Source: a virus
DNA length: 64,000 bases
Reading direction: 5' to 3' (one strand)
Virus record (IMG/VR): IMGVR_UViG_3300027779_000011
Coordinates: 64,001-128,000 of that record
Position 1 is the first letter of the stretch; the number at the start of each line of letters is the position of its first letter. Position numbers and translations under genes: made by a program. Below are positions 1 to 64,000 of this stretch, in pieces. The notes beneath the pieces are model-generated. The model saw nothing but the letters and a program-made list of their open reading frames with translations, was not told the origin of the DNA and ran no database searches.

Positions 1-1578
1 GGAAGTGATACATTTTCGCCGGAAGAAATTAGTGCTCAAATACTTTTAAAGATAAAGAGGGCAGCAGAAAAATATACTGGTGCTAAAGTAAATGAAGCGG
101 TAATAACCGTTCCTGCATATTTCAATGATGCGCAAAGGCAAGCAACTAAGGATGCTGGAAAGATTGCGGGACTTGAGGTTAGAAGAATTATAAATGAACC
201 CACTGCTGCCGCATTAGCATATGGGCTAGATAAGTCTGAGGACCAAAAGGTTGTTGTGTTTGATCTTGGCGGCGGAACATTTGATGTGTCCGTACTAGAT
301 ATATCCGATGGAGTCGTAGAGGTGCTGTCAACAAACGGCGATACCCACCTTGGTGGTGATGACATTGACCAAATTCTTATAGACTGGATGATGGATTCTT
401 TCAAAGAAGATTCAAAGATGGATGTTTCATCTGATAATATCGTAATTCAAAGGCTAAAGGAAGCCGCAGAGAAGGCTAAGATCGAGCTTTCAAGTGCTCA
501 GTCAACTGATATAACTCTGCCGTTTTTAACAGCAGATAGCACAGGGCCGAAACATTTAAACGCCACCCTGTCAAGATCGAAATTTGAGCAGATGATCGAA
601 AGCTTTGTCCAAAGGGTTATGATTCCAGCGGATAAAGCCGTAAAGGATTCAGGCGTATCGCTATCCGAAATAGATGAAGTCATCCTTGTTGGTGGGTCAA
701 CAAGGATTCCGATTGTAAAAGAGGCAGTCGAGAAATTTTTTGGAAAGACTCCTAATTCGTCTGTAAATCCAGATGAGGTAGTAGCCCTAGGAGCCGCCGT
801 TCAAGCTGGCGTGTTCTCTGGAGATGTTACAGATATTTTGCTTCTTGACGTTACGCCCCTTTCTCTTGGCATTGAGACTATGGGTGGTGTTATGACTAAT
901 TTAATTTCCAGAAACACCACAATACCTTGCACGAAGAGTCAGGTATTCTCAACCGCTGAATCGAATCAGACAGCGGTTGATATAAATGTCTTTCAAGGAG
1001 AAAGGAAGCTAGCTGTAGAGAACATGTCACTGGGGTCATTCAGGCTTGATGGGGTGCCTCCAGCGCCAAGGGGCGTTCCTCAGATCGAGGTTTCGTTTGA
1101 TATAGACGCAAATGGAATAGTTAGTGTTTATGCGAAAGATCAGGCTACTAAAAAGGAGCAGTCTATAACGGTAAGTGGGGTTGGTACGCTTTCGGATGAT
1201 GAAGTTGAAAAAATGGTAAAAGAGGCTAAAGATAACGAGGATGAGGATAGAGCCAAACTTGAGCTGATAGAAAAAAGGAATCAGCTAGATTCTTTAGTTT
1301 ATCAATCTACAAAGTTTGTTGATGAGAACAGAGAGTCTCTCTCTAGCGATCTGATAGATAATCTAGAGTCCTCTGTTGAGGATGCCAGAGAGTCGCTGGA
1401 TGCAGATAATATTAACGATTTGGATAGATGTATTCAAAGTGTTCAATCTGCCCTTCATGAATTATCAAGTCAAATGCATGAAGAAGTTTCGGATACGGAA
1501 GGCGTGGAGCCTAATGATGCTTCTAACGCTACCGATGATAACGTTGTTGATGTTGACTTCAAAGATGTTGTTGAATAG
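1..1578 (+). CDS. dnaK: Hsp70 chaperone DnaK (5'-truncated by window edge)
   Basis: Frame 1 is open from base 1 ([13 protein letters not shown]...[18 protein letters not shown]...[12 protein letters not shown]), then [50 protein letters not shown]. Confidence 0.97.
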
Positions 1579-1640
1579 AATTAATTCAAAATAATGGTGA
1601 TTAGCTATTTATTAGAGAGAAAATAAGATAAGGAGGTTAT

Positions 1641-2126
1641 ATGAATAATATAAATAGAAACTATAAAATAGCCCCGAGTAGCCTATCGAAGAGTGAGTTC
1701 TTAACACCATTTGATGCTATATTTGATGATATGATTAACAGCATGTTTCCAACCGCATCAAGAGATCTTGGAGAGAACTTTTTCAACAAAGGTTCGTACC
1801 CAAAGGTTAATGTTATAAACAAGATAGACAGCCTCTTGATAGAGGCTGCAATACCCGGCATGAGCAGAGAAGATGTTGATGTTGAAGTTCATGATGGAGT
1901 GCTCACAGTTAGAGGATCTAGCAATCAACATGAGAATATAAATGACGGCCAGTATGTAAAAAGAGAGATAAAGAGATCTTCTTTCCAAAGATCATTTAGA
2001 CTTGGTGAGAATCTTTTATCTTCGAAAATTACTGCATCTTATGAGAAGGGTATTCTATCATTAAATATCCCAAAGAAGGTGATCGAAGATTCTCCATCAG
2101 ATCCCGTAAAGATTGAGATAGGCTAG
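1641..2126 (+). CDS. Small heat-shock protein Hsp20/alpha-crystallin
   Basis: YPKVNV...AIPGMSREDVDV..DGVLTVRG...REI..SSFQRSFRL...ASYEKGILSLNIPK; AGGAGG RBS. Confidence 0.93.
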   Translation: MNNINRNYKIAPSSLSKSEFLTPFDAIFDDMINSMFPTASRDLGENFFNKGSYPKVNVINKIDSLLIEAAIPGMSREDVDVEVHDGVLTVRGSSNQHENINDGQYVKREIKRSSFQRSFRLGENLLSSKITASYEKGILSLNIPKKVIEDSPSDPVKIEIG

Positions 2127-2204
2127 TTATATAATAAGATAATCATAATCGCTTGCTAATTAATTATGTATAGTTGATAATGCTGCTTAGCTTAGGAGGT
2201 TATT

Positions 2205-2429
2205 ATGGAAAAAGAGTTAACACCAATAGAGGCTGCCTCTTATTGTGCATATAGCTTTTCTTATAATATGTATAATGATATGTTGTTATTTACTACATTG
2301 AATATAATTTCAACTATGAACAACTCAGGGATCATAGGACTTAATGAGTCTGTTGAAGATGACATGACAGAGCAGCTTTGTAGACAAGTATTAACAAATT
2401 CAGAATATAGAACCATAGGTATAGCGTAG
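2205..2429 (+). CDS. Hypothetical protein
   Basis: 74-aa ORF with strong AGGAGG RBS; no recognisable motif. Confidence 0.6.
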   Translation: MEKELTPIEAASYCAYSFSYNMYNDMLLFTTLNIISTMNNSGIIGLNESVEDDMTEQLCRQVLTNSEYRTIGIA

Positions 2430-2438
2430 AATTTAGAA

Positions 2439-3089
2439 ATGAAAATTTTTTCTATTAAAAAGATTCCAATAGAAATACATTATAGTCTAATATTACTCTC
2501 CCTTGTTCTGTTTTTTATAGAGTTGATTAGTAACGGATTCTACTCTACGATTACCTATGGCTCATTATTTATAGTGTTATTTTCATCAGTAATGTTGCAT
2601 GAGATTGGACATGCTTTGGTCGCGAGGAAGTTTGGAATACCAACTAGAAAAATAATATTGTTCCCGCTTGGCGGAATAGCCTTTATTGATTCTAAAAATA
2701 TGACTCCTAAGCAAGAGTTTTTTATCTCAATTGCAGGACCACTTGTAAATCTTCTTGTTGTATTACTTGGATTAATTATAACATTAATTAGTGATTCGTT
2801 TTTCATTTATTGTATTATAATTATAAATATGATTATGGGTATATTTAACTTAATTCCAGCATATCCTATGGATGGAGGAAGGGTTCTTCGATCGGGCCTT
2901 TCTATGTTTTTAAGTCATAAGGTTGCGACAAATATATCTGTATCAATTTCTCTTTTAATATCAGCATCTCTTATTATATCTGGAATACTCTATAGCTGGA
3001 TATCAGTTATTATAATTGGTATATTTTTAATATATTATAATTGCAAACAACTAAAAGGATCTTTCAAAAGGGAGGATGATGATGGATGA
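2439..3089 (+). CDS. Site-2 protease, M50 family (SpoIVFB-like) intramembrane metalloprotease
   Basis: HEIGH, AGPLVN and NLIPAYPMDGGR motifs; several hydrophobic helices. Confidence 0.93.
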   Translation: MKIFSIKKIPIEIHYSLILLSLVLFFIELISNGFYSTITYGSLFIVLFSSVMLHEIGHALVARKFGIPTRKIILFPLGGIAFIDSKNMTPKQEFFISIAGPLVNLLVVLLGLIITLISDSFFIYCIIIINMIMGIFNLIPAYPMDGGRVLRSGLSMFLSHKVATNISVSISLLISASLIISGILYSWISVIIIGIFLIYYNCKQLKGSFKREDDDG

Positions 3090-3225
3090 TGAGAAGCCTA
3101 AATTTATTTATTTTAAGTTCTTAGGAAGGAAGCAGGTTCAAGTATCCAAAGAACAGTGGGAAGCTGATTGGAAAATTTGGCATGAAAGAGTTCACAAAAA
3201 GGGAGCTTCGTGGCATCTGAAATAG
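3082..3225 (+). CDS. Small Trp-rich hypothetical protein (47 aa, not in ORF track)
   Basis: GGAGG at 3071-3075 then ATG; MDDEKPKFIYFKFLGRKQVQVSKEQWEADWKIWHERVHKKGASWHLK; overlaps M50 stop. Confidence 0.55.
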   Translation: MDDEKPKFIYFKFLGRKQVQVSKEQWEADWKIWHERVHKKGASWHLK

Positions 3226-3253
3226 AACGCGGAAAGTCTAAACTATAATAAGT

Positions 3254-5218
3254 TTATGATGATATTATCTTATCGGTATGCTTCACATTTCTAGAAGCGA
3301 CAAGCTTTAGCCCGCCACCTGCTTCTCCAACTGGCGTTTGAACTGGTACGTTTTGAGATATGGGTAGCGGAATAACGTTAGATGTAGCGGCTGGTTTCAA
3401 GGGTGGTAGTCCTGCGCTTATCATATCTTCTAGTGCGGAGCTGTCGCTAGCATTATCCTGTGTTCTTCGCGCCTCCATTTCCTGATCTGTTAATCGGATG
3501 TTTGATAACACGGGAGCGCCTTCAGATGTGGACATTGAAGAAGCCCACTTTCTGCTAGCGTTAGCGAACGCTATCTGAAGAACGGTGTCGTATGCTGAGG
3601 ATAACCTGTCCTTTATACCTGTTTCAATTCCCATTATAATTATACTAGTAAATATATCTATGCAGACTGCCACAGCGGTTACCACACCTGCCGTTAGTAA
3701 ACCCGCCAGTTCAAGAACTATAAATATTATATCGAGTACAGCCTGAACTGTATTTAATATAACTTGGTACATGTTATGTTGGAGATCTCTGAGACCCTTT
3801 GCATACTTGGCCAAAACAAGCTGCCTAGATGGTTCATCCGAGCTTTCTTGAAACTTAGAGCCGCACTCTTCAGCTGTTTCGTTATACTTAAGAACCTTCA
3901 TACCGCTTAGGCTAATTCCTGCTTTACTTGCAAGTGGAGATACGTCATCTTGAAGAGCCTTCCATCCATAATAGACTCCATCCACTATTGCCCCGACACT
4001 AAATATAAGGCCTAAGAATGGGAGAACTTTTGCTCCATATTTCATTATTAATTTTATTATTGCGATGACACCTCCAGTGAGAAAGGCCCAAGTCGCTGCC
4101 GAAGCATCCTTTATCCACTCCCATAGCTTACATGCTGCGGTACTTATCCCATCCCAAACTGTTCCTAGACCTTCTGTTGTAATATCATATGCGTCTGAAA
4201 TGAAATCGGTTGCGGGGCCAGCTAACTCAACGGCGCCATCCCAAGTATCTTCAGCTACATCTGCAACATAACTAACGGCATCATCAGCCCACTGAGGCCA
4301 TGCGGTCTTGCTTAATGAATCTCCATTTCCGGCTGTCTTTAATAGCTCTGCATCGTTTCCATTCATATATGATTCTTTATTTATGGGACCCCTGAATGAC
4401 TGTGATGATTCAAATATTTCATCAAAAGATTTTTCCCCACTCCCAACAGCGTCTACGAACTCCTTAAGATCACTATTTAGAATAGACCTTCCACTACTTC
4501 CATACTTTTTAATATAATCTAGCTCAAGATAAGTTTTTAAACATTGTAGGGCATATGAGTTTGAATAATTTGAATAATACTTTTTATCTGATGCTATTTT
4601 GATAACGCTGTTTTCTGCAAATGACTTCTTGTCAAAGCCTTTTAGTATCATTTTATTTTCTGTTATTTTATATGTAGCAATTATTACATCATGATTACTT
4701 GAGTAGTAAGTATCGTGTCTTTTTGATATAGCCCTCTTTCTTATTTGACTAATTCTTTTTACACTTGCAGTTGATTCATCAATACATTCTTTATTCTCTT
4801 CGATAGTGTCGAAAACAGACGGGTCTTGTTGATATTGATCTTCAAGAGCGGGCAAAGCACCTGGGTCTGCCTTGGACTTATTTAATATGTCCTGAGCTCC
4901 ATTCTTTCCTACATTTCCATCCATTTTTTTACAAAATCCAGTTATTCCCTCAAGACCTGAGGCAAAAGCTGCGGAGGTTGCTTTTTCTTCATGCTTGTTA
5001 AACTCAGCCATAACATCCCACCACTCTCTTGCTTCGGGGCTCATATCGTCAACATCAACGCCTTCTGGCATAGGGAATAAGCTTCCTTCATCTCCAGTGG
5101 TTGAAACCGCAGCTTTGCCGGTCCCTCTAATGAGAGCAGCTTCTTGCGCTTTTTTGGATATGAATATCCTCTTGCTTTGCTTTTCAGAATATTCTTTGTG
5201 TTTTTTAGATATTATCAT
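3254..5218 (-). CDS. Putative virion/ejection protein with tape-measure-like Trp repeats and transmembrane hairpins
   Basis: Only long minus-strand ORF (654 aa); 11-residue Trp/Phe periodicity (WDGISTAACKL-WEWIKDASAAT-WAFL), two hydrophobic stretches, several K-x-A sites. Confidence 0.6.
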   Translation of the reverse strand: MIISKKHKEYSEKQSKRIFISKKAQEAALIRGTGKAAVSTTGDEGSLFPMPEGVDVDDMSPEAREWWDVMAEFNKHEEKATSAAFASGLEGITGFCKKMDGNVGKNGAQDILNKSKADPGALPALEDQYQQDPSVFDTIEENKECIDESTASVKRISQIRKRAISKRHDTYYSSNHDVIIATYKITENKMILKGFDKKSFAENSVIKIASDKKYYSNYSNSYALQCLKTYLELDYIKKYGSSGRSILNSDLKEFVDAVGSGEKSFDEIFESSQSFRGPINKESYMNGNDAELLKTAGNGDSLSKTAWPQWADDAVSYVADVAEDTWDGAVELAGPATDFISDAYDITTEGLGTVWDGISTAACKLWEWIKDASAATWAFLTGGVIAIIKLIMKYGAKVLPFLGLIFSVGAIVDGVYYGWKALQDDVSPLASKAGISLSGMKVLKYNETAEECGSKFQESSDEPSRQLVLAKYAKGLRDLQHNMYQVILNTVQAVLDIIFIVLELAGLLTAGVVTAVAVCIDIFTSIIIMGIETGIKDRLSSAYDTVLQIAFANASRKWASSMSTSEGAPVLSNIRLTDQEMEARRTQDNASDSSALEDMISAGLPPLKPAATSNVIPLPISQNVPVQTPVGEAGGGLKLVASRNVKHTDKIISS

Positions 5219-5348
5219 AATTAAATCTTTTTTTAAATATTACTATATATTATATAAAAAAAATACAGCATATATGGAGTTCACCGCTTAATAGTAAAGA
5301 TTTTATTAGTAAGTGCTTAATTTCTTTTTCATATACATGGAGTAAAAT

Positions 5349-5621
5349 ATGAGCAGCATATCTGAATTTAGAAAAATCATAGACAATGTTTCTGCGATGG
5401 AAGAGCTTGTGGCGGCCCAAAACCTTCTTAGGGATATAATGGCCATAAACGATATGAGGGAGAAAATTGACAATCTTGAGAGCGTTCTTTCAAATGGGGA
5501 GAGGGCTATGTTTTATTTTTTTGCAGCAAAGTTAGACTCTGATGAGGTAATAGTTGCTTCAGAGAAAATCCTAGGAAAGATAAATAGACTTCGAAAGAAA
5601 GAGAAGAAAGAAGTAGAATAG
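5349..5621 (+). CDS. Hypothetical protein
   Basis: 90-aa helical ORF, GGAG RBS. Confidence 0.65.
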   Translation: MSSISEFRKIIDNVSAMEELVAAQNLLRDIMAINDMREKIDNLESVLSNGERAMFYFFAAKLDSDEVIVASEKILGKINRLRKKEKKEVE

Positions 5622-5644
5622 GATATTACCAGGAACTTTAAAGT

Positions 5645-6313
5645 ATGAAAAGAATAGTCCTTTCTGATATACACATCGGTAGCAAGTATTACAAAGCAGA
5701 AGAGCTTACTTCGTTTTTAAAAAATGAATATTACGACCAGCTAATTTTAGATGGAGACATACTGGATTTAATAAAATCCCCAATGTTTACAGAGAGGGCT
5801 TATGATCTGCTAAGCGCAATTGATTATTCAAAAGAAATAATATATGTAATTGGAAATCATGATATAGCATTACTGGGATTCTCTGGAAAAGATTTTTTTG
5901 GCATAAAGTTTGTAGAGAAGTTTGAATTTGAAGAGGGCGGAAGAAAATTCAGAATAGAGCATGGCGATAAGTATGAAGCCGGAATTATTCATTATAACTT
6001 TTCAATGAAGATAATATCAATTATTCAAGACTGGCTTGAACATTCTTTTAATATAGACCTAACATCTTGGTTTGTTGATAGAAAGATGAAGAAGAGGAAA
6101 CTTAGGAGAATTTGGGATATAATAGATAGAAATAAAGATGCTGACGTTATAGTCATGGGACACTCGCATTGTCCGGAAGCGATAATATGGGTTGATGAGA
6201 AACAAAATATAAAAACATATGTTAACAGTGGAGACTGGGTTTCTCATCAGTCTTATGTTGAGATAATAGATGGAGTTATAAGGCTTAGAAGTTATGAATC
6301 AGAAAATAGTTAA
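5645..6313 (+). CDS. Calcineurin-like metallophosphoesterase, LpxH-like (UDP-2,3-diacylglucosamine hydrolase family)
   Basis: SDIHIG, GDILD, GNHD, EHGD, MGHSH, YVNSGDW motifs. Confidence 0.85.
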   Translation: MKRIVLSDIHIGSKYYKAEELTSFLKNEYYDQLILDGDILDLIKSPMFTERAYDLLSAIDYSKEIIYVIGNHDIALLGFSGKDFFGIKFVEKFEFEEGGRKFRIEHGDKYEAGIIHYNFSMKIISIIQDWLEHSFNIDLTSWFVDRKMKKRKLRRIWDIIDRNKDADVIVMGHSHCPEAIIWVDEKQNIKTYVNSGDWVSHQSYVEIIDGVIRLRSYESENS

Positions 6314-6920
6314 AACATCTTTAGATATAGATGATTGGTTTAGTTCACTTAATGAGAATATTGACCTGTGGATAACAGACCCACCGTATCCGTTTGATAA
6401 TAAAAATGGAACAAACAGGTTTAATTATAAAGATGGAAATGATAATATGTACCAAAGGCTCAGCTGGTCAAAGTTATCATCTATTTTCTCTGAAATGTAT
6501 AATAGATCCAATGAAGGATCTAGGGCATATGTTTTTTGTAATCGTGATGGGTTGTTTGAGACCCAGCCCCTATTGAAGAAGTCAGGGTGGACATTCAGAA
6601 ATGTATTAATATGGGACAAGAAGAGGCTTGGTATGGGCTATCACTGGAGGAACAAGGCTGAATATATCTTATATGTAACGAAAGGAAAGCCGAAGTCTTA
6701 TGTGAAAGGTGCCGGAAACATATTTTCCTATAGCAAACCAAGAAACATGGGCGTTTCTGCGAAGCCTTATGATATTTGGGCCGATATACTGGAGAATAGC
6801 GCCGTGTTGGGCGATACTTGTGCAGACCCGTTTGCTGGTTCGGACCCAATGGAGAAAGCTTTGTTGAGTTATCCAAATCTATATAGTAAAATAGGCTCTG
6901 CTTATACAAATTCTGTATAG
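6294..6920 (+). CDS. N6A/N4C DNA methyltransferase, beta class (possibly degenerate)
   Basis: TDPPY catalytic motif, LIWDK..GMGYHWR...EYILY, and DPFAGS(D) SAM-binding motif near the C-terminus. Confidence 0.8.
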   Translation: MNQKIVKTSLDIDDWFSSLNENIDLWITDPPYPFDNKNGTNRFNYKDGNDNMYQRLSWSKLSSIFSEMYNRSNEGSRAYVFCNRDGLFETQPLLKKSGWTFRNVLIWDKKRLGMGYHWRNKAEYILYVTKGKPKSYVKGAGNIFSYSKPRNMGVSAKPYDIWADILENSAVLGDTCADPFAGSDPMEKALLSYPNLYSKIGSAYTNSV

Positions 6921-6925
6921 CTTGT

Positions 6926-6934
6926 TGGTATAAT
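6926..6934 (+). promoter_or_regulatory. Extended -10 promoter element TGnTATAAT
   Basis: TGGTATAAT upstream of the 6963 ORF and groEL-1. Confidence 0.5.
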
Positions 6935-6962
6935 ATAATTATATTTAAAGGAGAATTATATA

Positions 6963-7232
6963 ATGTTAGATAAATTAAAAGAGTTATTGCGAAGATGGAA
7001 AGTTCAGGTAGTTGTTGTTGGCGGGGCTTTGGTTGTCGCTACGGCATATGGAACCTGTACCTATGAGCCTTTTGCTCAAGAGCAAGAGGGAGAAGGGTCT
7101 GCCGAAGAAGCTTCTATGGAAGCAACTGAAGCAGCTGAAGCAGCTGAAACAACTGAAGCAGCTGAAGCAGCTGAAGCAGCTGAAACAACTGAAGCAACTG
7201 AAGCAACTGAAACAACTGAAGCAACAGAGTAA
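6963..7232 (+). CDS. Small membrane-anchored protein with acidic E-A/T-A/T repeat tail
   Basis: AAGGAG RBS; basic N-terminus, hydrophobic VVVVGGALVVATAYG, then (EAA/ETT/EAT)n. Confidence 0.75.
   Translation: MLDKLKELLRRWKVQVVVVGGALVVATAYGTCTYEPFAQEQEGEGSAEEASMEATEAAEAAETTEAAEAAEAAETTEATEATETTEATE
7119..7226 (+). repeat. In-frame 9-bp tandem repeat GAAGCAGCT/GAAACAACT/GAAGCAACT, 12 units
   Basis: Read directly from the sequence. Confidence 0.95.
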
Positions 7233-7251
7233 TTTATAAGCGGAGGGCTTT

Positions 7252-8877
7252 ATGTCTTTTAAAAATGTAGACCTAGGAAGAGATGCTAGGGAGAAAATGA
7301 AAAAGGGTCTTGACATTCTTGCAAATGCGGTAAAGGTCACTCTTGGGCCGCGTGGCAGACACGTTGCAATACAGAGAGAGTATGGCCCTCCGCAAATTAC
7401 AAAAGATGGTGTTACTGTTGCCAGATCTATAAACCTATCTAATAGTGTTGAGGATATGGGTGCTCAGCTTATAAAGTCTGTTGCCGCAACAACAAATGCC
7501 GTTGCTGGCGACGGCACTACAACTGCAACTGTCTTGGCTCAATATATTTATAATGATGGAGCCAAGATGGTTGAAGCTGGCCATAACCCTGTTTTGATAA
7601 AAAGGGGAATCGACATTGCCGTAAAGAATGTTTCGAATTCGCTAAAAGAACTCAGTGTTCAGCTTACAGATGGCGATAGCATAAAAAGTGTTGCCTCAAT
7701 ATCTGCAAATAATGATATGGAGCTAGGTAGCTTAATTGCAGATGCGGTAATGAATGTTGGAAACGATGGAATGATATCAGTAGAAGACTCTGCCGGAACA
7801 GATACCTCGGTATCATACACCGATGGGCTAAAGATAGATAGGGGGTATTTGTCTCCAATGTTTATAACCAATCCAGAGAAGCTTTTGGTCGAGATGGAAA
7901 ACCCATTAATTCTTTGCTTTGATGGTAATATGGGCTTTCATAACTTCAATAAAGAGTATCTTCCGTTATTCAAAAAAGTTTCAGAATCAGGGAGAAAGGT
8001 TCTTGTTATAGCCAAAGAGTTTGATCATGAGGTTATGTCGACTTTCATTTTGAATAATTCAAAGGGCTCTATATCTTCATGCCTAATTCGGGCTCCTGGG
8101 TTTGGTGACTTCAGAAGGGATATGCTTGGAGATATAGCGGCAGCATGTGGTGGAAAGTTGTTCACAGATGACTCTGGAGTTGGACTTTCGGAATCAGAGG
8201 TAGATGATTTGGGTACGGCAAGGAGAATCGTAGTCTCTAGATTCGAGGCAACTATTGTTGACGGTGGAGGTTCTATGGATGATATAGAACGAAGAGTATC
8301 TGCATTAAAAGCCCAGCTTGATTCGGATATGTTAGAAGGCTTTGAAATAGCATCTCTGAAGAGTAGGATTTCAAAACTTTCTGGTGGAGTTGCAGTAATA
8401 AAAGTTGGTGGATCAACTGAGAGTGAAATGAAAGAGAGAAAAGATAGGGTCGAGGATGCTATAAACGCTGTTAAGGCTGCTATCGAAGAAGGCGTTGTCC
8501 CAGGAGGGGGTGCTTCTTTGATTCACTGTGTTAATTCGGTCGAGTTATTTGAGTCATCAAAGGAGTACATGAGTTTGCTACCGGAAGAGAAGATTGGGGT
8601 GGGCATAGTCAAGAACTCTCTTTCTGCTCCATTTAGACAGATAATGATAAACTCCGGAATGGAAAATCAGTATATGAGAATTATGGATAAGATACTTCTG
8701 AAGAAAGGGTTTTCTGGGTATAACGCTTTGTCAAATACTTTTTCAAATAATATGTTAAAAAGCGGAGTCATAGACCCCACAAAGGTAGTTAGAACTGCAA
8801 TAGTAAATGCGGCATCTGCAAGTGGAATTATGCTAACCACAGAAGTTGCAATATCATCAGCAGATGAACAAAAATAA
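7252..8877 (+). CDS. groEL: Group I chaperonin GroEL, copy 1
   Basis: [58 protein letters not shown]; no GGM tail. Confidence 0.96.
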   Translation: MSFKNVDLGRDAREKMKKGLDILANAVKVTLGPRGRHVAIQREYGPPQITKDGVTVARSINLSNSVEDMGAQLIKSVAATTNAVAGDGTTTATVLAQYIYNDGAKMVEAGHNPVLIKRGIDIAVKNVSNSLKELSVQLTDGDSIKSVASISANNDMELGSLIADAVMNVGNDGMISVEDSAGTDTSVSYTDGLKIDRGYLSPMFITNPEKLLVEMENPLILCFDGNMGFHNFNKEYLPLFKKVSESGRKVLVIAKEFDHEVMSTFILNNSKGSISSCLIRAPGFGDFRRDMLGDIAAACGGKLFTDDSGVGLSESEVDDLGTARRIVVSRFEATIVDGGGSMDDIERRVSALKAQLDSDMLEGFEIASLKSRISKLSGGVAVIKVGGSTESEMKERKDRVEDAINAVKAAIEEGVVPGGGASLIHCVNSVELFESSKEYMSLLPEEKIGVGIVKNSLSAPFRQIMINSGMENQYMRIMDKILLKKGFSGYNALSNTFSNNMLKSGVIDPTKVVRTAIVNAASASGIMLTTEVAISSADEQK

Positions 8878-8926
8878 TATATTTTATATGTGATATATAT
8901 ACGTTAAACTACACAGGAGGTTGAGA

Positions 8927-9196
8927 ATGTCGAATAATGTTGTACCGCTTGAGTCCACAGGGGAGTATAAGGAACCGTTGCTGGATGAAAGCATCGTTGT
9001 TTCCAAACTTATGTCTGCTGGGGTAAACCAGATACATAGGTCTTATGACGAAGAGCAAAAGAAAGTCTATAGGCAATTTGTAGAATCAAGGCTTTCTTTT
9101 ATAGCACCGTGCTGGAGCGACCTTAACGATGGTGTTAAGATTGAGGTTATTACAGCACATGCAGAAGATTTTTTGCGATTTGTAAATGGAGAATGA
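8927..9196 (+). CDS. Hypothetical protein
   Basis: AGGAGG RBS at 8915-8920 favours ATG 8927. Confidence 0.65.
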   Translation: MSNNVVPLESTGEYKEPLLDESIVVSKLMSAGVNQIHRSYDEEQKKVYRQFVESRLSFIAPCWSDLNDGVKIEVITAHAEDFLRFVNGE

Positions 9197-9197
9197 T

Positions 9198-10040
9198 ATG
9201 TCAAATTCATTAAAAGATAGTCTTATGGGTATTGGAATCAACTCTTTTTTCAGAGGAACTGGGTACGGAAGAAGCACACATAATTATGATCAACTAAAGG
9301 AATCTATATTGCTTCATAAAGACTTCCCGGATAAGTGGTTCTGCCTTTTAGATGATGACGGAAAACAATCTGCTCTAGAATATGCTTCTTCTAATATCCC
9401 AACAATATATTCTGATGGAGGTGATGATTGGTCGAAGCTGATTGACGATGTTAGCTCTGGAGATGTAGATCCTAAGGATATATCTGGGTGGTATGGAAAG
9501 TCATCGGTTGTTCAGGCCGCAACTCTTAATCCGCATTATGATTGGTCTAGCCTATTCACAAGTGTTATTCGTGATAACGATAGCTTGGGGTATATAAGCC
9601 CATCTATTAGAATTGTGATAGATTGTTACTCTGAATACGATGGTAGTGATTTTTATGATTATGTTTTTAACAACGCAAAGGGCCGCAAGTGGGAGCTTAG
9701 GGCGCAGCTTTATATGGCGCTTGTAAAGAGTGGAACGCTTACTCCGAAAATGGCAAGGAAGATGCGAAGCGATGGTGCATCAAAGGCATCTAAAGCTGCG
9801 CTAGAATCTCTGATTTCAAATATATCACTTTATCCAGATAATGAGCCTCTTTTTGTTCAGTTTGTAGATACAGCATATGAAGAAGTTGCGATTTCGTTGG
9901 CAAAAAAAATACCAGAGAATATGCTAACCTACATGGTAGGCTCTCAGTTTCATTATGTAAAAAGAATAGTTGAAGATAGAATGAGAGCTATTGAGCTTAG
10001 AAAGGATCAGGAAGAATCCGAATCAGAATTGCCATTTTAA
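9198..10040 (+). CDS. Hypothetical helical-repeat protein, paralog of 17983 and 18713 ORFs
   Basis: C-terminal segment aligns by eye with the two paralogs; GGAG RBS before ATG 9198. Confidence 0.65.
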   Translation: MSNSLKDSLMGIGINSFFRGTGYGRSTHNYDQLKESILLHKDFPDKWFCLLDDDGKQSALEYASSNIPTIYSDGGDDWSKLIDDVSSGDVDPKDISGWYGKSSVVQAATLNPHYDWSSLFTSVIRDNDSLGYISPSIRIVIDCYSEYDGSDFYDYVFNNAKGRKWELRAQLYMALVKSGTLTPKMARKMRSDGASKASKAALESLISNISLYPDNEPLFVQFVDTAYEEVAISLAKKIPENMLTYMVGSQFHYVKRIVEDRMRAIELRKDQEESESELPF

Positions 10041-10052
10041 TAGGATTAAATA

Positions 10053-10325
10053 ATGACTAATATTAATGAAGCATGTTACCTCTCCAGTCCCATTCACAAG
10101 AATTCTTTAAACATAGAGCTAACAGAGGATATGGAAAGCAACCTAGTCCTATCTATTGACGGATCAATTATGGCTATTAAAAAAAGCGTAATTTCTAATT
10201 ATATAGACGACCAGGATATTCTAATGATTAGAATGGGATTTCGAAAAGCTACAGATGAGTTATTGAAATACTCAGATGAAGAAGGACTTTATAAGTTTTT
10301 ATCCTGTCTTGTTGATTTAGAATAA
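10053..10325 (+). CDS. Hypothetical protein
   Basis: 90-aa ORF with AGGA RBS, followed by a terminator. Confidence 0.6.
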   Translation: MTNINEACYLSSPIHKNSLNIELTEDMESNLVLSIDGSIMAIKKSVISNYIDDQDILMIRMGFRKATDELLKYSDEEGLYKFLSCLVDLE

Positions 10326-10349
10326 ATAAAAATCAAAAACTTATTCTGC

Positions 10350-10384
10350 ACCCATAGTAAAATTACTTTACTATGGGTTTTTTA
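10350..10384 (+). terminator. Intrinsic terminator
   Basis: ACCCATAGTAAA-attac-TTTACTATGGGT followed by a T run. Confidence 0.85.
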
Positions 10385-10417
10385 TTAATTTTTTTATTAA
10401 AAGCATAGGGATTAATA

Positions 10418-10837
10418 ATGATAAAGCTATCTGCATTTGAATCAGCAAGAATAACAGACCCTTCCAGTGGAAAAGAGGTTAAGGTTTCCACCACAGTCAG
10501 GATGCAGTATAGGTGGCTATATAGAAATTATGAGCCTGAGTTTCAAAGCATGAGAAATAATATTCTTAATGAGATAATAGGAAAAGATTATTCTGGTAGC
10601 TCCGGTGATGGCAATATGGTGCATAGGTTTAAGCTTGGAAGCTCTAGCATTGAATCAAAGGAAAGGGAGATTGCTGAGATCAGAAAGTTTTCTCCATCAT
10701 CAGAAAGAGCTAGGGCTTTTAATTTCTTTATAGCAGTAGAGCGAAGTGATGGAATTTATATATTAGCCGTAAAGCAAAGCTGGAAGTCTCCTAAGTATAC
10801 CAAAACTTATGGTTATACAAAGAAAAGCAGAACTTAA
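10418..10837 (+). CDS. Hypothetical protein (possible virion cluster member)
   Basis: 139-aa basic ORF starting MIKLSA; first gene after the terminator. Confidence 0.65.
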   Translation: MIKLSAFESARITDPSSGKEVKVSTTVRMQYRWLYRNYEPEFQSMRNNILNEIIGKDYSGSSGDGNMVHRFKLGSSSIESKEREIAEIRKFSPSSERARAFNFFIAVERSDGIYILAVKQSWKSPKYTKTYGYTKKSRT

Positions 10838-10883
10838 GGCTCTACTAATTTAATATAAAGTATTGTATTTTAATGAGGTTATA

Positions 10884-11546
10884 ATGAATAAAAAGACTGC
10901 ACAATTAAAGCCGCCAAACTGGGACCCCGATATTCTGCCAAAGTTAAAGCAGATAAACTATGGTTCTCAAGAGGGTGAGATAAAGAGAATTTTAAACGAT
11001 CCAAGTAAAATTATATTTGACGCAACCTCTCCATCGGATAATCCCAATGCTTCTGCTTGGGTCACAACCGATGATTTGAAAGATGGAAAAATTGATGCGG
11101 TTCATATAAACGCAACAAAGATTCCAAAACCGGGGGATGGCTTTGAACAAATGGCCAATCAAATAATCGCATCAATTTCAGCATTGTTATCTCATGAAGT
11201 CGGACACATTGAAGACTTCAGAGAGGAGCTTTATGAATCAGGACAAGACCCGTTTCCGGGTGGAGAGGCTGTAGCTGAAGAAGCACAAAGACAACAGGAG
11301 CAAAGAGCAATGTTAGCATTAGAACAAATGGCGTCAGCAAAGAGTACTTTGGTGAAGCTTTCAAATGATCTAGATGGTTCTGGTAATGGAAAGATTGCAG
11401 ATAGTATAGATAAATTATTATATGTTATCTCAAAAGAGGAAGTCAGTATAAATAAGACGGCCATACAAAAAGATGATGACGTGTTGGCAGAAGAAGTGTT
11501 TATGTTTAATGACTCATTTTATAAGAAACCATTCGGAAGGATGTGA
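10884..11546 (+). CDS. Zincin-motif (HEVGH) protein with C-terminal LVKLSNDLD motif
   Basis: GAGG RBS then MNKKTAQ; NASAWV...IN...LLSHEVGH...E pattern of minimal zincins. Confidence 0.7.
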   Translation: MNKKTAQLKPPNWDPDILPKLKQINYGSQEGEIKRILNDPSKIIFDATSPSDNPNASAWVTTDDLKDGKIDAVHINATKIPKPGDGFEQMANQIIASISALLSHEVGHIEDFREELYESGQDPFPGGEAVAEEAQRQQEQRAMLALEQMASAKSTLVKLSNDLDGSGNGKIADSIDKLLYVISKEEVSINKTAIQKDDDVLAEEVFMFNDSFYKKPFGRM

Positions 11547-11568
11547 TGATTGGCAAATATTCAAATAA

Positions 11569-13863
11569 ATGGGTGATATAAAAACCATGAAGAAGAAAAC
11601 CGTAGAACAAGAGAATGAGCTTGGAGATACTCCGACTGATGCGATAGCTGGTATGCACATGCCAGATCCCGAAGGTTCGTGGAGAGGCTCCGATCCGGGA
11701 GAGAATAGCTATACTTATGATAAGAAGCAGATTGCATACCATGAAAGACGCCTGACCGGGAGAAAAAGAAAGGAAAATGGTTTATCAAAAGGGGCAAGAG
11801 GTCTTTTGGATATGCAAACGGAACAGGGAAAGTCCGGTGAATATTTTGAAGAGGATGAGACCGGGTTATTTGGCAATGAATCTCCTGAAGATTTACCTAC
11901 TAATAAACCAGATAGAAATATAAGATATGAATCATCTACCGGCAGCTCAGACGTAGATCTGTCTGATTTTTCGTTCTTGGGGTTTGGAAAAGAATCAAAA
12001 AGGAATTATGAAATGAACAATGAATTAATCAAGCTATCAAACTTATTAGACGAGATCGGAAGCGTTAATGCTGCGGATAGAATAGATCTTATGATTATAA
12101 AGGAAGCGGTAACTACGCCTTCTGGGTGGAGTTCACGTCCTAGCTCTAGTGCCTCTACGTCTCAGCAGAATCTTCATCGCGCTTGTACTGCATATTATAC
12201 AGCAATAGATACTATGGAGTCTCAGAATTATTACAGTGGAGGCGACGAAGGTGCTGCCGAGGATGTTATAAATGCAGTATGGGCAAGATATAATGCCTTT
12301 GACGGCTGGGGTGATAACGATGATGCACTTCCAAATGCACTTATTAGCGCAGCTCGTTCGGCTGAGCCAAGTCTTACATCAAGACCTGAGGGTTATTCTT
12401 CATGGTTTGAAGCTGTTGTAAAAGAAGGGGACGTTAATTTTTCCAACGGAAACTCAGCCTTCTACGGTAATTCTGACGGATTTGCAATAGACGCCAAGAA
12501 TTTTTGGGGGAAAATGAAGAGTGCAATCAAAAAAAACAGGGCAGCCGAAACAGCAGCCGAAACAGCAGCGGCAACAGGAGGAACCGCTCTCCAAGATGAT
12601 ATGGACCCTGAAGATAAGATGGGAGATGCTCCCTTTTTCTACCTTCTTACTGAAGCACAAAAGACCACTGCTGAACAGCCCGAGGCAGATTTCTTAAGAC
12701 TAGAATGGGGAGCATCTGAAACACCCCCTCAGTGGAGAATACAGTTTAGAAAAATGCGTGATCTTTCTGTGTGGCTAGAGGCCAATTCAGAAAAGAGAAG
12801 CCTTGTAACGGAAGAGTGGATTGAAGAATTATCAGAACTTGGGAATGGGGCATACAAGGATGGGTTTCAATGGACTACGGGAGCTGTGACAGAGTATGCC
12901 AACAAAGGAAAGATTCCGCATCCAGGGAAGGGATACGCTGCTTATTACGACTCTTGGGAAGGGTGGACTGACTCATGGACTGTAATGTATGACCTTCTGC
13001 GTAACCAAGAAACAGTAAAGGCCTCTGGCGAATTTGCACAACAACAAGCAGAAGGAAGATCGGGCGGCGGCGGCGGTGGTGGTGGCAGTAGAGCCGTTGC
13101 TTCTATCGTTGATTTATCAGGTGGAGTAATAACTGATTCTGATACTGGTAACAAATTCAGAACATGGGTCTATTCAGATGCTGCGAGGGCTAGGTGGGCC
13201 TCTAGTAATAACTTTGATAGTTCTCACACAGTGTTTAATTCCAGAGCTATGAGGAGTGCTTGGGCGACTTATGGTAATCAGTATAAACAATATTTGCAAG
13301 TCGCTGGACCGGACGAGTTACTTGCTGGCTCCGGAACCGGAAGTGTGGCAAGGCGAGAATCTGTGGATGATTTACTTGGGGAGACAGCTCCACAAGCACC
13401 TCCAGTTGCAGCTCCACAAGCACCTCCAATTGCATCTCCACAAGCACCTCCAGTTGCAGCGACTCAGCCAGAAGCAGGGTGGACTATCGAGAATGTTGGT
13501 TCCGCAGTAGATGAGTTATATAGAGGGGTTCGGATTGGCAAAAACAGTGAAAGGAAAGTAAGAAGAACGACTGCTAGAGCACTAAGAGATTTGGGCCGTG
13601 GTTCTACCCAGGAGATTCTAAACTACTTGTCTGGAAGAACACCTCCATCATCTGCTACGATGAGATACAGCGAAGTTTATAACGCTCTAATGGACCTAAA
13701 GGAACAGCTATCAGGAGGCCGCAAATCAAGGGCGGCTAGGATTGATAGGATTAATGCCTTGTCGAAAACCAGTGACGATGTCATAGATACTTATAAGAAA
13801 GCCGCAAACAACCGAAGAAGAAGGGTGTCTGAGGATAGAAAAAAGCTTTACGATAGTATCTGA
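11569..13863 (+). CDS. Large low-complexity hypothetical protein, putative head-packaged protein
   Basis: 764 aa; internal MNNELIKLSNLLD motif, poly-Gly and APQAPPVA linkers, Arg-rich C-terminus. Confidence 0.7.
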   Translation: MGDIKTMKKKTVEQENELGDTPTDAIAGMHMPDPEGSWRGSDPGENSYTYDKKQIAYHERRLTGRKRKENGLSKGARGLLDMQTEQGKSGEYFEEDETGLFGNESPEDLPTNKPDRNIRYESSTGSSDVDLSDFSFLGFGKESKRNYEMNNELIKLSNLLDEIGSVNAADRIDLMIIKEAVTTPSGWSSRPSSSASTSQQNLHRACTAYYTAIDTMESQNYYSGGDEGAAEDVINAVWARYNAFDGWGDNDDALPNALISAARSAEPSLTSRPEGYSSWFEAVVKEGDVNFSNGNSAFYGNSDGFAIDAKNFWGKMKSAIKKNRAAETAAETAAATGGTALQDDMDPEDKMGDAPFFYLLTEAQKTTAEQPEADFLRLEWGASETPPQWRIQFRKMRDLSVWLEANSEKRSLVTEEWIEELSELGNGAYKDGFQWTTGAVTEYANKGKIPHPGKGYAAYYDSWEGWTDSWTVMYDLLRNQETVKASGEFAQQQAEGRSGGGGGGGGSRAVASIVDLSGGVITDSDTGNKFRTWVYSDAARARWASSNNFDSSHTVFNSRAMRSAWATYGNQYKQYLQVAGPDELLAGSGTGSVARRESVDDLLGETAPQAPPVAAPQAPPIASPQAPPVAATQPEAGWTIENVGSAVDELYRGVRIGKNSERKVRRTTARALRDLGRGSTQEILNYLSGRTPPSSATMRYSEVYNALMDLKEQLSGGRKSRAARIDRINALSKTSDDVIDTYKKAANNRRRRVSEDRKKLYDSI
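13387..13458 (+). repeat. 24-bp in-frame tandem repeat x3 (APQAPPVA/APQAPPIA/SPQAPPVA)
   Basis: GCTCCACAAGCACCTCCAGTTGCA units. Confidence 0.92.
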
Positions 13864-13907
13864 TGCTTATATTTAATAACTTGAATTACCAAAGAGGAAT
13901 CTAAAAA

Positions 13908-15473
13908 ATGCAAAACGAATTAATCAAACTTTCAAAGACCTTAAGCGGTCTTGGCCATAAGAAGCACTCCAGTATAGTCAGAGGCCTTGGAGTACCAAGC
14001 GTCAGCATTATGCTTTCAAAGTTTGCAGGAGCTCCAAACCCAGGACTTATAAAGCTCATCAATGGAAATGCTGCTAATAGCAAAAGTCAGGTAGGAATTA
14101 ATCTCAGCTATAAAGGCAATGACGATCTTGGAGAGTGGGCAACGGGTTCGGATGAAATATCCATTGCAACCCAGGAAGTGCTGACAGACTTTATAGATAT
14201 GGTAAAAGGGATAAATGCTGATACCCCAGAAAAAGCCTATGAAACACGCGCAAAGATAAAGGCTATCACGGTAAGTGTTTATACTGATACCGCAGGTAAT
14301 GATGCTAATAACGAAGCTCGTAGTCAAAGGCGAGCAGATATAATTGTTGCAGCCCTAAGGCAAGATGTTCCTGGGGTAACCTTCACAGGGAAGGGTATGG
14401 GAGAGGATGCGGAAAAGAATAAGAGATACCTTAACTTCCAAATTACCGAAATAGAAGCTAGGCAAGCTGTAATGGATTCCCATGTAGTGGCCCTTAATGA
14501 TGGTGGAACAGCGTACTGGTTTCTAAGACAAGGTAACTACTTTGTTGTAGATGTTACCAAGCCAGATGCCCATAGAGCCGCTACCAAAGCCGAATCTGCA
14601 ATCCAGAAAGACAGCACTGGTAAAGGGACCGGTGATGCTGGAAATGCTCTTGTTTATTTTGGAGCAGAGGCTGCTATTGCAGCTGGGGCAATTAGCCCGG
14701 TAGAAAATCCAGCCGGAACAATTTATATGGTAGATAGCGCGAAGCTTACGGGTGCCGCAGCCATGATGAGCTTAGAGGATACAATTCAGTCACCAACAAC
14801 TCCATCTGAAAGAGCCACTAAGCTTGGTGCGTCTGCCGAGGCAGGACAGGTTGCTAGGACCGAAAGTGAAGCTTGGCCAGCAGAGGTCGTAAAAGATTCA
14901 ATAAGAAGACTCCTTGAGATCAGAGAACCATTGGAGATAGACCCAGATGGAGGTGGCTCACAGCCCGCTGCTCAAGCCTTAGCTGCACATCGCGTTAGGC
15001 GCAATATGAGGAGAATGTTCAAGACTAATATGGAAAAAAACCCTGACGGGTTTGACCGTACTGTTCAGAAATTGGCTCAGGAAATGACAGCTAGTCCAAA
15101 CTTTGTATATAATCCAGATGAAGGTGCCGCAGGATCTAACATAGGAATGGTGTTTATGGCGGCGATGCAATCAGAGAGTGTGGCCCAGTCTACTGGTGGC
15201 TCTGCTTCGTCAAGAGCAAAGAACTCAAGAAAGGGTAGGCGAAGAATGGAGAAGGCTAAAGCCAGAGCACGAAAAAGGTCTGATAGAGAGAGATATGATA
15301 ACCCGCTAATTCCAAACTTTATGGAGCGTGGCCAGAAGTTTAACGAGAGAGGCGAGAGAAAGGCTTCCTCAAGCACAATAGAAAGCCTTCATAAGATTTC
15401 AATGAAAAAGTCATCTGCAAAGTCTGCCGCTAAGAAAAGAAGAGAAAGAATTAAAAAAGAAAATATGCGATAA
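13908..15473 (+). CDS. Putative virion protein with OmpA-like peptidoglycan-binding domain
   Basis: ITVSVYTDTAGNDANNEARSQRRADIIVAAL...GKGMGE...KNKR matches the OmpA_C pattern GHTD..G....N..LS..RA..V..L...G.GE...NRR; N-terminal MQNELIKLS motif. Confidence 0.72.
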   Translation: MQNELIKLSKTLSGLGHKKHSSIVRGLGVPSVSIMLSKFAGAPNPGLIKLINGNAANSKSQVGINLSYKGNDDLGEWATGSDEISIATQEVLTDFIDMVKGINADTPEKAYETRAKIKAITVSVYTDTAGNDANNEARSQRRADIIVAALRQDVPGVTFTGKGMGEDAEKNKRYLNFQITEIEARQAVMDSHVVALNDGGTAYWFLRQGNYFVVDVTKPDAHRAATKAESAIQKDSTGKGTGDAGNALVYFGAEAAIAAGAISPVENPAGTIYMVDSAKLTGAAAMMSLEDTIQSPTTPSERATKLGASAEAGQVARTESEAWPAEVVKDSIRRLLEIREPLEIDPDGGGSQPAAQALAAHRVRRNMRRMFKTNMEKNPDGFDRTVQKLAQEMTASPNFVYNPDEGAAGSNIGMVFMAAMQSESVAQSTGGSASSRAKNSRKGRRRMEKAKARARKRSDRERYDNPLIPNFMERGQKFNERGERKASSSTIESLHKISMKKSSAKSAAKKRRERIKKENMR

Positions 15474-15504
15474 GTTTTTATAATATATTTTATATACAAA
15501 CTAT

Positions 15505-15538
15505 AAAACCCCGAACAGTATTGTCGGGGTTTTGTTTT
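15505..15538 (+). terminator. Intrinsic terminator
   Basis: AAAACCCCGA-acagtattg-TCGGGGTTTT-GTTTT. Confidence 0.85.
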
Positions 15539-16115
15539 GATTAATATTTTCGATGACGGAAAGACCAAGCTTCGTAAGAAGAAAAAGCATAGGAAACTTT
15601 CTCATAAAAATAAAAAGCAGAATGAAGAGATAGCGGGGAAGGAGAATCTATCAAAGCTGAACCCAATGGCATATCCTATTCTTGCTCTGCATTATAATAA
15701 GAAGCGGCCATCTGAGTGGATAGTAACTACATTTAAAACTATTAACGAGAAGCCACACCACTTAACTGATAAGTGGATTAACAGCATTAATAAATGGGTG
15801 TCTGGAGTTTGTGATTCAATGTCTCTAGATGAGCCAGATATTCAGATAGGTAACAGGATTGATGTTGGCCCTATTGAAATTATAAAGATTAAAGAGCCAA
15901 ACATGATGGCCGAGTTTCCAAGTCCAGCAGTTATAGCCAGAGATGAGAGGGGATGGAAGTGGTTTTTCAAAACATCAAAAGCGTATCTTTATAAGGATGG
16001 AGACTTCATAACATTAAGAGCCACCATATCTTCTCATGGGGAGGGCATTACTTTTTTAAAGCGCCCAAGTAAAATTTCAAAGCTATGCCAAGATATGTTG
16101 GCTGGCGAAGAATAA
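15537..16115 (+). CDS. Hypothetical protein, possible C-terminal OB-fold-like beta domain (start uncertain)
   Basis: 192-aa ORF; TTG start overlaps the terminator; beta-rich C-terminus D..G.KWFFKTS...G...TLRATISSH. Confidence 0.55.
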   Translation: MINIFDDGKTKLRKKKKHRKLSHKNKKQNEEIAGKENLSKLNPMAYPILALHYNKKRPSEWIVTTFKTINEKPHHLTDKWINSINKWVSGVCDSMSLDEPDIQIGNRIDVGPIEIIKIKEPNMMAEFPSPAVIARDERGWKWFFKTSKAYLYKDGDFITLRATISSHGEGITFLKRPSKISKLCQDMLAGEE

Positions 16116-16142
16116 TATTTAAAATTTTTTTAAGAGGTAGCC

Positions 16143-17159
16143 GTGATTGACATAGCAGATATTGTAGTTGGATTGGCGTGGGGTGACGAAGCAAAGGGAA
16201 AGATAACAAGTCATCTTTCATCAAAGAAGTTCATATCTGGAAAACCTTATTATGATTTTGTAATTAGGTGGGCAGGGGGTAATAACGCAGGGCATACAGT
16301 TTACGTTAACGGAAACAAGTTCAAGACGCACCTTATACCATCTGGAATTTTTTATGGTGTTCAATCAGTTATTGGACCCAATTGTGTTTTGAACATTAAT
16401 TCGTTCAAGGATGAGTTAAGTTATCTTAGTGACAATGGATTTGACACAACGCTGGTAAAGGTAGCTCCAAACTGTCACATTGTAAGTGAAGAGCATATAC
16501 AATTCGATAAGGACAACTTAGCTGCAAAGTTAGGCACAACATCTAGAGGTATTGCCCCATGTTATTCGGATAAGGCGGCAAGGATCGGGATGCTAGCTAA
16601 GGACGTTCTTAGTCCCAATATGATTTGGAACGAGAAGCTTCATGGTAATATTCTATGTGAAGGAGCACAGGGAGTTTGGTTAGACATAAACCATGGAAAT
16701 TATCCATATGTTACTTCGAGCGAAACCCTCCCTTATGCCGCTTGCAGTATAGGGTTTCCGCCACAAAAAATAAACAATATATATGGGGCAGCAAAAATTT
16801 ATGATACCAGGAGCGGCGAAGATCCTAAGTTCCCAAACAGTTTGTTAGATGACCCGGTTTTGTCAAGATTGGCTGAGATTGGTAGTGAGTATGGAGTCAC
16901 TACTGGAAGAAGAAGAAAGGTCAATTGGTTAAATTTAGACATGTTGGTTAGATCAATTAATATTTCAGGGGCAACACATATTATTATTAGCAAGTGCGAT
17001 ATAATTAAAGAGCTAGATATCTATAAGCTTTTTTATAATAACGAATATCTTTCATTTCATTCTATGGGAGATATGCAGAGTTTTATAACTGAGAAAATAG
17101 AAGGCTTATGCGCCCTGGTAAGGCAGATTAGATTTTCATATTCGCCAGAGGGATTATAA
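16143..17159 (+). CDS. purA: Adenylosuccinate synthetase (short form)
   Basis: WGDEAKGK, GGNNAGHT, GTTSRGIAP, EGAQG..LD..HG.YPYVTSS, EYGVTTGRRR, KCD. Confidence 0.95.
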   Translation: MIDIADIVVGLAWGDEAKGKITSHLSSKKFISGKPYYDFVIRWAGGNNAGHTVYVNGNKFKTHLIPSGIFYGVQSVIGPNCVLNINSFKDELSYLSDNGFDTTLVKVAPNCHIVSEEHIQFDKDNLAAKLGTTSRGIAPCYSDKAARIGMLAKDVLSPNMIWNEKLHGNILCEGAQGVWLDINHGNYPYVTSSETLPYAACSIGFPPQKINNIYGAAKIYDTRSGEDPKFPNSLLDDPVLSRLAEIGSEYGVTTGRRRKVNWLNLDMLVRSINISGATHIIISKCDIIKELDIYKLFYNNEYLSFHSMGDMQSFITEKIEGLCALVRQIRFSYSPEGL

Positions 17160-17986
17160 TGAGTAAGAAAAACGTTCTATTATATCATGCAAACTGCCCA
17201 GATGGATTTGGTTCAGCATATTCATTTTGGAAGAAGTTTGGTGATAACATGGAGTATATAGCGGTAAAGCATGGGGAGCCGCCCCCCAGTGGGCTAGAAG
17301 GGAAGAATGTTTATATAGCAGACTTTTCATATAGCAAAGATGTTCTTATTTTTTTAAATGAGAAAACTTATAGCCTCAAGGTTATAGACCACCATATTTC
17401 CGCAGAAAGAGATTTAAAAGATCTTGACTTCTGCCATTTCGATATGAGTCATTCTGGAGCATATCTTTCCTGGGCCTTTAACTTTCCGGACCAGCCCATA
17501 CCAAAGCTTATTAAGTATATAGAAGATCGGGATTTGTGGCTATGGAAAATGCCACATGCGGAGGAAGTACTTTCTACGATAGATTCTTATGATCGAACAT
17601 TTGAATGGTGGGACCACATCAACTCAATACTAGAAACACAGGATGGGTTTAATAAGCTTGTGAACGAAGGTGAGGCAATCTTAAGATATAAAAACAAATT
17701 GGTATATACAATATCAAAGAACAGCTATGTGATGAATATAGCCGGTGATAAAATTCCTGTAGTTAACACACCTTTCTTTCAGTCGGAAATCGCAGGAACA
17801 ATGTCTAAGGATGAAAAGTATGCTGCTGCATATTATTATGATGGGGAAGCTTTCGTATTCTCACTAAGGGCTTCTGATGATGAAGTTGATGTTTCTGAAA
17901 TAGCGAAATCATTTGGTGGTGGTGGACATAAAAAAGCCGCTGGATTTAGTGTTAAAAGTTTGGATTTTTTTAAGGATAAAGAATGA
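17159..17986 (+). CDS. DHH/DHHA1 phosphoesterase (NrnB/nanoRNase-like)
   Basis: YHANCPDG, ADFS, IDHH, EDRDLW, SLR, FGGGGHKKAAGF; start overlaps purA stop. Confidence 0.9.
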   Translation: MSKKNVLLYHANCPDGFGSAYSFWKKFGDNMEYIAVKHGEPPPSGLEGKNVYIADFSYSKDVLIFLNEKTYSLKVIDHHISAERDLKDLDFCHFDMSHSGAYLSWAFNFPDQPIPKLIKYIEDRDLWLWKMPHAEEVLSTIDSYDRTFEWWDHINSILETQDGFNKLVNEGEAILRYKNKLVYTISKNSYVMNIAGDKIPVVNTPFFQSEIAGTMSKDEKYAAAYYYDGEAFVFSLRASDDEVDVSEIAKSFGGGGHKKAAGFSVKSLDFFKDKE

Positions 17987-18687
17987 GTTTAAGTAATTAT
18001 AGTCAAGAGCAAATAAATAGCGCAATAGAAAAAATGAAAATCATATCTGATTATTCTTTATGGCAGGCTTCCGGACTATCTAGGACTAAGTATGTAGGCA
18101 GCCAGTCATTTACAAGAGACGAGTATTTGATTTGCCTGGTTGAGGATATAGATGGAGAGTATTTCGTAATGGACTATGTAAGAAGCTCACTATCTTGTGT
18201 TATGATGGTAGAGCATCCAGATATGGCAGATTCTATAATTAAGAATACTGTCCATTCCAGTTTAAAGCTGCACATGATAGCGATGGGCTATTATAGTGAC
18301 ATAGCCATTATTGATAAGCTTTGCTCAGATCCAAGTGCAGAGGTTAGACAGTGGGCTTCATATCACTGTTCTATGGATGCTCTTAAGTCTATGATAAATG
18401 ATAGTAACGCAAAGGTAAGAAGGTCGGTGTTTAATAGGCTAGGTCCGGTCGAATACCTTGATGAAATGCTGAATGATAAGGATGCTCAGATAAGAGAGGC
18501 TGGGGCCAGATTTGCTCCAATGAATTATCATGGGTTTTCGAAAATGTGCAATGAGCTTTCCAAGAGAGTATTCCCGTGGGTTGTTAGCAAGATAAAGAGA
18601 GATAAGCTTCCAATGCTTTTGGGAAATAGGAATATGAACAATATTCGCTCTAAAAACGCATTGAGCGAAAGAATGAATCAACAATAA
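17983..18687 (+). CDS. HEAT/LRV-like helical repeat protein
   Basis: Three repeats: LCSDPSAEVRQ / MINDSNAKVRR / MLNDKDAQIRE. Confidence 0.75.
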   Translation: MSLSNYSQEQINSAIEKMKIISDYSLWQASGLSRTKYVGSQSFTRDEYLICLVEDIDGEYFVMDYVRSSLSCVMMVEHPDMADSIIKNTVHSSLKLHMIAMGYYSDIAIIDKLCSDPSAEVRQWASYHCSMDALKSMINDSNAKVRRSVFNRLGPVEYLDEMLNDKDAQIREAGARFAPMNYHGFSKMCNELSKRVFPWVVSKIKRDKLPMLLGNRNMNNIRSKNALSERMNQQ

Positions 18688-18712
18688 TACAAATTACTCA
18701 AAGAGGTTGAAA

Positions 18713-19630
18713 ATGGCTGCAAGGTATACTTCTGATTATATTAATCAGGCTGAAATTAAAAGTGATGAGTGGACTCCAGACGAAGGTGACTTCGAAGTTA
18801 TTATTAGAAAGTTTTCTAACTTTGTCTTTGAAAGTGATTGCTATTGGGGGTGGAAGGCTTCGGATAGGATCGGAGAGGTTTTTGACGATAAAATGCTCTC
18901 CTTTGTTTGGAATAATATCTCAAGCTTGAGGTTCCATATCGTTGATGCGTTAGTTAATGATTTTACAAATAAGCCTGTTTGCTCGGAATCTTTTAGGAAT
19001 AGACTTATAGCCGATCTCTATGATTTAATTCCAAGAAATGATAATTGTGCTGATAACATACTAAGGGGAGACCTAGTAAAACTTTTACATCCAGACTATA
19101 ATTATATGGACGAAATTTTTTCACTAAGACTTATTGATCCAGAGGGTAGTATTATGACCAGGTGGCATGTTCAAGGCATGGCCTACTCAAAAGATCCTGC
19201 TTTTTACGCGTATCTCTGGAGTGAAATCAAAAGAAGTAGTGGATATATAGACAAGAAAATCGAAGTTGCTAAAAATATGATCAATAATGATGCAATGTCT
19301 GAAAAGGTAATTAAAGAGGCTGCATCAAATGGAACGAAGAAGCTTAAGCGATTCTTTATATCTGAACTTGGTTGTAAGATGACCTATTATCGACAAAAGT
19401 TGCGATATATGGATGAAGACGAAGCTCTTTATGGTTTTTATCAAAATAATAATTCCAAGCTTGAAGCATATATGCTATTGTTTGCAAATTTTGATGATGA
19501 CAGATCTCTATCTACGATGGCAGATGTTTTGTCTATAGATAATCTTCCTTGGATTATGCCGCTACTTGGAAAATATCGTTGGATTTCACAAAGTGTAGAA
19601 AGAAGGATTGCTCAACAAGAAAACCAATAG
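18713..19630 (+). CDS. Hypothetical helical protein, paralog of 9198 and 17983 ORFs
   Basis: GAGG RBS; shared C-terminal pattern ...DNLPWIMPLLG...VERRI. Confidence 0.65.
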   Translation: MAARYTSDYINQAEIKSDEWTPDEGDFEVIIRKFSNFVFESDCYWGWKASDRIGEVFDDKMLSFVWNNISSLRFHIVDALVNDFTNKPVCSESFRNRLIADLYDLIPRNDNCADNILRGDLVKLLHPDYNYMDEIFSLRLIDPEGSIMTRWHVQGMAYSKDPAFYAYLWSEIKRSSGYIDKKIEVAKNMINNDAMSEKVIKEAASNGTKKLKRFFISELGCKMTYYRQKLRYMDEDEALYGFYQNNNSKLEAYMLLFANFDDDRSLSTMADVLSIDNLPWIMPLLGKYRWISQSVERRIAQQENQ

Positions 19631-19677
19631 GAGATCATTTCTTATGAATAAATTAATATGTGCTTCAACTTTTATAG

Positions 19678-20430
19678 TTGTATAGAAGTTTTTTAAGCCT
19701 GATAGCACTGGCTTCAACGCTAGTGCTCAGTTCTGTCGGTCGAGCGTCGGTAAGTTATGGTCCTTTAAGTGACATGAATTTGTCAAGAGGAAGCACTCAA
19801 AACATTGAGACAGATATTTACCCGGTTACTTATAGAGTATATTCTTATGATACTGTTGATAACCGAACAGAACAAAGGCTTGGAGAGATAATATCAACGG
19901 CTACAAGCTTGCTTGGTAGCTATGCTAAAGGAAGAGGTCTTCCTTTAGATGATTGTGGGGGAAACCAGACTATAGAGTTTTTTATAGTTCCCTATTCTGT
20001 TTTAAACGACAGAGGAAGGTTTTCCGAATGGCCATATGAAAATGGTGCCGGAAGCAGCTCATCTAATATAGTTGCATTGTTTTCACCAAGGAGGACGGAA
20101 TCTAATATTGACGCTATAATGTTCACTAAAGATTCTTTTTCTAGAGATCATTATGTTGCTCATGAGTTAGCTCATTACTGGTATGAAAGACTCTGCTGGA
20201 GTTCTTCCTCTACAGTTAGAACTGAACCGTTTGCGATGGGGTTTGAATCATATTATTTATCAAACCATCAAAGAAGTGGGTATACTCGCGGCAACAATCA
20301 CTCTTCTGATGTAGTCACTCCTATTCCCACGATAAGAGGTGGAGGCGGAAGGGTCGGTGGAAAAGGAGAGTCACATAACAGTTATATCCCCACGATAAGA
20401 GGTGGAGGCGGAAGAGGGGGTGGAAAATAA
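19678..20430 (+). CDS. Exported zincin-motif (HELAH) protein with duplicated RGG tail
   Basis: Hydrophobic signal-like N-terminus; VAHELAHYW...TEPFA; tail IPTIRGGGGR.GGK x2; start uncertain. Confidence 0.65.
   Translation: MYRSFLSLIALASTLVLSSVGRASVSYGPLSDMNLSRGSTQNIETDIYPVTYRVYSYDTVDNRTEQRLGEIISTATSLLGSYAKGRGLPLDDCGGNQTIEFFIVPYSVLNDRGRFSEWPYENGAGSSSSNIVALFSPRRTESNIDAIMFTKDSFSRDHYVAHELAHYWYERLCWSSSSTVRTEPFAMGFESYYLSNHQRSGYTRGNNHSSDVVTPIPTIRGGGGRVGGKGESHNSYIPTIRGGGGRGGGK
20322..20427 (+). repeat. Near-identical 43-bp direct repeat, period 63 bp
   Basis: TAT(T/C)CCCACGATAAGAGGTGGAGGCGGAAG...GGTGGAAAA at 20322 and 20385. Confidence 0.9.
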
Positions 20431-20446
20431 TATGTTCCACTTGCCA

Positions 20447-20475
20447 TTGTTAAACAAATGATTGGTTGGTATTAT
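20447..20475 (+). promoter_or_regulatory. Sigma70-type promoter (TTGTTA-17-TATTAT, TGn extension), likely leaderless transcript
   Basis: -10 ends 7 nt before the ATG at 20483; no Shine-Dalgarno. Confidence 0.5.
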
Positions 20476-20482
20476 ATAAATA

Positions 20483-21589
20483 ATGTATATTGAAGAAAAA
20501 GAACATTTGGCTTTTGATGACGTTTTGTTAAGACCTTTATACTCCGAAGTCAGGTCTAGGTCCATTCCAGATACTGCAACTAATATTGCAGGAATTGAAA
20601 TGTCTATACCGATTATATCCTCTCCGATGGATACGGTTACTGAGTATGAAATGGCAATTGCGATTGCAGAGAGTGGCGGAATGGGCATAATACATAGGTT
20701 TATGACACCATCAAAGCAGCTTCTAAATCTGAGGAAGGTTGCTAGAGCGTCATCTTCTATGTATAATACAGGCTATCCGGTTGTTCCCGCTGTTGGAGTT
20801 GGTAAGAGTGAGAGGGAGCGGTTTATTCAGATCTTAAATGGGATTAATCCATACGCCATTAGTGCGGTTGCAATTGATATTGCAAATGGCCATTCGGTTC
20901 TGATGAAGGAGATGATCGACTTTGTTAACCAGAAAACAGGTGGCGACATTCCAATTATAGCTGGGAATGTAGCGACGGGAGATGGTTTTGCCTACCTTGC
21001 TGAGTCTGGAGCAAGTGCAATAAGGGTGGGTATTGGCGGCGGTTCTATTTGTAAGACAAGAATAATGACTGGAGCCGGTATGCCAACATTCCAATCTGTT
21101 GTTGATTGCTCTGAAGCAAAGAACTCTTCGAACGAGTATGATAGTGTTTCGATAATTGCAGATGGCGGAATAAGGTATCCGGCTGATTTAGTCAAGAGTA
21201 TCGCAGCAGGGGCAGATGCTGTGATGGTAGGGAGAGTTCTTTCATCAACAGATGAGACCCCAGGTGAATATTTTGATGCGAATGGAAATATAGTAGATTA
21301 TAGTAGCGGCATAGAAAAATATAAGAAATACAGGGGAATGGCCTCATCTGAGGTTCAGGATGATAAGAGGGGTGGGCTAAAGTCAGGAACCTGTGCAGAG
21401 GGGGTGTCTACCCTTATAAAGAGTAGGGGGTCTGCTTCTGATGTGATGGATGAATTCTTTGCAGGATTGAGATCTGGTATGACTTATGTTAATGCTCTTG
21501 ACTTGAAACAACTTAGAGAAAATGCAATTTTTATAAAAATAACAAAGGCTGGCGCTGATGAGTCACATGCCTTTGGAACAAAGAAATAG
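20483..21589 (+). CDS. IMP dehydrogenase/GMP reductase family enzyme without CBS domains (GMPR-leaning)
   Basis: FDDVLL.P, PIISSPMDTV, DIANGHS, AGNV, GIGGGSICKTR, IADGGI, YRGMAS...AEG. Confidence 0.9.
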   Translation: MYIEEKEHLAFDDVLLRPLYSEVRSRSIPDTATNIAGIEMSIPIISSPMDTVTEYEMAIAIAESGGMGIIHRFMTPSKQLLNLRKVARASSSMYNTGYPVVPAVGVGKSERERFIQILNGINPYAISAVAIDIANGHSVLMKEMIDFVNQKTGGDIPIIAGNVATGDGFAYLAESGASAIRVGIGGGSICKTRIMTGAGMPTFQSVVDCSEAKNSSNEYDSVSIIADGGIRYPADLVKSIAAGADAVMVGRVLSSTDETPGEYFDANGNIVDYSSGIEKYKKYRGMASSEVQDDKRGGLKSGTCAEGVSTLIKSRGSASDVMDEFFAGLRSGMTYVNALDLKQLRENAIFIKITKAGADESHAFGTKK

Positions 21590-21599
21590 GAGTTAACTC

Positions 21600-21977
21600 A
21601 TGAACAATGCTTTGTGGAAATGGAATGATGATGCTAACAATATTGACAATGTAAAGGTGGCTATTGATACAATCTTTTTAAGAATGGATCTTCTAGAGTC
21701 GAAGCTAGATGACACACTTGATTGCCTTCTTGATAACCTAGACAGGGATAAGCTTGCTGCGAATAAAGCAAAGGAGTTTTATGATGATGATAATGTTAAA
21801 GACATACTGTCCTCATTCTCCTCTGGTTTTGAGGGTGGTGGGGCATCTAATGTCTTAGATCTAGTATCTTCCCTTCATGACTTAAAGGGTAAGTTATCAA
21901 CGCTTGGTAGTAATTTAAATACAGCTCCAAGCGATCTATCAGAAATGCCTTCTGAGGAAGATGTTGATACGGATTAA
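21600..21977 (+). CDS. Hypothetical acidic coiled-coil protein
   Basis: 125-aa ORF, AGGAG RBS. Confidence 0.65.
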   Translation: MNNALWKWNDDANNIDNVKVAIDTIFLRMDLLESKLDDTLDCLLDNLDRDKLAANKAKEFYDDDNVKDILSSFSSGFEGGGASNVLDLVSSLHDLKGKLSTLGSNLNTAPSDLSEMPSEEDVDTD

Positions 21978-22088
21978 TTAATTTTATGATACTTTTTATA
22001 TATTAGATATATATAGTTATCAGGGATATTCCTGATTCTGTCTACTTTCCAATATAATTGTAACTGTTGAAAAAAAGGAAAATATAAT

Positions 22089-23162
22089 ATGGATGTTAAG
22101 TTTACTAAAAAAATCCTAAAGGAAATGCCTAAGGATAAGTCAGTCATGCTTCATGCAAAGCATGGTGTCGGAAAATCATCTGTTGTTCGTCAGGTTGCCG
22201 AAGAACTAGCAGAAGAAACAAATGAGCCTTATGGCTTTTGGGACGTAAGACTGTCCCAATGTGAGGTCGGAGATATCAAAGGCTTGCCGGATGCAGACCG
22301 TGAAGCTAAGGTTATCAGGTTCTTGAAGCAAGAGTGGTGGCCGCGAGATAAGGATAGTAAGGGTATCTTGTTTTTTGATGAGATTAACCGTGCGTCAAAA
22401 GATGTCCTTCAAGCCGTGTTTGAGATATGTTTGGACCGACGATTGGATGGAGAAGAACTGCCGGAAGGCTGGAGGGTTGTTGCTGCGGTAAACTCTGATG
22501 ATGATTATGATGTTCAGGAGCTTGATCCAGCACTTCATGATCGGTGGTTTCATATTGATTTCGACCCGTCTGTTTCTGACTGGACTCTATGGGCCAGAGA
22601 GAATGGTGTTGAGCAGTCGATAATTGAGTTTGTTTCAAGGAACCACAATCTTCTAGACCCCCCAATTGGGAACCTTGAGGCAGGTAGGACGTATCCATCC
22701 CGCAGAAGTTGGGTTTCATTGTCAGACTCCATCATGGGGATGGGCTTATTGGCAGAGGGTAATGATGCTATTCTTACGCAAGTTACCAAGGGCTGGGTCG
22801 GTCGAGAGATTGCGGTTATGTTTCCGAAGTTTGTTGCAAATGAGTTTACTCAGCTTAGGCCGGAAGATGTCTTGGATACCTTTTCAAAGGTAGAGTCTAA
22901 GATTGAAGCAGCATGTGATGATATTGAGGTTATTGCGGCACTAGCACGAAATGTTGTGCAAGAGGTCAATGAACGAAGTGCTATCAAAATGAAGGACAAG
23001 CAGAAGGAAGCTCTGAAGAAGTTCTTTATGGTGCTTCCAAATGATGTAGCATCTGACACCTGGGTTGCCCTTCTAGCTGGGAAGAAGAGTAAGAAGCTAG
23101 TTATGATGTGGCAAGCTGATACAGCGTTTGGAGAACACCTGAAGCGTATTTATCAAGTCTGA
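22089..23162 (+). CDS. MoxR-like AAA+ ATPase
   Basis: Walker A variant HAKHGVGKS, Walker B FFDEINRA, VAAVN, LDPALHDRW, PSRRSW. Confidence 0.88.
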   Translation: MDVKFTKKILKEMPKDKSVMLHAKHGVGKSSVVRQVAEELAEETNEPYGFWDVRLSQCEVGDIKGLPDADREAKVIRFLKQEWWPRDKDSKGILFFDEINRASKDVLQAVFEICLDRRLDGEELPEGWRVVAAVNSDDDYDVQELDPALHDRWFHIDFDPSVSDWTLWARENGVEQSIIEFVSRNHNLLDPPIGNLEAGRTYPSRRSWVSLSDSIMGMGLLAEGNDAILTQVTKGWVGREIAVMFPKFVANEFTQLRPEDVLDTFSKVESKIEAACDDIEVIAALARNVVQEVNERSAIKMKDKQKEALKKFFMVLPNDVASDTWVALLAGKKSKKLVMMWQADTAFGEHLKRIYQV

Positions 23163-23171
23163 TTTCACCAA

Positions 23172-23201
23172 GGGTACACTTGGCGCGCTCCAAGTGTACC
23201 C
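23172..23201 (+). promoter_or_regulatory. Perfect 12-bp intergenic hairpin between AAA and VWA genes
   Basis: GGGTACACTTGG-cgcgct-CCAAGTGTACCC then AATATTTTT. Confidence 0.7.
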
Positions 23202-23226
23202 AATATTTTTATCATTAGGAGGTTTT

Positions 23227-24438
23227 ATGTTGAATACATCAGTTGCTCCATCAGTAGGGCCACAAGTCGTAGATGATGTTAGTCTAAAAAGTAGTGTCAA
23301 TTCTCGTCAAATTAGAGACAGAATTGAAGGCGATATTGCAAAGCTAATTACATTTCAGCCCTTGTACGGCATCGTGTTTATGAGCTTGAATAAGATCGAG
23401 TCAAGGAAGATTCCAACGCTTGCCGTTGGAGTTACTAGGCGAGTTGATCTTGCTCTATATTACAATCCAGACTTTATAGATGGCCTTAGTCGGGCAGAGT
23501 TGAGGGCGGTGTTGAAGCATGAGGCTTTGCACGTTTTGCTTCATCATATCTCTAGAGCAAAGCACTTCTCTTATAATATGCGTGGGTATAATATTGCGGC
23601 AGATATGGCAATTAATCAGCATATCGAAGGATTGCCGGAGGGCTGCTTTTACCCAAGCACCCTTAATCTTCCAGATTCCGAATCCTCTGAGTGGTATTAT
23701 GAAAGCTTAAAGAAGGAGTCAGATGAAAATGGCCATGATATAAGCGAGGTTGGCGAAGGAAAGGGCAAGCTCGTAGATGACCACTCTATGTGGCAGGATA
23801 TGGATGATGATATTATCAAAGAAAAGATTCGTCATATAGCAGAAAAGGCCATAAAGGAACAGGAGAAGAAGGGTTGGGGCGATGTAGGAGCAGATCTGGC
23901 AGGAAAGATTATAGCCGCAAACAAACCTGTTGTAAACTGGAAGAGGGAGGTTCGATACTTTATTAACAAGCTTGTCATGATGGGGCGAAAGAGTACTCGT
24001 ATGCGGCCCAATCGTCGCTATGGATATGTTAACCCCGGAAGCAAAAGGGACTATACTAGTAGGCTTTTAATTGGGGTTGATACATCTGGCTCTGTAAGTG
24101 ATGAGCAGCTAAAGATGTTCTTCACAGAAATAAATGGAATGATCGATCATGTGCAGGTAGACGTTATTCAGTTTGATTACAATTTACAGGGAGAGCCTGA
24201 GCCTTTTAGAAAGAAGTCTAAGGATATTAATATCATAGGAAGGGGCGGGACTAATTTTGAGCCAGTAATTAAGCTAGCAGATGAGATGAAGTACGATGGT
24301 CTTATTATATTCACAGATGGTTACGCGCCATTCCCAACAAAGCCAAAGGCCCGTATGCTTTGGGCTGTATCAGAAAGAGACAGCGATGTTAATTTTCCTT
24401 ATGGAAAGAAAGTAGTTGTAGCAGAAAAAAGAGTTTGA
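23227..24438 (+). CDS. DUF2201-type metallopeptidase-VWA protein (MoxR partner)
   Basis: HEALH, NIAADMAIN, DDHSMW, VDTSGS MIDAS, GGGT-like GRGGTNF, FTDG; AGGAGG RBS before ATG 23227. Confidence 0.9.
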   Translation: MLNTSVAPSVGPQVVDDVSLKSSVNSRQIRDRIEGDIAKLITFQPLYGIVFMSLNKIESRKIPTLAVGVTRRVDLALYYNPDFIDGLSRAELRAVLKHEALHVLLHHISRAKHFSYNMRGYNIAADMAINQHIEGLPEGCFYPSTLNLPDSESSEWYYESLKKESDENGHDISEVGEGKGKLVDDHSMWQDMDDDIIKEKIRHIAEKAIKEQEKKGWGDVGADLAGKIIAANKPVVNWKREVRYFINKLVMMGRKSTRMRPNRRYGYVNPGSKRDYTSRLLIGVDTSGSVSDEQLKMFFTEINGMIDHVQVDVIQFDYNLQGEPEPFRKKSKDINIIGRGGTNFEPVIKLADEMKYDGLIIFTDGYAPFPTKPKARMLWAVSERDSDVNFPYGKKVVVAEKRV

Positions 24439-24447
24439 CGTGTAGCT

Positions 24448-24488
24448 TTTGGGTAGCATACCATTTGTGTGCTACCCAAATTTTTTTT
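24448..24488 (+). terminator. Intrinsic terminator
   Basis: TTTGGGTAGCATAC-cattt-GTGTGCTACCCAAA-TTTTTTTT. Confidence 0.88.
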
Positions 24489-24498
24489 AGGGAGATAG

Positions 24499-25692
24499 AT
24501 GTTAATTTTGAATAACAAGATAACTAGCAAGTTGTCTACATTGATGGTTGCTTTTGATGCAGGTTCTAGGATTGAGGGGGATGACTTTAATAGCGGAATA
24601 TCCCATATGCTTGAGCATTGCATTTTCAAGGGAACTACAAATAGGGATTGGCTAGAGGTACAAAGAGAGTTTGCGTTCATAGGGGCAAGGCCAAACGCAT
24701 TTACTTCAAGTGAGATGGTTTGTTATCATGTTACTGTTCCATATGAAAACTTAGAATCTGCGGCAGATATATTATCTGATATTGTATTCAACTCTACAAT
24801 TCCAGATGAAGAATTCATCAAGGAAAAAGAGGTCGTAAAGGAAGAGGAGATATCAAGAAAAGACGATGTTGACGGATACATGTGGGAGGCGTTTTCAAAA
24901 GAGTGGTTCTCCAACCATCTGTCTGTTCCGGTTATAGGCACAAAGGATTCTATTGATAGATTCACAAGAGATGAGGTGAATTCATTTTACAACAAATATT
25001 GTGATAAAAAGGGTGCTATAGTATCCTTAGCGAGTTCTCTTAACAAGAGGGCTTCAAAGCAGTTATTAAACAAATACTTTGGAAAGTCAACCGGAAGATT
25101 CAGAAAGAACTATTCTTTGGATGACTCAACATATGAGCAGTCTAGAACCGTATTGCTTTCGAAAGATGGAATAGAACACTCCTATGTTTGGATGGCATAT
25201 CCGGGGATAGTCACCGGTAGTGATTGGGCTGCGGCCTCTCATGTTCTTATGTCAATTTTTGGAAGCGGCATGGACAGCAGACTCTTTACAGAGGTTAGGG
25301 AAAGAAGCGGCTTGGTTTATGGAATAGGGTCCGGTATGCAATCTTTTCAGGATGGCTCAGTGTGTCTTATTGACTTCTCATCAAGAGAGAAGAATGTGGA
25401 AAAGGCATTGTCAATCGTAGATGGGCAAGTTGACTTGATAAAGTCAGAACGAATTACAGATGAGGAGCTTGAGCGGGCTAAGAACAAAATACGTTCTTCT
25501 GTCTATTCTTTAAATGAGAATAGCTTTGGCGTTGCCTTTTCTAATTTAAAATCAAGATTTAACTCGACTTCAAATATAGAGGAACTTATGAACAAAATAA
25601 ACTCCGTAACAAAAGATGATATAATTGATGTTGCAAATATTGTTTTTGACAAAGATAGGCAGCTAACGATGGTATGTAAAAATAATAATTAG
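24499..25692 (+). CDS. M16 family (insulinase/pitrilysin-like) zinc peptidase
   Basis: GISHMLEHCIFKGT inverted zincin, NAFTS, EKEVVKEE, SRLFTEVRERSGLVY. Confidence 0.93.
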   Translation: MLILNNKITSKLSTLMVAFDAGSRIEGDDFNSGISHMLEHCIFKGTTNRDWLEVQREFAFIGARPNAFTSSEMVCYHVTVPYENLESAADILSDIVFNSTIPDEEFIKEKEVVKEEEISRKDDVDGYMWEAFSKEWFSNHLSVPVIGTKDSIDRFTRDEVNSFYNKYCDKKGAIVSLASSLNKRASKQLLNKYFGKSTGRFRKNYSLDDSTYEQSRTVLLSKDGIEHSYVWMAYPGIVTGSDWAAASHVLMSIFGSGMDSRLFTEVRERSGLVYGIGSGMQSFQDGSVCLIDFSSREKNVEKALSIVDGQVDLIKSERITDEELERAKNKIRSSVYSLNENSFGVAFSNLKSRFNSTSNIEELMNKINSVTKDDIIDVANIVFDKDRQLTMVCKNNN

Positions 25693-25702
25693 AAATAATT
25701 TA

Positions 25703-25716
25703 TTTAGTATAATTAA
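25703..25716 (+). promoter_or_regulatory. Promoter-like TTTAGTATAATTAA (identical copy at 50733)
   Basis: Contains TATAAT; recurs upstream of other operons. Confidence 0.5.
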
Positions 25717-25736
25717 AAGATAGTTAAAGAATATAT

Positions 25737-26279
25737 ATGTCGTTATTAAATATAATTACTGTTCCAAATAAGCTGTTGAGGCAACGATGCTTTGATGTTA
25801 CAGATGATATGTTTGGAGAAGAACTCGATTCCTTTATGTCATCTATGGCAGAGACGATGTATTCTTTAAAAGGTGTCGGATTAGCAGCCCCGCAAGTCGG
25901 CTTGGGTTACAGGGTATTGGTAGCAGACATGTCAGAGGGTAGGCGAGAATCTTATGTCAAGATGGTGAACCCTGAGATTGTGGATTTGTCAGATGAAACA
26001 ATAAAGATAAGCGAAGGTTGTTTATCTGTTCCAAACTTTGAAACAGAAGTAGAGAGGTCTTGGGAAGTGACTGTTCTTTATAGCACCCCGCTTGGGGAGA
26101 GGACAAAAGAAAGGCTTTCTGGATATTATTCTGTTGTTATTCAGCATGAGATAGACCACTTGAATGGCATAACTATTTTGGATAAAGCTGGAAACCTCAC
26201 TAGACGGATGTATATGAACAAGATTAAAAAATCTAAAAAGAAGTTCGAAAGACTTCTTAAGAAAAATAGCCTAATATGA
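25737..26279 (+). CDS. def: Peptide deformylase
   Basis: GVGLAAPQVG, EGCLSVP, QHEIDHLNG. Confidence 0.96.
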   Translation: MSLLNIITVPNKLLRQRCFDVTDDMFGEELDSFMSSMAETMYSLKGVGLAAPQVGLGYRVLVADMSEGRRESYVKMVNPEIVDLSDETIKISEGCLSVPNFETEVERSWEVTVLYSTPLGERTKERLSGYYSVVIQHEIDHLNGITILDKAGNLTRRMYMNKIKKSKKKFERLLKKNSLI

Positions 26280-26608
26280 ACACAGTAAGAGAAAAGCATA
26301 GCTGGGGAGGCGTTGAAATATGGGCAAAGAGCAAGCACTTTGTAGGCATATTTTATTCTATCGACGCAAGAGAGAGCGTTATAATACCAAGCTGTAACTC
26401 TTCCGTTTCTACATATAGGGTTTCCTCTGGAATACTATTGGTACAGGAGGAGGGATGTGATAAAGGCTCCGATGGAGTTATTATAACTTCGGGTGATTCA
26501 ATTTCGTTAAATAATAATATCGGACATATTTTTTCTGCAATAAGAGACTGCGAGATTTATGGAATTATCCCGCCGTCTTCGGGAGAAAAGGTTGGCAAAA
26601 AAAAATAG
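26276..26608 (+). CDS. Degenerate cupin-fold protein (mannose-6-P isomerase-like)
   Basis: HSWGGVEIWA...YRVSSG...SGDSISL...HIFSA; most metal-binding His residues absent. Confidence 0.5.
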   Translation: MNTVREKHSWGGVEIWAKSKHFVGIFYSIDARESVIIPSCNSSVSTYRVSSGILLVQEEGCDKGSDGVIITSGDSISLNNNIGHIFSAIRDCEIYGIIPPSSGEKVGKKK

Positions 26609-26704
26609 ATATGTTTATTATGGTTAAATAATGTATTAGTTGAGAACTATTTACATTAACAGTAATATTATGATTATCATTAGTAATTTTATTTGAGGTT
26701 AACT

Positions 26705-27013
26705 TTGTTTTATAATTTATTATTCTTTGTACTTTCTTCGTGTGGTATAACTTTTCTTATAACACACTCTTCGATTTTTGAGCCAGTTAGAGAGTTTATA
26801 GGGCGCAGGTCTGATTTTTTCGGAGAGCTTGTAAACTGTCCGATGTGCTCTGGTTTTTGGGTTGGTTTCTTCATATCTATTATTGATTTTCAAGATTATA
26901 ACCCAATATATTCGGGAGCGATAGTCAGTCTGGTTTCTTGGCTTATTGCTGTATTTGCTTTTTATATAAACTCCATAGCGCTGGCTATGGAGACTTCGAT
27001 AGAAGAGGATTGA
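26705..27013 (+). CDS. DUF1360-like membrane protein
   Basis: IFEPVR...FFGELVNCPMCSGFWVG with flanking TM helices; start uncertain (26693 or 26705). Confidence 0.7.
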   Translation: MFYNLLFFVLSSCGITFLITHSSIFEPVREFIGRRSDFFGELVNCPMCSGFWVGFFISIIDFQDYNPIYSGAIVSLVSWLIAVFAFYINSIALAMETSIEED

Positions 27014-27015
27014 TT

Positions 27016-27510
27016 ATGAACAAAAAAGAAGAAGTTGCTATCAGTAAAAGAAAAGTTGCATTACCAGGAAGAATTATAGATCTTCTATGGTCGGATGATG
27101 AATTTTATAGAGAAGTTGTATCTTCAAAGAAAATAACTCTAGATAAGTTTCCCAAAACAGACCAGTGGGTTGACGAAATGGGGTTTCATATGGAATTTGC
27201 ATTGGCCGGATATTCAACAAAGGATATAAGTATTAAGATCCATAACAGCACTCTGCTTGTTGAGAGCAGAAGAGATAGAGGCGATGACATGATTCCATCT
27301 GAAGACGGAGTTAGGAGCGCTAAGCCAAAGATAACTTACGGATCAATAGTTAGAGGAATTGCTAGAAGAAATTTTAAAAGCAAGGTTATAATTTCTTCTG
27401 ATTTTAGCATAGAGGATGCTGCCGCAAGTATGTTAAATGGATTATTACATATAATAATCCCAAAGGGAGTAGAACAGGAATGTACAATTGTTCGAATAAA
27501 AGAGGTGTAG
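27016..27510 (+). CDS. Second small heat-shock protein (IbpA-like Hsp20)
   Basis: EFALAGYS..DI.I, RGIARRNF, ASMLNGLLHIIIPK; GAGG RBS before ATG 27016. Confidence 0.85.
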   Translation: MNKKEEVAISKRKVALPGRIIDLLWSDDEFYREVVSSKKITLDKFPKTDQWVDEMGFHMEFALAGYSTKDISIKIHNSTLLVESRRDRGDDMIPSEDGVRSAKPKITYGSIVRGIARRNFKSKVIISSDFSIEDAAASMLNGLLHIIIPKGVEQECTIVRIKEV

Positions 27511-27511
27511 T

Positions 27512-27754
27512 ATGAGCGATATAAGTTTATTAATAACCACAATGGTTTCGTCTATAGTTGATGACACAGACAGTGTTTCTGTGTCAATGACCGAGGAGAA
27601 TAATGGATATCTGTTTGAGATAAAAGTAGACAAACAGGACGTTGGAAAGATAATTGGAAAGAAGGGAAGAATTGCTTCTGCTATAAGAACTGTAGCCAAG
27701 GCAGCTGGCGCTAAGAATGGCGTTAGGGCAATGGTAAATGTATTAAATGAGTAG
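27512..27754 (+). CDS. khpA: Single KH-domain RNA-binding protein KhpA/YlqC
   Basis: IVDDTDSVSV...IKVDKQDVGKIIGKKGRIASAIRTVAKA (GxxG KH loop), 80 aa. Confidence 0.9.
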   Translation: MSDISLLITTMVSSIVDDTDSVSVSMTEENNGYLFEIKVDKQDVGKIIGKKGRIASAIRTVAKAAGAKNGVRAMVNVLNE

Positions 27755-27764
27755 TGGAGGAAGT

Positions 27765-28148
27765 ATGCCTAAGACATGGAGACAGAGGTGCTTGTCTAAC
27801 CCAGATACAATGTTTGTTAGAGCTATAAGCTCAGCAAAGAGAAGGTCCGTTCAAAAAGAAGTTGCATTTAATATATCTGCAAAGTTTTTAAAAGACCTGT
27901 ATCTTGAGCAGAACGGTCTTTGCCATTATTCTGGTATGCCTATCAGCATGGTAAAAAGAGACCCAAGGGTTTTACATGATCCTTTTAAAATGACTCTTGA
28001 CAGGGTTGACCCAGGAAAAGGATATGTGAAGAATAATGTAGTCTGGTGTGCCTATTGTGTAAACTCTATGAAGCAAAAAATGCCGTTAAAAACTTTTGTT
28101 AACGTATGTAGAGCTATAGCGAAAAATTCATCTAGTCATAAAAAATGA
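27765..28148 (+). CDS. HNH-like (His-Me finger) endonuclease family protein
   Basis: EQNGLCHYSG..M...TLDRVDPGKGYVKNNVVWCAYCVNSMK; GGAGG RBS favours 27765 over 27747. Confidence 0.7.
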   Translation: MPKTWRQRCLSNPDTMFVRAISSAKRRSVQKEVAFNISAKFLKDLYLEQNGLCHYSGMPISMVKRDPRVLHDPFKMTLDRVDPGKGYVKNNVVWCAYCVNSMKQKMPLKTFVNVCRAIAKNSSSHKK

Positions 28149-28354
28149 AAAAAGAAGAAGAGATATCAGATACAACCATAAGGGATGGCGTAATTGAGAT
28201 ATATCGCAATTACGGAATAGACATATCTGATATTGAAGATGATGACATCAAGAGGGTTGTAAGGCATTATAGAAGAAATCCAGATTCTTTATCTCAAGAT
28301 ATAAAATCTTCTAAGGAGAACTCTCATAATGTGATTGATAATGATATAATATAG
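28145..28354 (+). CDS. Hypothetical protein
   Basis: 69-aa ORF, ATGA overlap with upstream stop. Confidence 0.55.
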   Translation: MKKEEEISDTTIRDGVIEIYRNYGIDISDIEDDDIKRVVRHYRRNPDSLSQDIKSSKENSHNVIDNDII

Positions 28355-28413
28355 TAATTATACAAATATATATGAACACACGAGTGTGCGTGTGTTAATG
28401 GGCCAAATATTAA

Positions 28414-28701
28414 ATGACTAACAAGAAAGAAATATCTAAAATGCTCTCTAGGAGAACGCTGCTTTCCCAGAGGGAATCACTTCAGGTTGTAGAAGAGGTT
28501 TTCTCAATTATTAAAGAAGAAATAATTAATGGTAATGACGTGTCTATAGTTGGGTTTGGAAAGTTTTATATATACCAGCATGCTTCTAGGCCGGTTAGAA
28601 ATCCAAAAACCCAAGAGAGTATGCTGCTTGAACCATACAGCTGCCTTAGGTTTAAAGTTAGTAATTTAATCAAAAACAACTTAAAGAACTCTGGTGGTTA
28701 G
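28414..28701 (+). CDS. hup: HU/IHF-family DNA-binding protein
   Basis: NKKEI...VSIVGFGKF...RPVRNPKT...LRFKVS. Confidence 0.9.
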   Translation: MTNKKEISKMLSRRTLLSQRESLQVVEEVFSIIKEEIINGNDVSIVGFGKFYIYQHASRPVRNPKTQESMLLEPYSCLRFKVSNLIKNNLKNSGG

Positions 28702-28711
28702 GTATATTTAA

Positions 28712-31700
28712 ATGAGTACTAAAATTACATTTATCGGCCTTGATGGCGATGCCGAACTAGAGGCAATGCTTAGGGACGCTGCATCTTCAGATGGGGAGCC
28801 GACCGGAACGGATGGGGTTGTTATTAATATACAATCCCTGGAAGCAACGTGGAATATAACTTCTGAAAAATGGGACATTGAGTTAATTGTAAAGATATTG
28901 GCAAGCGATGATTCCCTGTGGACTCATTGGCATTACGCAATAAATTCTACTTTTTCTGAGTCAGGAGCGGCTGGCGGATATATGGTTTTGGGCGGCGGCC
29001 TCATAAAGGTTATCTCGTCTGTTAGCCCCGGAGCATATAGCTTTGCAGTCGTAGCTGTAAATGGAGACCATGAAGCTGCAAGCAATGTCGATGTAACAAC
29101 TGTATTATTACCTGTCGATGGGTCTGCAACTGTAATTACCGACGCACTAGGCATAGACGGAGAGGAGACTGTATCTGTAAATCTACTGAGCTTGGCAGAC
29201 GAGCTTGGTATAGACAAAGAAGACCTGGTTGAGGCGATAGTTGCGTCAACATCTGTAGACACAGAGGTCACATCTGGAACACCACTTGTTGGTGGAAAGA
29301 CTTATTATAAAAATGCGGAAACAATAGTTACATCACAAGTAGCTAATGCATGGTTTGGTGGCGAGCGCAACCAACCATCATCCATTGGGCTTCCCTCCAA
29401 TGACCCGAAGGTTATAGGAATAGTACATGACGGGAGCCTAAGTCTGGATGGGCATGCTGAAAAAATTATGCTTACAACCAGCGCCAACATAAGGGGCAAG
29501 TTGCCTCATGTGAATCTATCTGCTCAGGGTGATATTGATGGCCCGGCTGTATTTAAGGCAAACGTAAAAACATGGCCAGCGTCAGAATATGTTGGTAAAG
29601 CTATTCCTGAAATTGATGCGTCAACTGGAGAGTATTACCTAGATTTATCACTTCTTAGGGCTGAGTTGGAAGATATGAGTGGAGGAGCTTTTGAGGAGTA
29701 TCCCGATTTTTCCACAACTCTATTTGAAGAAATAAGTAGCGTGCAGTCCGAGATAACCTTAACGGACGGGTTAAGCTTTCCAGATTCCGGTTATGTAAAG
29801 ATCGAAGAAGAGTTTATACTTTATACCGGAAAGACCGGAGATGACATACTTACAGGGTGTGTGAGAGGGATTTTGCCAAGCGCCGCGCCCACAGAGCATT
29901 CAGAGGGAACTGTAGTAAGAAGTATTCCGGACGTTATTAAAACCGTGCATGAAAAATATACCGATATTGTTATATCGGCAAATGTTGATGAGAGACTAGA
30001 CTTTGTGTTCGGGTCCTCCTCACCAGAGTTTTCAGCAGACACCTTTACACATAGGAACAGGTTCTTGTTTGACAAGCATAACGCGGCATTTAGAGCTGGC
30101 ACAGTAACAGGCACCTATTGGAACGCCGCCCACAGGGGTATTGCGTCTGCGGCGTTTGGTTATAATGGGGTTGCAAAGGGAGACGCGACGTTCGTAGCCG
30201 GTGCTTTTAACTACGCGGAGACTCCAGGTTCTGTGGTCATGGGGTTTGGAAGTTCGATTTGGGAGGGGGATGAAGAATCTAGCACCACTAGCCTTGGTGT
30301 AGCATCCTCTTCAAACACTATAACTGGTGGAGAGTATAACGACATTTATAATGGATACGGCTCCGGAGCTCTCTCTGGTGCAATAAACTGGGTTGACTTT
30401 TCAAGGTCTTCCGCTATTGTGTCTGGTGAGAAAAACTGGATTAGAGGCTCTTGTGATGAGAGGGTTAATTATTCGTTTATAGGTTCTGGGTATCAAAATA
30501 TAATAAACTTCTCCAATGGTTCCGGAATAGTTGCTGGAGATGAAAATATTATTGGTGGAGAGTCAACGGGTTCTTTTATAGGAGCTGGGGAGAATAATAA
30601 CATCCTCACAAATGAGGATGCCACAACTTCTTCTGGCCTTAAAAACGTGCTTAAAAATAGGGACAAGCTAATAGAAAATTCCCCATTCGCTCCCGGCGTG
30701 CTTGCGGATAGGTGGACTTGCGAGGATGATGACGGATATGGGAGATCGGAAAGAAGAAAGAAAATGAAAGATTCCGGTTCTAGTTACTTTGGTACTTCAT
30801 TCAACTCAGTTATAGGTGGTGGAAAGGAAAACACCATTGTCAACGCAGACCAGTCTTTTGTGGGCGGTGGAGATGAAAATATAATATCGGTATCAAGAAG
30901 CTCATCTATACTCGGAGGAGAGAATAATTCGATTGAGCCATATATTATCATCACAGGCCCCTTCGGAACTGGTTTTCACAGGTCATTCTCGATATCCCCA
31001 AGTTATGTCTCGGCAATAGTCGGAGGAAGAGATAACTTCATAATGGCAGACGCAAGCGCATCCACGATTGTAGGAGGTGTTGCGAACACCATAGTTGAAT
31101 CCGAGGTTGGGTTGCTATTCGGAAAGGATAATGCATCTCGAAAGACTCCGACAACAGAGGTTGTCACAAGGTTTACTCATACAACAGGTTACGCGGCAAA
31201 ATCTAATTTATACGGGCAGCACGCTCATGCTTCCGGCGGCTTTTATTCTGCAGGAGGAAGCACATCTAAGAGTGGAGCAAAATACGTTAAGCACACTTCT
31301 TCTCAAACAAGAAAGCTGATGGGCTATGAGGATCTTAGCAAAACTTCTGGATTCTTGAGAACCAAGGATGCTTCGTCAGATGTTTTATTGCAAAAAGTAA
31401 TAAACCAGGACGCCAAAGATATATCCGATGAAAGGGAGTTTGCCGAACAGGTTGGCTCTAAAAAGTCAGATATTATTAAAGCGGGACAGGCAAAGTATAT
31501 AAGCAAAGTAATGGAGTCTGATCCAGACCCAACAACTGAAAGCATTTGGAGCTCTAACTCTGATATGCACATTGGGTCGGCTCAGACATCTGTTCTAACA
31601 CTTAGGAGAGAGGTTACCTTTGGAGACTTTCTTACTCAGATTAACCCTCCGATGCTTTTTGGAGAAGAAACCGAAAAGGTCGGATATGGATTTCAGGAGG

Positions 31701-33787
31701 TAAAGACATTCTCCACTTCTAACTCTGGTCCTAAATTTCTTATATTCACAAGAACCTTAGATAGGGATGAGAAGGGGAGCCATGAGAGCAAGACGTTTGA
31801 TAGCTGGTATCACTCACCCTCCAGCTATTTGAGTGATAGCCAGGGAAATGGCCTGCCTCTAACTGCAGATTATAGTTCTCGCGGTTCAGTCAGCGGCCTT
31901 CCTAGGCAGTCAGCAGAATTCCAATGGCTTCAGATATCTGATGTGCATCTTAATAGGGCGTATAAAATTCCAGCAGTTGGATTTTCTTCTTTCACCTGGG
32001 ATTGGCTAGAACGCCTTCTATCTTGGACAGAATCTATGTTCCCAGCTCACCATGGCGTCACTGGAGGAGTAAGGAGTAATGGGGGGCTGAACTTCGAAAA
32101 AGTGCTCAAGGGCCTGATCCCCTCGGCTAGCGACCCGTACGGAAACCCTATTTCGAGCCATACAGGTGTACCTATTAAGAGAATTACTAACGCGTGGAAT
32201 GGAGGGTTTTCCCCATTAACTGGATTACCCGATCTAAGTGAAGACGGATTGTCGGGGATCGTTGATGGCGTTACTCTGACTGACAGAACAATAAGCCTTG
32301 GAGATGACCTAATACTTCACCCGGTTGGCAAGGGAACGATTATCAGCAAGCTATCTGGAGCAGGTGATGAATATGCAACCCCCCTGACTATTATCATCAC
32401 TGAGGATATGTTCGATGCCGCTGCTGCTGGTGAGGATGGATATTTTTATTCTGCCAATTCAGATGGAACTTATACATTTTATTACAGATGCATAGATATG
32501 AAATATGACTTAGGTAAGGGTTACCCCTCGGAAGCAGATTTTGAGGCTATGGATAGAGTGCGGGTTGGAACCGCCCTCCAGGCTCAGTCTGATCAGGTTA
32601 GGACTGCAGATACATTTGAGATAATGGAGATAGGTCAGGGTTACAATATTGATAAGTTTTATATACCTTTTGAAAATGAAGTTGAGGATGAAGAGGATAT
32701 TACAAACTCTAGTGAGTTTGAGCTATTTTTGAGTGATCCTGAGTTTGCACAAGTTTTGGAAGTTGAGCCATTTTCTGTTTGGGCGTTTAGTATTACTGCG
32801 GTGGTAACTACACACAATACATCTTATGATGATGCAACGATGCATACTGCATTTGGTGGAAACAGGGGGATGCTTAGAACTGCAGTAATGAAGGCATGTG
32901 GAGGTATATCATATCCGGGGCTTCATAGTGGAGAATATGGTGACACAATCGACCTAACATCTGCGGTAGTGTTCTCCAATGATGAGAACGGCTTTGATAA
33001 GACCACGTATTCAGATGGTGCGCCGTCTTCAGGAGTAAATTCTCCAATTATGGTCAGCGGAACATCTGGAAATTATATGGATAACTATATGGATAACGAT
33101 GATGACGCCGGGTTTTATCTAAAAGTTGATGCGGGATCAACCGCAATTCCGTTTGGTGCAATGTCTTTTGCTCCATCTCATAAGGATTATTTGAGGTTGA
33201 TAATCGGAACAAGGCATCCGTGCAGGGTGGTGGCTAGGGTTGAGCTAACTCAGATATCAGGTATAGAGTCTTTTGTTGAAGACTACGAACTAGTATATCT
33301 TAAGTCCCAGGAAGAGAAGGTGGCTGGGGGCAAGACCCCAACATCTGTTATTGAAAAGGCGATTGACGAAATTAATGATAGCACTATTTTGGAAATAGAG
33401 GATTTCGATATACAGGAAGCTTCTGTTATAGCGAAAGGCAAACAGTTTGCTGACCTAACATCTAAAGAGCTTAAGAAGATTGTCACAATCGTTGATGCGA
33501 CAAAGGGTGCTTTGATAACATCAGATATTGAGTATGATGTACTTACTGTTGATTCTGTAAATGATAGCATAGAGCAGTATGGATTAGACACTGTAACACA
33601 GAAAGAGTTAGAGACTGCCTCGCTAGAAAGCGCAACCCTCGGTACAAGTATGGACACTTCAATTGATAAAGTGTCTCAAGATATCTCTGCAGAAATAGAC
33701 GCCTCAGTAGAGGCTCTCGGGGTTGACTTGAAAACAGATGCCAGCCTCAATGCTTATTTGGATAATAAAAATACTAAGCTATATTAA
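28712..33787 (+). CDS. Tail fibre/adhesin-like virion protein with YadA-head-like beta-roll repeats
   Basis: 1691 aa; FPDSGYVKIEEEFILYTG...LTGCVRG module; AAFRAG..G..W motif; many S-x-I-x-[GA]G-x-x-N-x-I repeats at about 30300-31100. Confidence 0.7.
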   Translation: MSTKITFIGLDGDAELEAMLRDAASSDGEPTGTDGVVINIQSLEATWNITSEKWDIELIVKILASDDSLWTHWHYAINSTFSESGAAGGYMVLGGGLIKVISSVSPGAYSFAVVAVNGDHEAASNVDVTTVLLPVDGSATVITDALGIDGEETVSVNLLSLADELGIDKEDLVEAIVASTSVDTEVTSGTPLVGGKTYYKNAETIVTSQVANAWFGGERNQPSSIGLPSNDPKVIGIVHDGSLSLDGHAEKIMLTTSANIRGKLPHVNLSAQGDIDGPAVFKANVKTWPASEYVGKAIPEIDASTGEYYLDLSLLRAELEDMSGGAFEEYPDFSTTLFEEISSVQSEITLTDGLSFPDSGYVKIEEEFILYTGKTGDDILTGCVRGILPSAAPTEHSEGTVVRSIPDVIKTVHEKYTDIVISANVDERLDFVFGSSSPEFSADTFTHRNRFLFDKHNAAFRAGTVTGTYWNAAHRGIASAAFGYNGVAKGDATFVAGAFNYAETPGSVVMGFGSSIWEGDEESSTTSLGVASSSNTITGGEYNDIYNGYGSGALSGAINWVDFSRSSAIVSGEKNWIRGSCDERVNYSFIGSGYQNIINFSNGSGIVAGDENIIGGESTGSFIGAGENNNILTNEDATTSSGLKNVLKNRDKLIENSPFAPGVLADRWTCEDDDGYGRSERRKKMKDSGSSYFGTSFNSVIGGGKENTIVNADQSFVGGGDENIISVSRSSSILGGENNSIEPYIIITGPFGTGFHRSFSISPSYVSAIVGGRDNFIMADASASTIVGGVANTIVESEVGLLFGKDNASRKTPTTEVVTRFTHTTGYAAKSNLYGQHAHASGGFYSAGGSTSKSGAKYVKHTSSQTRKLMGYEDLSKTSGFLRTKDASSDVLLQKVINQDAKDISDEREFAEQVGSKKSDIIKAGQAKYISKVMESDPDPTTESIWSSNSDMHIGSAQTSVLTLRREVTFGDFLTQINPPMLFGEETEKVGYGFQEVKTFSTSNSGPKFLIFTRTLDRDEKGSHESKTFDSWYHSPSSYLSDSQGNGLPLTADYSSRGSVSGLPRQSAEFQWLQISDVHLNRAYKIPAVGFSSFTWDWLERLLSWTESMFPAHHGVTGGVRSNGGLNFEKVLKGLIPSASDPYGNPISSHTGVPIKRITNAWNGGFSPLTGLPDLSEDGLSGIVDGVTLTDRTISLGDDLILHPVGKGTIISKLSGAGDEYATPLTIIITEDMFDAAAAGEDGYFYSANSDGTYTFYYRCIDMKYDLGKGYPSEADFEAMDRVRVGTALQAQSDQVRTADTFEIMEIGQGYNIDKFYIPFENEVEDEEDITNSSEFELFLSDPEFAQVLEVEPFSVWAFSITAVVTTHNTSYDDATMHTAFGGNRGMLRTAVMKACGGISYPGLHSGEYGDTIDLTSAVVFSNDENGFDKTTYSDGAPSSGVNSPIMVSGTSGNYMDNYMDNDDDAGFYLKVDAGSTAIPFGAMSFAPSHKDYLRLIIGTRHPCRVVARVELTQISGIESFVEDYELVYLKSQEEKVAGGKTPTSVIEKAIDEINDSTILEIEDFDIQEASVIAKGKQFADLTSKELKKIVTIVDATKGALITSDIEYDVLTVDSVNDSIEQYGLDTVTQKELETASLESATLGTSMDTSIDKVSQDISAEIDASVEALGVDLKTDASLNAYLDNKNTKLY

Positions 33788-33833
33788 ATTATAATTTTAC
33801 AATTAGCCTTTTTATTCTATCGTATAATTGTGG

Positions 33834-34178
33834 GTGGCTACTTTGGATGCATACTTGATACTCGGATGTAATGGAAATATTGACCCCGATGGGTTTTTAT
33901 ATTGTTCGGAAACATGCAACATTGTTATAGACCTGGCGGAGCCAGTATTCATTGGAGATGACAATCTTTTGGATTTTTTAGATGAAACGTGCAGGCTATT
34001 TGACAATCCAGAGTATAATTATAACGCTTGTATAAATATGATAACGATGCTATATCGAGACTACGAGTGTTTCGATGAGGATTTCTTGCACAAGCTTCAG
34101 TTTTATTTCAGAAACCATCGAAGTTGCGGTGTATATATAATGTTAATGACAAAGGAGGATTTTGATAATGTCAGATAA
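33834..34178 (+). CDS. Hypothetical protein
   Basis: About 114 aa with Cys/His residues; GTG start 5 nt after TATAAT. Confidence 0.6.
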   Translation: MATLDAYLILGCNGNIDPDGFLYCSETCNIVIDLAEPVFIGDDNLLDFLDETCRLFDNPEYNYNACINMITMLYRDYECFDEDFLHKLQFYFRNHRSCGVYIMLMTKEDFDNVR

Positions 34179-34518
34179 AGTTTCACTTCCGGGGGGATCT
34201 AAGTACTTGGATTCGAAGAAAAGAACGGCTAAGGATAAGATAACTGACGCGTTTGATGGCTTTAAGTCTTTGCTTTCGGATAAGACTCATCCGGATAACC
34301 AGACTACTGCTTATCATAATAATGTCGTATCTATCCTAAACCGCCTCCTTGTATCTGCAGATGAGTTGGATGACTCAAACCCAGGCGAGGGTATCTTTGG
34401 GCTAATAATTTTAAGCCTAAGGTCCTCTCTGAAGTTAAAAGATGAAATCATAAAGGTAGAGGTCGAAAATAGGGAGCTCAGGATTGAGATAGAAAAGCTT
34501 AAAAAAAGAAATAGTTAA
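34168..34518 (+). CDS. Hypothetical protein with C-terminal coiled coil
   Basis: AGGAGG RBS before ATG 34168. Confidence 0.7.
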   Translation: MSDKVSLPGGSKYLDSKKRTAKDKITDAFDGFKSLLSDKTHPDNQTTAYHNNVVSILNRLLVSADELDDSNPGEGIFGLIILSLRSSLKLKDEIIKVEVENRELRIEIEKLKKRNS

Positions 34519-34697
34519 TGCAGGATAATATAAAAAATAAACTCATAAGGAAGATTTCCGAAATGTCTAAAAAGATTAGGGGCGTTGAGGATTTTTCTAA
34601 AAAAGTTGGAGTTAGCACAGATAGTGATGTCTACTATGCTTCTTTGAGGTCATATAAGGCAGCCCTTGAGGACATATTGCACAGTATAAAGGAGTAA
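34518..34697 (+). CDS. Small hypothetical protein (59 aa, not in ORF track)
   Basis: TAATG coupling; MQDNIKNKLIRKISEMSKK...EDILHSIKE; fills the gap up to the FtsK start. Confidence 0.6.
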   Translation: MQDNIKNKLIRKISEMSKKIRGVEDFSKKVGVSTDSDVYYASLRSYKAALEDILHSIKE

Positions 34698-34698
34698 A

Positions 34699-35790
34699 AT
34701 GCTTGTTGAAAAAGTAGTTGATATATTTGAAACTAGAAAAGAAGAAAGGATGTTTCATGTTCTGAGGTCCTTTGGAGTGGCATGTGATGCCATTTCTTTA
34801 AACGAAAAGGAATATTTTGATATTTATGACATAAGGTTGTCCAGGGGTGTGAAACATTCTAAACTAGAAAAGCTATTGGTTGATATCGGACTCTCTATAT
34901 CCGCCCACTGCACACCAAAGGGCTCTGCTGTTATGAGGGACGGCATATACAGAATAGAGGTACAGACCAAGGAGATTGACAGCCCTACGTTTTCAGATAT
35001 ATACAGTAGAATGAATCGTAATTTGTATATGCCGATTAGTCTTGGTACTACAATTTCTGGTGATTATCTGGTTAAAGATTTAAATAGCCTTCCGAATCTT
35101 TTAATCGCGGGGATTCCAGGCTCTGGAAAGAGTATGATGCTACACTCAATAATATTGAGTTTAATGTCAAAAAATTGTGACATACATCTGGCTGATCCCA
35201 AGATGGTTGAATTTGGAATGTATGAAAGAATGAGTTCCGTATCCTCTGTGGAAAACTCAGTAGAAGACATATCAGAGAGGATCGAGGCTATAAGGCAAGA
35301 GATGGATGCGAGGTTTATATTATTGAAAAAATATGGATGCAGAAACGTTCATGAGTTTAATGATAGAGGTTCTAAAAAACATATGAAGCCTATTGTTTTG
35401 ATTATCGATGAGTGGGCGGATATCTTCCTACAGGATAAAAAGATAGAAAAGCCTCTGTGTTTTATAGCACAAAAAGGTCGCGCTGCTGGTGTATCAATTG
35501 TGTTGGCAACACAGAGGCCATCCTCCAATGTGATATCTGGGCTGATAAAGGCAAACTTTTCTGGTAGGATAGCATTAAAGACCACTTCTGCGATAGACAG
35601 CAGGGTTATTTTAGATAGAACTGGTGCGGAGAAAATTCTTGATATAGGAACTGGTATATATGTTGATCACACAACTCCATCGCCAGTTATGTTCAGGTCT
35701 CCATATATAGAGAGTATTCCGCTAGAGATAGAGAGATGTGGGTATGATGACGGATGTAATAAACCATTTTGGAAAAAGTTCTGGACTTGA
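34699..35790 (+). CDS. ftsK: FtsK/SpoIIIE-family DNA translocase, motor domain only
   Basis: PNLLIAGIPGSGKS, DPKMVEF, EMDARF, IIDEWAD, KGRAAG..IVLATQRPS, DSRVILD.TGAEK; no N-terminal TM or gamma domain. Confidence 0.9.
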   Translation: MLVEKVVDIFETRKEERMFHVLRSFGVACDAISLNEKEYFDIYDIRLSRGVKHSKLEKLLVDIGLSISAHCTPKGSAVMRDGIYRIEVQTKEIDSPTFSDIYSRMNRNLYMPISLGTTISGDYLVKDLNSLPNLLIAGIPGSGKSMMLHSIILSLMSKNCDIHLADPKMVEFGMYERMSSVSSVENSVEDISERIEAIRQEMDARFILLKKYGCRNVHEFNDRGSKKHMKPIVLIIDEWADIFLQDKKIEKPLCFIAQKGRAAGVSIVLATQRPSSNVISGLIKANFSGRIALKTTSAIDSRVILDRTGAEKILDIGTGIYVDHTTPSPVMFRSPYIESIPLEIERCGYDDGCNKPFWKKFWT

Positions 35791-35792
35791 TT

Positions 35793-36332
35793 ATGAAAAG
35801 AGCTTCGAAGCAAGACATTTTAGATAACATAAGTATAAAAGACATAGCCCGTGAGAACTCCATTGGTCTTGAGTCTATTCTTAGTGGGAACTTTACGCAC
35901 CGATGCCGGTGCCCGTCAAAGGATCATAAGCATGGTCTTGAGAGAACAAGCTCACTATACATTGATTCTGTTAATAATAATTTTTACTGCTTTGGCTGCA
36001 CTTCATCATCAAACGTAATAGACTTTCATATGCTATGTAAGGATGTTACTTTTTCGGACGCAATCTTGGAACTTGGGAAAAGGATCGATGTAGAGTTAAT
36101 AAAGCCAAGAAAGTTTCACATAGTAAAAAATAACTTTTCTATATTTGTTGAAATTTCAAAAGCAATAAGGGGTTATATAATGTCCAATAAGAAAGACATG
36201 CTGTGGGTAGACAAGCTATGCGAGAGGGTTGATCTGTACTATGAAAAAATTGGCTACGAGGACATACTCTCCGCTAGAAAAATACTATCGAATGTTAAAG
36301 ATGCAATATCAAAAAGGGAGGGTCTAAGATGA
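35793..36332 (+). CDS. Stand-alone CHC2 zinc-finger (primase Zn-binding) protein
   Basis: CPSKDH...ERTSSLYID..NNFYCFGC...NVIDF.M....TFSDAI.EL. Confidence 0.82.
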   Translation: MKRASKQDILDNISIKDIARENSIGLESILSGNFTHRCRCPSKDHKHGLERTSSLYIDSVNNNFYCFGCTSSSNVIDFHMLCKDVTFSDAILELGKRIDVELIKPRKFHIVKNNFSIFVEISKAIRGYIMSNKKDMLWVDKLCERVDLYYEKIGYEDILSARKILSNVKDAISKREGLR

Positions 36333-37504
36333 GGGTCGTTATTTGCGGAGACAGTCATATAGGCGCAACGTTTGGGCTGGGCAAATCCAATGGGTCTGGT
36401 GGAAATACAAGGGTTGATGATTATGAAAAAAGTCTTAATTATATTGTAGATTACTGTATATCAGAAGGTGTTGACGCATTTGTTCAAACCGGAGACATGT
36501 TCGAGTCAAGGTCACCCTCTCCAGAGCATATGGATATTGTTGATAGCGCTCTTAAGAAGTTGTCTGATGCAAATATAACAAGCGTAGTTATAATGGGTAA
36601 TCACGATTATAGAAGGTCTGGAGATTCGTTCACTAGCGCAATATCTTCATTGCCGGCAAAAAACTATCCAAACGTTAGGCTAGTTCTTGAGCCTCAAAAC
36701 ATTCTAATATCAAATGACTTAGGAGAGGGCGTGAATGTAGTTCTTATTCCATATAGGGATAGAAGGATGTATGATGGTGAAAACATAAGAGAGCAGTCTC
36801 AAAATTATAATATTCACATTAAGTCAATTATTGATTCGATATCGAATAAGCATCCAATAATGTCGGTCGGCCACAATTTCTTTTACGAGGGAAGCTATAA
36901 CGACTATGGCGGAACTGAGATATTAGCGGGGGTAAATGTTTTTTCAGACTGCAATCTTGCTGTCATGGGCCACCTGCATACTTTTAGAGAGCTTTCGTGT
37001 AAAAGCACAAAGGCTATATATATTGGCTCCATGGAGAAGGTCAACTTTGGTGATGAGAATATAGATAAGTTTTTCATAGACTACTGCTCTAAGGGGGATA
37101 TCGCTAGATATAAAAAGGTACCAGCACGAGAGCTGCTGTCTATTGACATAGACTTGCGTGACTGTGATGTATCAAATATAAATACCTCTATCGAAGAAAG
37201 GCTGAAGTCTTTAAATGTGGATAATAAGATAGTAAAAATAAAAACAACAATAAGTGAGCAATTACTGTCATCTATAAACAAAAATTCTATAGAGAAGATG
37301 GCGTATTCCTTTGGGGCGTTTGTAGTATCAAGAGTTGCGATAGAGACCATAGCCTCTAGGATTGTTAGAGATACTTCGATACTTTCCAAAAATGATGATT
37401 TTTCAATGTTCAAAGCCTTTGTTGAGGCTCAGAGTTTAGGTAAAAGGACAAAAGAAAGTATTTTGTCCGAGGCTAAAATAATTATGAATGATAAGGATGG
37501 TTAA
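36329..37504 (+). CDS. sbcD: SbcD/Mre11 (gp47-like) nuclease
   Basis: GDSHIG, TGDMFE, MGNHD, GH, MGHLH, YIGS.E..NFGDE. Confidence 0.92.
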   Translation: MRVVICGDSHIGATFGLGKSNGSGGNTRVDDYEKSLNYIVDYCISEGVDAFVQTGDMFESRSPSPEHMDIVDSALKKLSDANITSVVIMGNHDYRRSGDSFTSAISSLPAKNYPNVRLVLEPQNILISNDLGEGVNVVLIPYRDRRMYDGENIREQSQNYNIHIKSIIDSISNKHPIMSVGHNFFYEGSYNDYGGTEILAGVNVFSDCNLAVMGHLHTFRELSCKSTKAIYIGSMEKVNFGDENIDKFFIDYCSKGDIARYKKVPARELLSIDIDLRDCDVSNINTSIEERLKSLNVDNKIVKIKTTISEQLLSSINKNSIEKMAYSFGAFVVSRVAIETIASRIVRDTSILSKNDDFSMFKAFVEAQSLGKRTKESILSEAKIIMNDKDG

Positions 37505-39609
37505 TGCTTCCAATAAAACTAAAACTAGAAAACTTTTTTTCACATAGAAATTGCTCTGTTGATTTTTCAAAATTCGAATCAGCATTATTATTAGGCAACA
37601 CTGAAGGTGACTATACCAAATCTAATGGATCTGGTAAAAGTGCGGTGTTCGAAGGAATATTGTGGTGTCTGTTTAACAAGTCTAGAGCATCGATGATGGA
37701 TGATATAGTCCTATGGGGAGAAACTCACTGTTCTGCTACATTTGATTTTTCAAAGTCTGGGTACTCATACAGGGTAAAGAGATCTAGGAATAAAATAAAC
37801 TCGACATCTTTGGTTGAGTTTTATAAATTAAATGAAAAAGATGAATGGCAGAATATATCTGGCTCGACCTCTGGAGATACTTCTAAGAAAATTCAAGATA
37901 CTATAAAGCTTGATTCTAAGACTTTTACAAATTCAATATACTTTAGGCAAAACGATATATCTGAATTTGCAGAGTCTGAGCCGTCAAAGCGAAAAGAAAT
38001 TTTGAAGTCGATAATAGATATATCCAAATGGGATGAGTATGAAAAAAGCGCTAAAAAAGAAATAAGGAGTATAAGTAGTGAGTGTAAGATTCTGGAGGCA
38101 AAGTCAGAGGGCCTTGCTGAAGATGAAGAGGCCTTATCCTGTCTTGGCGAAGACCTCTTACTCATATCTATGTCTCTGGATGAAAAAAGCAGCAAAGCAG
38201 ATCAGCTTAGAGAGACTATAGAGAATAATAATGTGGAATACTTAGCCATGAAAAAAACTCTAGATACTGATTCTTACGATTCTATAGTCGACAATATTGA
38301 AAAGCTGAAGAGCAATGGAAGGAATGGCAGTGAAAAGTTATCTCTAGCCTTAGATCAGATATCCAAAATAGAGTTAGACTTAGTGGGTGCGAAAAAAACA
38401 CTTAACAGGAAGAGCAATGAGATTATATCTATAGTTATTTCTGATAAAAATCAAAATTATCTTGATGATATTAATAAAGATATTTTGAAATGCAAAACAG
38501 ATATATCTTTATCAAAAGAGATGATTAACAAAATAAACTTAAACGATCTAAATAATGATAATTGTGATTTCTGTGGTCAGGATATATCGAGAGGCCTCCA
38601 CGATAAAATTTTGCACGATAATAGTGTTAAAATAAACAAATATAATGATGCCATAGAGATATCAGAGGGAGAGCTTGTATTGCTAGAATCTGATAAAAAA
38701 GACTGTAAAGAGAATATATTAAAAATACGAAGACTGGGACAGTTGAATAGTGAATTATCTCCAGCAAAAAAAGAAGTAGAGATATTGAGATCTAGAAAAA
38801 ATACTCTTGATAATGACAAGGAATCTTTAGGACTAGTTTTGAGCAATACGAGAGCGGAACTAAGTGTGCTAAAAGATTCCTTGAATATGCTGAAGGATGA
38901 TAATTTTAAAGCCCTAAGGGAAAGGTCGGCTTCGATGAAGCAGCGGTATTCTGATTTGCGTAATATTATAAATCAAGAGCATCAAGAGGTTGGTGCGCTT
39001 AAGCAAAAGATATCTATAACACAGGATATTTTGGAGCAGAAAAGAAAAAGTAGGGAAGACTTGCTTGAGAGAAAGAAACGAATACAGCTATTTGAAAGAC
39101 TGTCAAAGTTTTTTGGAAAAAATGGAATACAGACTATTCTTTTAGACGCAGTAATAGAAGATCTGGAAAAGAGTGCTAATAATATTTTATCATCAATCTG
39201 CAATGAGCCCTCGGCTATAATGTTAGATACACAAAGAGTCGGATCAGACGGAATATCAATAATAGAAACTTTAGATCTGAGGGTCAGGCGGGATAGCGTT
39301 ATACAAAATTTTAAGTCACTCAGCGGAGGTGAGCAGTTTAGGATATCTCTCGCACTAAGAATAGCGCTAAGTGAGATGTCAAGCCTTCATGGTGGCTCAA
39401 GCCTCGAAATGTTGCTTCTTGATGAGATAAACTCCCCATTGGACAAGCATGGAACAGAGACATTATTTTTGAGCGTAATAAAGTCTTTAGAAAAGAAATA
39501 TAAGATTTTAATAATAACTCATGATGACTCTCTAAAAGAAAAGTTTGATAACATATTAAATGTTACAAAAGTTAACGGAGAGAGTATTGTTGAGTTCACA
39601 ACAAGGTAA
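37504..39609 (+). CDS. sbcC: SbcC/Rad50 (gp46-like) ATPase
   Basis: LENFFSH, NGSGKS, YFRQ Q-loop, coiled coil with CDFC zinc hook, LSGGE, LLLDE, ITH. Confidence 0.94.
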   Translation: MLPIKLKLENFFSHRNCSVDFSKFESALLLGNTEGDYTKSNGSGKSAVFEGILWCLFNKSRASMMDDIVLWGETHCSATFDFSKSGYSYRVKRSRNKINSTSLVEFYKLNEKDEWQNISGSTSGDTSKKIQDTIKLDSKTFTNSIYFRQNDISEFAESEPSKRKEILKSIIDISKWDEYEKSAKKEIRSISSECKILEAKSEGLAEDEEALSCLGEDLLLISMSLDEKSSKADQLRETIENNNVEYLAMKKTLDTDSYDSIVDNIEKLKSNGRNGSEKLSLALDQISKIELDLVGAKKTLNRKSNEIISIVISDKNQNYLDDINKDILKCKTDISLSKEMINKINLNDLNNDNCDFCGQDISRGLHDKILHDNSVKINKYNDAIEISEGELVLLESDKKDCKENILKIRRLGQLNSELSPAKKEVEILRSRKNTLDNDKESLGLVLSNTRAELSVLKDSLNMLKDDNFKALRERSASMKQRYSDLRNIINQEHQEVGALKQKISITQDILEQKRKSREDLLERKKRIQLFERLSKFFGKNGIQTILLDAVIEDLEKSANNILSSICNEPSAIMLDTQRVGSDGISIIETLDLRVRRDSVIQNFKSLSGGEQFRISLALRIALSEMSSLHGGSSLEMLLLDEINSPLDKHGTETLFLSVIKSLEKKYKILIITHDDSLKEKFDNILNVTKVNGESIVEFTTR

Positions 39610-39651
39610 TAATTATATATTTATTAAAATGATATATTTTTGGAGTGAAAT

Positions 39652-40566
39652 ATGAGTACATTAGCAATTACATTGATCGAAAGCCCTACGGATCTTGTGT
39701 CTGGAATCCCAGAGTATATAGCATTTAGCACAAGTTCTCCGGCAACTGTTTTTTACACGGTTGATGGCACTGTGCCTACAAGTGGCTCGTTTATGGCGGC
39801 AGGAAACATTTACCTATCATCACACTGGTCAGAACAGTGGGTTTTAAAAAAGAACGACACTATTACGATTAAGGCTTATGCCGTTTCTGGAGATATGGAG
39901 TCTTCGGTTTTAACACAAAAATACAATACTGGGCAGCTGGACTTGGACAGAGTCAGGCTATTTAGCGAGGAGGGGATAAGGGTTCTTCCTCACGGTGGAG
40001 ACGTTGTAGACAACTTATCATACACATCATCCGGTGATAACGCACAGGAGACTGCTATACCGTTTAACGATCTAGATATAAAGGCATCTACAACTGATCA
40101 TAGGGGGATCGCCATATCTGGAACTACTGTTGGTTTCATTAACAAGGTTGGTGGAAAGGCTTCGCCAGATTATAATGATATTTCTCATGTAAACAATAAT
40201 TACAACTTTGATCCAAAGGCGAAGGTTATCGTTATAGACGGAACCACACAGGCAAAAACTGACGAACAAGTAGTTAGAATTATAAATAGGCCTTACAATA
40301 CAATGCATCCCTTGGATAAGGATAAGGATGATTGGTACAACGACCACTTGAAGCAAAATCCAACCATATCTGGAAATCTAGTTAGGCAGGTTTATGACAA
40401 GTCCACTGGATATGTGACGTTTTATTATTACGAAAGCAGAGATTCTAGGTGGATTATCTCAAAACAAAAAGTGGATGGAGATAACTTCTCCATACAGACC
40501 CCATCCGTTCAGACTCCATTTGTTTTTAAATGGATAAACGATAGATCAATGACAAAAATATACTGA
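39652..40566 (+). CDS. Protein with N-terminal chitobiase/FN3-associated Ig-like domain (putative virion protein)
   Basis: IAFSTSSPATVFYTVDGTVPT...TIKAYAV...ES.V...Y pattern. Confidence 0.6.
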   Translation: MSTLAITLIESPTDLVSGIPEYIAFSTSSPATVFYTVDGTVPTSGSFMAAGNIYLSSHWSEQWVLKKNDTITIKAYAVSGDMESSVLTQKYNTGQLDLDRVRLFSEEGIRVLPHGGDVVDNLSYTSSGDNAQETAIPFNDLDIKASTTDHRGIAISGTTVGFINKVGGKASPDYNDISHVNNNYNFDPKAKVIVIDGTTQAKTDEQVVRIINRPYNTMHPLDKDKDDWYNDHLKQNPTISGNLVRQVYDKSTGYVTFYYYESRDSRWIISKQKVDGDNFSIQTPSVQTPFVFKWINDRSMTKIY

Positions 40567-40575
40567 GGTTAAAAT

Positions 40576-41334
40576 ATGATAAAATTATCGGTGTCTTCAA
40601 TTGGAACTTATGAGAAGTGTCCAAAAAACTATCACTATAGATATATAGAAAAACCGGAGATAGAGAGTTCAACTTGGGGCTTTCTAGAGTTTGGTTCTTG
40701 CGCCCATGCTGTTTTAGAAAACTTCCATAATTATATAATGGAAAACGGTTCGAGCGATGGGTATGGAAGCATAATGAAGAGATCTTTTGAGTCTGCTATA
40801 AAAGATTTTGATATAAATATCTTAAGGGAGCCGGTTTGGACGCCAGAGGGGGAAAAGCATGGTGTAAAGTATCTTAAGGAAATTATGAAAGATTACCTAT
40901 CTATGATGATAGAAAATGGCCACCCAGATGTTGTGGGGGTTGAGACATCTTTTGATAGGGAGATTGACGGATATAGAATAAGGGGCTTCATAGATAGGAT
41001 AGATAAGGTTGGAGATGGACACTATAGGGTTGTCGACTATAAGACATCAAAAAGTCCAAAGTATCTGACACCCTTTCAGCTTTGTGTTTATGCCTTAGTT
41101 ATAAAGGATATGTTTGACGATGCCAAGCTTATATCCGGTTCCTATTCTTTGTTAAAGCATAATTTTAAAACTATTGATTGGGACTTTTCAGAAGACGATA
41201 TGCAGAGAGCTAGAGAGAAGATAACTACGGTTGGCGGATATATAGAGAGTGAGGAAAGATGGGTTAAGAAGCCATCCACTCTATGTAATTGGTGTGATTA
41301 TAAGAGTATTTGCCAACCAGATTCATGGATATAG
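40576..41334 (+). CDS. PD-(D/E)XK RecB/AddB/Cas4-like nuclease with putative 4Fe-4S staple
   Basis: LSVSSI..YEKCP, G...H, VE, GFIDRID, VDYKT, QL..Y, CNWCDYKSIC. Confidence 0.9.
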   Translation: MIKLSVSSIGTYEKCPKNYHYRYIEKPEIESSTWGFLEFGSCAHAVLENFHNYIMENGSSDGYGSIMKRSFESAIKDFDINILREPVWTPEGEKHGVKYLKEIMKDYLSMMIENGHPDVVGVETSFDREIDGYRIRGFIDRIDKVGDGHYRVVDYKTSKSPKYLTPFQLCVYALVIKDMFDDAKLISGSYSLLKHNFKTIDWDFSEDDMQRAREKITTVGGYIESEERWVKKPSTLCNWCDYKSICQPDSWI

Positions 41335-41345
41335 GAGGTTTGTTT

Positions 41346-42137
41346 ATGGATAAAGAATTCGCAGGGAGCGTGGACGTGTATGATGAGAACTTTTATGTTG
41401 ATACAAGGACCGGAGAGGGCCTGGATTTGGTTCTTGATAAGATAGATCCGCTATTATGCAAGATGGCCTCTAGGACATATATTCCTGGATATTTTTTCGA
41501 TGATATAAAGCAAGAGCTTGTCGAAATTGCAATAAATGGCATAAGATCATACAATCCTGATAAAAAGGTGAAGCTTAGTACTTTTTTGCACATTCATCTT
41601 AGGAACAAGATTATATCAAAGATTAGATCAAAGAATAAAATGTCAAAGGATGCGTTTGGCCTGGGTGATTTAAGTGCGTACACGTGTAAATGCGGAACTA
41701 GCGAAACGCCCATCGAAGATTCTGTTCTGACAGAAAGTGGCTCATATGAGGTTAAGGTTTCATGCGCCAGTTGCGGGTCTACTTTGTCTAAGAAGACGAG
41801 GAGGATAAGGGAGGAAATTCTCTTTACTCAGATCAGAACGAATAACTCTGAAAAAAATGATGCAATAAACTTTGAAGATATGATTTCAGATGATGACGCT
41901 ATGTATAACTCCGGAGCCTCTCTTTATAGGCATGTTGACTTCATAGACTCCCTTGACAAGTTGTCAGAATCTATAGATGAGAAAACGGCAAAGATAGTTA
42001 GATTAATATGCCTTGAAGATTATTCAATAAAGGATGCTGCTAGCGAAGTTGGTTTATCTGGATGGGCAGCAAGCATGAGGTTAAAAAACTTATCAAAAAA
42101 CAAAGTAATAAAGGACATGTTCGATAAGAAAGAATAA
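41346..42137 (+). CDS. Sigma-70-like RNA polymerase sigma factor with Zn-ribbon insertion
   Basis: Region 2 DDIKQE...GIRSYNPDKKVKLSTF...LRN; CKC...CASC insert; region 4 YSIKDAASEVGLS; AGGAGG RBS. Confidence 0.8.
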   Translation: MDKEFAGSVDVYDENFYVDTRTGEGLDLVLDKIDPLLCKMASRTYIPGYFFDDIKQELVEIAINGIRSYNPDKKVKLSTFLHIHLRNKIISKIRSKNKMSKDAFGLGDLSAYTCKCGTSETPIEDSVLTESGSYEVKVSCASCGSTLSKKTRRIREEILFTQIRTNNSEKNDAINFEDMISDDDAMYNSGASLYRHVDFIDSLDKLSESIDEKTAKIVRLICLEDYSIKDAASEVGLSGWAASMRLKNLSKNKVIKDMFDKKE

Positions 42138-42144
42138 TAATAAT

Positions 42145-43581
42145 ATGATATCAAAATCTATTGAAAAATATATAGACGAAGAAATAGAGATATCAAGATA
42201 TAAAATATCTTCTCTAAGCAGGGTTTCGAACCTAAAGCCATCTCAAAAAAGAATTTTAGAAATAGAGGAAGAGCTTTGTTCGACACCGTTTAAGAGTCTC
42301 GGCTTTTCATCTACATCGGAAGCCGCAACTGCATTTAGAATTTTCAGAGAGTCTAGAGCGATGTTCTATGATATGTATCTTAATGAGAGTCGGGGCCCCA
42401 CTCTTTCTGTGGGTAGTGCGAAAGAGCTTTGTCAATGTATAGATAGGAAGCTTCATTTTTTAAACTCAAAGGCAAAAGAGCTCTCCTCTTTTAGGCCTCA
42501 AGAGGTCAACCTAGTACAAGATAAAGATAGCAGGGATCTGTTTTTTAGGCATCTGGCAGATAAAAACAGCTCTCCCATTGGGTTGGAGGTTGACAAGTTT
42601 CGTAATAAGAAAGTAAAAGATTATGAAGCATATGAGCCATCTGTTATTTCTAAGTTTAGAGCAAGAAAGCAGGCGTGCATAATGTCTGCAGGAAGACATA
42701 TGCACGACGAGTGCCAAAGATTATCTAGTGAATACAGGCATGAGCTGTTGTCAAAAAATATCTCTAAAGAGAGGCTGACCACAATAGAGGGCTCTATTGA
42801 TAGTGTATTTTTTAATTTAAATGATAATATTTATAAAAATTATAATTACGCTATAGACAGCATGCATGGATTGATTGAAAAAACAATGGGTTCTAACAAG
42901 AGTTTCCGCAAAATTAGAAGATTGAAAAACTGCTTAGAGAGCAGTGATGGTATTCCAAATACGATAAACTCTTCAAATGGTAAAACCTCATTTAGGATAG
43001 AAAATATTTTTTGTGGAAGTAAAGAGCCAATAAAGCATTCTTTCTTAAAAGATAAAAATAAAAATATATCAACAAAGGCTTATGGCATTCTGTTTCCAAT
43101 AAAAAGAATTGGTAATGAGAAAATGACTCCATTGTATATAGATATTTGGACAGATTCTGATGTGTGCATGAATAATATAATTTGTAATAAATTATCAAAT
43201 GTGAAAGCAACAGACCCCGTGTCCAGTGATGATATTTATTATAAGTGTATTTTTCTACTACCTATGTGGAAAGTTTTAGAAGCTTCTTTCCTGGATGATG
43301 GCATAAAGATGTTTTTATCTAAAATTTATAATTTAGATATTGAAAAATTTAATGATATAGACTTTAATGATAAAAAAAATATATCGAAAGAATTATCATT
43401 CTCTGAAGGTTTTGCGAATATAAACGATAGCAAGAGCTCTATATTAGTTCCGAGCACGAGATCTGAGGAATTCTTTTTTTCCACAAATCGTGAAAAGATA
43501 CAAAACCACATAATTAATGTGTCTGGGTATAATGAATATGTTGAAAATTATACTATTAATAATCGCGCAGTTAATGTATAA
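42145..43581 (+). CDS. Hypothetical protein
   Basis: 478-aa ORF, no recognisable motif. Confidence 0.7.
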   Translation: MISKSIEKYIDEEIEISRYKISSLSRVSNLKPSQKRILEIEEELCSTPFKSLGFSSTSEAATAFRIFRESRAMFYDMYLNESRGPTLSVGSAKELCQCIDRKLHFLNSKAKELSSFRPQEVNLVQDKDSRDLFFRHLADKNSSPIGLEVDKFRNKKVKDYEAYEPSVISKFRARKQACIMSAGRHMHDECQRLSSEYRHELLSKNISKERLTTIEGSIDSVFFNLNDNIYKNYNYAIDSMHGLIEKTMGSNKSFRKIRRLKNCLESSDGIPNTINSSNGKTSFRIENIFCGSKEPIKHSFLKDKNKNISTKAYGILFPIKRIGNEKMTPLYIDIWTDSDVCMNNIICNKLSNVKATDPVSSDDIYYKCIFLLPMWKVLEASFLDDGIKMFLSKIYNLDIEKFNDIDFNDKKNISKELSFSEGFANINDSKSSILVPSTRSEEFFFSTNREKIQNHIINVSGYNEYVENYTINNRAVNV

Positions 43582-43625
43582 ATCTTCACATTAGTACTTG
43601 TCATAACAAACCTGGGTTTTATTAA

Positions 43626-46600
43626 ATGAAAAAAGAAAAAAGATTAACTTTATTAAGAAAGTATTTTAAAAAGTCTGCAACGGATAAGTCATCTGATGAG
43701 CCTAGGGTTTCCCCTGTTATAGTCAGGCTAATTACAGATCTGCTAGAGCTTCATGAAGAGGGCGCTCTTTCGGAGATTAGCGATGAGGTCTCAGGGTCAG
43801 TTATTGAAAACCTATTGGGGGCATACGAAAGGCTTAGCGCCGGAAGAGATGATTCTGAGGGGTTGCTTGTAGAAGATTACGACGTGCTTGATACAAGTGG
43901 AGACCGGATTAGTGACGACAGGTATGTGCCGGAAGATGAAGATGACTGGCTTGCGGAGGAGCATGAGCCTGGGGCTACGGTACAGACTACCATGCAGGAG
44001 GACTATGAAAACGTTCTGTCGGACTATGATGAAGTCATCTATACGATAATAGAACAATCATTTGGCGAGGGAGATATAGAGACTGGCATTGAAAATATGA
44101 TATCAGAGGATAAAGACTTTGTCTCATCCTATGTATCAAGTGCTTTCTCAACCCTAAGCAGGGCTCTCGATAGTCTGGATAAACATTTTCCAACGGATTC
44201 GTTTTCAGGTAGCAGTGATAAGGAGCTGGCCAGCAGAATAAAGTACATAGAAACGTACAGGGAAGAGGTAAGGGGTATGTACAAAAACCTTAGTGGCCTT
44301 TCCGGACTTGGCAAAACCATAGAGAATGCGAATGACGCTATATCAATCCTGAGAGGCTATAGAGAGGGCCGAAGCGGTGGGACAGTTGAGGAGCCCGCTG
44401 GTGATCCTGGTGGCGAAACAATGATATTTGGACCAGACCGGCAGCCGGGGAAGCCCGGTCGGAGAAAGATTCGCCCCCTCGACGACCCTGCGGGGAAGGC
44501 CTCCAGGCGTAATAAGAAGTATTTGTTAACAGAGGAAGTTGCGCCATCCCGTGTTATGAATGATCATTCTAATATCGATCAAGAAGACTTAACGACTGAT
44601 TGGTCAGTTGTTTCCAGCCAGCTATCTTCATTTTCTGAAGGATTTTTTACAGATGTTGATTCCGATATTTTAAATGGCGTAGAAGATAGGATGACCATAG
44701 AGCAGAAAGAGCTGCTTATTAGAGATAATTTTGAAAAGTTTGCTACAAATCTTTCTAGTGAGATAACTTTAATAAGGAATAGGCTGATAGATACTTCAAT
44801 TGGGTTTGGTGGACGCATATCTAATGAGGCTAACATCAGCAAGGCAATATCTAGCTTGAATAACCTATATGCATCCTTATGGGTTTGGGATCAGATAAAT
44901 AAGATAAGAATAAAGAGTATGGACATAGGGTATGTAAATACGATCAAGATATCTGGAACATACAGTATCATCAGGCACCTTAAGTCTGTCGGAAGATCCA
45001 CGCTAAGGAATTTCGTGGAGAGCGCAATTATATGCTCAAGAACAAAGCTTATGTTTAGGAAGGTTAGGAATGACGAGGGAGCTTATGACGAAGACTTAAC
45101 CGCTAGGTTTATGCAAGAGGTTGTAAATCAAATTATAAATAAGATGTCTGCCGCCATTAAAGATGGGAGTAATAAAGAAAATATAATTAAGTATATAGGT
45201 ACGATTCCGATAAACCAAACCTTGTTGCGAATAAATGCCAAAAATATTATAGATGTAGAATCCGGGGTTGTCGCATCAAAGACTGTTGTTAATAACAAGT
45301 ATACAAAGTGCCCTGTGTGTAGCAAACAAATACTTTGGGGATTAAATGGTGGTGGTTCAGATAAGGAGAAAATCGATAGGTTTAAGGAAAAAAATCTTGG
45401 TAATTTTAAGTATGTTCAATATTCCTTTTATAGGGCCGATGGATCTCTAATAGATATAAATGACTTAATCGAACCTTCAAGCACCTTAATTAGTGACGCC
45501 GATGCAGACGCCGATGCCGATCACGGATGGAAGTCTAAGGAGTATTCCGGAACAAAAACGTGGATAGAGATAAGCAATATGATCTACTCTGGAGACAAGA
45601 GTGACCACGCAGAGGGCCTGAGAAGAAGGTCCGAAGTGCTTGCTTACTTTGGCGGAGAGCCGCTGAATAATGGAGAGGAGGTAAGAATAAGGGACTCTAG
45701 GTTTGGCTGCCCATATGATTCTGAGAATGACCACTGTGGACTTGCGGTTTCTGAAGACGGAGATGAGTTTATGTTCGGATGGAATGGATCCGGCAGGACA
45801 GTTATTTCTGGTGATAAAAGCAAAGGGCCTACTAGACTTGATTTTTATGGCAAGAGAGATGGAGATAATTATTATACAAACTCAATAACCGAAGGCAATG
45901 AGCAGAACGCGAACCATATGGCTAAAAAATATGGAAATGGTGGATATAAGTTTTCAAAGCATTGCTTCTCATGCCCATGCAGAATTACTCAAGACGTTGC
46001 AAAAGATGATGGCAAATTTTTATATAAATATAATTATATGGCGATACCGTACTTTGGAGTGCACTCTGCAGATAATATATCTAATTATGAATTATGGAAA
46101 GAGAAGTCTCCAATAGGGCTTCCGACAGCCCCCGATGGTAGTGTTGATGATACAATTGGTGATAATACGGTTGGGTATGTTATTTGCGGTGCATCAACAT
46201 CTCTGTCATCTTTCTCCAGAAGTGGACAGCTCTCTATCAGCTCTCTTTTTCAGTCGATATATGAAGCAGAGGGGTCTGGAGACAAACCAAGGGGAACTGC
46301 GAAGAGGCTTTCTGAATGGCTAATATCAAATGGCGTTGACCCATTTGATATATATGAGTTTGTACATACTGGAAAATACCACTCTGTGGATTTAGAGATT
46401 CCTCCAGGGGAAGGGGAGGCATCGGACCCGATTCCTGCCGCATCTTTGCCAGAGGGTTTTTTCTCATCACCGGCTGACCGAGGATATACAGATCTTTATA
46501 TGAGTGAGCAAGACCCTAAGCCGCCCGCCTTGGATGAGAAGGGAACTGTGGTACGAAGAAGGGGCGGTGTCGACAACAAGGAAAGTGCGCTTATACGCAG

Positions 46601-49600
46601 AAGTAGGAGAAGAAAAAACAATCTTAAAATTATAAACATTACATCTTCTTTGGATATAAATAAGTCAAAGAGGTTGCACAAAATATCGGAGCTTTTGTCT
46701 ACAGCTATGGCCAAGTCGATTGACTCTGATATATATGACATCATCGGAGGCTTATCCCTATCATGTCCTAATGGACATAAGTTTTCCATATCTCAGAGTA
46801 TTAACTTTGCGAATAATAATATGGCAAGAAAGATAAGGGGGATGACGAGGATAGGTGAATATAGTTCTGAACATAATGCTCTAATGGCAAATGGATCATT
46901 TGAAAATTATAAAAAATTAGGAATTATAAAGGAGGTTTCTGATTTCGATAACCATCAGCAATATGATAAATGGACGGTATCATCATCGTCAAAAAGAGAC
47001 CCGTCAAGGCTATCGTTCCTTGGGCCGGATGGTAGGTATTATAAAATAAGTGAAGTGTGGAACCCTGGAAAGGGTGGCTTTTTGGCTACAGCCTGGAACA
47101 CTAGATCTACCGCAAGGGCTCCTTACTCATTTACTGATCCGATAGTTGAATTTAGAATGAACTATGAGCTATCAGACAAAGAGTATGTTAAATCAAAGTC
47201 AACCACAAAGGGAGAGGATGATTCTGGAGAGTCCTCGGCTTTAGAAGGGGAGATGGTAAGATCAGTTGAGGAATCTGTTGGTGGAGAGGAAACAAACGTC
47301 ACCGATGATGCAAGGACAATAGACGAGCAACTTTCAGAGGGCTATCATCTGGTTCAGCCAATACCTCATCCAAGCAGGCTTTCTGCGAACGCAGATACCG
47401 TTAGGATCCAGGTAAAGCAGCTCTCTATATCTGTTGAGTCTATTTTAAATGTAATAGCCCAATGGAGGGATAACGCAGTCGACTCTTCGTTTAACATGGC
47501 TTTTGCATATCCAGAAAACATTTGTTGCACTGAGGATGACTACCGGACTATAAAGACGAGCATTCCGGAGATAATAGACATTGCTGTTGGGCCAGAAGAC
47601 CTGGAGAAAACCTCCCTACAGGTATTTGAAGATCTGAAATCAAACTTGTTTGATTCATATCTAGATGGTGTTGATTTGAACAGAATTCATTTAATGATTC
47701 CAAATTATACATATGAGTATGTATCAAATATGATATATGAAAATATATCGAGTTCGTTAAAATCTGTAATTGGGTTAGAATATAATGATGAAATCAGACT
47801 AGATACAAAGTCCGAAGCCTTTTCTGACATAGTCAACATACTCTTTCCGTTAAAAAGATTTAGCCCGGTGTCTCAAAAGGCAAGTTACGGCAAGGAGTTA
47901 GTGAGGAAGGAGTTTATAGGGAAGTTATACATGGTTGCTTCTGCAATATATTTATCCAGAGCTATGGAGAAATACGCAAATAATTACCATAATCCGGCGT
48001 CATCAAATTATGTTGGATATAGATTGCCATTAGACTTAGACGCAAACTCTGCTTTTAATGTGTCAAAAGAGCAGATATCTGGATTTCCGTCAGAAGTCAT
48101 AAGGGATCTGGAACGCGGAACAGATCAGCTCCTAGACGCAAATGGAGGCATTGTCGGGGAAATACAATATGATGTGGATGAGTCTGGGGCTATTTTGAAT
48201 GAGGATGAAATATTAAGAAAGATTAAATCTGCATATCACTTCTCAATAAAAGAAGATTTGGAAAATATAGATAGCATAGTCTTCTCCAGGGATGTTTTAG
48301 ACGCCGCTAGGGAGTATATATCAAACATGGCGATCGACAAGATCATAGAACCCATATCTAATACGGACAGTGTTTTGCAATATATGGATGAAAACGGCTA
48401 TGTTAAAATAGATGATGGAAGTTATTCATATGAAGACAGGATTAGGGCAATATCAGGCATACTAGATCAGGCTAGGGCGATTGAGGATAAGGGGGTTAGG
48501 TCTCATAAAGCGGGAGCTAAGAACAAACAGCTTATGTCATTTTTGACAGAACATGGTATAGACCCGGTTTTCTATAGGAATAAAACAATCTTTGATGCAA
48601 TGACCTCTTCCTCTCAGGTTGCAACAGTAAGCTTTAGGCCATACATGGATGAGTGGGAGGGACCTAGCGGTCAGGATTATGTTCAGCCATATAAGCCTCA
48701 AATTCCATCTTCTTTAAAAATTATGTTTGCGTACCCAACAAAAGAAACTGTTGCCGCCCAGAAGGACTTTTTTAACAAAGATACGATGACTATTAGGGCC
48801 TTCATGAGATATCCGATAATATCTCTGCCATCACACAACAGTGGGTTTTTAGTATCGCAGAAACGAGGAACTGAGGTTGGCCATTTTGTTGTGTCAAGGC
48901 TAAGGCCGCTGGGCTCTAGGACGGCAAAGATAGAGGGCCAAGAGCTTCAGGATTTTATATCTTCAAAAAGGTTGTACGAAGTTGATGCATATACAGAAAT
49001 GCTGGATAATATGGGCTTTAATATATGGTTTGTCTCTCAACTAGAATACCCCGCGAAAGGGGTTTCTTCCAAAACATATTCACCATTATTTGGGCATCTT
49101 GATAGCGAGGGGAGCCCCAAAAAAGATCTCAAGGCAAACATTTCAAGCATCTTGGATCATCCAGCAACAGAGGCTGGGGTGGATGAAAATGGAAATGATT
49201 TTTACATAAATTCATTATTCAATTATGATAGCAGGTTGTGGCAAATTGGAAGGGTTGGGAAATCTAGTGCCACTGGCGCTGTATTTTCGTATCCAATATC
49301 TGAAGAAAATCTTATGAGGTATGATAGTCCAATCGGAGTGATCCTTCCTTTTGATCTATCACCATCGTCATCAAACATGGGTACGAACCAGGAAAGGAAT
49401 CTGGCCAAAGTGTTTAGGAATGCGCTTCCTATAGCAGATATAAACTTTATTGTCGAGATTGACAATATGCCAATAGATATAGGGTTTCTTGTCCAAAAAA
49501 CGAAGGGGGCGTTTCTGAAAGGCCTTTCTGATATAGATAAAAGTTATAATTCATATAGGGCAGGGGTCAATAAAATAAAGTCTAATAGCTCTACTAGTGC

Positions 49601-50783
49601 GGAAGAAAAGTCTCAATTGGAAATGGACGAAGCGATGAAGTTAAATGATAGAGCCGCTGGAACTGTAAATTCAATATCTAGGCTTAATTATTCAGTAAGA
49701 ACATCTGAGTCTGCATCCAAAAAGCGTTCGGCGCCAGCAATTCCCGGCAGCGATCCTTACGTGTCTGCTATTTCAAAGCTGGATACTCCAATTTGGAGAT
49801 CGTCAATTAGGCCGTCAATACCCCTCGTGGATCCTCAGACTGCGTACAGGTTGGTAAGCGGAGAACAATACAGTATTTCTGGACTAGTGCCAGAGCTAAC
49901 GTCCGAAGAAAAGAACGCCCTTTATAAGTTTATTGTTGATGTATATGGATTAAACGTAATTGGAAAAGTATTTTCGCCGCTAATGGAGCGAGGTGTTGGC
50001 TCGACGTTATCACCAGAAGAGACGCTGGACTTAGAAAATGTTGTGAAGGATTATGCCGAAAATAAACTTGGATTCGAGCTTACCGATGATGAGTATATGG
50101 GTCGCAAAAAAGTAAAGGGCGCCAGGGATAAGGGAACTCCGGCAGAAAGGGTACAGCTTATTTTAGACAAGCTCAATGCGCTAAGGCCGAATGTGGTCGG
50201 CATTGGGAAAAAGACAAGCCTTACAGTTAAGAACAACAACCACCTTGCAAACGTTATGGGAATCGATCCTGGAATGTATTACAACCTATCCCAAGAGTCG
50301 GCCATATCTTACGTGCCTGTTTCTGTTCCGGTTGAGTTATTTGGACAAGAGTGGAAGAAGGGCTGGACCCCTATAGATACGAAGACTGTCTTGCAAACTA
50401 GAGATGTGCAAAGAGGTTATAGGGTAGACGAAGACGGTAGAAAAATTCCAGTCAGGGATTCGCTTCTTGCCGGAAGAATTAGCGCCGCAACATTAGATTA
50501 TTTCCGTGGAACACAGACGGGGGATGTTGCGAGCATAGATCAACATGGCGCAGAGATGTCAAAAGTTGTTCCTGGCACAGCATCCGGTGTAGAGGGCATT
50601 GTCGGATTGGCGACGAAGATGAAGAGGAACTTATTATTACACATGGAAAGAAGACTCAAGGGTTTGAGCATAGAAAAATTAAGTGAAAAAAATGATTTAT
50701 TAAATAAAATTTCTTACAGGCGGAGGAGACTCTTTAGTATAATTAAGACCAATGGGCATGGTGCCGATTACAAACTTAAATAA
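43626..50783 (+). CDS. Giant hypothetical protein with multiple Cys/His motifs (putative virion-packaged)
   Basis: 2385 aa; CPVC, CPY..HC, CFSCPC, CPNGH; basic K-x-[AS]/RRRR segments at start, middle and end. Confidence 0.75.
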   Translation: MKKEKRLTLLRKYFKKSATDKSSDEPRVSPVIVRLITDLLELHEEGALSEISDEVSGSVIENLLGAYERLSAGRDDSEGLLVEDYDVLDTSGDRISDDRYVPEDEDDWLAEEHEPGATVQTTMQEDYENVLSDYDEVIYTIIEQSFGEGDIETGIENMISEDKDFVSSYVSSAFSTLSRALDSLDKHFPTDSFSGSSDKELASRIKYIETYREEVRGMYKNLSGLSGLGKTIENANDAISILRGYREGRSGGTVEEPAGDPGGETMIFGPDRQPGKPGRRKIRPLDDPAGKASRRNKKYLLTEEVAPSRVMNDHSNIDQEDLTTDWSVVSSQLSSFSEGFFTDVDSDILNGVEDRMTIEQKELLIRDNFEKFATNLSSEITLIRNRLIDTSIGFGGRISNEANISKAISSLNNLYASLWVWDQINKIRIKSMDIGYVNTIKISGTYSIIRHLKSVGRSTLRNFVESAIICSRTKLMFRKVRNDEGAYDEDLTARFMQEVVNQIINKMSAAIKDGSNKENIIKYIGTIPINQTLLRINAKNIIDVESGVVASKTVVNNKYTKCPVCSKQILWGLNGGGSDKEKIDRFKEKNLGNFKYVQYSFYRADGSLIDINDLIEPSSTLISDADADADADHGWKSKEYSGTKTWIEISNMIYSGDKSDHAEGLRRRSEVLAYFGGEPLNNGEEVRIRDSRFGCPYDSENDHCGLAVSEDGDEFMFGWNGSGRTVISGDKSKGPTRLDFYGKRDGDNYYTNSITEGNEQNANHMAKKYGNGGYKFSKHCFSCPCRITQDVAKDDGKFLYKYNYMAIPYFGVHSADNISNYELWKEKSPIGLPTAPDGSVDDTIGDNTVGYVICGASTSLSSFSRSGQLSISSLFQSIYEAEGSGDKPRGTAKRLSEWLISNGVDPFDIYEFVHTGKYHSVDLEIPPGEGEASDPIPAASLPEGFFSSPADRGYTDLYMSEQDPKPPALDEKGTVVRRRGGVDNKESALIRRSRRRKNNLKIINITSSLDINKSKRLHKISELLSTAMAKSIDSDIYDIIGGLSLSCPNGHKFSISQSINFANNNMARKIRGMTRIGEYSSEHNALMANGSFENYKKLGIIKEVSDFDNHQQYDKWTVSSSSKRDPSRLSFLGPDGRYYKISEVWNPGKGGFLATAWNTRSTARAPYSFTDPIVEFRMNYELSDKEYVKSKSTTKGEDDSGESSALEGEMVRSVEESVGGEETNVTDDARTIDEQLSEGYHLVQPIPHPSRLSANADTVRIQVKQLSISVESILNVIAQWRDNAVDSSFNMAFAYPENICCTEDDYRTIKTSIPEIIDIAVGPEDLEKTSLQVFEDLKSNLFDSYLDGVDLNRIHLMIPNYTYEYVSNMIYENISSSLKSVIGLEYNDEIRLDTKSEAFSDIVNILFPLKRFSPVSQKASYGKELVRKEFIGKLYMVASAIYLSRAMEKYANNYHNPASSNYVGYRLPLDLDANSAFNVSKEQISGFPSEVIRDLERGTDQLLDANGGIVGEIQYDVDESGAILNEDEILRKIKSAYHFSIKEDLENIDSIVFSRDVLDAAREYISNMAIDKIIEPISNTDSVLQYMDENGYVKIDDGSYSYEDRIRAISGILDQARAIEDKGVRSHKAGAKNKQLMSFLTEHGIDPVFYRNKTIFDAMTSSSQVATVSFRPYMDEWEGPSGQDYVQPYKPQIPSSLKIMFAYPTKETVAAQKDFFNKDTMTIRAFMRYPIISLPSHNSGFLVSQKRGTEVGHFVVSRLRPLGSRTAKIEGQELQDFISSKRLYEVDAYTEMLDNMGFNIWFVSQLEYPAKGVSSKTYSPLFGHLDSEGSPKKDLKANISSILDHPATEAGVDENGNDFYINSLFNYDSRLWQIGRVGKSSATGAVFSYPISEENLMRYDSPIGVILPFDLSPSSSNMGTNQERNLAKVFRNALPIADINFIVEIDNMPIDIGFLVQKTKGAFLKGLSDIDKSYNSYRAGVNKIKSNSSTSAEEKSQLEMDEAMKLNDRAAGTVNSISRLNYSVRTSESASKKRSAPAIPGSDPYVSAISKLDTPIWRSSIRPSIPLVDPQTAYRLVSGEQYSISGLVPELTSEEKNALYKFIVDVYGLNVIGKVFSPLMERGVGSTLSPEETLDLENVVKDYAENKLGFELTDDEYMGRKKVKGARDKGTPAERVQLILDKLNALRPNVVGIGKKTSLTVKNNNHLANVMGIDPGMYYNLSQESAISYVPVSVPVELFGQEWKKGWTPIDTKTVLQTRDVQRGYRVDEDGRKIPVRDSLLAGRISAATLDYFRGTQTGDVASIDQHGAEMSKVVPGTASGVEGIVGLATKMKRNLLLHMERRLKGLSIEKLSEKNDLLNKISYRRRRLFSIIKTNGHGADYKLK

Positions 50784-50799
50784 CATGCCTGGAGGCGTT

Positions 50800-51081
50800 A
50801 TGGATAACAGCATTAATATTTTTGAAGAAGAGGCTAGGCCGAATAATCTAAACGGAATAGACGTAGACATTGTTCGCTCTATGGTGAAGCAGATGAGCGA
50901 AATTGATGAGCAGATTAAAGACCTGAGGGCAGACAAGAAGGAGTTGATTGGTGACTTCATTGATAATCATGACGTTCCTAAGAAGGAGATCATGATTGCA
51001 ATTAGAATGCTAAAGGGAGATATAGATCCAGATGTAACCTCATATTTGTATGCAAACTTAGCGGACATAGTTGATATTTAG
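50800..51081 (+). CDS. GapR/T4 DsbA-like small DNA-binding protein
   Basis: VRSMVKQMSEIDEQIKDLRADKKELI...HDVPKKEIMIAIRMLK helical pattern; GGAGG RBS. Confidence 0.5.
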   Translation: MDNSINIFEEEARPNNLNGIDVDIVRSMVKQMSEIDEQIKDLRADKKELIGDFIDNHDVPKKEIMIAIRMLKGDIDPDVTSYLYANLADIVDI

Positions 51082-51090
51082 GGCATATTT

Positions 51091-51564
51091 ATGGTAGGAT
51101 TTGCTCTTGGATGGATATATGGCCACCTTTTTGAGTGGGCTATACACAAATACGTGCTGCACTCTAGCCGTTGTAAAAAAAAGAATAATATTTTATCATT
51201 TCATTTTTTAGAACATCATTCTAATGCCAGGGCAAATAATTTTACAGACTCATCGTATAGCGGACTTCCAGTTAATCGGGATTCTGCAGGAAAGGAGGCC
51301 TTATCCTTGCTCTTAGTTCTTATCATACACGCTCCCTTGCTGTATATATCAAAAGGATTCTTTTTAGCGCTAATGGTTTCTTTAGCCGAATATTATTACA
51401 AGCACAGAAAGGCTCATACCAATCCGGAGTGGGCCAGGCATAATCTTTCATGGCACTACGAGCATCACATGTGTAAGGATCAAGATTCTAACTTTGGAGT
51501 TAGGTCAGACTGGGTAGATGTATTCTTGGGAACAAGAAAATATACAATAAACAATCTAAAATAG
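51091..51564 (+). CDS. Fatty acid hydroxylase/sterol desaturase family membrane protein
   Basis: His boxes EWAIHKYVLH, HFLEHH, YKHRKAH, WHYEHH..NFGV..WVD..LGT. Confidence 0.85.
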   Translation: MVGFALGWIYGHLFEWAIHKYVLHSSRCKKKNNILSFHFLEHHSNARANNFTDSSYSGLPVNRDSAGKEALSLLLVLIIHAPLLYISKGFFLALMVSLAEYYYKHRKAHTNPEWARHNLSWHYEHHMCKDQDSNFGVRSDWVDVFLGTRKYTINNLK

Positions 51565-51574
51565 GAGCTTACGT

Positions 51575-54500
51575 ATGGAAAAATCACCATTTGTTTCTTT
51601 GCACAACCATACAGAGCAGGGTTCCCCTCTTGATGGTATGAATAACATAGACGAACTTTTTAACCAAGCAAAGTCATTGGGTCATAAGGCTATTGCTATA
51701 ACCGATCATGGCACACTAACTGCGCATTATGACGCATGGAAGGCCTCTAAAAATACTGGCGTAAAGCTCATTCCGGGAATGGAGGCTTACTTTGCCCCCA
51801 GCTTGGAAGACAGAAAGTCTTATCACCTTGTTCTAATCCCAAAAAATCATAATGGGTATAAGAATATATTGAGATTAAATTATGAATCATATAAAAACCA
51901 AGTCTCTGGATATATGGGAAAAAAGACGCCCAGAATAACATGGGAGCACCTAGAGGAGTTTAATGAAGATGTTATATGCCTAACAGCATGTTCGAACGGC
52001 CCAATTGCAAAAGCATTAATTGCGGACGAAGAAGAGAATGAGGCGATTTCGAGACTGATTAGGCTAAAGAGTATTTTTGCTGATAGGCTATATCTTGAGC
52101 TTCAGCCACACAGTTTGAAGACTGATGACGGAAAGGTTGATCAAGTAAGGTTAAATAATGCTTTGATAAAATATGCTAAAATACATAATGTAAAATATGT
52201 AGTTACGTCTGATGCCCACTATCTTGATGCCAACCATGCAAAGTATCATGATATGATGCTTGCGATAAAAGACAAGAAGGCTGTTGATGATCCAGATAGA
52301 TTTCGTTATGGTGTTCAAGATATGTATCTTAAGAATCATGATGAGATAACTGAATTCTTCGGAGAAGAAATCGCTACAGAGGCTATGAGGAACTCTTCTG
52401 ATATAGCAGATATGTGCGATGAGCCAGAGTATCTTGAGCCCAAAGGACCACGCCTGCCAAGATTCCCCATAGAGAGTGAGAGCGACTATGGAGAATTTAA
52501 GAAATGGACTGGCAGCGGAAAAGATGACGTTGATGAGGATAAGGCATTTCTCAGGTTTAGGTGCATGAAGAGCTTCAAAGATAAGTTTTCAGAATTAAAT
52601 ATTTCTGATAAAACTAAATATTGGAGCAGGGTTAAGTATGAGTTATCTATATTGGAAGCTAGAAGTTTTTCCTCATATATGCTTATTGTGTCTGATTACA
52701 TAAATTGGGCTAAACAAAATAATATTCCAGTTGGCCCAGGAAGAGGCTCTGCTGGCGGAAGCCTTGTTTCTTTTTTAATTGGAATAACGTCTGTTAACCC
52801 GATGGAGTTTGGATTATTATTTGAAAGATTTCACAACAAAGAGAAGGAATCCTTTCCGGATATAGATACGGATTTTGCAGATCCATCAAAAGTTAAGGAA
52901 TATCTTAAGGGGAAGTACGGAGAGGATAGGGTTGCATCTATATCTAACTGGTCGACCCTATCCCCTAAGGTTATAATAAAGGATGTAGCCAGGTCGCTAA
53001 GGCTAGGTGGGGATAAATCGACTGCGTTTAAAATAGCAAACCATATAACATCTATAATGCCTGATGCGAGAAGCATAGAGGACGCCATGGAGGTTAGCAA
53101 AGAATTTAAGTCATACATGCTAAGGTATCCGAAGCTGTATGACTATGCGTCAAAGCTGCAGGGCCTAACAAGAAACTGGTCTGTTCATGCGGCAGGAATT
53201 GTTATATCGGATGAACCATTATATAACTTTGTTCCGCTAAGAATTGACGAATCAGGACATCTTGTTACACAGTGGGAAAAGACGAGATGCGAAGAAAATG
53301 GCTTAATAAAGATGGATATATTGGGGCTAAAAACCCTTACTGTTATTGACAATGTATTTAAAAATATAAAAAATACGAAAGATATAGAGATAAGTATAGA
53401 GGACATACCTATTGATGATAAAGAAACATATGAAATGATATCAAGTGGAAATAACGCTGGAATTTTTCAGCTGGAGGCATCACTGTCTCCACTCTGCCAG
53501 AAGATAAAGCCGGTAAATGTAAGAATGATTTCTGACATTAATGCAATGGGCAGGCCGAGCTGTTCTGCTCAGGACAGGAAGAATTACATACAGAGAAGAT
53601 TCGGGATAGAAGATGTCAGTTATAGGCACTCTACACTGGAGAAGGCCTTGGGTGGTACGTATGGAGTCTCCCTCTATGAAGAGGGAATGATGGCTATAGC
53701 GAAAGATTGTGCCGGATGGGATCTAAACCAGGCTGATGCTCTTAGAAAAATAACTAAGCAGAAGGGAAAGGACCCGGGCTTGGTCCTCAGGACAGAGGCA
53801 TCTTTTTTGAAAGATTGCATGAGTAAGACAGGTATGTCTTATGAGCAGGCCAAGGATATATGGGATAATGAAATAATCCCATTTGGATTGTATGGCTTCA
53901 ATAAGTCTCACTCTATTTTATATTCTCATATATCAGTATATACGGCATGGCTAAAGAGGCACTATCCAACCGAGTTTATGTGCGCACTGCTAAATTCAGA
54001 AGATCCTAATTCTGACAAAGCTCAGGAATATATAAATGAATGTGGATCGATGAGCATAAGCATATTGGCTCCCGATATAAACCATAGTGATGGAAACTAC
54101 TCTATAAAAAGTGGCTCTGAAATCGTAACTGGGCTATCTGCTATCAAAGGACTTGGGGGTGCGGCGATAAAGGAGATGATAGGTAATAAGCCATATGATA
54201 GCTTTTCAGAATTTTTAGTTAAAAATAGCGGAAGAACGGTTGGAAAGACGGCAATACAATCCCTATCTAAGTCTGGTGCGTTTTCAACATTTGGAAGAAC
54301 CAGAATGGATATTTTTGAGAATTATCAAAAGTATCGAACAAAGCTTAGGTCTGCTGTGGCAAAGGATAAAGATATTGATGATGTAGTTCTTCCGGAGTAT
54401 AATGAAGAGTGGGATAGAAAGAAGCTGCTACTGTTTGAAAAAGAAGTTCTCGGCAGAACTATAAGCGGGTCCCTTCATGAGGTTTTTGATGGGTTTTTTA

Positions 54501-54823
54501 CAAAAAGTTATTCCGTGACTCCATTAAAAAATATTTCACTTACCAATACTGGTGATAAAATAAAAATCGAAGTAATAGTTAATTCAAAAATAAAAGAATT
54601 TAAAATAAAGAATGGGAAGAATATAGGTAGGAAGTTTGCAAAGTATCTGGTGGAGGACGTTGATGGAGAAACTTGCGATTTGACATTGTGGGCAGATCAA
54701 TACGATAGACTTAGAGCGCGGCTTGTAGACGGTATACCAATAAAGGCAATTTGTAGAATAAATGAGTATATGGGGCAGAAAAGCCTCAGCCTTGTTGAAA
54801 TAGAAAGGATATATGGAGGATGA
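51575..54823 (+). CDS. dnaE: DNA polymerase III alpha subunit (C-family)
   Basis: PHP HNH/TDHG/SDAHY, GPGRGSAGGS, LLFERF, PDIDTD, HAAG, KMDILG, YGFNKSH, OB fold. Confidence 0.97.
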   Translation: MEKSPFVSLHNHTEQGSPLDGMNNIDELFNQAKSLGHKAIAITDHGTLTAHYDAWKASKNTGVKLIPGMEAYFAPSLEDRKSYHLVLIPKNHNGYKNILRLNYESYKNQVSGYMGKKTPRITWEHLEEFNEDVICLTACSNGPIAKALIADEEENEAISRLIRLKSIFADRLYLELQPHSLKTDDGKVDQVRLNNALIKYAKIHNVKYVVTSDAHYLDANHAKYHDMMLAIKDKKAVDDPDRFRYGVQDMYLKNHDEITEFFGEEIATEAMRNSSDIADMCDEPEYLEPKGPRLPRFPIESESDYGEFKKWTGSGKDDVDEDKAFLRFRCMKSFKDKFSELNISDKTKYWSRVKYELSILEARSFSSYMLIVSDYINWAKQNNIPVGPGRGSAGGSLVSFLIGITSVNPMEFGLLFERFHNKEKESFPDIDTDFADPSKVKEYLKGKYGEDRVASISNWSTLSPKVIIKDVARSLRLGGDKSTAFKIANHITSIMPDARSIEDAMEVSKEFKSYMLRYPKLYDYASKLQGLTRNWSVHAAGIVISDEPLYNFVPLRIDESGHLVTQWEKTRCEENGLIKMDILGLKTLTVIDNVFKNIKNTKDIEISIEDIPIDDKETYEMISSGNNAGIFQLEASLSPLCQKIKPVNVRMISDINAMGRPSCSAQDRKNYIQRRFGIEDVSYRHSTLEKALGGTYGVSLYEEGMMAIAKDCAGWDLNQADALRKITKQKGKDPGLVLRTEASFLKDCMSKTGMSYEQAKDIWDNEIIPFGLYGFNKSHSILYSHISVYTAWLKRHYPTEFMCALLNSEDPNSDKAQEYINECGSMSISILAPDINHSDGNYSIKSGSEIVTGLSAIKGLGGAAIKEMIGNKPYDSFSEFLVKNSGRTVGKTAIQSLSKSGAFSTFGRTRMDIFENYQKYRTKLRSAVAKDKDIDDVVLPEYNEEWDRKKLLLFEKEVLGRTISGSLHEVFDGFFTKSYSVTPLKNISLTNTGDKIKIEVIVNSKIKEFKIKNGKNIGRKFAKYLVEDVDGETCDLTLWADQYDRLRARLVDGIPIKAICRINEYMGQKSLSLVEIERIYGG

Positions 54824-55316
54824 TATGATTATATGCCCAAAGTGTGATTTTGAGGTCTCGTACAAAATGAGGCATTCTATAGAGCTAAATTCATGCCCAT
54901 CCTGTGGCAAGGTTCTTTTGAATAATATAGAGATTAGGAGAATATCTTCGATAAGCTCAAGGTTAAATTCTCAAGAATTTTCTGAAAAAATGGGAGACTC
55001 GCTGATATCTGATGTATCATTTTTTATATATTTTCATATAGTCAAAGCCCTATCTAAAGATAATGGTGAGCAGAGCAATCCGGTCATTAAAGATAGCATA
55101 GATGACTCTGAAGGTTTGGATGACGATGATGATGATGAACTAGATCTTAAGGCAATAAGGGATGAAGTTGAGACGGAAGTGCTAATCAAAGAAGACGCTC
55201 ACCCACTTGATGATGATGAGTTGGAAGCCGACAGAGTCTCTAGGCTCAGAAGTTTGGCCAGAAAACAAAAAATGGCTTCAAAAAACCCTCTAAAGGTAAA
55301 GAGAATATCTAGTTAA
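54813..55316 (+). CDS. Zinc-ribbon protein with acidic linker
   Basis: CPKC...CPSCG; poly-Asp region. Confidence 0.7.
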   Translation: MEDDMIICPKCDFEVSYKMRHSIELNSCPSCGKVLLNNIEIRRISSISSRLNSQEFSEKMGDSLISDVSFFIYFHIVKALSKDNGEQSNPVIKDSIDDSEGLDDDDDDELDLKAIRDEVETEVLIKEDAHPLDDDELEADRVSRLRSLARKQKMASKNPLKVKRISS

Positions 55317-55317
55317 A

Positions 55318-55623
55318 ATGATTAAGGCTATTGGAAATAAAAAAATAGAACTAAGCAAAGAAGAGTATTCGTATTTTCTATCATTAAAAGATGTATTTGG
55401 AGAGAGCTCGTTTATAGGCCTGTTCGAAACAGATGATAGCGGGAGTATAACATTAATAAAGCCAGGATTGGATAATCCGACCTCTATGGCTGTTATATTT
55501 TTTCTTTTAAATGTTATGTTAAATCAACGGTTGAGAAGGCTTGATAATAAGATTGCTAAAATTGAAAACATCGAAAGCAGAATAAGAATTCTAGAAGAGG
55601 GAACAAAAAATGAAATCACTTAG
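55318..55623 (+). CDS. Hypothetical protein
   Basis: 101-aa ORF in tightly coupled replication operon. Confidence 0.65.
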   Translation: MIKAIGNKKIELSKEEYSYFLSLKDVFGESSFIGLFETDDSGSITLIKPGLDNPTSMAVIFFLLNVMLNQRLRRLDNKIAKIENIESRIRILEEGTKNEIT

Positions 55624-56146
55624 TGAATTGATATCTATTGATAATTTTTCTATAGAAAATATAGATATAACAGAGATAAATCGCTTGGCTACTTTTTTGC
55701 CAAAAAACGGTATAATTGATGTGAACATAGCGGAACGATGCTTGGTGTACACAGTAGAGGGCCAGAACCTATGCCAAGAGAAAATAGTTCAATTGGAAAG
55801 ATGGATTGGTATAAAAGAATCTGATAAAAATAAGGCATGGTCCACAGCAGCGTTGGAAAGGGCGAAGGCCGGTGGGCTAAAAACCGTAAAGGAAAAGGAA
55901 TGGTTTGCACAATCTGATGAAGATTATATAGCGGCGTACAATAACTTAGCACTTGCTAAGGCGTCGAAGAAATGGTTTGAAAGTAAGGCTGGTTACTTTA
56001 GTACATGGCACTATGCATTAAAGACATTTTTAAGAAGAGATTATTCTTTAGAGAGGTTGGGAGATAGTTCAAATATTAGTTTTGAGTCATCGCATGAAAA
56101 TAGTCATGCAGATGATGATATGTGTGGAGATATTGGTTGGAAGTAG
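55610..56146 (+). CDS. Possible UvsY-like recombination mediator
   Basis: Helical; KEWFAQSDEDYIAA...KKWFESK...WHYALK resembles UvsY-type tails; next to SSB and near RecA. Confidence 0.4.
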   Translation: MKSLSELISIDNFSIENIDITEINRLATFLPKNGIIDVNIAERCLVYTVEGQNLCQEKIVQLERWIGIKESDKNKAWSTAALERAKAGGLKTVKEKEWFAQSDEDYIAAYNNLALAKASKKWFESKAGYFSTWHYALKTFLRRDYSLERLGDSSNISFESSHENSHADDDMCGDIGWK

Positions 56147-56200
56147 CCAATCTTTAATTAACAAACGTGGTAAGAAACCACAACAAAAAAGGAGATAAAA

Positions 56201-56860
56201 ATGGCGAATGTAACATTTGGAGAAGTAGATTGGAATGCTGGAGACTCAGGGGGCTCTTCGTCTTCGGCTAGTGATTTCATGAGACTAGAGCAGGGTGAGA
56301 ATGTAGTTAGGGTTATGGGTAATCCAACTCAGTTTTATGTTCACTGGTTGACATGTTCAGATGGTAGTAAGAAAAAGGTTGTTAGCCCAATCGATAATCC
56401 AGAAATGGTAAAAAGGCTTGAAGATGCCGGATTCAAAAGACAAGCACGCTGGCTTGTTAAGGTGTTGGACCGAACAGACGATAAGTTTAAGGCACTTGAG
56501 ATTGGAGCGCAAATTTATAATGGGATTAGGGCGCTATATAACAACGAGAAGTGGGGCAAGGTGACTTCGTATGACCTAAGTGTGATGAGGGGCTCTCCCG
56601 GCCAACAGCCGTTGTATAACGTCACTCCAAATCCGAAAGAGGATTTAGATAGCACATTTAAGACGCCATGGGTTGACTTCAATGATCGCATGAACTTTGA
56701 AAAGATAATCTCGCCAACACCTTCAGAGGATATATGTGAGATGCTTGGATGGGCCATTTCTGATGTGAATAGCGGATCTGATGCGAATAGCGGAAGCTCA
56801 GATGAGTCTTCATCTAGCGATGAGTCTTCATCTAGTGACTTTGAGTTTGATTTTGAATAA
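56201..56860 (+). CDS. Phage single-stranded DNA-binding protein (gp32-like)
   Basis: DFMRLEQGENVVRV, YVHW, KALEIG.QI, YDLSV.R...YNV.P, acidic/aromatic tail SSDFEFDFE; strong AAGGAG RBS. Confidence 0.78.
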   Translation: MANVTFGEVDWNAGDSGGSSSSASDFMRLEQGENVVRVMGNPTQFYVHWLTCSDGSKKKVVSPIDNPEMVKRLEDAGFKRQARWLVKVLDRTDDKFKALEIGAQIYNGIRALYNNEKWGKVTSYDLSVMRGSPGQQPLYNVTPNPKEDLDSTFKTPWVDFNDRMNFEKIISPTPSEDICEMLGWAISDVNSGSDANSGSSDESSSSDESSSSDFEFDFE

Positions 56861-56880
56861 TCTAACTTATTAACTCTACC

Positions 56881-56920
56881 AAAATGGGAAGATAGGCACA
56901 CGCTTATCTTCCCATTTTTT
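56881..56920 (+). terminator. Intrinsic terminator after SSB
   Basis: AAAATGGGAAGATAGGC-acac-GCTTATCTTCCCATTTTTT. Confidence 0.88.
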
Positions 56921-56947
56921 ATAATCATATAAAGTATAATTAAGATT

Positions 56948-57490
56948 ATGGTTAGAACTCTCGGGCTAGATATATCTTCAAGTGTTATAGGCTGGTCTGT
57001 TCTCTCGAACGAGAACAATGTGATGTCACTTGAACAGTATGGACATATAAAGCCACCACCTTCAAAAGCTGGCAGCCTGGCATTCAGAATGAACTCCGCA
57101 TTCGATAGTATGTCGGAACTGTTTAATAAAATAAATCCAGATGTAGTTGCAATAGAATCATATGCAAGTAAGTTTTCTGCAGGAAGAAGTAGCGCGAGAA
57201 CCATTATAGTTTTGTCATCATTTAATGAGATGATATCAATGGCCTGCTTAAGGGAGCTTGGCTTCGAAACAGAGAAGTATGCTGTTTCGAAGATTAGATC
57301 AATTTTATCTAAAAAATATGGTATGAAGTTAGTTACAAAAGATGATGTGTTTGATTTAGTTAGAAATGAATTTTCTAATTTTATTATAAGGAAAAATAGG
57401 AATAATAAAGTTGCAAAAACAGTTTACGATGAGAGCGATTCGATAGCTGTAGCATTAACCAGTATTTTAATTAATAAGGGAGAATTTTAA
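56948..57490 (+). CDS. ruvC: RuvC-like Holliday junction resolvase
   Basis: LGLDISS...GWSV, PDVVAIE, K.DV, DESDSIAVA acidic tetrad. Confidence 0.82.
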   Translation: MVRTLGLDISSSVIGWSVLSNENNVMSLEQYGHIKPPPSKAGSLAFRMNSAFDSMSELFNKINPDVVAIESYASKFSAGRSSARTIIVLSSFNEMISMACLRELGFETEKYAVSKIRSILSKKYGMKLVTKDDVFDLVRNEFSNFIIRKNRNNKVAKTVYDESDSIAVALTSILINKGEF

Positions 57491-59140
<1,650 letters not shown>

Positions 59141-59161
59141 AAATAAAATTGGAGTTTATTG

Positions 59162-60313
59162 ATGCCTAAAATTATAACACAGAGTGAAGCAGAGAGAGAG
59201 ATTATAAAGTTTTTTGGAGATGACACTGTATTTATGAATGGAGATATATCATCGATAGGAACATATGATGTCATAAGCACTGGAAGTGAAACTCTTGATT
59301 TCGCGATTGGAATAGGGGGAATTCCAAGAGGGAGGGTAACTCAGCTAGCAGGCCAGGAGAGCTCTGGAAAGACGATGCTCGCCCTGTCATGTATAAAAAG
59401 TTATCTAGATGAAAACCCAGATAACACGGCATTATTTATAGATGCCGAATATACATATGATCCAGAGTGGGCGTCATCTCAGGGGGTTGATGTCTCTAGG
59501 GTTATGGTGATAAAGACTAATGATGCAAAAAAAATATTCGAAGGGCTGATCGGAAAAGTATCTGTAAATAGCGCTACAAAGAAGGTCTCAAAGAAGATGA
59601 AGGGTATATTGGATTACATAATAGACGGCGAAGATCCAAGGTTTAAAAATCTTGGAATAATAGTCCTAGATTCAATTGCGGTTTTAAACACCCCGCTTGA
59701 GATGGCGGCTGACATTGGAAAGGCCAATATGGCCCCAATACCGAGATTTTTATCAACAGAGTTAAAAAAATTAACACCAGTTATAGCGGAGGCTAATGTA
59801 GCCTTCGTGGGAATAAATCAAGTGAGGGTGAATCTCGGCCAGATGTTTGGAGATCCCACAACATCTCCTGGGGGAAAGGCACTCAAGCACGCGTGCAGCC
59901 TTATGATTAATATGGCTCCAATATTTAGATCTGAAACTGTCATAAACGACAGCTCTGGAGATCGGGTTGGACACATGGTTCGCGCAAAGATTGGGAAAAA
60001 CAAAGTTGGAACCCCATTCAGAAAGGCAGAGTATAGCGTGAAGTATTCAGAAGGAATTGTGAATCAAAATATAGAGGCTTTGGATCTGGGAGTTAAGTTT
60101 TCCATAGTTGAAAGGCCAAATAACAGAAATTATATTATATATGGTGAGAAAATACTTGGAAGAGATAATGCCATTAAGTATTTGGATGAAAATACAGAAG
60201 TGGCAAATAGAATTTTCTCTGAAGTAAGGGGGATATACTTGGGTAGGAGCTATATTAGTGCCCCATCACATGAAGAGCCTGATGAAGAAAACCCATTAGT
60301 TGCTTCGCTTTAA
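59162..60313 (+). CDS. recA: RecA/UvsX recombinase
   Basis: STGS.TLD.AIG.GGIPRGR, GQESSGKT, FIDAE, VLDSIA, INQVR, PGGKALKH, KNKV..PFR. Confidence 0.95.
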   Translation: MPKIITQSEAEREIIKFFGDDTVFMNGDISSIGTYDVISTGSETLDFAIGIGGIPRGRVTQLAGQESSGKTMLALSCIKSYLDENPDNTALFIDAEYTYDPEWASSQGVDVSRVMVIKTNDAKKIFEGLIGKVSVNSATKKVSKKMKGILDYIIDGEDPRFKNLGIIVLDSIAVLNTPLEMAADIGKANMAPIPRFLSTELKKLTPVIAEANVAFVGINQVRVNLGQMFGDPTTSPGGKALKHACSLMINMAPIFRSETVINDSSGDRVGHMVRAKIGKNKVGTPFRKAEYSVKYSEGIVNQNIEALDLGVKFSIVERPNNRNYIIYGEKILGRDNAIKYLDENTEVANRIFSEVRGIYLGRSYISAPSHEEPDEENPLVASL

Positions 60314-60328
60314 TAAGGACGATAAGAA

Positions 60329-60688
60329 ATGCTTGTAAATTGTAATGTCGGATGTAAGCTTGGCATAACCACTACTATTGCAAAATTAGATATGGATACC
60401 AATCAGGCTATATGCATGGAGTGTGGGTATGAGATTTTAAATATGTCTTACTTCTCCAAACAAAATATGAAAAATAGTGGAGACATTATAAGCAAAAGGA
60501 AAAATAGGGCTTTTTCTTTTCAGTGTATTACTTGTGAAACAATCGTCGAAACAATGTATTCAGATGATGGTATAATTGGGGTTGGATGTGATAACGGAGA
60601 TTGTTCTTTTAAGATTCCATCGCCAATGATCGAAGCCTTAAAGCATAACAGAAACTATAAAGAAGAGGGCACCCAAGAGGATGAGTAA
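60329..60688 (+). CDS. Cys-rich double zinc-ribbon protein
   Basis: CNVGC, CMEC, CITC, CDNGDC. Confidence 0.7.
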   Translation: MLVNCNVGCKLGITTTIAKLDMDTNQAICMECGYEILNMSYFSKQNMKNSGDIISKRKNRAFSFQCITCETIVETMYSDDGIIGVGCDNGDCSFKIPSPMIEALKHNRNYKEEGTQEDE

Positions 60689-61430
60689 TTATCTTGAAAT
60701 TTTGGCTAACATATGTCATTCAAATTTGAAAAACTCAAAGAAGTCTATGGAATATTTGAGAACCGGCAGGGGTATTAGCGATGATATTATAAAATTATAT
60801 AGCATCGGGTATTTTCCTCAGAACCTTGAAAAAATATACGACTATATACCAGAAGAGTTTTTAATAAAACTAAATATATCTAGAAACAGGGCGGGCAGCC
60901 AGTTTTCGGATTATTTCTCTTTGGTCTTCCCAATAACCTCAGAGTACGGCAAAGTTGTCGGAATAAGCGGCAGAACATTAATTGATGAAGAGCAAAGAAG
61001 TTTTATAAAAATACCAAAGTATAAAAATAGTTCATATAAAAAATCAAATTATTTTTTCGGATTAGACAAAGCAAAAGAACATATTGTTAGGGAAAATTCA
61101 GTTTATGTAGTCGAAGGATATTTTGACCAGATATCAATGTTTCAGTATGGTATAAAAAATTGTGTAGCGATATGTGGAACATCTTTTTCAAAAAATCATT
61201 TTATAAAGTTATCTAGATATTGTGATAAAATAATATTTATTTTAGACAATGATGATGCGGGAATGGATTCTTCATTGAGAATATATGATAAATATATTAA
61301 TAAAGGAATTAAAATTAGGTTAAAAAATATTCCTAGTCGGTATAAAGATGTTGATGAGTATTTTGCTAATCATGGTAATTCAAAAGAATCTTTTTTAAAA
61401 GATGCAGTAAGTTACGTTCCAAATTTTTAA
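60681..61430 (+). CDS. dnaG: DnaG primase catalytic core/TOPRIM without Zn-binding domain
   Basis: YLR.GRGI, IGY.P, LVFPI...G.VVGISGR, PKYKNS, VVEGYFD, CGT, LDNDDAG, KDVDE. Confidence 0.9.
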   Translation: MSNYLEILANICHSNLKNSKKSMEYLRTGRGISDDIIKLYSIGYFPQNLEKIYDYIPEEFLIKLNISRNRAGSQFSDYFSLVFPITSEYGKVVGISGRTLIDEEQRSFIKIPKYKNSSYKKSNYFFGLDKAKEHIVRENSVYVVEGYFDQISMFQYGIKNCVAICGTSFSKNHFIKLSRYCDKIIFILDNDDAGMDSSLRIYDKYINKGIKIRLKNIPSRYKDVDEYFANHGNSKESFLKDAVSYVPNF

Positions 61431-61440
61431 AGATAGTAGT

Positions 61441-61866
61441 ATGGGAAACAGTAAGTCATATCAGTACAAAATCGTAGAAATATCCTTTGATCAATCAAAG
61501 TTGAATAATTTTTCAACTGAGAGATCCATAGGTAATGTTCTGTCTGATAACCAATTTTCAGAAGAGATTCAGGAATTGCGAGAAGACCTCTTGGATGAGA
61601 TTTATTCTATTATAAACGGAAACTATCTAACGGAACATCAGAAGAAAATATTATTTATGAGGCTTATGGGGAAGACGCAGAATGATATAGCGGAACATCT
61701 TGGCATTACACAATCTGCCGTGCATAAGGCTATGCATGGAAATATAGATTATAAGAATAATAAAAAAAGATATGGTGGAATAGTTAAAAAATTGAAGAAA
61801 ATATGTACAACTAATCCTAACATTCAGAGTATTTTAGAAAGAATAGAAGAAGTAAGAAGTATTTAA
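61441..61866 (+). CDS. Sigma-70 region-4-like HTH protein
   Basis: LTEHQKKILFMRLMGKTQNDIAEHLGITQSAVHK. Confidence 0.8.
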   Translation: MGNSKSYQYKIVEISFDQSKLNNFSTERSIGNVLSDNQFSEEIQELREDLLDEIYSIINGNYLTEHQKKILFMRLMGKTQNDIAEHLGITQSAVHKAMHGNIDYKNNKKRYGGIVKKLKKICTTNPNIQSILERIEEVRSI

Positions 61867-61964
61867 ATATACTAATTAAATTATAATTAACTAGAAGTTC
61901 AGACTTGTGTATAATTTATTTTCTATTAATAAATAAAACAAATTTTGTAGGAGTATCATAAGAA

Positions 61965-62438
61965 ATGTCAATAGATAAAGCGCTTATAGATTTTTTTGAA
62001 AAAAAGAGTAAGAATTTAGCATCTAAAAATAGAATTAAATACTCAGAAGACATTCTTATAAAGAAGATTGCCTTTGATTATTTCAAAGTTGATAATGACC
62101 CATATGAAGGCCTCTGGAAGATGGAGGAGCGCGATGGAGAAAAGTATTTAGTAAGAAGTTCCGAGGCGGACAGTCATCAAAAGACAATTGGTGATTGGAC
62201 CGCAGTTAGCGATCATTCGAAATCAAATATTACTTTGGCGTATAAGAGCGTTCCAGTAGCTCTATTATCGTCCAGCGAATATAAATTTGACAAAGAAAGC
62301 ATAATGACCTTCAAGTCTGCACTGCTAGATATCATTGGTAAGGATGATGGCGTGGTTAAGGATATACTAGGTCTGCAACCAAGGGCTAAAACCGAAGCTT
62401 TGTATAATACGTTTCCGGAGTTAAAAAAGTTTCTATAA
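61965..62438 (+). CDS. Hypothetical protein
   Basis: 157-aa ORF, AGGAG RBS. Confidence 0.7.
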   Translation: MSIDKALIDFFEKKSKNLASKNRIKYSEDILIKKIAFDYFKVDNDPYEGLWKMEERDGEKYLVRSSEADSHQKTIGDWTAVSDHSKSNITLAYKSVPVALLSSSEYKFDKESIMTFKSALLDIIGKDDGVVKDILGLQPRAKTEALYNTFPELKKFL

Positions 62439-62456
62439 AATGGGATGAACTAAAGA

Positions 62457-64000
62457 ATGGATAATATTTTAAAAATTGCGTCTGAGGCCAGCAAGATGCT
62501 GGACAGACTTGAAAACGGTACAAGGTATAGGATCTCCGAAGTTTTAGGCGAATTTAATAAAATTGCTGATAAAAACTCTTCCGATCTTTTGGTTTGTAAT
62601 GCCAGAGATGTATTGCACAAGGTTTCTAAAAAGCAAGAGTTTATAACTCAGAGAGAAATAACGGAAGTTTACAACAGCCTGTATGGGCTTTCTGGCAACA
62701 GAAGTATATTCAAACAAGCGCTCGGTGGGTTCCTCTTGAGTGGACATGGAGAGCCCCCTAAGAGCTCTGCTAATTACTCGAAAAACAGGGATCGCCACGA
62801 AGTTGCGCTAGAGCCAATGTATGAAAAACAAGCTTTGGCGGAATCATTTTCAACTATATTTTCTCTAGATGGAACACCATCTATTGGCCAATTTAATAAT
62901 GGGGTTGAGAAAAAAGCAGAAAAGTTTGCAAAGGCTCAGCTAAATTCTATGGAACATTATCCATATAGTGTAAAGGCCTTGGATGGAAATGAGCATTATA
63001 TACTATGCGTTGCATCTTTTGACACCCCAAGCTTTACCAAGGTTGATGTAAAGATCCCAGTTCAGGTTTCTGGTGGTATTCCAAAGTTTCCAGATAGCTT
63101 TATTGACGGGTCTTCTGTTGAAGGTCTGAATAAGAAAAATCTAACTGTGTATATTAAAAATGCAGTAAATCAGGTTTCTAAAAACTCTGTTCACAAGTTC
63201 GCCTCAGAAAGAAGTCTTGAATTTTTAAGAACAGAGCCTGCGGTTTTGCCAACAAGTTTAAACCAATTGGCAGACCTGGATAGTCATATAGTCACGGCAA
63301 CATCTAAATTTGAAAAAAGAGAAGTTGACATGGGCAGAAATGTTGTCGCCGCTGAATTAAAGTCCATGGGGCTTTTTAATCCGCAGGTTAAGGTGTCTCA
63401 TTGTACAGATTCTGATATCGTATTTGCAGCACATATAAAGACTGCATCTGGCATTCAAGAAATATTAATCCCAGTAGAGGTTCAGAATGGCTCCGCAATC
63501 TTGCCTAGTACGTTTGAGCATAATTCAGAACTATACAGATTTAACTCTAAGAATATTAACAAGATTACAAAAAATAGCAATCATAAATCTGAAAACATAA
63601 CGGTTAGGGACTCTGGCTCTATTGGCAATATGTCATACCATGAACTCATGGATAGGGTAATAGACGGAGTTTCTGGTGGTGATTATGGAATGTCAGAAGA
63701 GGCGCTCATCACGATAAGTAACAAATTTGATGGCGAAAAGTATAAAGTTGCATTAAGTACATTTACAGACATATTAAAAGCTTCATCTAAGAATACGAAG
63801 CGAGAAGAGATGGTTAAGAGGGCTATGAATAATGGCGACTTAATAAACATTCCAACGTCAGTTGAGCCTTACTCTCCAAAATTTGGCACGCCATTGAGCA
63901 AGCTAGACTTTGACGAAAAAGGTGATTTGTACCTAAGAAGAAGAACGGCTAAATCAGAGAACTTGAAAGATTCTGGTTCTGGAATATCATCCTATAACAT
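62457..64000 (+). CDS. Hypothetical protein with internal domain duplication (3'-truncated by window edge)
   Basis: Frame open from ATG 62457 (MDNILKIASEASKMLD...) to the end of the window; two copies of L.SM...VK...IPV.V..G...P..F...N.KN. Confidence 0.75.
   Translation, partial: MDNILKIASEASKMLDRLENGTRYRISEVLGEFNKIADKNSSDLLVCNARDVLHKVSKKQEFITQREITEVYNSLYGLSGNRSIFKQALGGFLLSGHGEPPKSSANYSKNRDRHEVALEPMYEKQALAESFSTIFSLDGTPSIGQFNNGVEKKAEKFAKAQLNSMEHYPYSVKALDGNEHYILCVASFDTPSFTKVDVKIPVQVSGGIPKFPDSFIDGSSVEGLNKKNLTVYIKNAVNQVSKNSVHKFASERSLEFLRTEPAVLPTSLNQLADLDSHIVTATSKFEKREVDMGRNVVAAELKSMGLFNPQVKVSHCTDSDIVFAAHIKTASGIQEILIPVEVQNGSAILPSTFEHNSELYRFNSKNINKITKNSNHKSENITVRDSGSIGNMSYHELMDRVIDGVSGGDYGMSEEALITISNKFDGEKYKVALSTFTDILKASSKNTKREEMVKRAMNNGDLINIPTSVEPYSPKFGTPLSKLDFDEKGDLYLRRRTAKSENLKDSGSGISSYN

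Follow-up and report, generated by a model that had tools for sequence, protein, structure and literature searches.

A portable module of about 31 residues on unrelated proteins of phage-G-like giant phages: a probable docking label that may direct proteins into the virus head

The 64,000-nt stretch of viral DNA analysed here (the window) contains three neighbouring genes, designated A, B and C, situated between a GroEL gene and a PurZ-like gene (Table 1). The core block of the window comprises genes for a DNA polymerase, SbcCD, UvsX, an FtsK-like protein and a second GroEL, with no recognisable structural genes, and megablast and tblastn searches of cultured phages with the A-B-C region returned nothing. 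Gene A encodes a zincin-like protein whose true start, judged from its orthologs, is probably ATG 10884. Its HExxH motif (HEVGH) is retained in the orthologs from the loci L001, L002 and G002, and its structural look-alikes in the ESM Atlas are zincins, with TM scores of only 0.34–0.44; Pfam and PHROGs gave no match, and no identity more specific than "zincin-like" could be reached. Gene B, which also lacks a Pfam or PHROG match, encodes a protein in which a conserved acidic N-terminal region is followed by an internal copy of the motif described below; its middle stretch varies, its C-terminal part is again conserved, and its tail is very basic. Its homologs are the proteins P0002 and P0003, those of L001 and L002, and a 1052-aa protein of G002 (alignment A1), while scans of IMG/VR with gene B or its alignment found no relatives. 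The product of gene C, whose ortholog in L002 is 508 aa in length, gives a weak OmpA-like match (PF00691; E = 1.4e-4, 22.6 bits, under the curated cut-off of 27.2).

Table 1. Positions of the three genes and of the features discussed, numbered within the window
Feature	Position	Strand	Remarks
Gene A, zincin-like	10884..11546	+	220 aa from ATG 10884, or 227 aa from TTG 10863
Module copy in A	11337..11441	+	near the C-terminus, followed by a conserved tail
INKTA (hydrophobic-x-K-x-A) after the module of A	11448..11462	+	IIKSA in L001 and L002; INKTA in G002
Gene B	11569..13863	+	764 aa
AAGGA, Shine-Dalgarno-like word	12000..12004	+	8 nt upstream of the internal Met codon of the module of B
Module copy in B	12013..12108	+	residues 149–180
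Gene C	13908..15473	+	521 aa; N-terminal module, very basic tail
Module copy in C	13908..13982	+	residues 1–25
LSKFA (hydrophobic-x-K-x-A) after the module of C	14013..14027	+	FIKEA in the L002 ortholog; x-A-P-N next in both

The initial annotation had claimed that these three otherwise dissimilar proteins share a motif, located at a different position in each and ending in a K-x-A site. A check against the ORF list found the motifs exactly where they had been reported, as LVKLSNDLDGSGNGKIADSID at 11349–11411 in gene A, with INKTA downstream, as MNNELIKLSNLLDEIGSVNAADRIDLMIIKEA, which spans the whole copy in gene B, and as MQNELIKLSKTLSGLGHKKHS, with which gene C opens and which is followed by LSKFA. 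The dissimilarity of the proteins also held, in that pairwise BLASTP matches among them span just 16–24 residues and are confined to the motif, and a hydrophobic-x-K-x-A sequence does accompany each copy. The pattern L[IV]KLS occurs exactly three times in the 863 ORFs of the 158.7-kb contig, only in genes A, B and C, whereas 0.24 occurrences are expected from composition. A profile made from the B family only detected the copy in gene C at E = 6e-9, and a profile made from database matches only detected those in genes B and A at E = 1e-8 and E = 1e-6, respectively. With this external-only profile the copy in gene C reached merely E = 1.4, so gene C is tied to the module via gene B. Five shuffled ORF sets run as a control yielded zero matches, and the copies are retained in the same positions in the orthologs from L001, L002 and G002 as well as in P0003. 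Two presumed weaker echoes, MIKLSA (10418) and MDNILKIAS (62457), turned out not to be copies: neither matched any of the profiles at E ≤ 10, and their orthologs do not keep the pattern. All three motifs are degenerate versions of one module, about 31 residues in length.

The three copies differ in their state and surroundings. At the place matching that in gene A, the G002 ortholog bears a near-canonical copy. In gene B, the 148 residues N-terminal to the module are the best-conserved part of the protein, and conservation extends to the module and falls sharply just past its first helix and turn; the orthologs are about 39% identical in the remaining sequence, with the position of the module unchanged. 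The copy in B begins with Met, and a purine-rich AGGA or AGGGA word, spaced as the AAGGA in gene B, is present in L001, L002 and G002 despite different encoded residues; AAGGA could mark an internal start or be a relic of gene fusion. The copy in C retains the first helix and the turn, with a decayed second helix, and resembles the module in P0003. At the corresponding locus of G002, four consecutive proteins are tagged, one of which has a glycine-rich membrane-like stretch.

The consensus of the module, MIKELIKLANHLDsKGLvKEADYLDaIIKKA (about 31 residues), is tight, and conservation ends right after IIKKA. The IIKEA of gene B aligns with this terminal IIKKA, which agrees with the initial view that the K-x-A site belongs to the module. 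AlphaFold2 (alignment A4, gene B copy first) returned a helix at residues 2–15, a turn and a helix at residues 18–34, with a mean pLDDT of 82; the module is therefore predicted to be a helix-turn-helix hairpin with broad hydrophobic faces. A two-copy fold of the module, run as a homodimer test, scored 0.02 against a mark of 0.42, a value that speaks neither for nor against self-association, and P0019, a protein with one module at either end, was modelled with four helices (pLDDT 73, pTM 0.51). The five canonical copies in G002 share 83% residue identity, with the same codon at only 51% of the identical residues. Because synonymous codons vary freely, selection acts on the peptide. The varying positions of the module and the unrelated parts to which it is attached bear out the proposal of a modular, portable peptide on unrelated proteins.

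The module is far more widespread than the three genes would indicate. The contig, which is a half-genome, carries eight copies, with copies present at 19–31 kb, and related IMG/VR contigs (109–317 kb) carry 9–22 copies each, partly in tandem arrays of small genes. Searching 1.84 billion proteins with a 35-position profile retrieved 2,062 cluster representatives at E ≤ 1e-3 (127 at E ≤ 1e-10), and the ten of these clusters that were looked up were all metagenomic. A strict DNA pattern of the module was found in seven IMG/VR contigs and was absent from 185,579 cellular genomes. None of 50,697 cultured-phage records, a collection taken to include T4-type phages, gave a tblastn match to the consensus, and phage G, the closest cultured relative by capsid protein, has no match to either the profile or the consensus. 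Neighbours of the module in the ESM Atlas are all annotated as "hypothetical protein" and are viral wherever taxa are recorded. The module is virus-restricted and limited to a group of phage-G-like giant phages. A word search of a paper collection, Pfam, PHROGs, a PDB profile search and the ESM Atlas revealed no prior description of it. Specifically, no family in Pfam-A or PHROGs v4 contains it for the nine module-bearing proteins scanned, and Pfam at E ≤ 1 gave none for six module-bearing proteins and none covering the module in the top 150 database matches.

These 150 matches hold 206 copies, 130 at the N-terminus, 58 inside the protein and 18 at the C-terminus; among genes A, B and C, the N-terminal placement is seen in C only. 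Many database proteins bear the module at both ends, some have several copies, and others, of 35–46 aa, consist of the module alone. In some proteins the module neighbours other conserved peptides. The attached parts hardly ever match Pfam and are mostly acidic, with a net negative charge in 79%. In the same genome as genes A, B and C, a protein encoded at 128023–129147 has an internal copy, which is also retained in G007, and its G002 counterpart is two genes split exactly at the Met of the module. Since genes fuse and split at its first codon, the module explains gene-boundary changes in these genomes.

Outside the window, a module protein encoded at genome positions 134061–134816 directly precedes a conserved 221-aa gene, which we guess to be the small terminase, followed by the large terminase and the portal; G002 has a module gene at the corresponding place, adjoining the same 221-aa gene. 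None of the recognised head proteins (capsid, decoration, portal, protease-domain protein and terminase) has the module at E ≤ 1. The capsid protein does contain IVKYA at residues 23–27, conserved in G002, as is MIKQA in the same protein, and IVKYA falls in an N-terminal extension of about 43–45 residues that is missing from the 282-aa capsid protein of phage G. The protease-domain protein (1125 aa), which matches no Pfam family, has seven such sites, among them FLK[SA]A close to its N-terminus, likewise conserved in G002. In all, 35 instances of the hydrophobic-hydrophobic-K-x-A pattern were counted, compared with 14.6 +/- 4.0 in shuffled sequences, an excess that amphipathic helices alone would yield, and only a few of these sites are kept from one genome to another. 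Upstream k-mers gave words mainly within the first 18 kb and no motif marking the tagged genes as early or late.

Several known systems offer a comparison. In T4, a capsid targeting sequence (CTS) of 10 residues tags the internal proteins IPI–III and Alt, and the tagged proteins are hypervariable (Mullaney and Black 1996, reviewed in PMC9026906). The module resembles the CTS in being a common peptide, mostly N-terminal, on unrelated and fast-changing proteins, in that tagged small genes can be grouped in variable arrays, and in closing with a short motif that is a candidate protease site. Unlike the CTS, to which it has no sequence likeness, it is about 31 residues long with two predicted helices, also occurs internally, C-terminally, at both ends or alone, is attached to mostly acidic parts, and has its candidate site after Lys-x-Ala rather than Glu. 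In the giant phages SPN3US and phiKZ, ejection proteins carry long cleaved propeptides whose starts are shared between paralogs, and the T4-like protease cuts after A/S-x-E (PMC5694885, PMC10052503). The conserved 180-residue N-terminal part of B, ending in IIKEA, would fit such a propeptide; unlike in those phages, the sharing here is among unrelated proteins rather than paralogs.

As regards the predicted fold, a ~30-residue two-helix hairpin also forms the C-terminal coat-binding domain of the scaffolding protein of phage P22, a helix-turn-helix that docks the protein to the inside of the procapsid and has also served to package foreign cargo in capsids of this phage. The P22 domain is basic and belongs to one protein, whereas the module is nearly neutral and is found on thousands of proteins, and there is no sequence or significant structural match between the two. 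The module also shows the A-helix, Gly turn and B-helix pattern (LA..L...G...EA..L) of TPR, PPR and LisH hairpins. The resemblance is not significant in the PDB profile search (best E 0.05–0.2) or in Foldseek (best E = 1.2), Pfam gave no TPR or LisH match, and the module differs from TPR and PPR repeats in occurring as a lone unit rather than in a repeat array.

The module is probably a docking label, and this label perhaps serves loading into the virus head. We infer that it would attach many unrelated proteins to one common phage-encoded partner, wherever it is located in the protein, that the likeliest destination would be the prohead interior (core, scaffold or inner shell), and that the head protease may cut at the hydrophobic-hydrophobic-K-x-A sequence closing it. 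In that case the head would carry all three proteins, zincin-like A, large B and OmpA-like C, and they would be ejected. Taken as a whole, this reading falls a little short of an even chance. A bolder form, which we put forward more tentatively still, is that the one 31-residue hairpin may be the universal loading signal of phage-G-like marine giant phages, by which dozens of unrelated proteins per genome (among them a zincin, a large DNA-associated protein and a wall-binding protein) would enter the capsid for ejection and be released by the head protease at hydrophobic-hydrophobic-K-x-A.

Capsid loading is consistent with the two conserved tagged proteins adjoining the terminase and portal genes, with the retention in G007 of the copy in the 128023 protein, with the conservation of IVKYA in the capsid extension and of FLK[SA]A in the protease-domain protein, with the weak OmpA-like match of C and the very basic tails of B and C, and with the four consecutive tagged proteins of G002 and the tagged small-gene arrays that resemble T4 internal-protein loci, besides the precedents of T4 and SPN3US themselves. 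Against it, A, B and C sit amid chaperonin, nucleotide and replication genes, the recognised head proteins are devoid of the module, and the excess of K-x-A sites is what amphipathic helices would produce, few of the sites being conserved. Nor does either the A or the B copy look like a disposable, clipped leader, because a conserved C-terminal peptide follows the module in A and the best-conserved residues of B precede it. Proteins with the module at both ends and those consisting of it alone are no harder to reconcile with a unit for docking or cross-linking in general than with a cargo tag, and perhaps easier.

The last point leads to the strongest alternative, which we consider somewhat unlikely overall, namely that the module is a hairpin for docking or oligomerisation in general, comparable to one TPR-like unit, that gathers proteins on a non-capsid hub or links tagged proteins together. 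The hub might be a replication or assembly factory, a phage chaperonin or a host target, and A, B and C would be partners in a single intracellular complex. Bookended, multi-copy and module-only proteins fit such a role, as does the position of A, B and C next to GroEL and replication genes; the hydrophobic surface of the hairpin, as read from the consensus and the predicted fold, exceeds what it could bury alone, and its closest profile and fold look-alikes, none of them significant, are TPR and PPR units and designed hairpin binders. The internal proteins of T4 are basic, and the predominantly negative charge of the attached parts sets the tagged proteins apart from them. On the other hand, two of the conserved tagged proteins lie alongside the packaging genes, and the end motif of the module is also conserved in the extension of the capsid protein, and both observations favour the capsid over another hub.

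It is improbable that the copies in A, B and C are relics of domain shuffling, left when module-headed genes fused to upstream genes and now without a shared function. Such an origin would account for the degeneracy of the A copy and especially of the C copy with the external-only profile, for the Met that follows a Shine-Dalgarno-like word in B, and for the fusion or fission at the module start in the 128023 family, but all three copies have kept their positions despite the divergence of the B orthologs, conservation in B reaches into the module before it drops, and near-canonical copies stand at the corresponding locus of G002. Conservation at the DNA or RNA level (a recombination seam, a translation-initiation cassette or recent gene conversion), with the peptide as a by-product, might be suggested by the frequency of the module at gene starts; it is very improbable in view of the codon usage of the five canonical copies, the many internal and C-terminal copies and the constancy of residues, across genomes, in copies whose DNA is quite different. 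Finally, a chance resemblance of three amphipathic helices, to which a short motif rich in Leu, Lys and Ser might lend itself, was rejected as next to impossible, being contradicted by the occurrence count with all hits in adjoining genes, the cross-family profile E-values, the shuffled ORFs and the conservation of the copies in orthologs.

Whatever its destination, a near-invariant module of 31 residues that is shared by over 2,000 protein clusters and absent from the cellular genomes searched merits definition as a family. If the module does load proteins into the head, nature would offer, next to the T4 CTS, a second programmable system for capsid cargo, one whose tag is folded and whose protease code differs, and the compact folded tag could be used for loading foreign proteins into capsids. 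If it is a loading or docking label, one profile would flag all the proteins, the majority of them without a known family, that share a destination in an abundant group of uncultured ocean phages, and these would provide a starting list of probable injected effectors.

In this contig, the shared motif reported by the initial annotation in three adjacent genes (A, zincin-like; B, 764 aa; C, OmpA-like) was recovered in the ORFs at the coordinates claimed. L[IV]KLS occurs three times among all ORFs of the contig, restricted to A, B and C, when 0.24 occurrences are expected from composition. Pairwise BLASTP likeness among the three proteins is limited to 16–24 residues, a profile built from B-family copies alone detects C (E = 6e-9), and the motif profile found no match in shuffled ORFs. 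Taken together, these results argue that the sharing is not due to chance. Every copy is conserved in position in orthologs (metagenome loci L001 and L002, database protein P0003 and the related IMG/VR contig G002), and hydrophobic-x-K-x-A comes after each A, B and C copy and each ortholog copy. B diverges sharply after a conserved stretch comprising its N-terminal 148 residues and the first helix and turn of the module. The OmpA match in C lies below the cut-off (22.6 vs 27.2 bits). No profile detected the two "weaker echoes" proposed at window 10418 and 62457, and conservation is lacking at both.

Coordinates of the tagged genes, the packaging and head genes and the internal ribosome-binding-like word
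Feature	Coordinates	Strand	Basis or remark
A, zincin-like with HEVGH	window 10884–11546	+	ORF list
B, 764 aa	window 11569–13863	+	ORF list
C, 521 aa, weak OmpA match	window 13908–15473	+	ORF list and Pfam
Large terminase	genome 135475		
Portal	genome 137257		
Protease-domain protein, 1125 aa	genome 144944–148321		
Capsid protein	genome 154314–155360		
AGGA-like word in G002 B homolog	L023 near 12166	-	same place as in B, L001, L002

Searching 1.84 billion representative proteins with a profile of 12 copies (alignment A2) returned 2,062 proteins at E <= 1e-3, including 127 at E <= 1e-10. The profiles that had detected the motif in A, B and C also revealed five better copies at other places in the contig (genome coordinates 19492, 19754, 30777, 128497 and 134067). 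The consensus is MIKELIKLANHLDsKGLvKEADYLDaIIKKA, and conservation stops directly past IIKKA. In the best 150 of the 2,062 matches, copies are mostly N-terminal (130, against 58 internal and 18 C-terminal); two to three copies occur in 48 of the proteins, and the median protein length is 171 aa. Many module proteins are bookended, with one copy at either end, and module-only mini-proteins of 35–46 aa exist; the attached parts match Pfam very rarely and are net negative in charge in 79% of cases. A profile made from external hits only scored B at E = 1e-8, A at E = 1e-6 and C at E = 1.4, which makes A and B degenerate members in their own right; C has decayed further and is tied to the module by way of the B family. 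The initial observation is confirmed and extends to a larger module family.

The contig is a single viral sequence of 158,716 bp, of which the window covers bases 64001–128000, with a completeness of 47% (CheckV). Its major capsid protein shares 47.5% identity with gp27 of Bacillus phage G, and the contig is collinear across about 87 kb with G002 (317 kb, 94% complete), the capsid proteins of the two being 82% identical. The likeness to gp27 and this collinearity place the window in an uncultured, phage-G-like giant phage. The ten module-bearing database proteins that were looked up are all metagenomic, one being a Tara Oceans record. A strict back-translated DNA pattern is found on seven IMG/VR contigs, and a scan of 185,579 bacterial and archaeal species genomes gave no hit; the consensus had no tblastn match in 50,697 cultured-phage records, and a profile search of phage G gave no copy at E <= 1. 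Whole-record searches counted 22 copies in G001, 16 in G002, 9 in G003 and 19 in G005, although G005 appears to be the same phage as G001. Small genes with the module form tandem arrays in G001 (53–62 kb) and G002 (144–162 kb). The module has no family in Pfam or PHROGs, none of its neighbours in the ESM Atlas is named, and its sequence words occur in none of the papers of the library searched.

The five canonical G002 copies share 83% residue identity, with the same codon used at just 51% of identical residues; this free codon use indicates that selection acts on the peptide rather than on DNA or RNA. AlphaFold2, given a 29-row alignment with the B copy as first sequence, predicted two helices (2–15 and 18–34) joined by a turn at the invariant Gly, with a mean pLDDT of 82. 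Foldseek and a PDB profile search gave no significant match, the best look-alikes being TPR and PPR units, ROP and designed hairpin binders. Judged from the consensus, a lone hairpin could not bury all the hydrophobic positions of its two helices, which would imply a partner. A portable, selected, virus-specific hairpin module is taken as established.

The module also marks joints at which genes fuse and split. Just past the window end, the protein at genome 128023–129147 carries an internal copy within one gene; its counterpart in G002 (58531–59792) is two genes, the second opening at the module Met, and that in the related contig G007 is again a single gene (296 aa). The internal module of B likewise opens with Met, and an AGGA-like Shine-Dalgarno word lies 8–9 nt upstream (window 12000–12015) in four of four B homologs, even though the residues encoded there differ (KRNYE, NRNYK, SRESK). 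Either a shorter, module-first product may be made or the word may be a relic of gene fusion. At the A/B/C locus, G002 has four consecutive tagged proteins (zincin-like, 120-aa, 268-aa and B homolog) and no OmpA-like protein, making the locus a conserved tagged-protein set with exchangeable members. The 268-aa protein (112644–113450, - strand) has a degenerate N-terminal module followed by a Gly-, Ala- and hydrophobic-rich stretch of about 70 residues that looks membrane-active.

Among other features of the genome are two GroEL-type chaperonins (window 7252–8877 and 57491–59140; PHROG 5725, E = 4e-142 and 4e-127), both also present in G002, and a conserved core block with very large ORFs of 1691 and 2385 aa (window 28712–33787 and 43626–50783), neither of which matches a PHROG family at E <= 1e-5. 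No GroES-like gene was noticed. Upstream of small genes in the genome's first 18 kb lie 12 of 14 occurrences of AGATATTTT and 15 of 20 of CGGGAGAAA.

Most economically, the module would dock many proteins onto a single partner that they share and that the phage encodes. Indirect evidence points to the prohead as that partner: tagged genes near head genes, a shared K-x-A, basic tails and tagged arrays. Two conserved tagged proteins adjoin packaging and head genes, and the tails of B and C are very basic. C, should it lack an export signal, would need some other route to the wall. The module terminus is hydrophobic-hydrophobic-K-x-A; IVKYA, conserved in G002, occurs in the N-terminal extension of the capsid protein, which has about 43–45 more N-terminal residues than gp27 (282 aa) and could be a propeptide or docking arm. 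FLK[SA]A is conserved near the start of the protease-domain protein, in which hydrophobic-hydrophobic-K-x-A sites number seven in all. The head-maturation-protease match of this protein is confined to residues 103–213 (PHROG 18299, E = 2e-13), and its long C-terminal part, of no known family, might be a fused scaffold. On the other side, the module was not found in any recognised head protein, conserved peptides lie on the "wrong" side of the tag in A and B, and the K-x-A excess (35 vs 14.6 +/- 4.0 in shuffles) is what helices would yield anyway. A general unit for docking or cross-linking would explain the bookended and module-only proteins no less well, and A, B and C are surrounded by GroEL, a PurZ-like gene and replication genes. 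We give docking in a non-capsid role less weight than capsid loading. The capsid-targeting interpretation first offered is partly supported: the portable peptide with a K-x-A end stands, and capsid loading is kept as the leading but putative function, at slightly less than even odds.

Prohead loading would have precedents. The variable arrays of tagged small genes resemble the T4 internal-protein genes, which also form variable arrays (PMC9026906), and SPN3US ejection proteins have long N-terminal regions that are cleaved (PMC5694885). The module would be another form of a known kind of signal, the shared address peptide.
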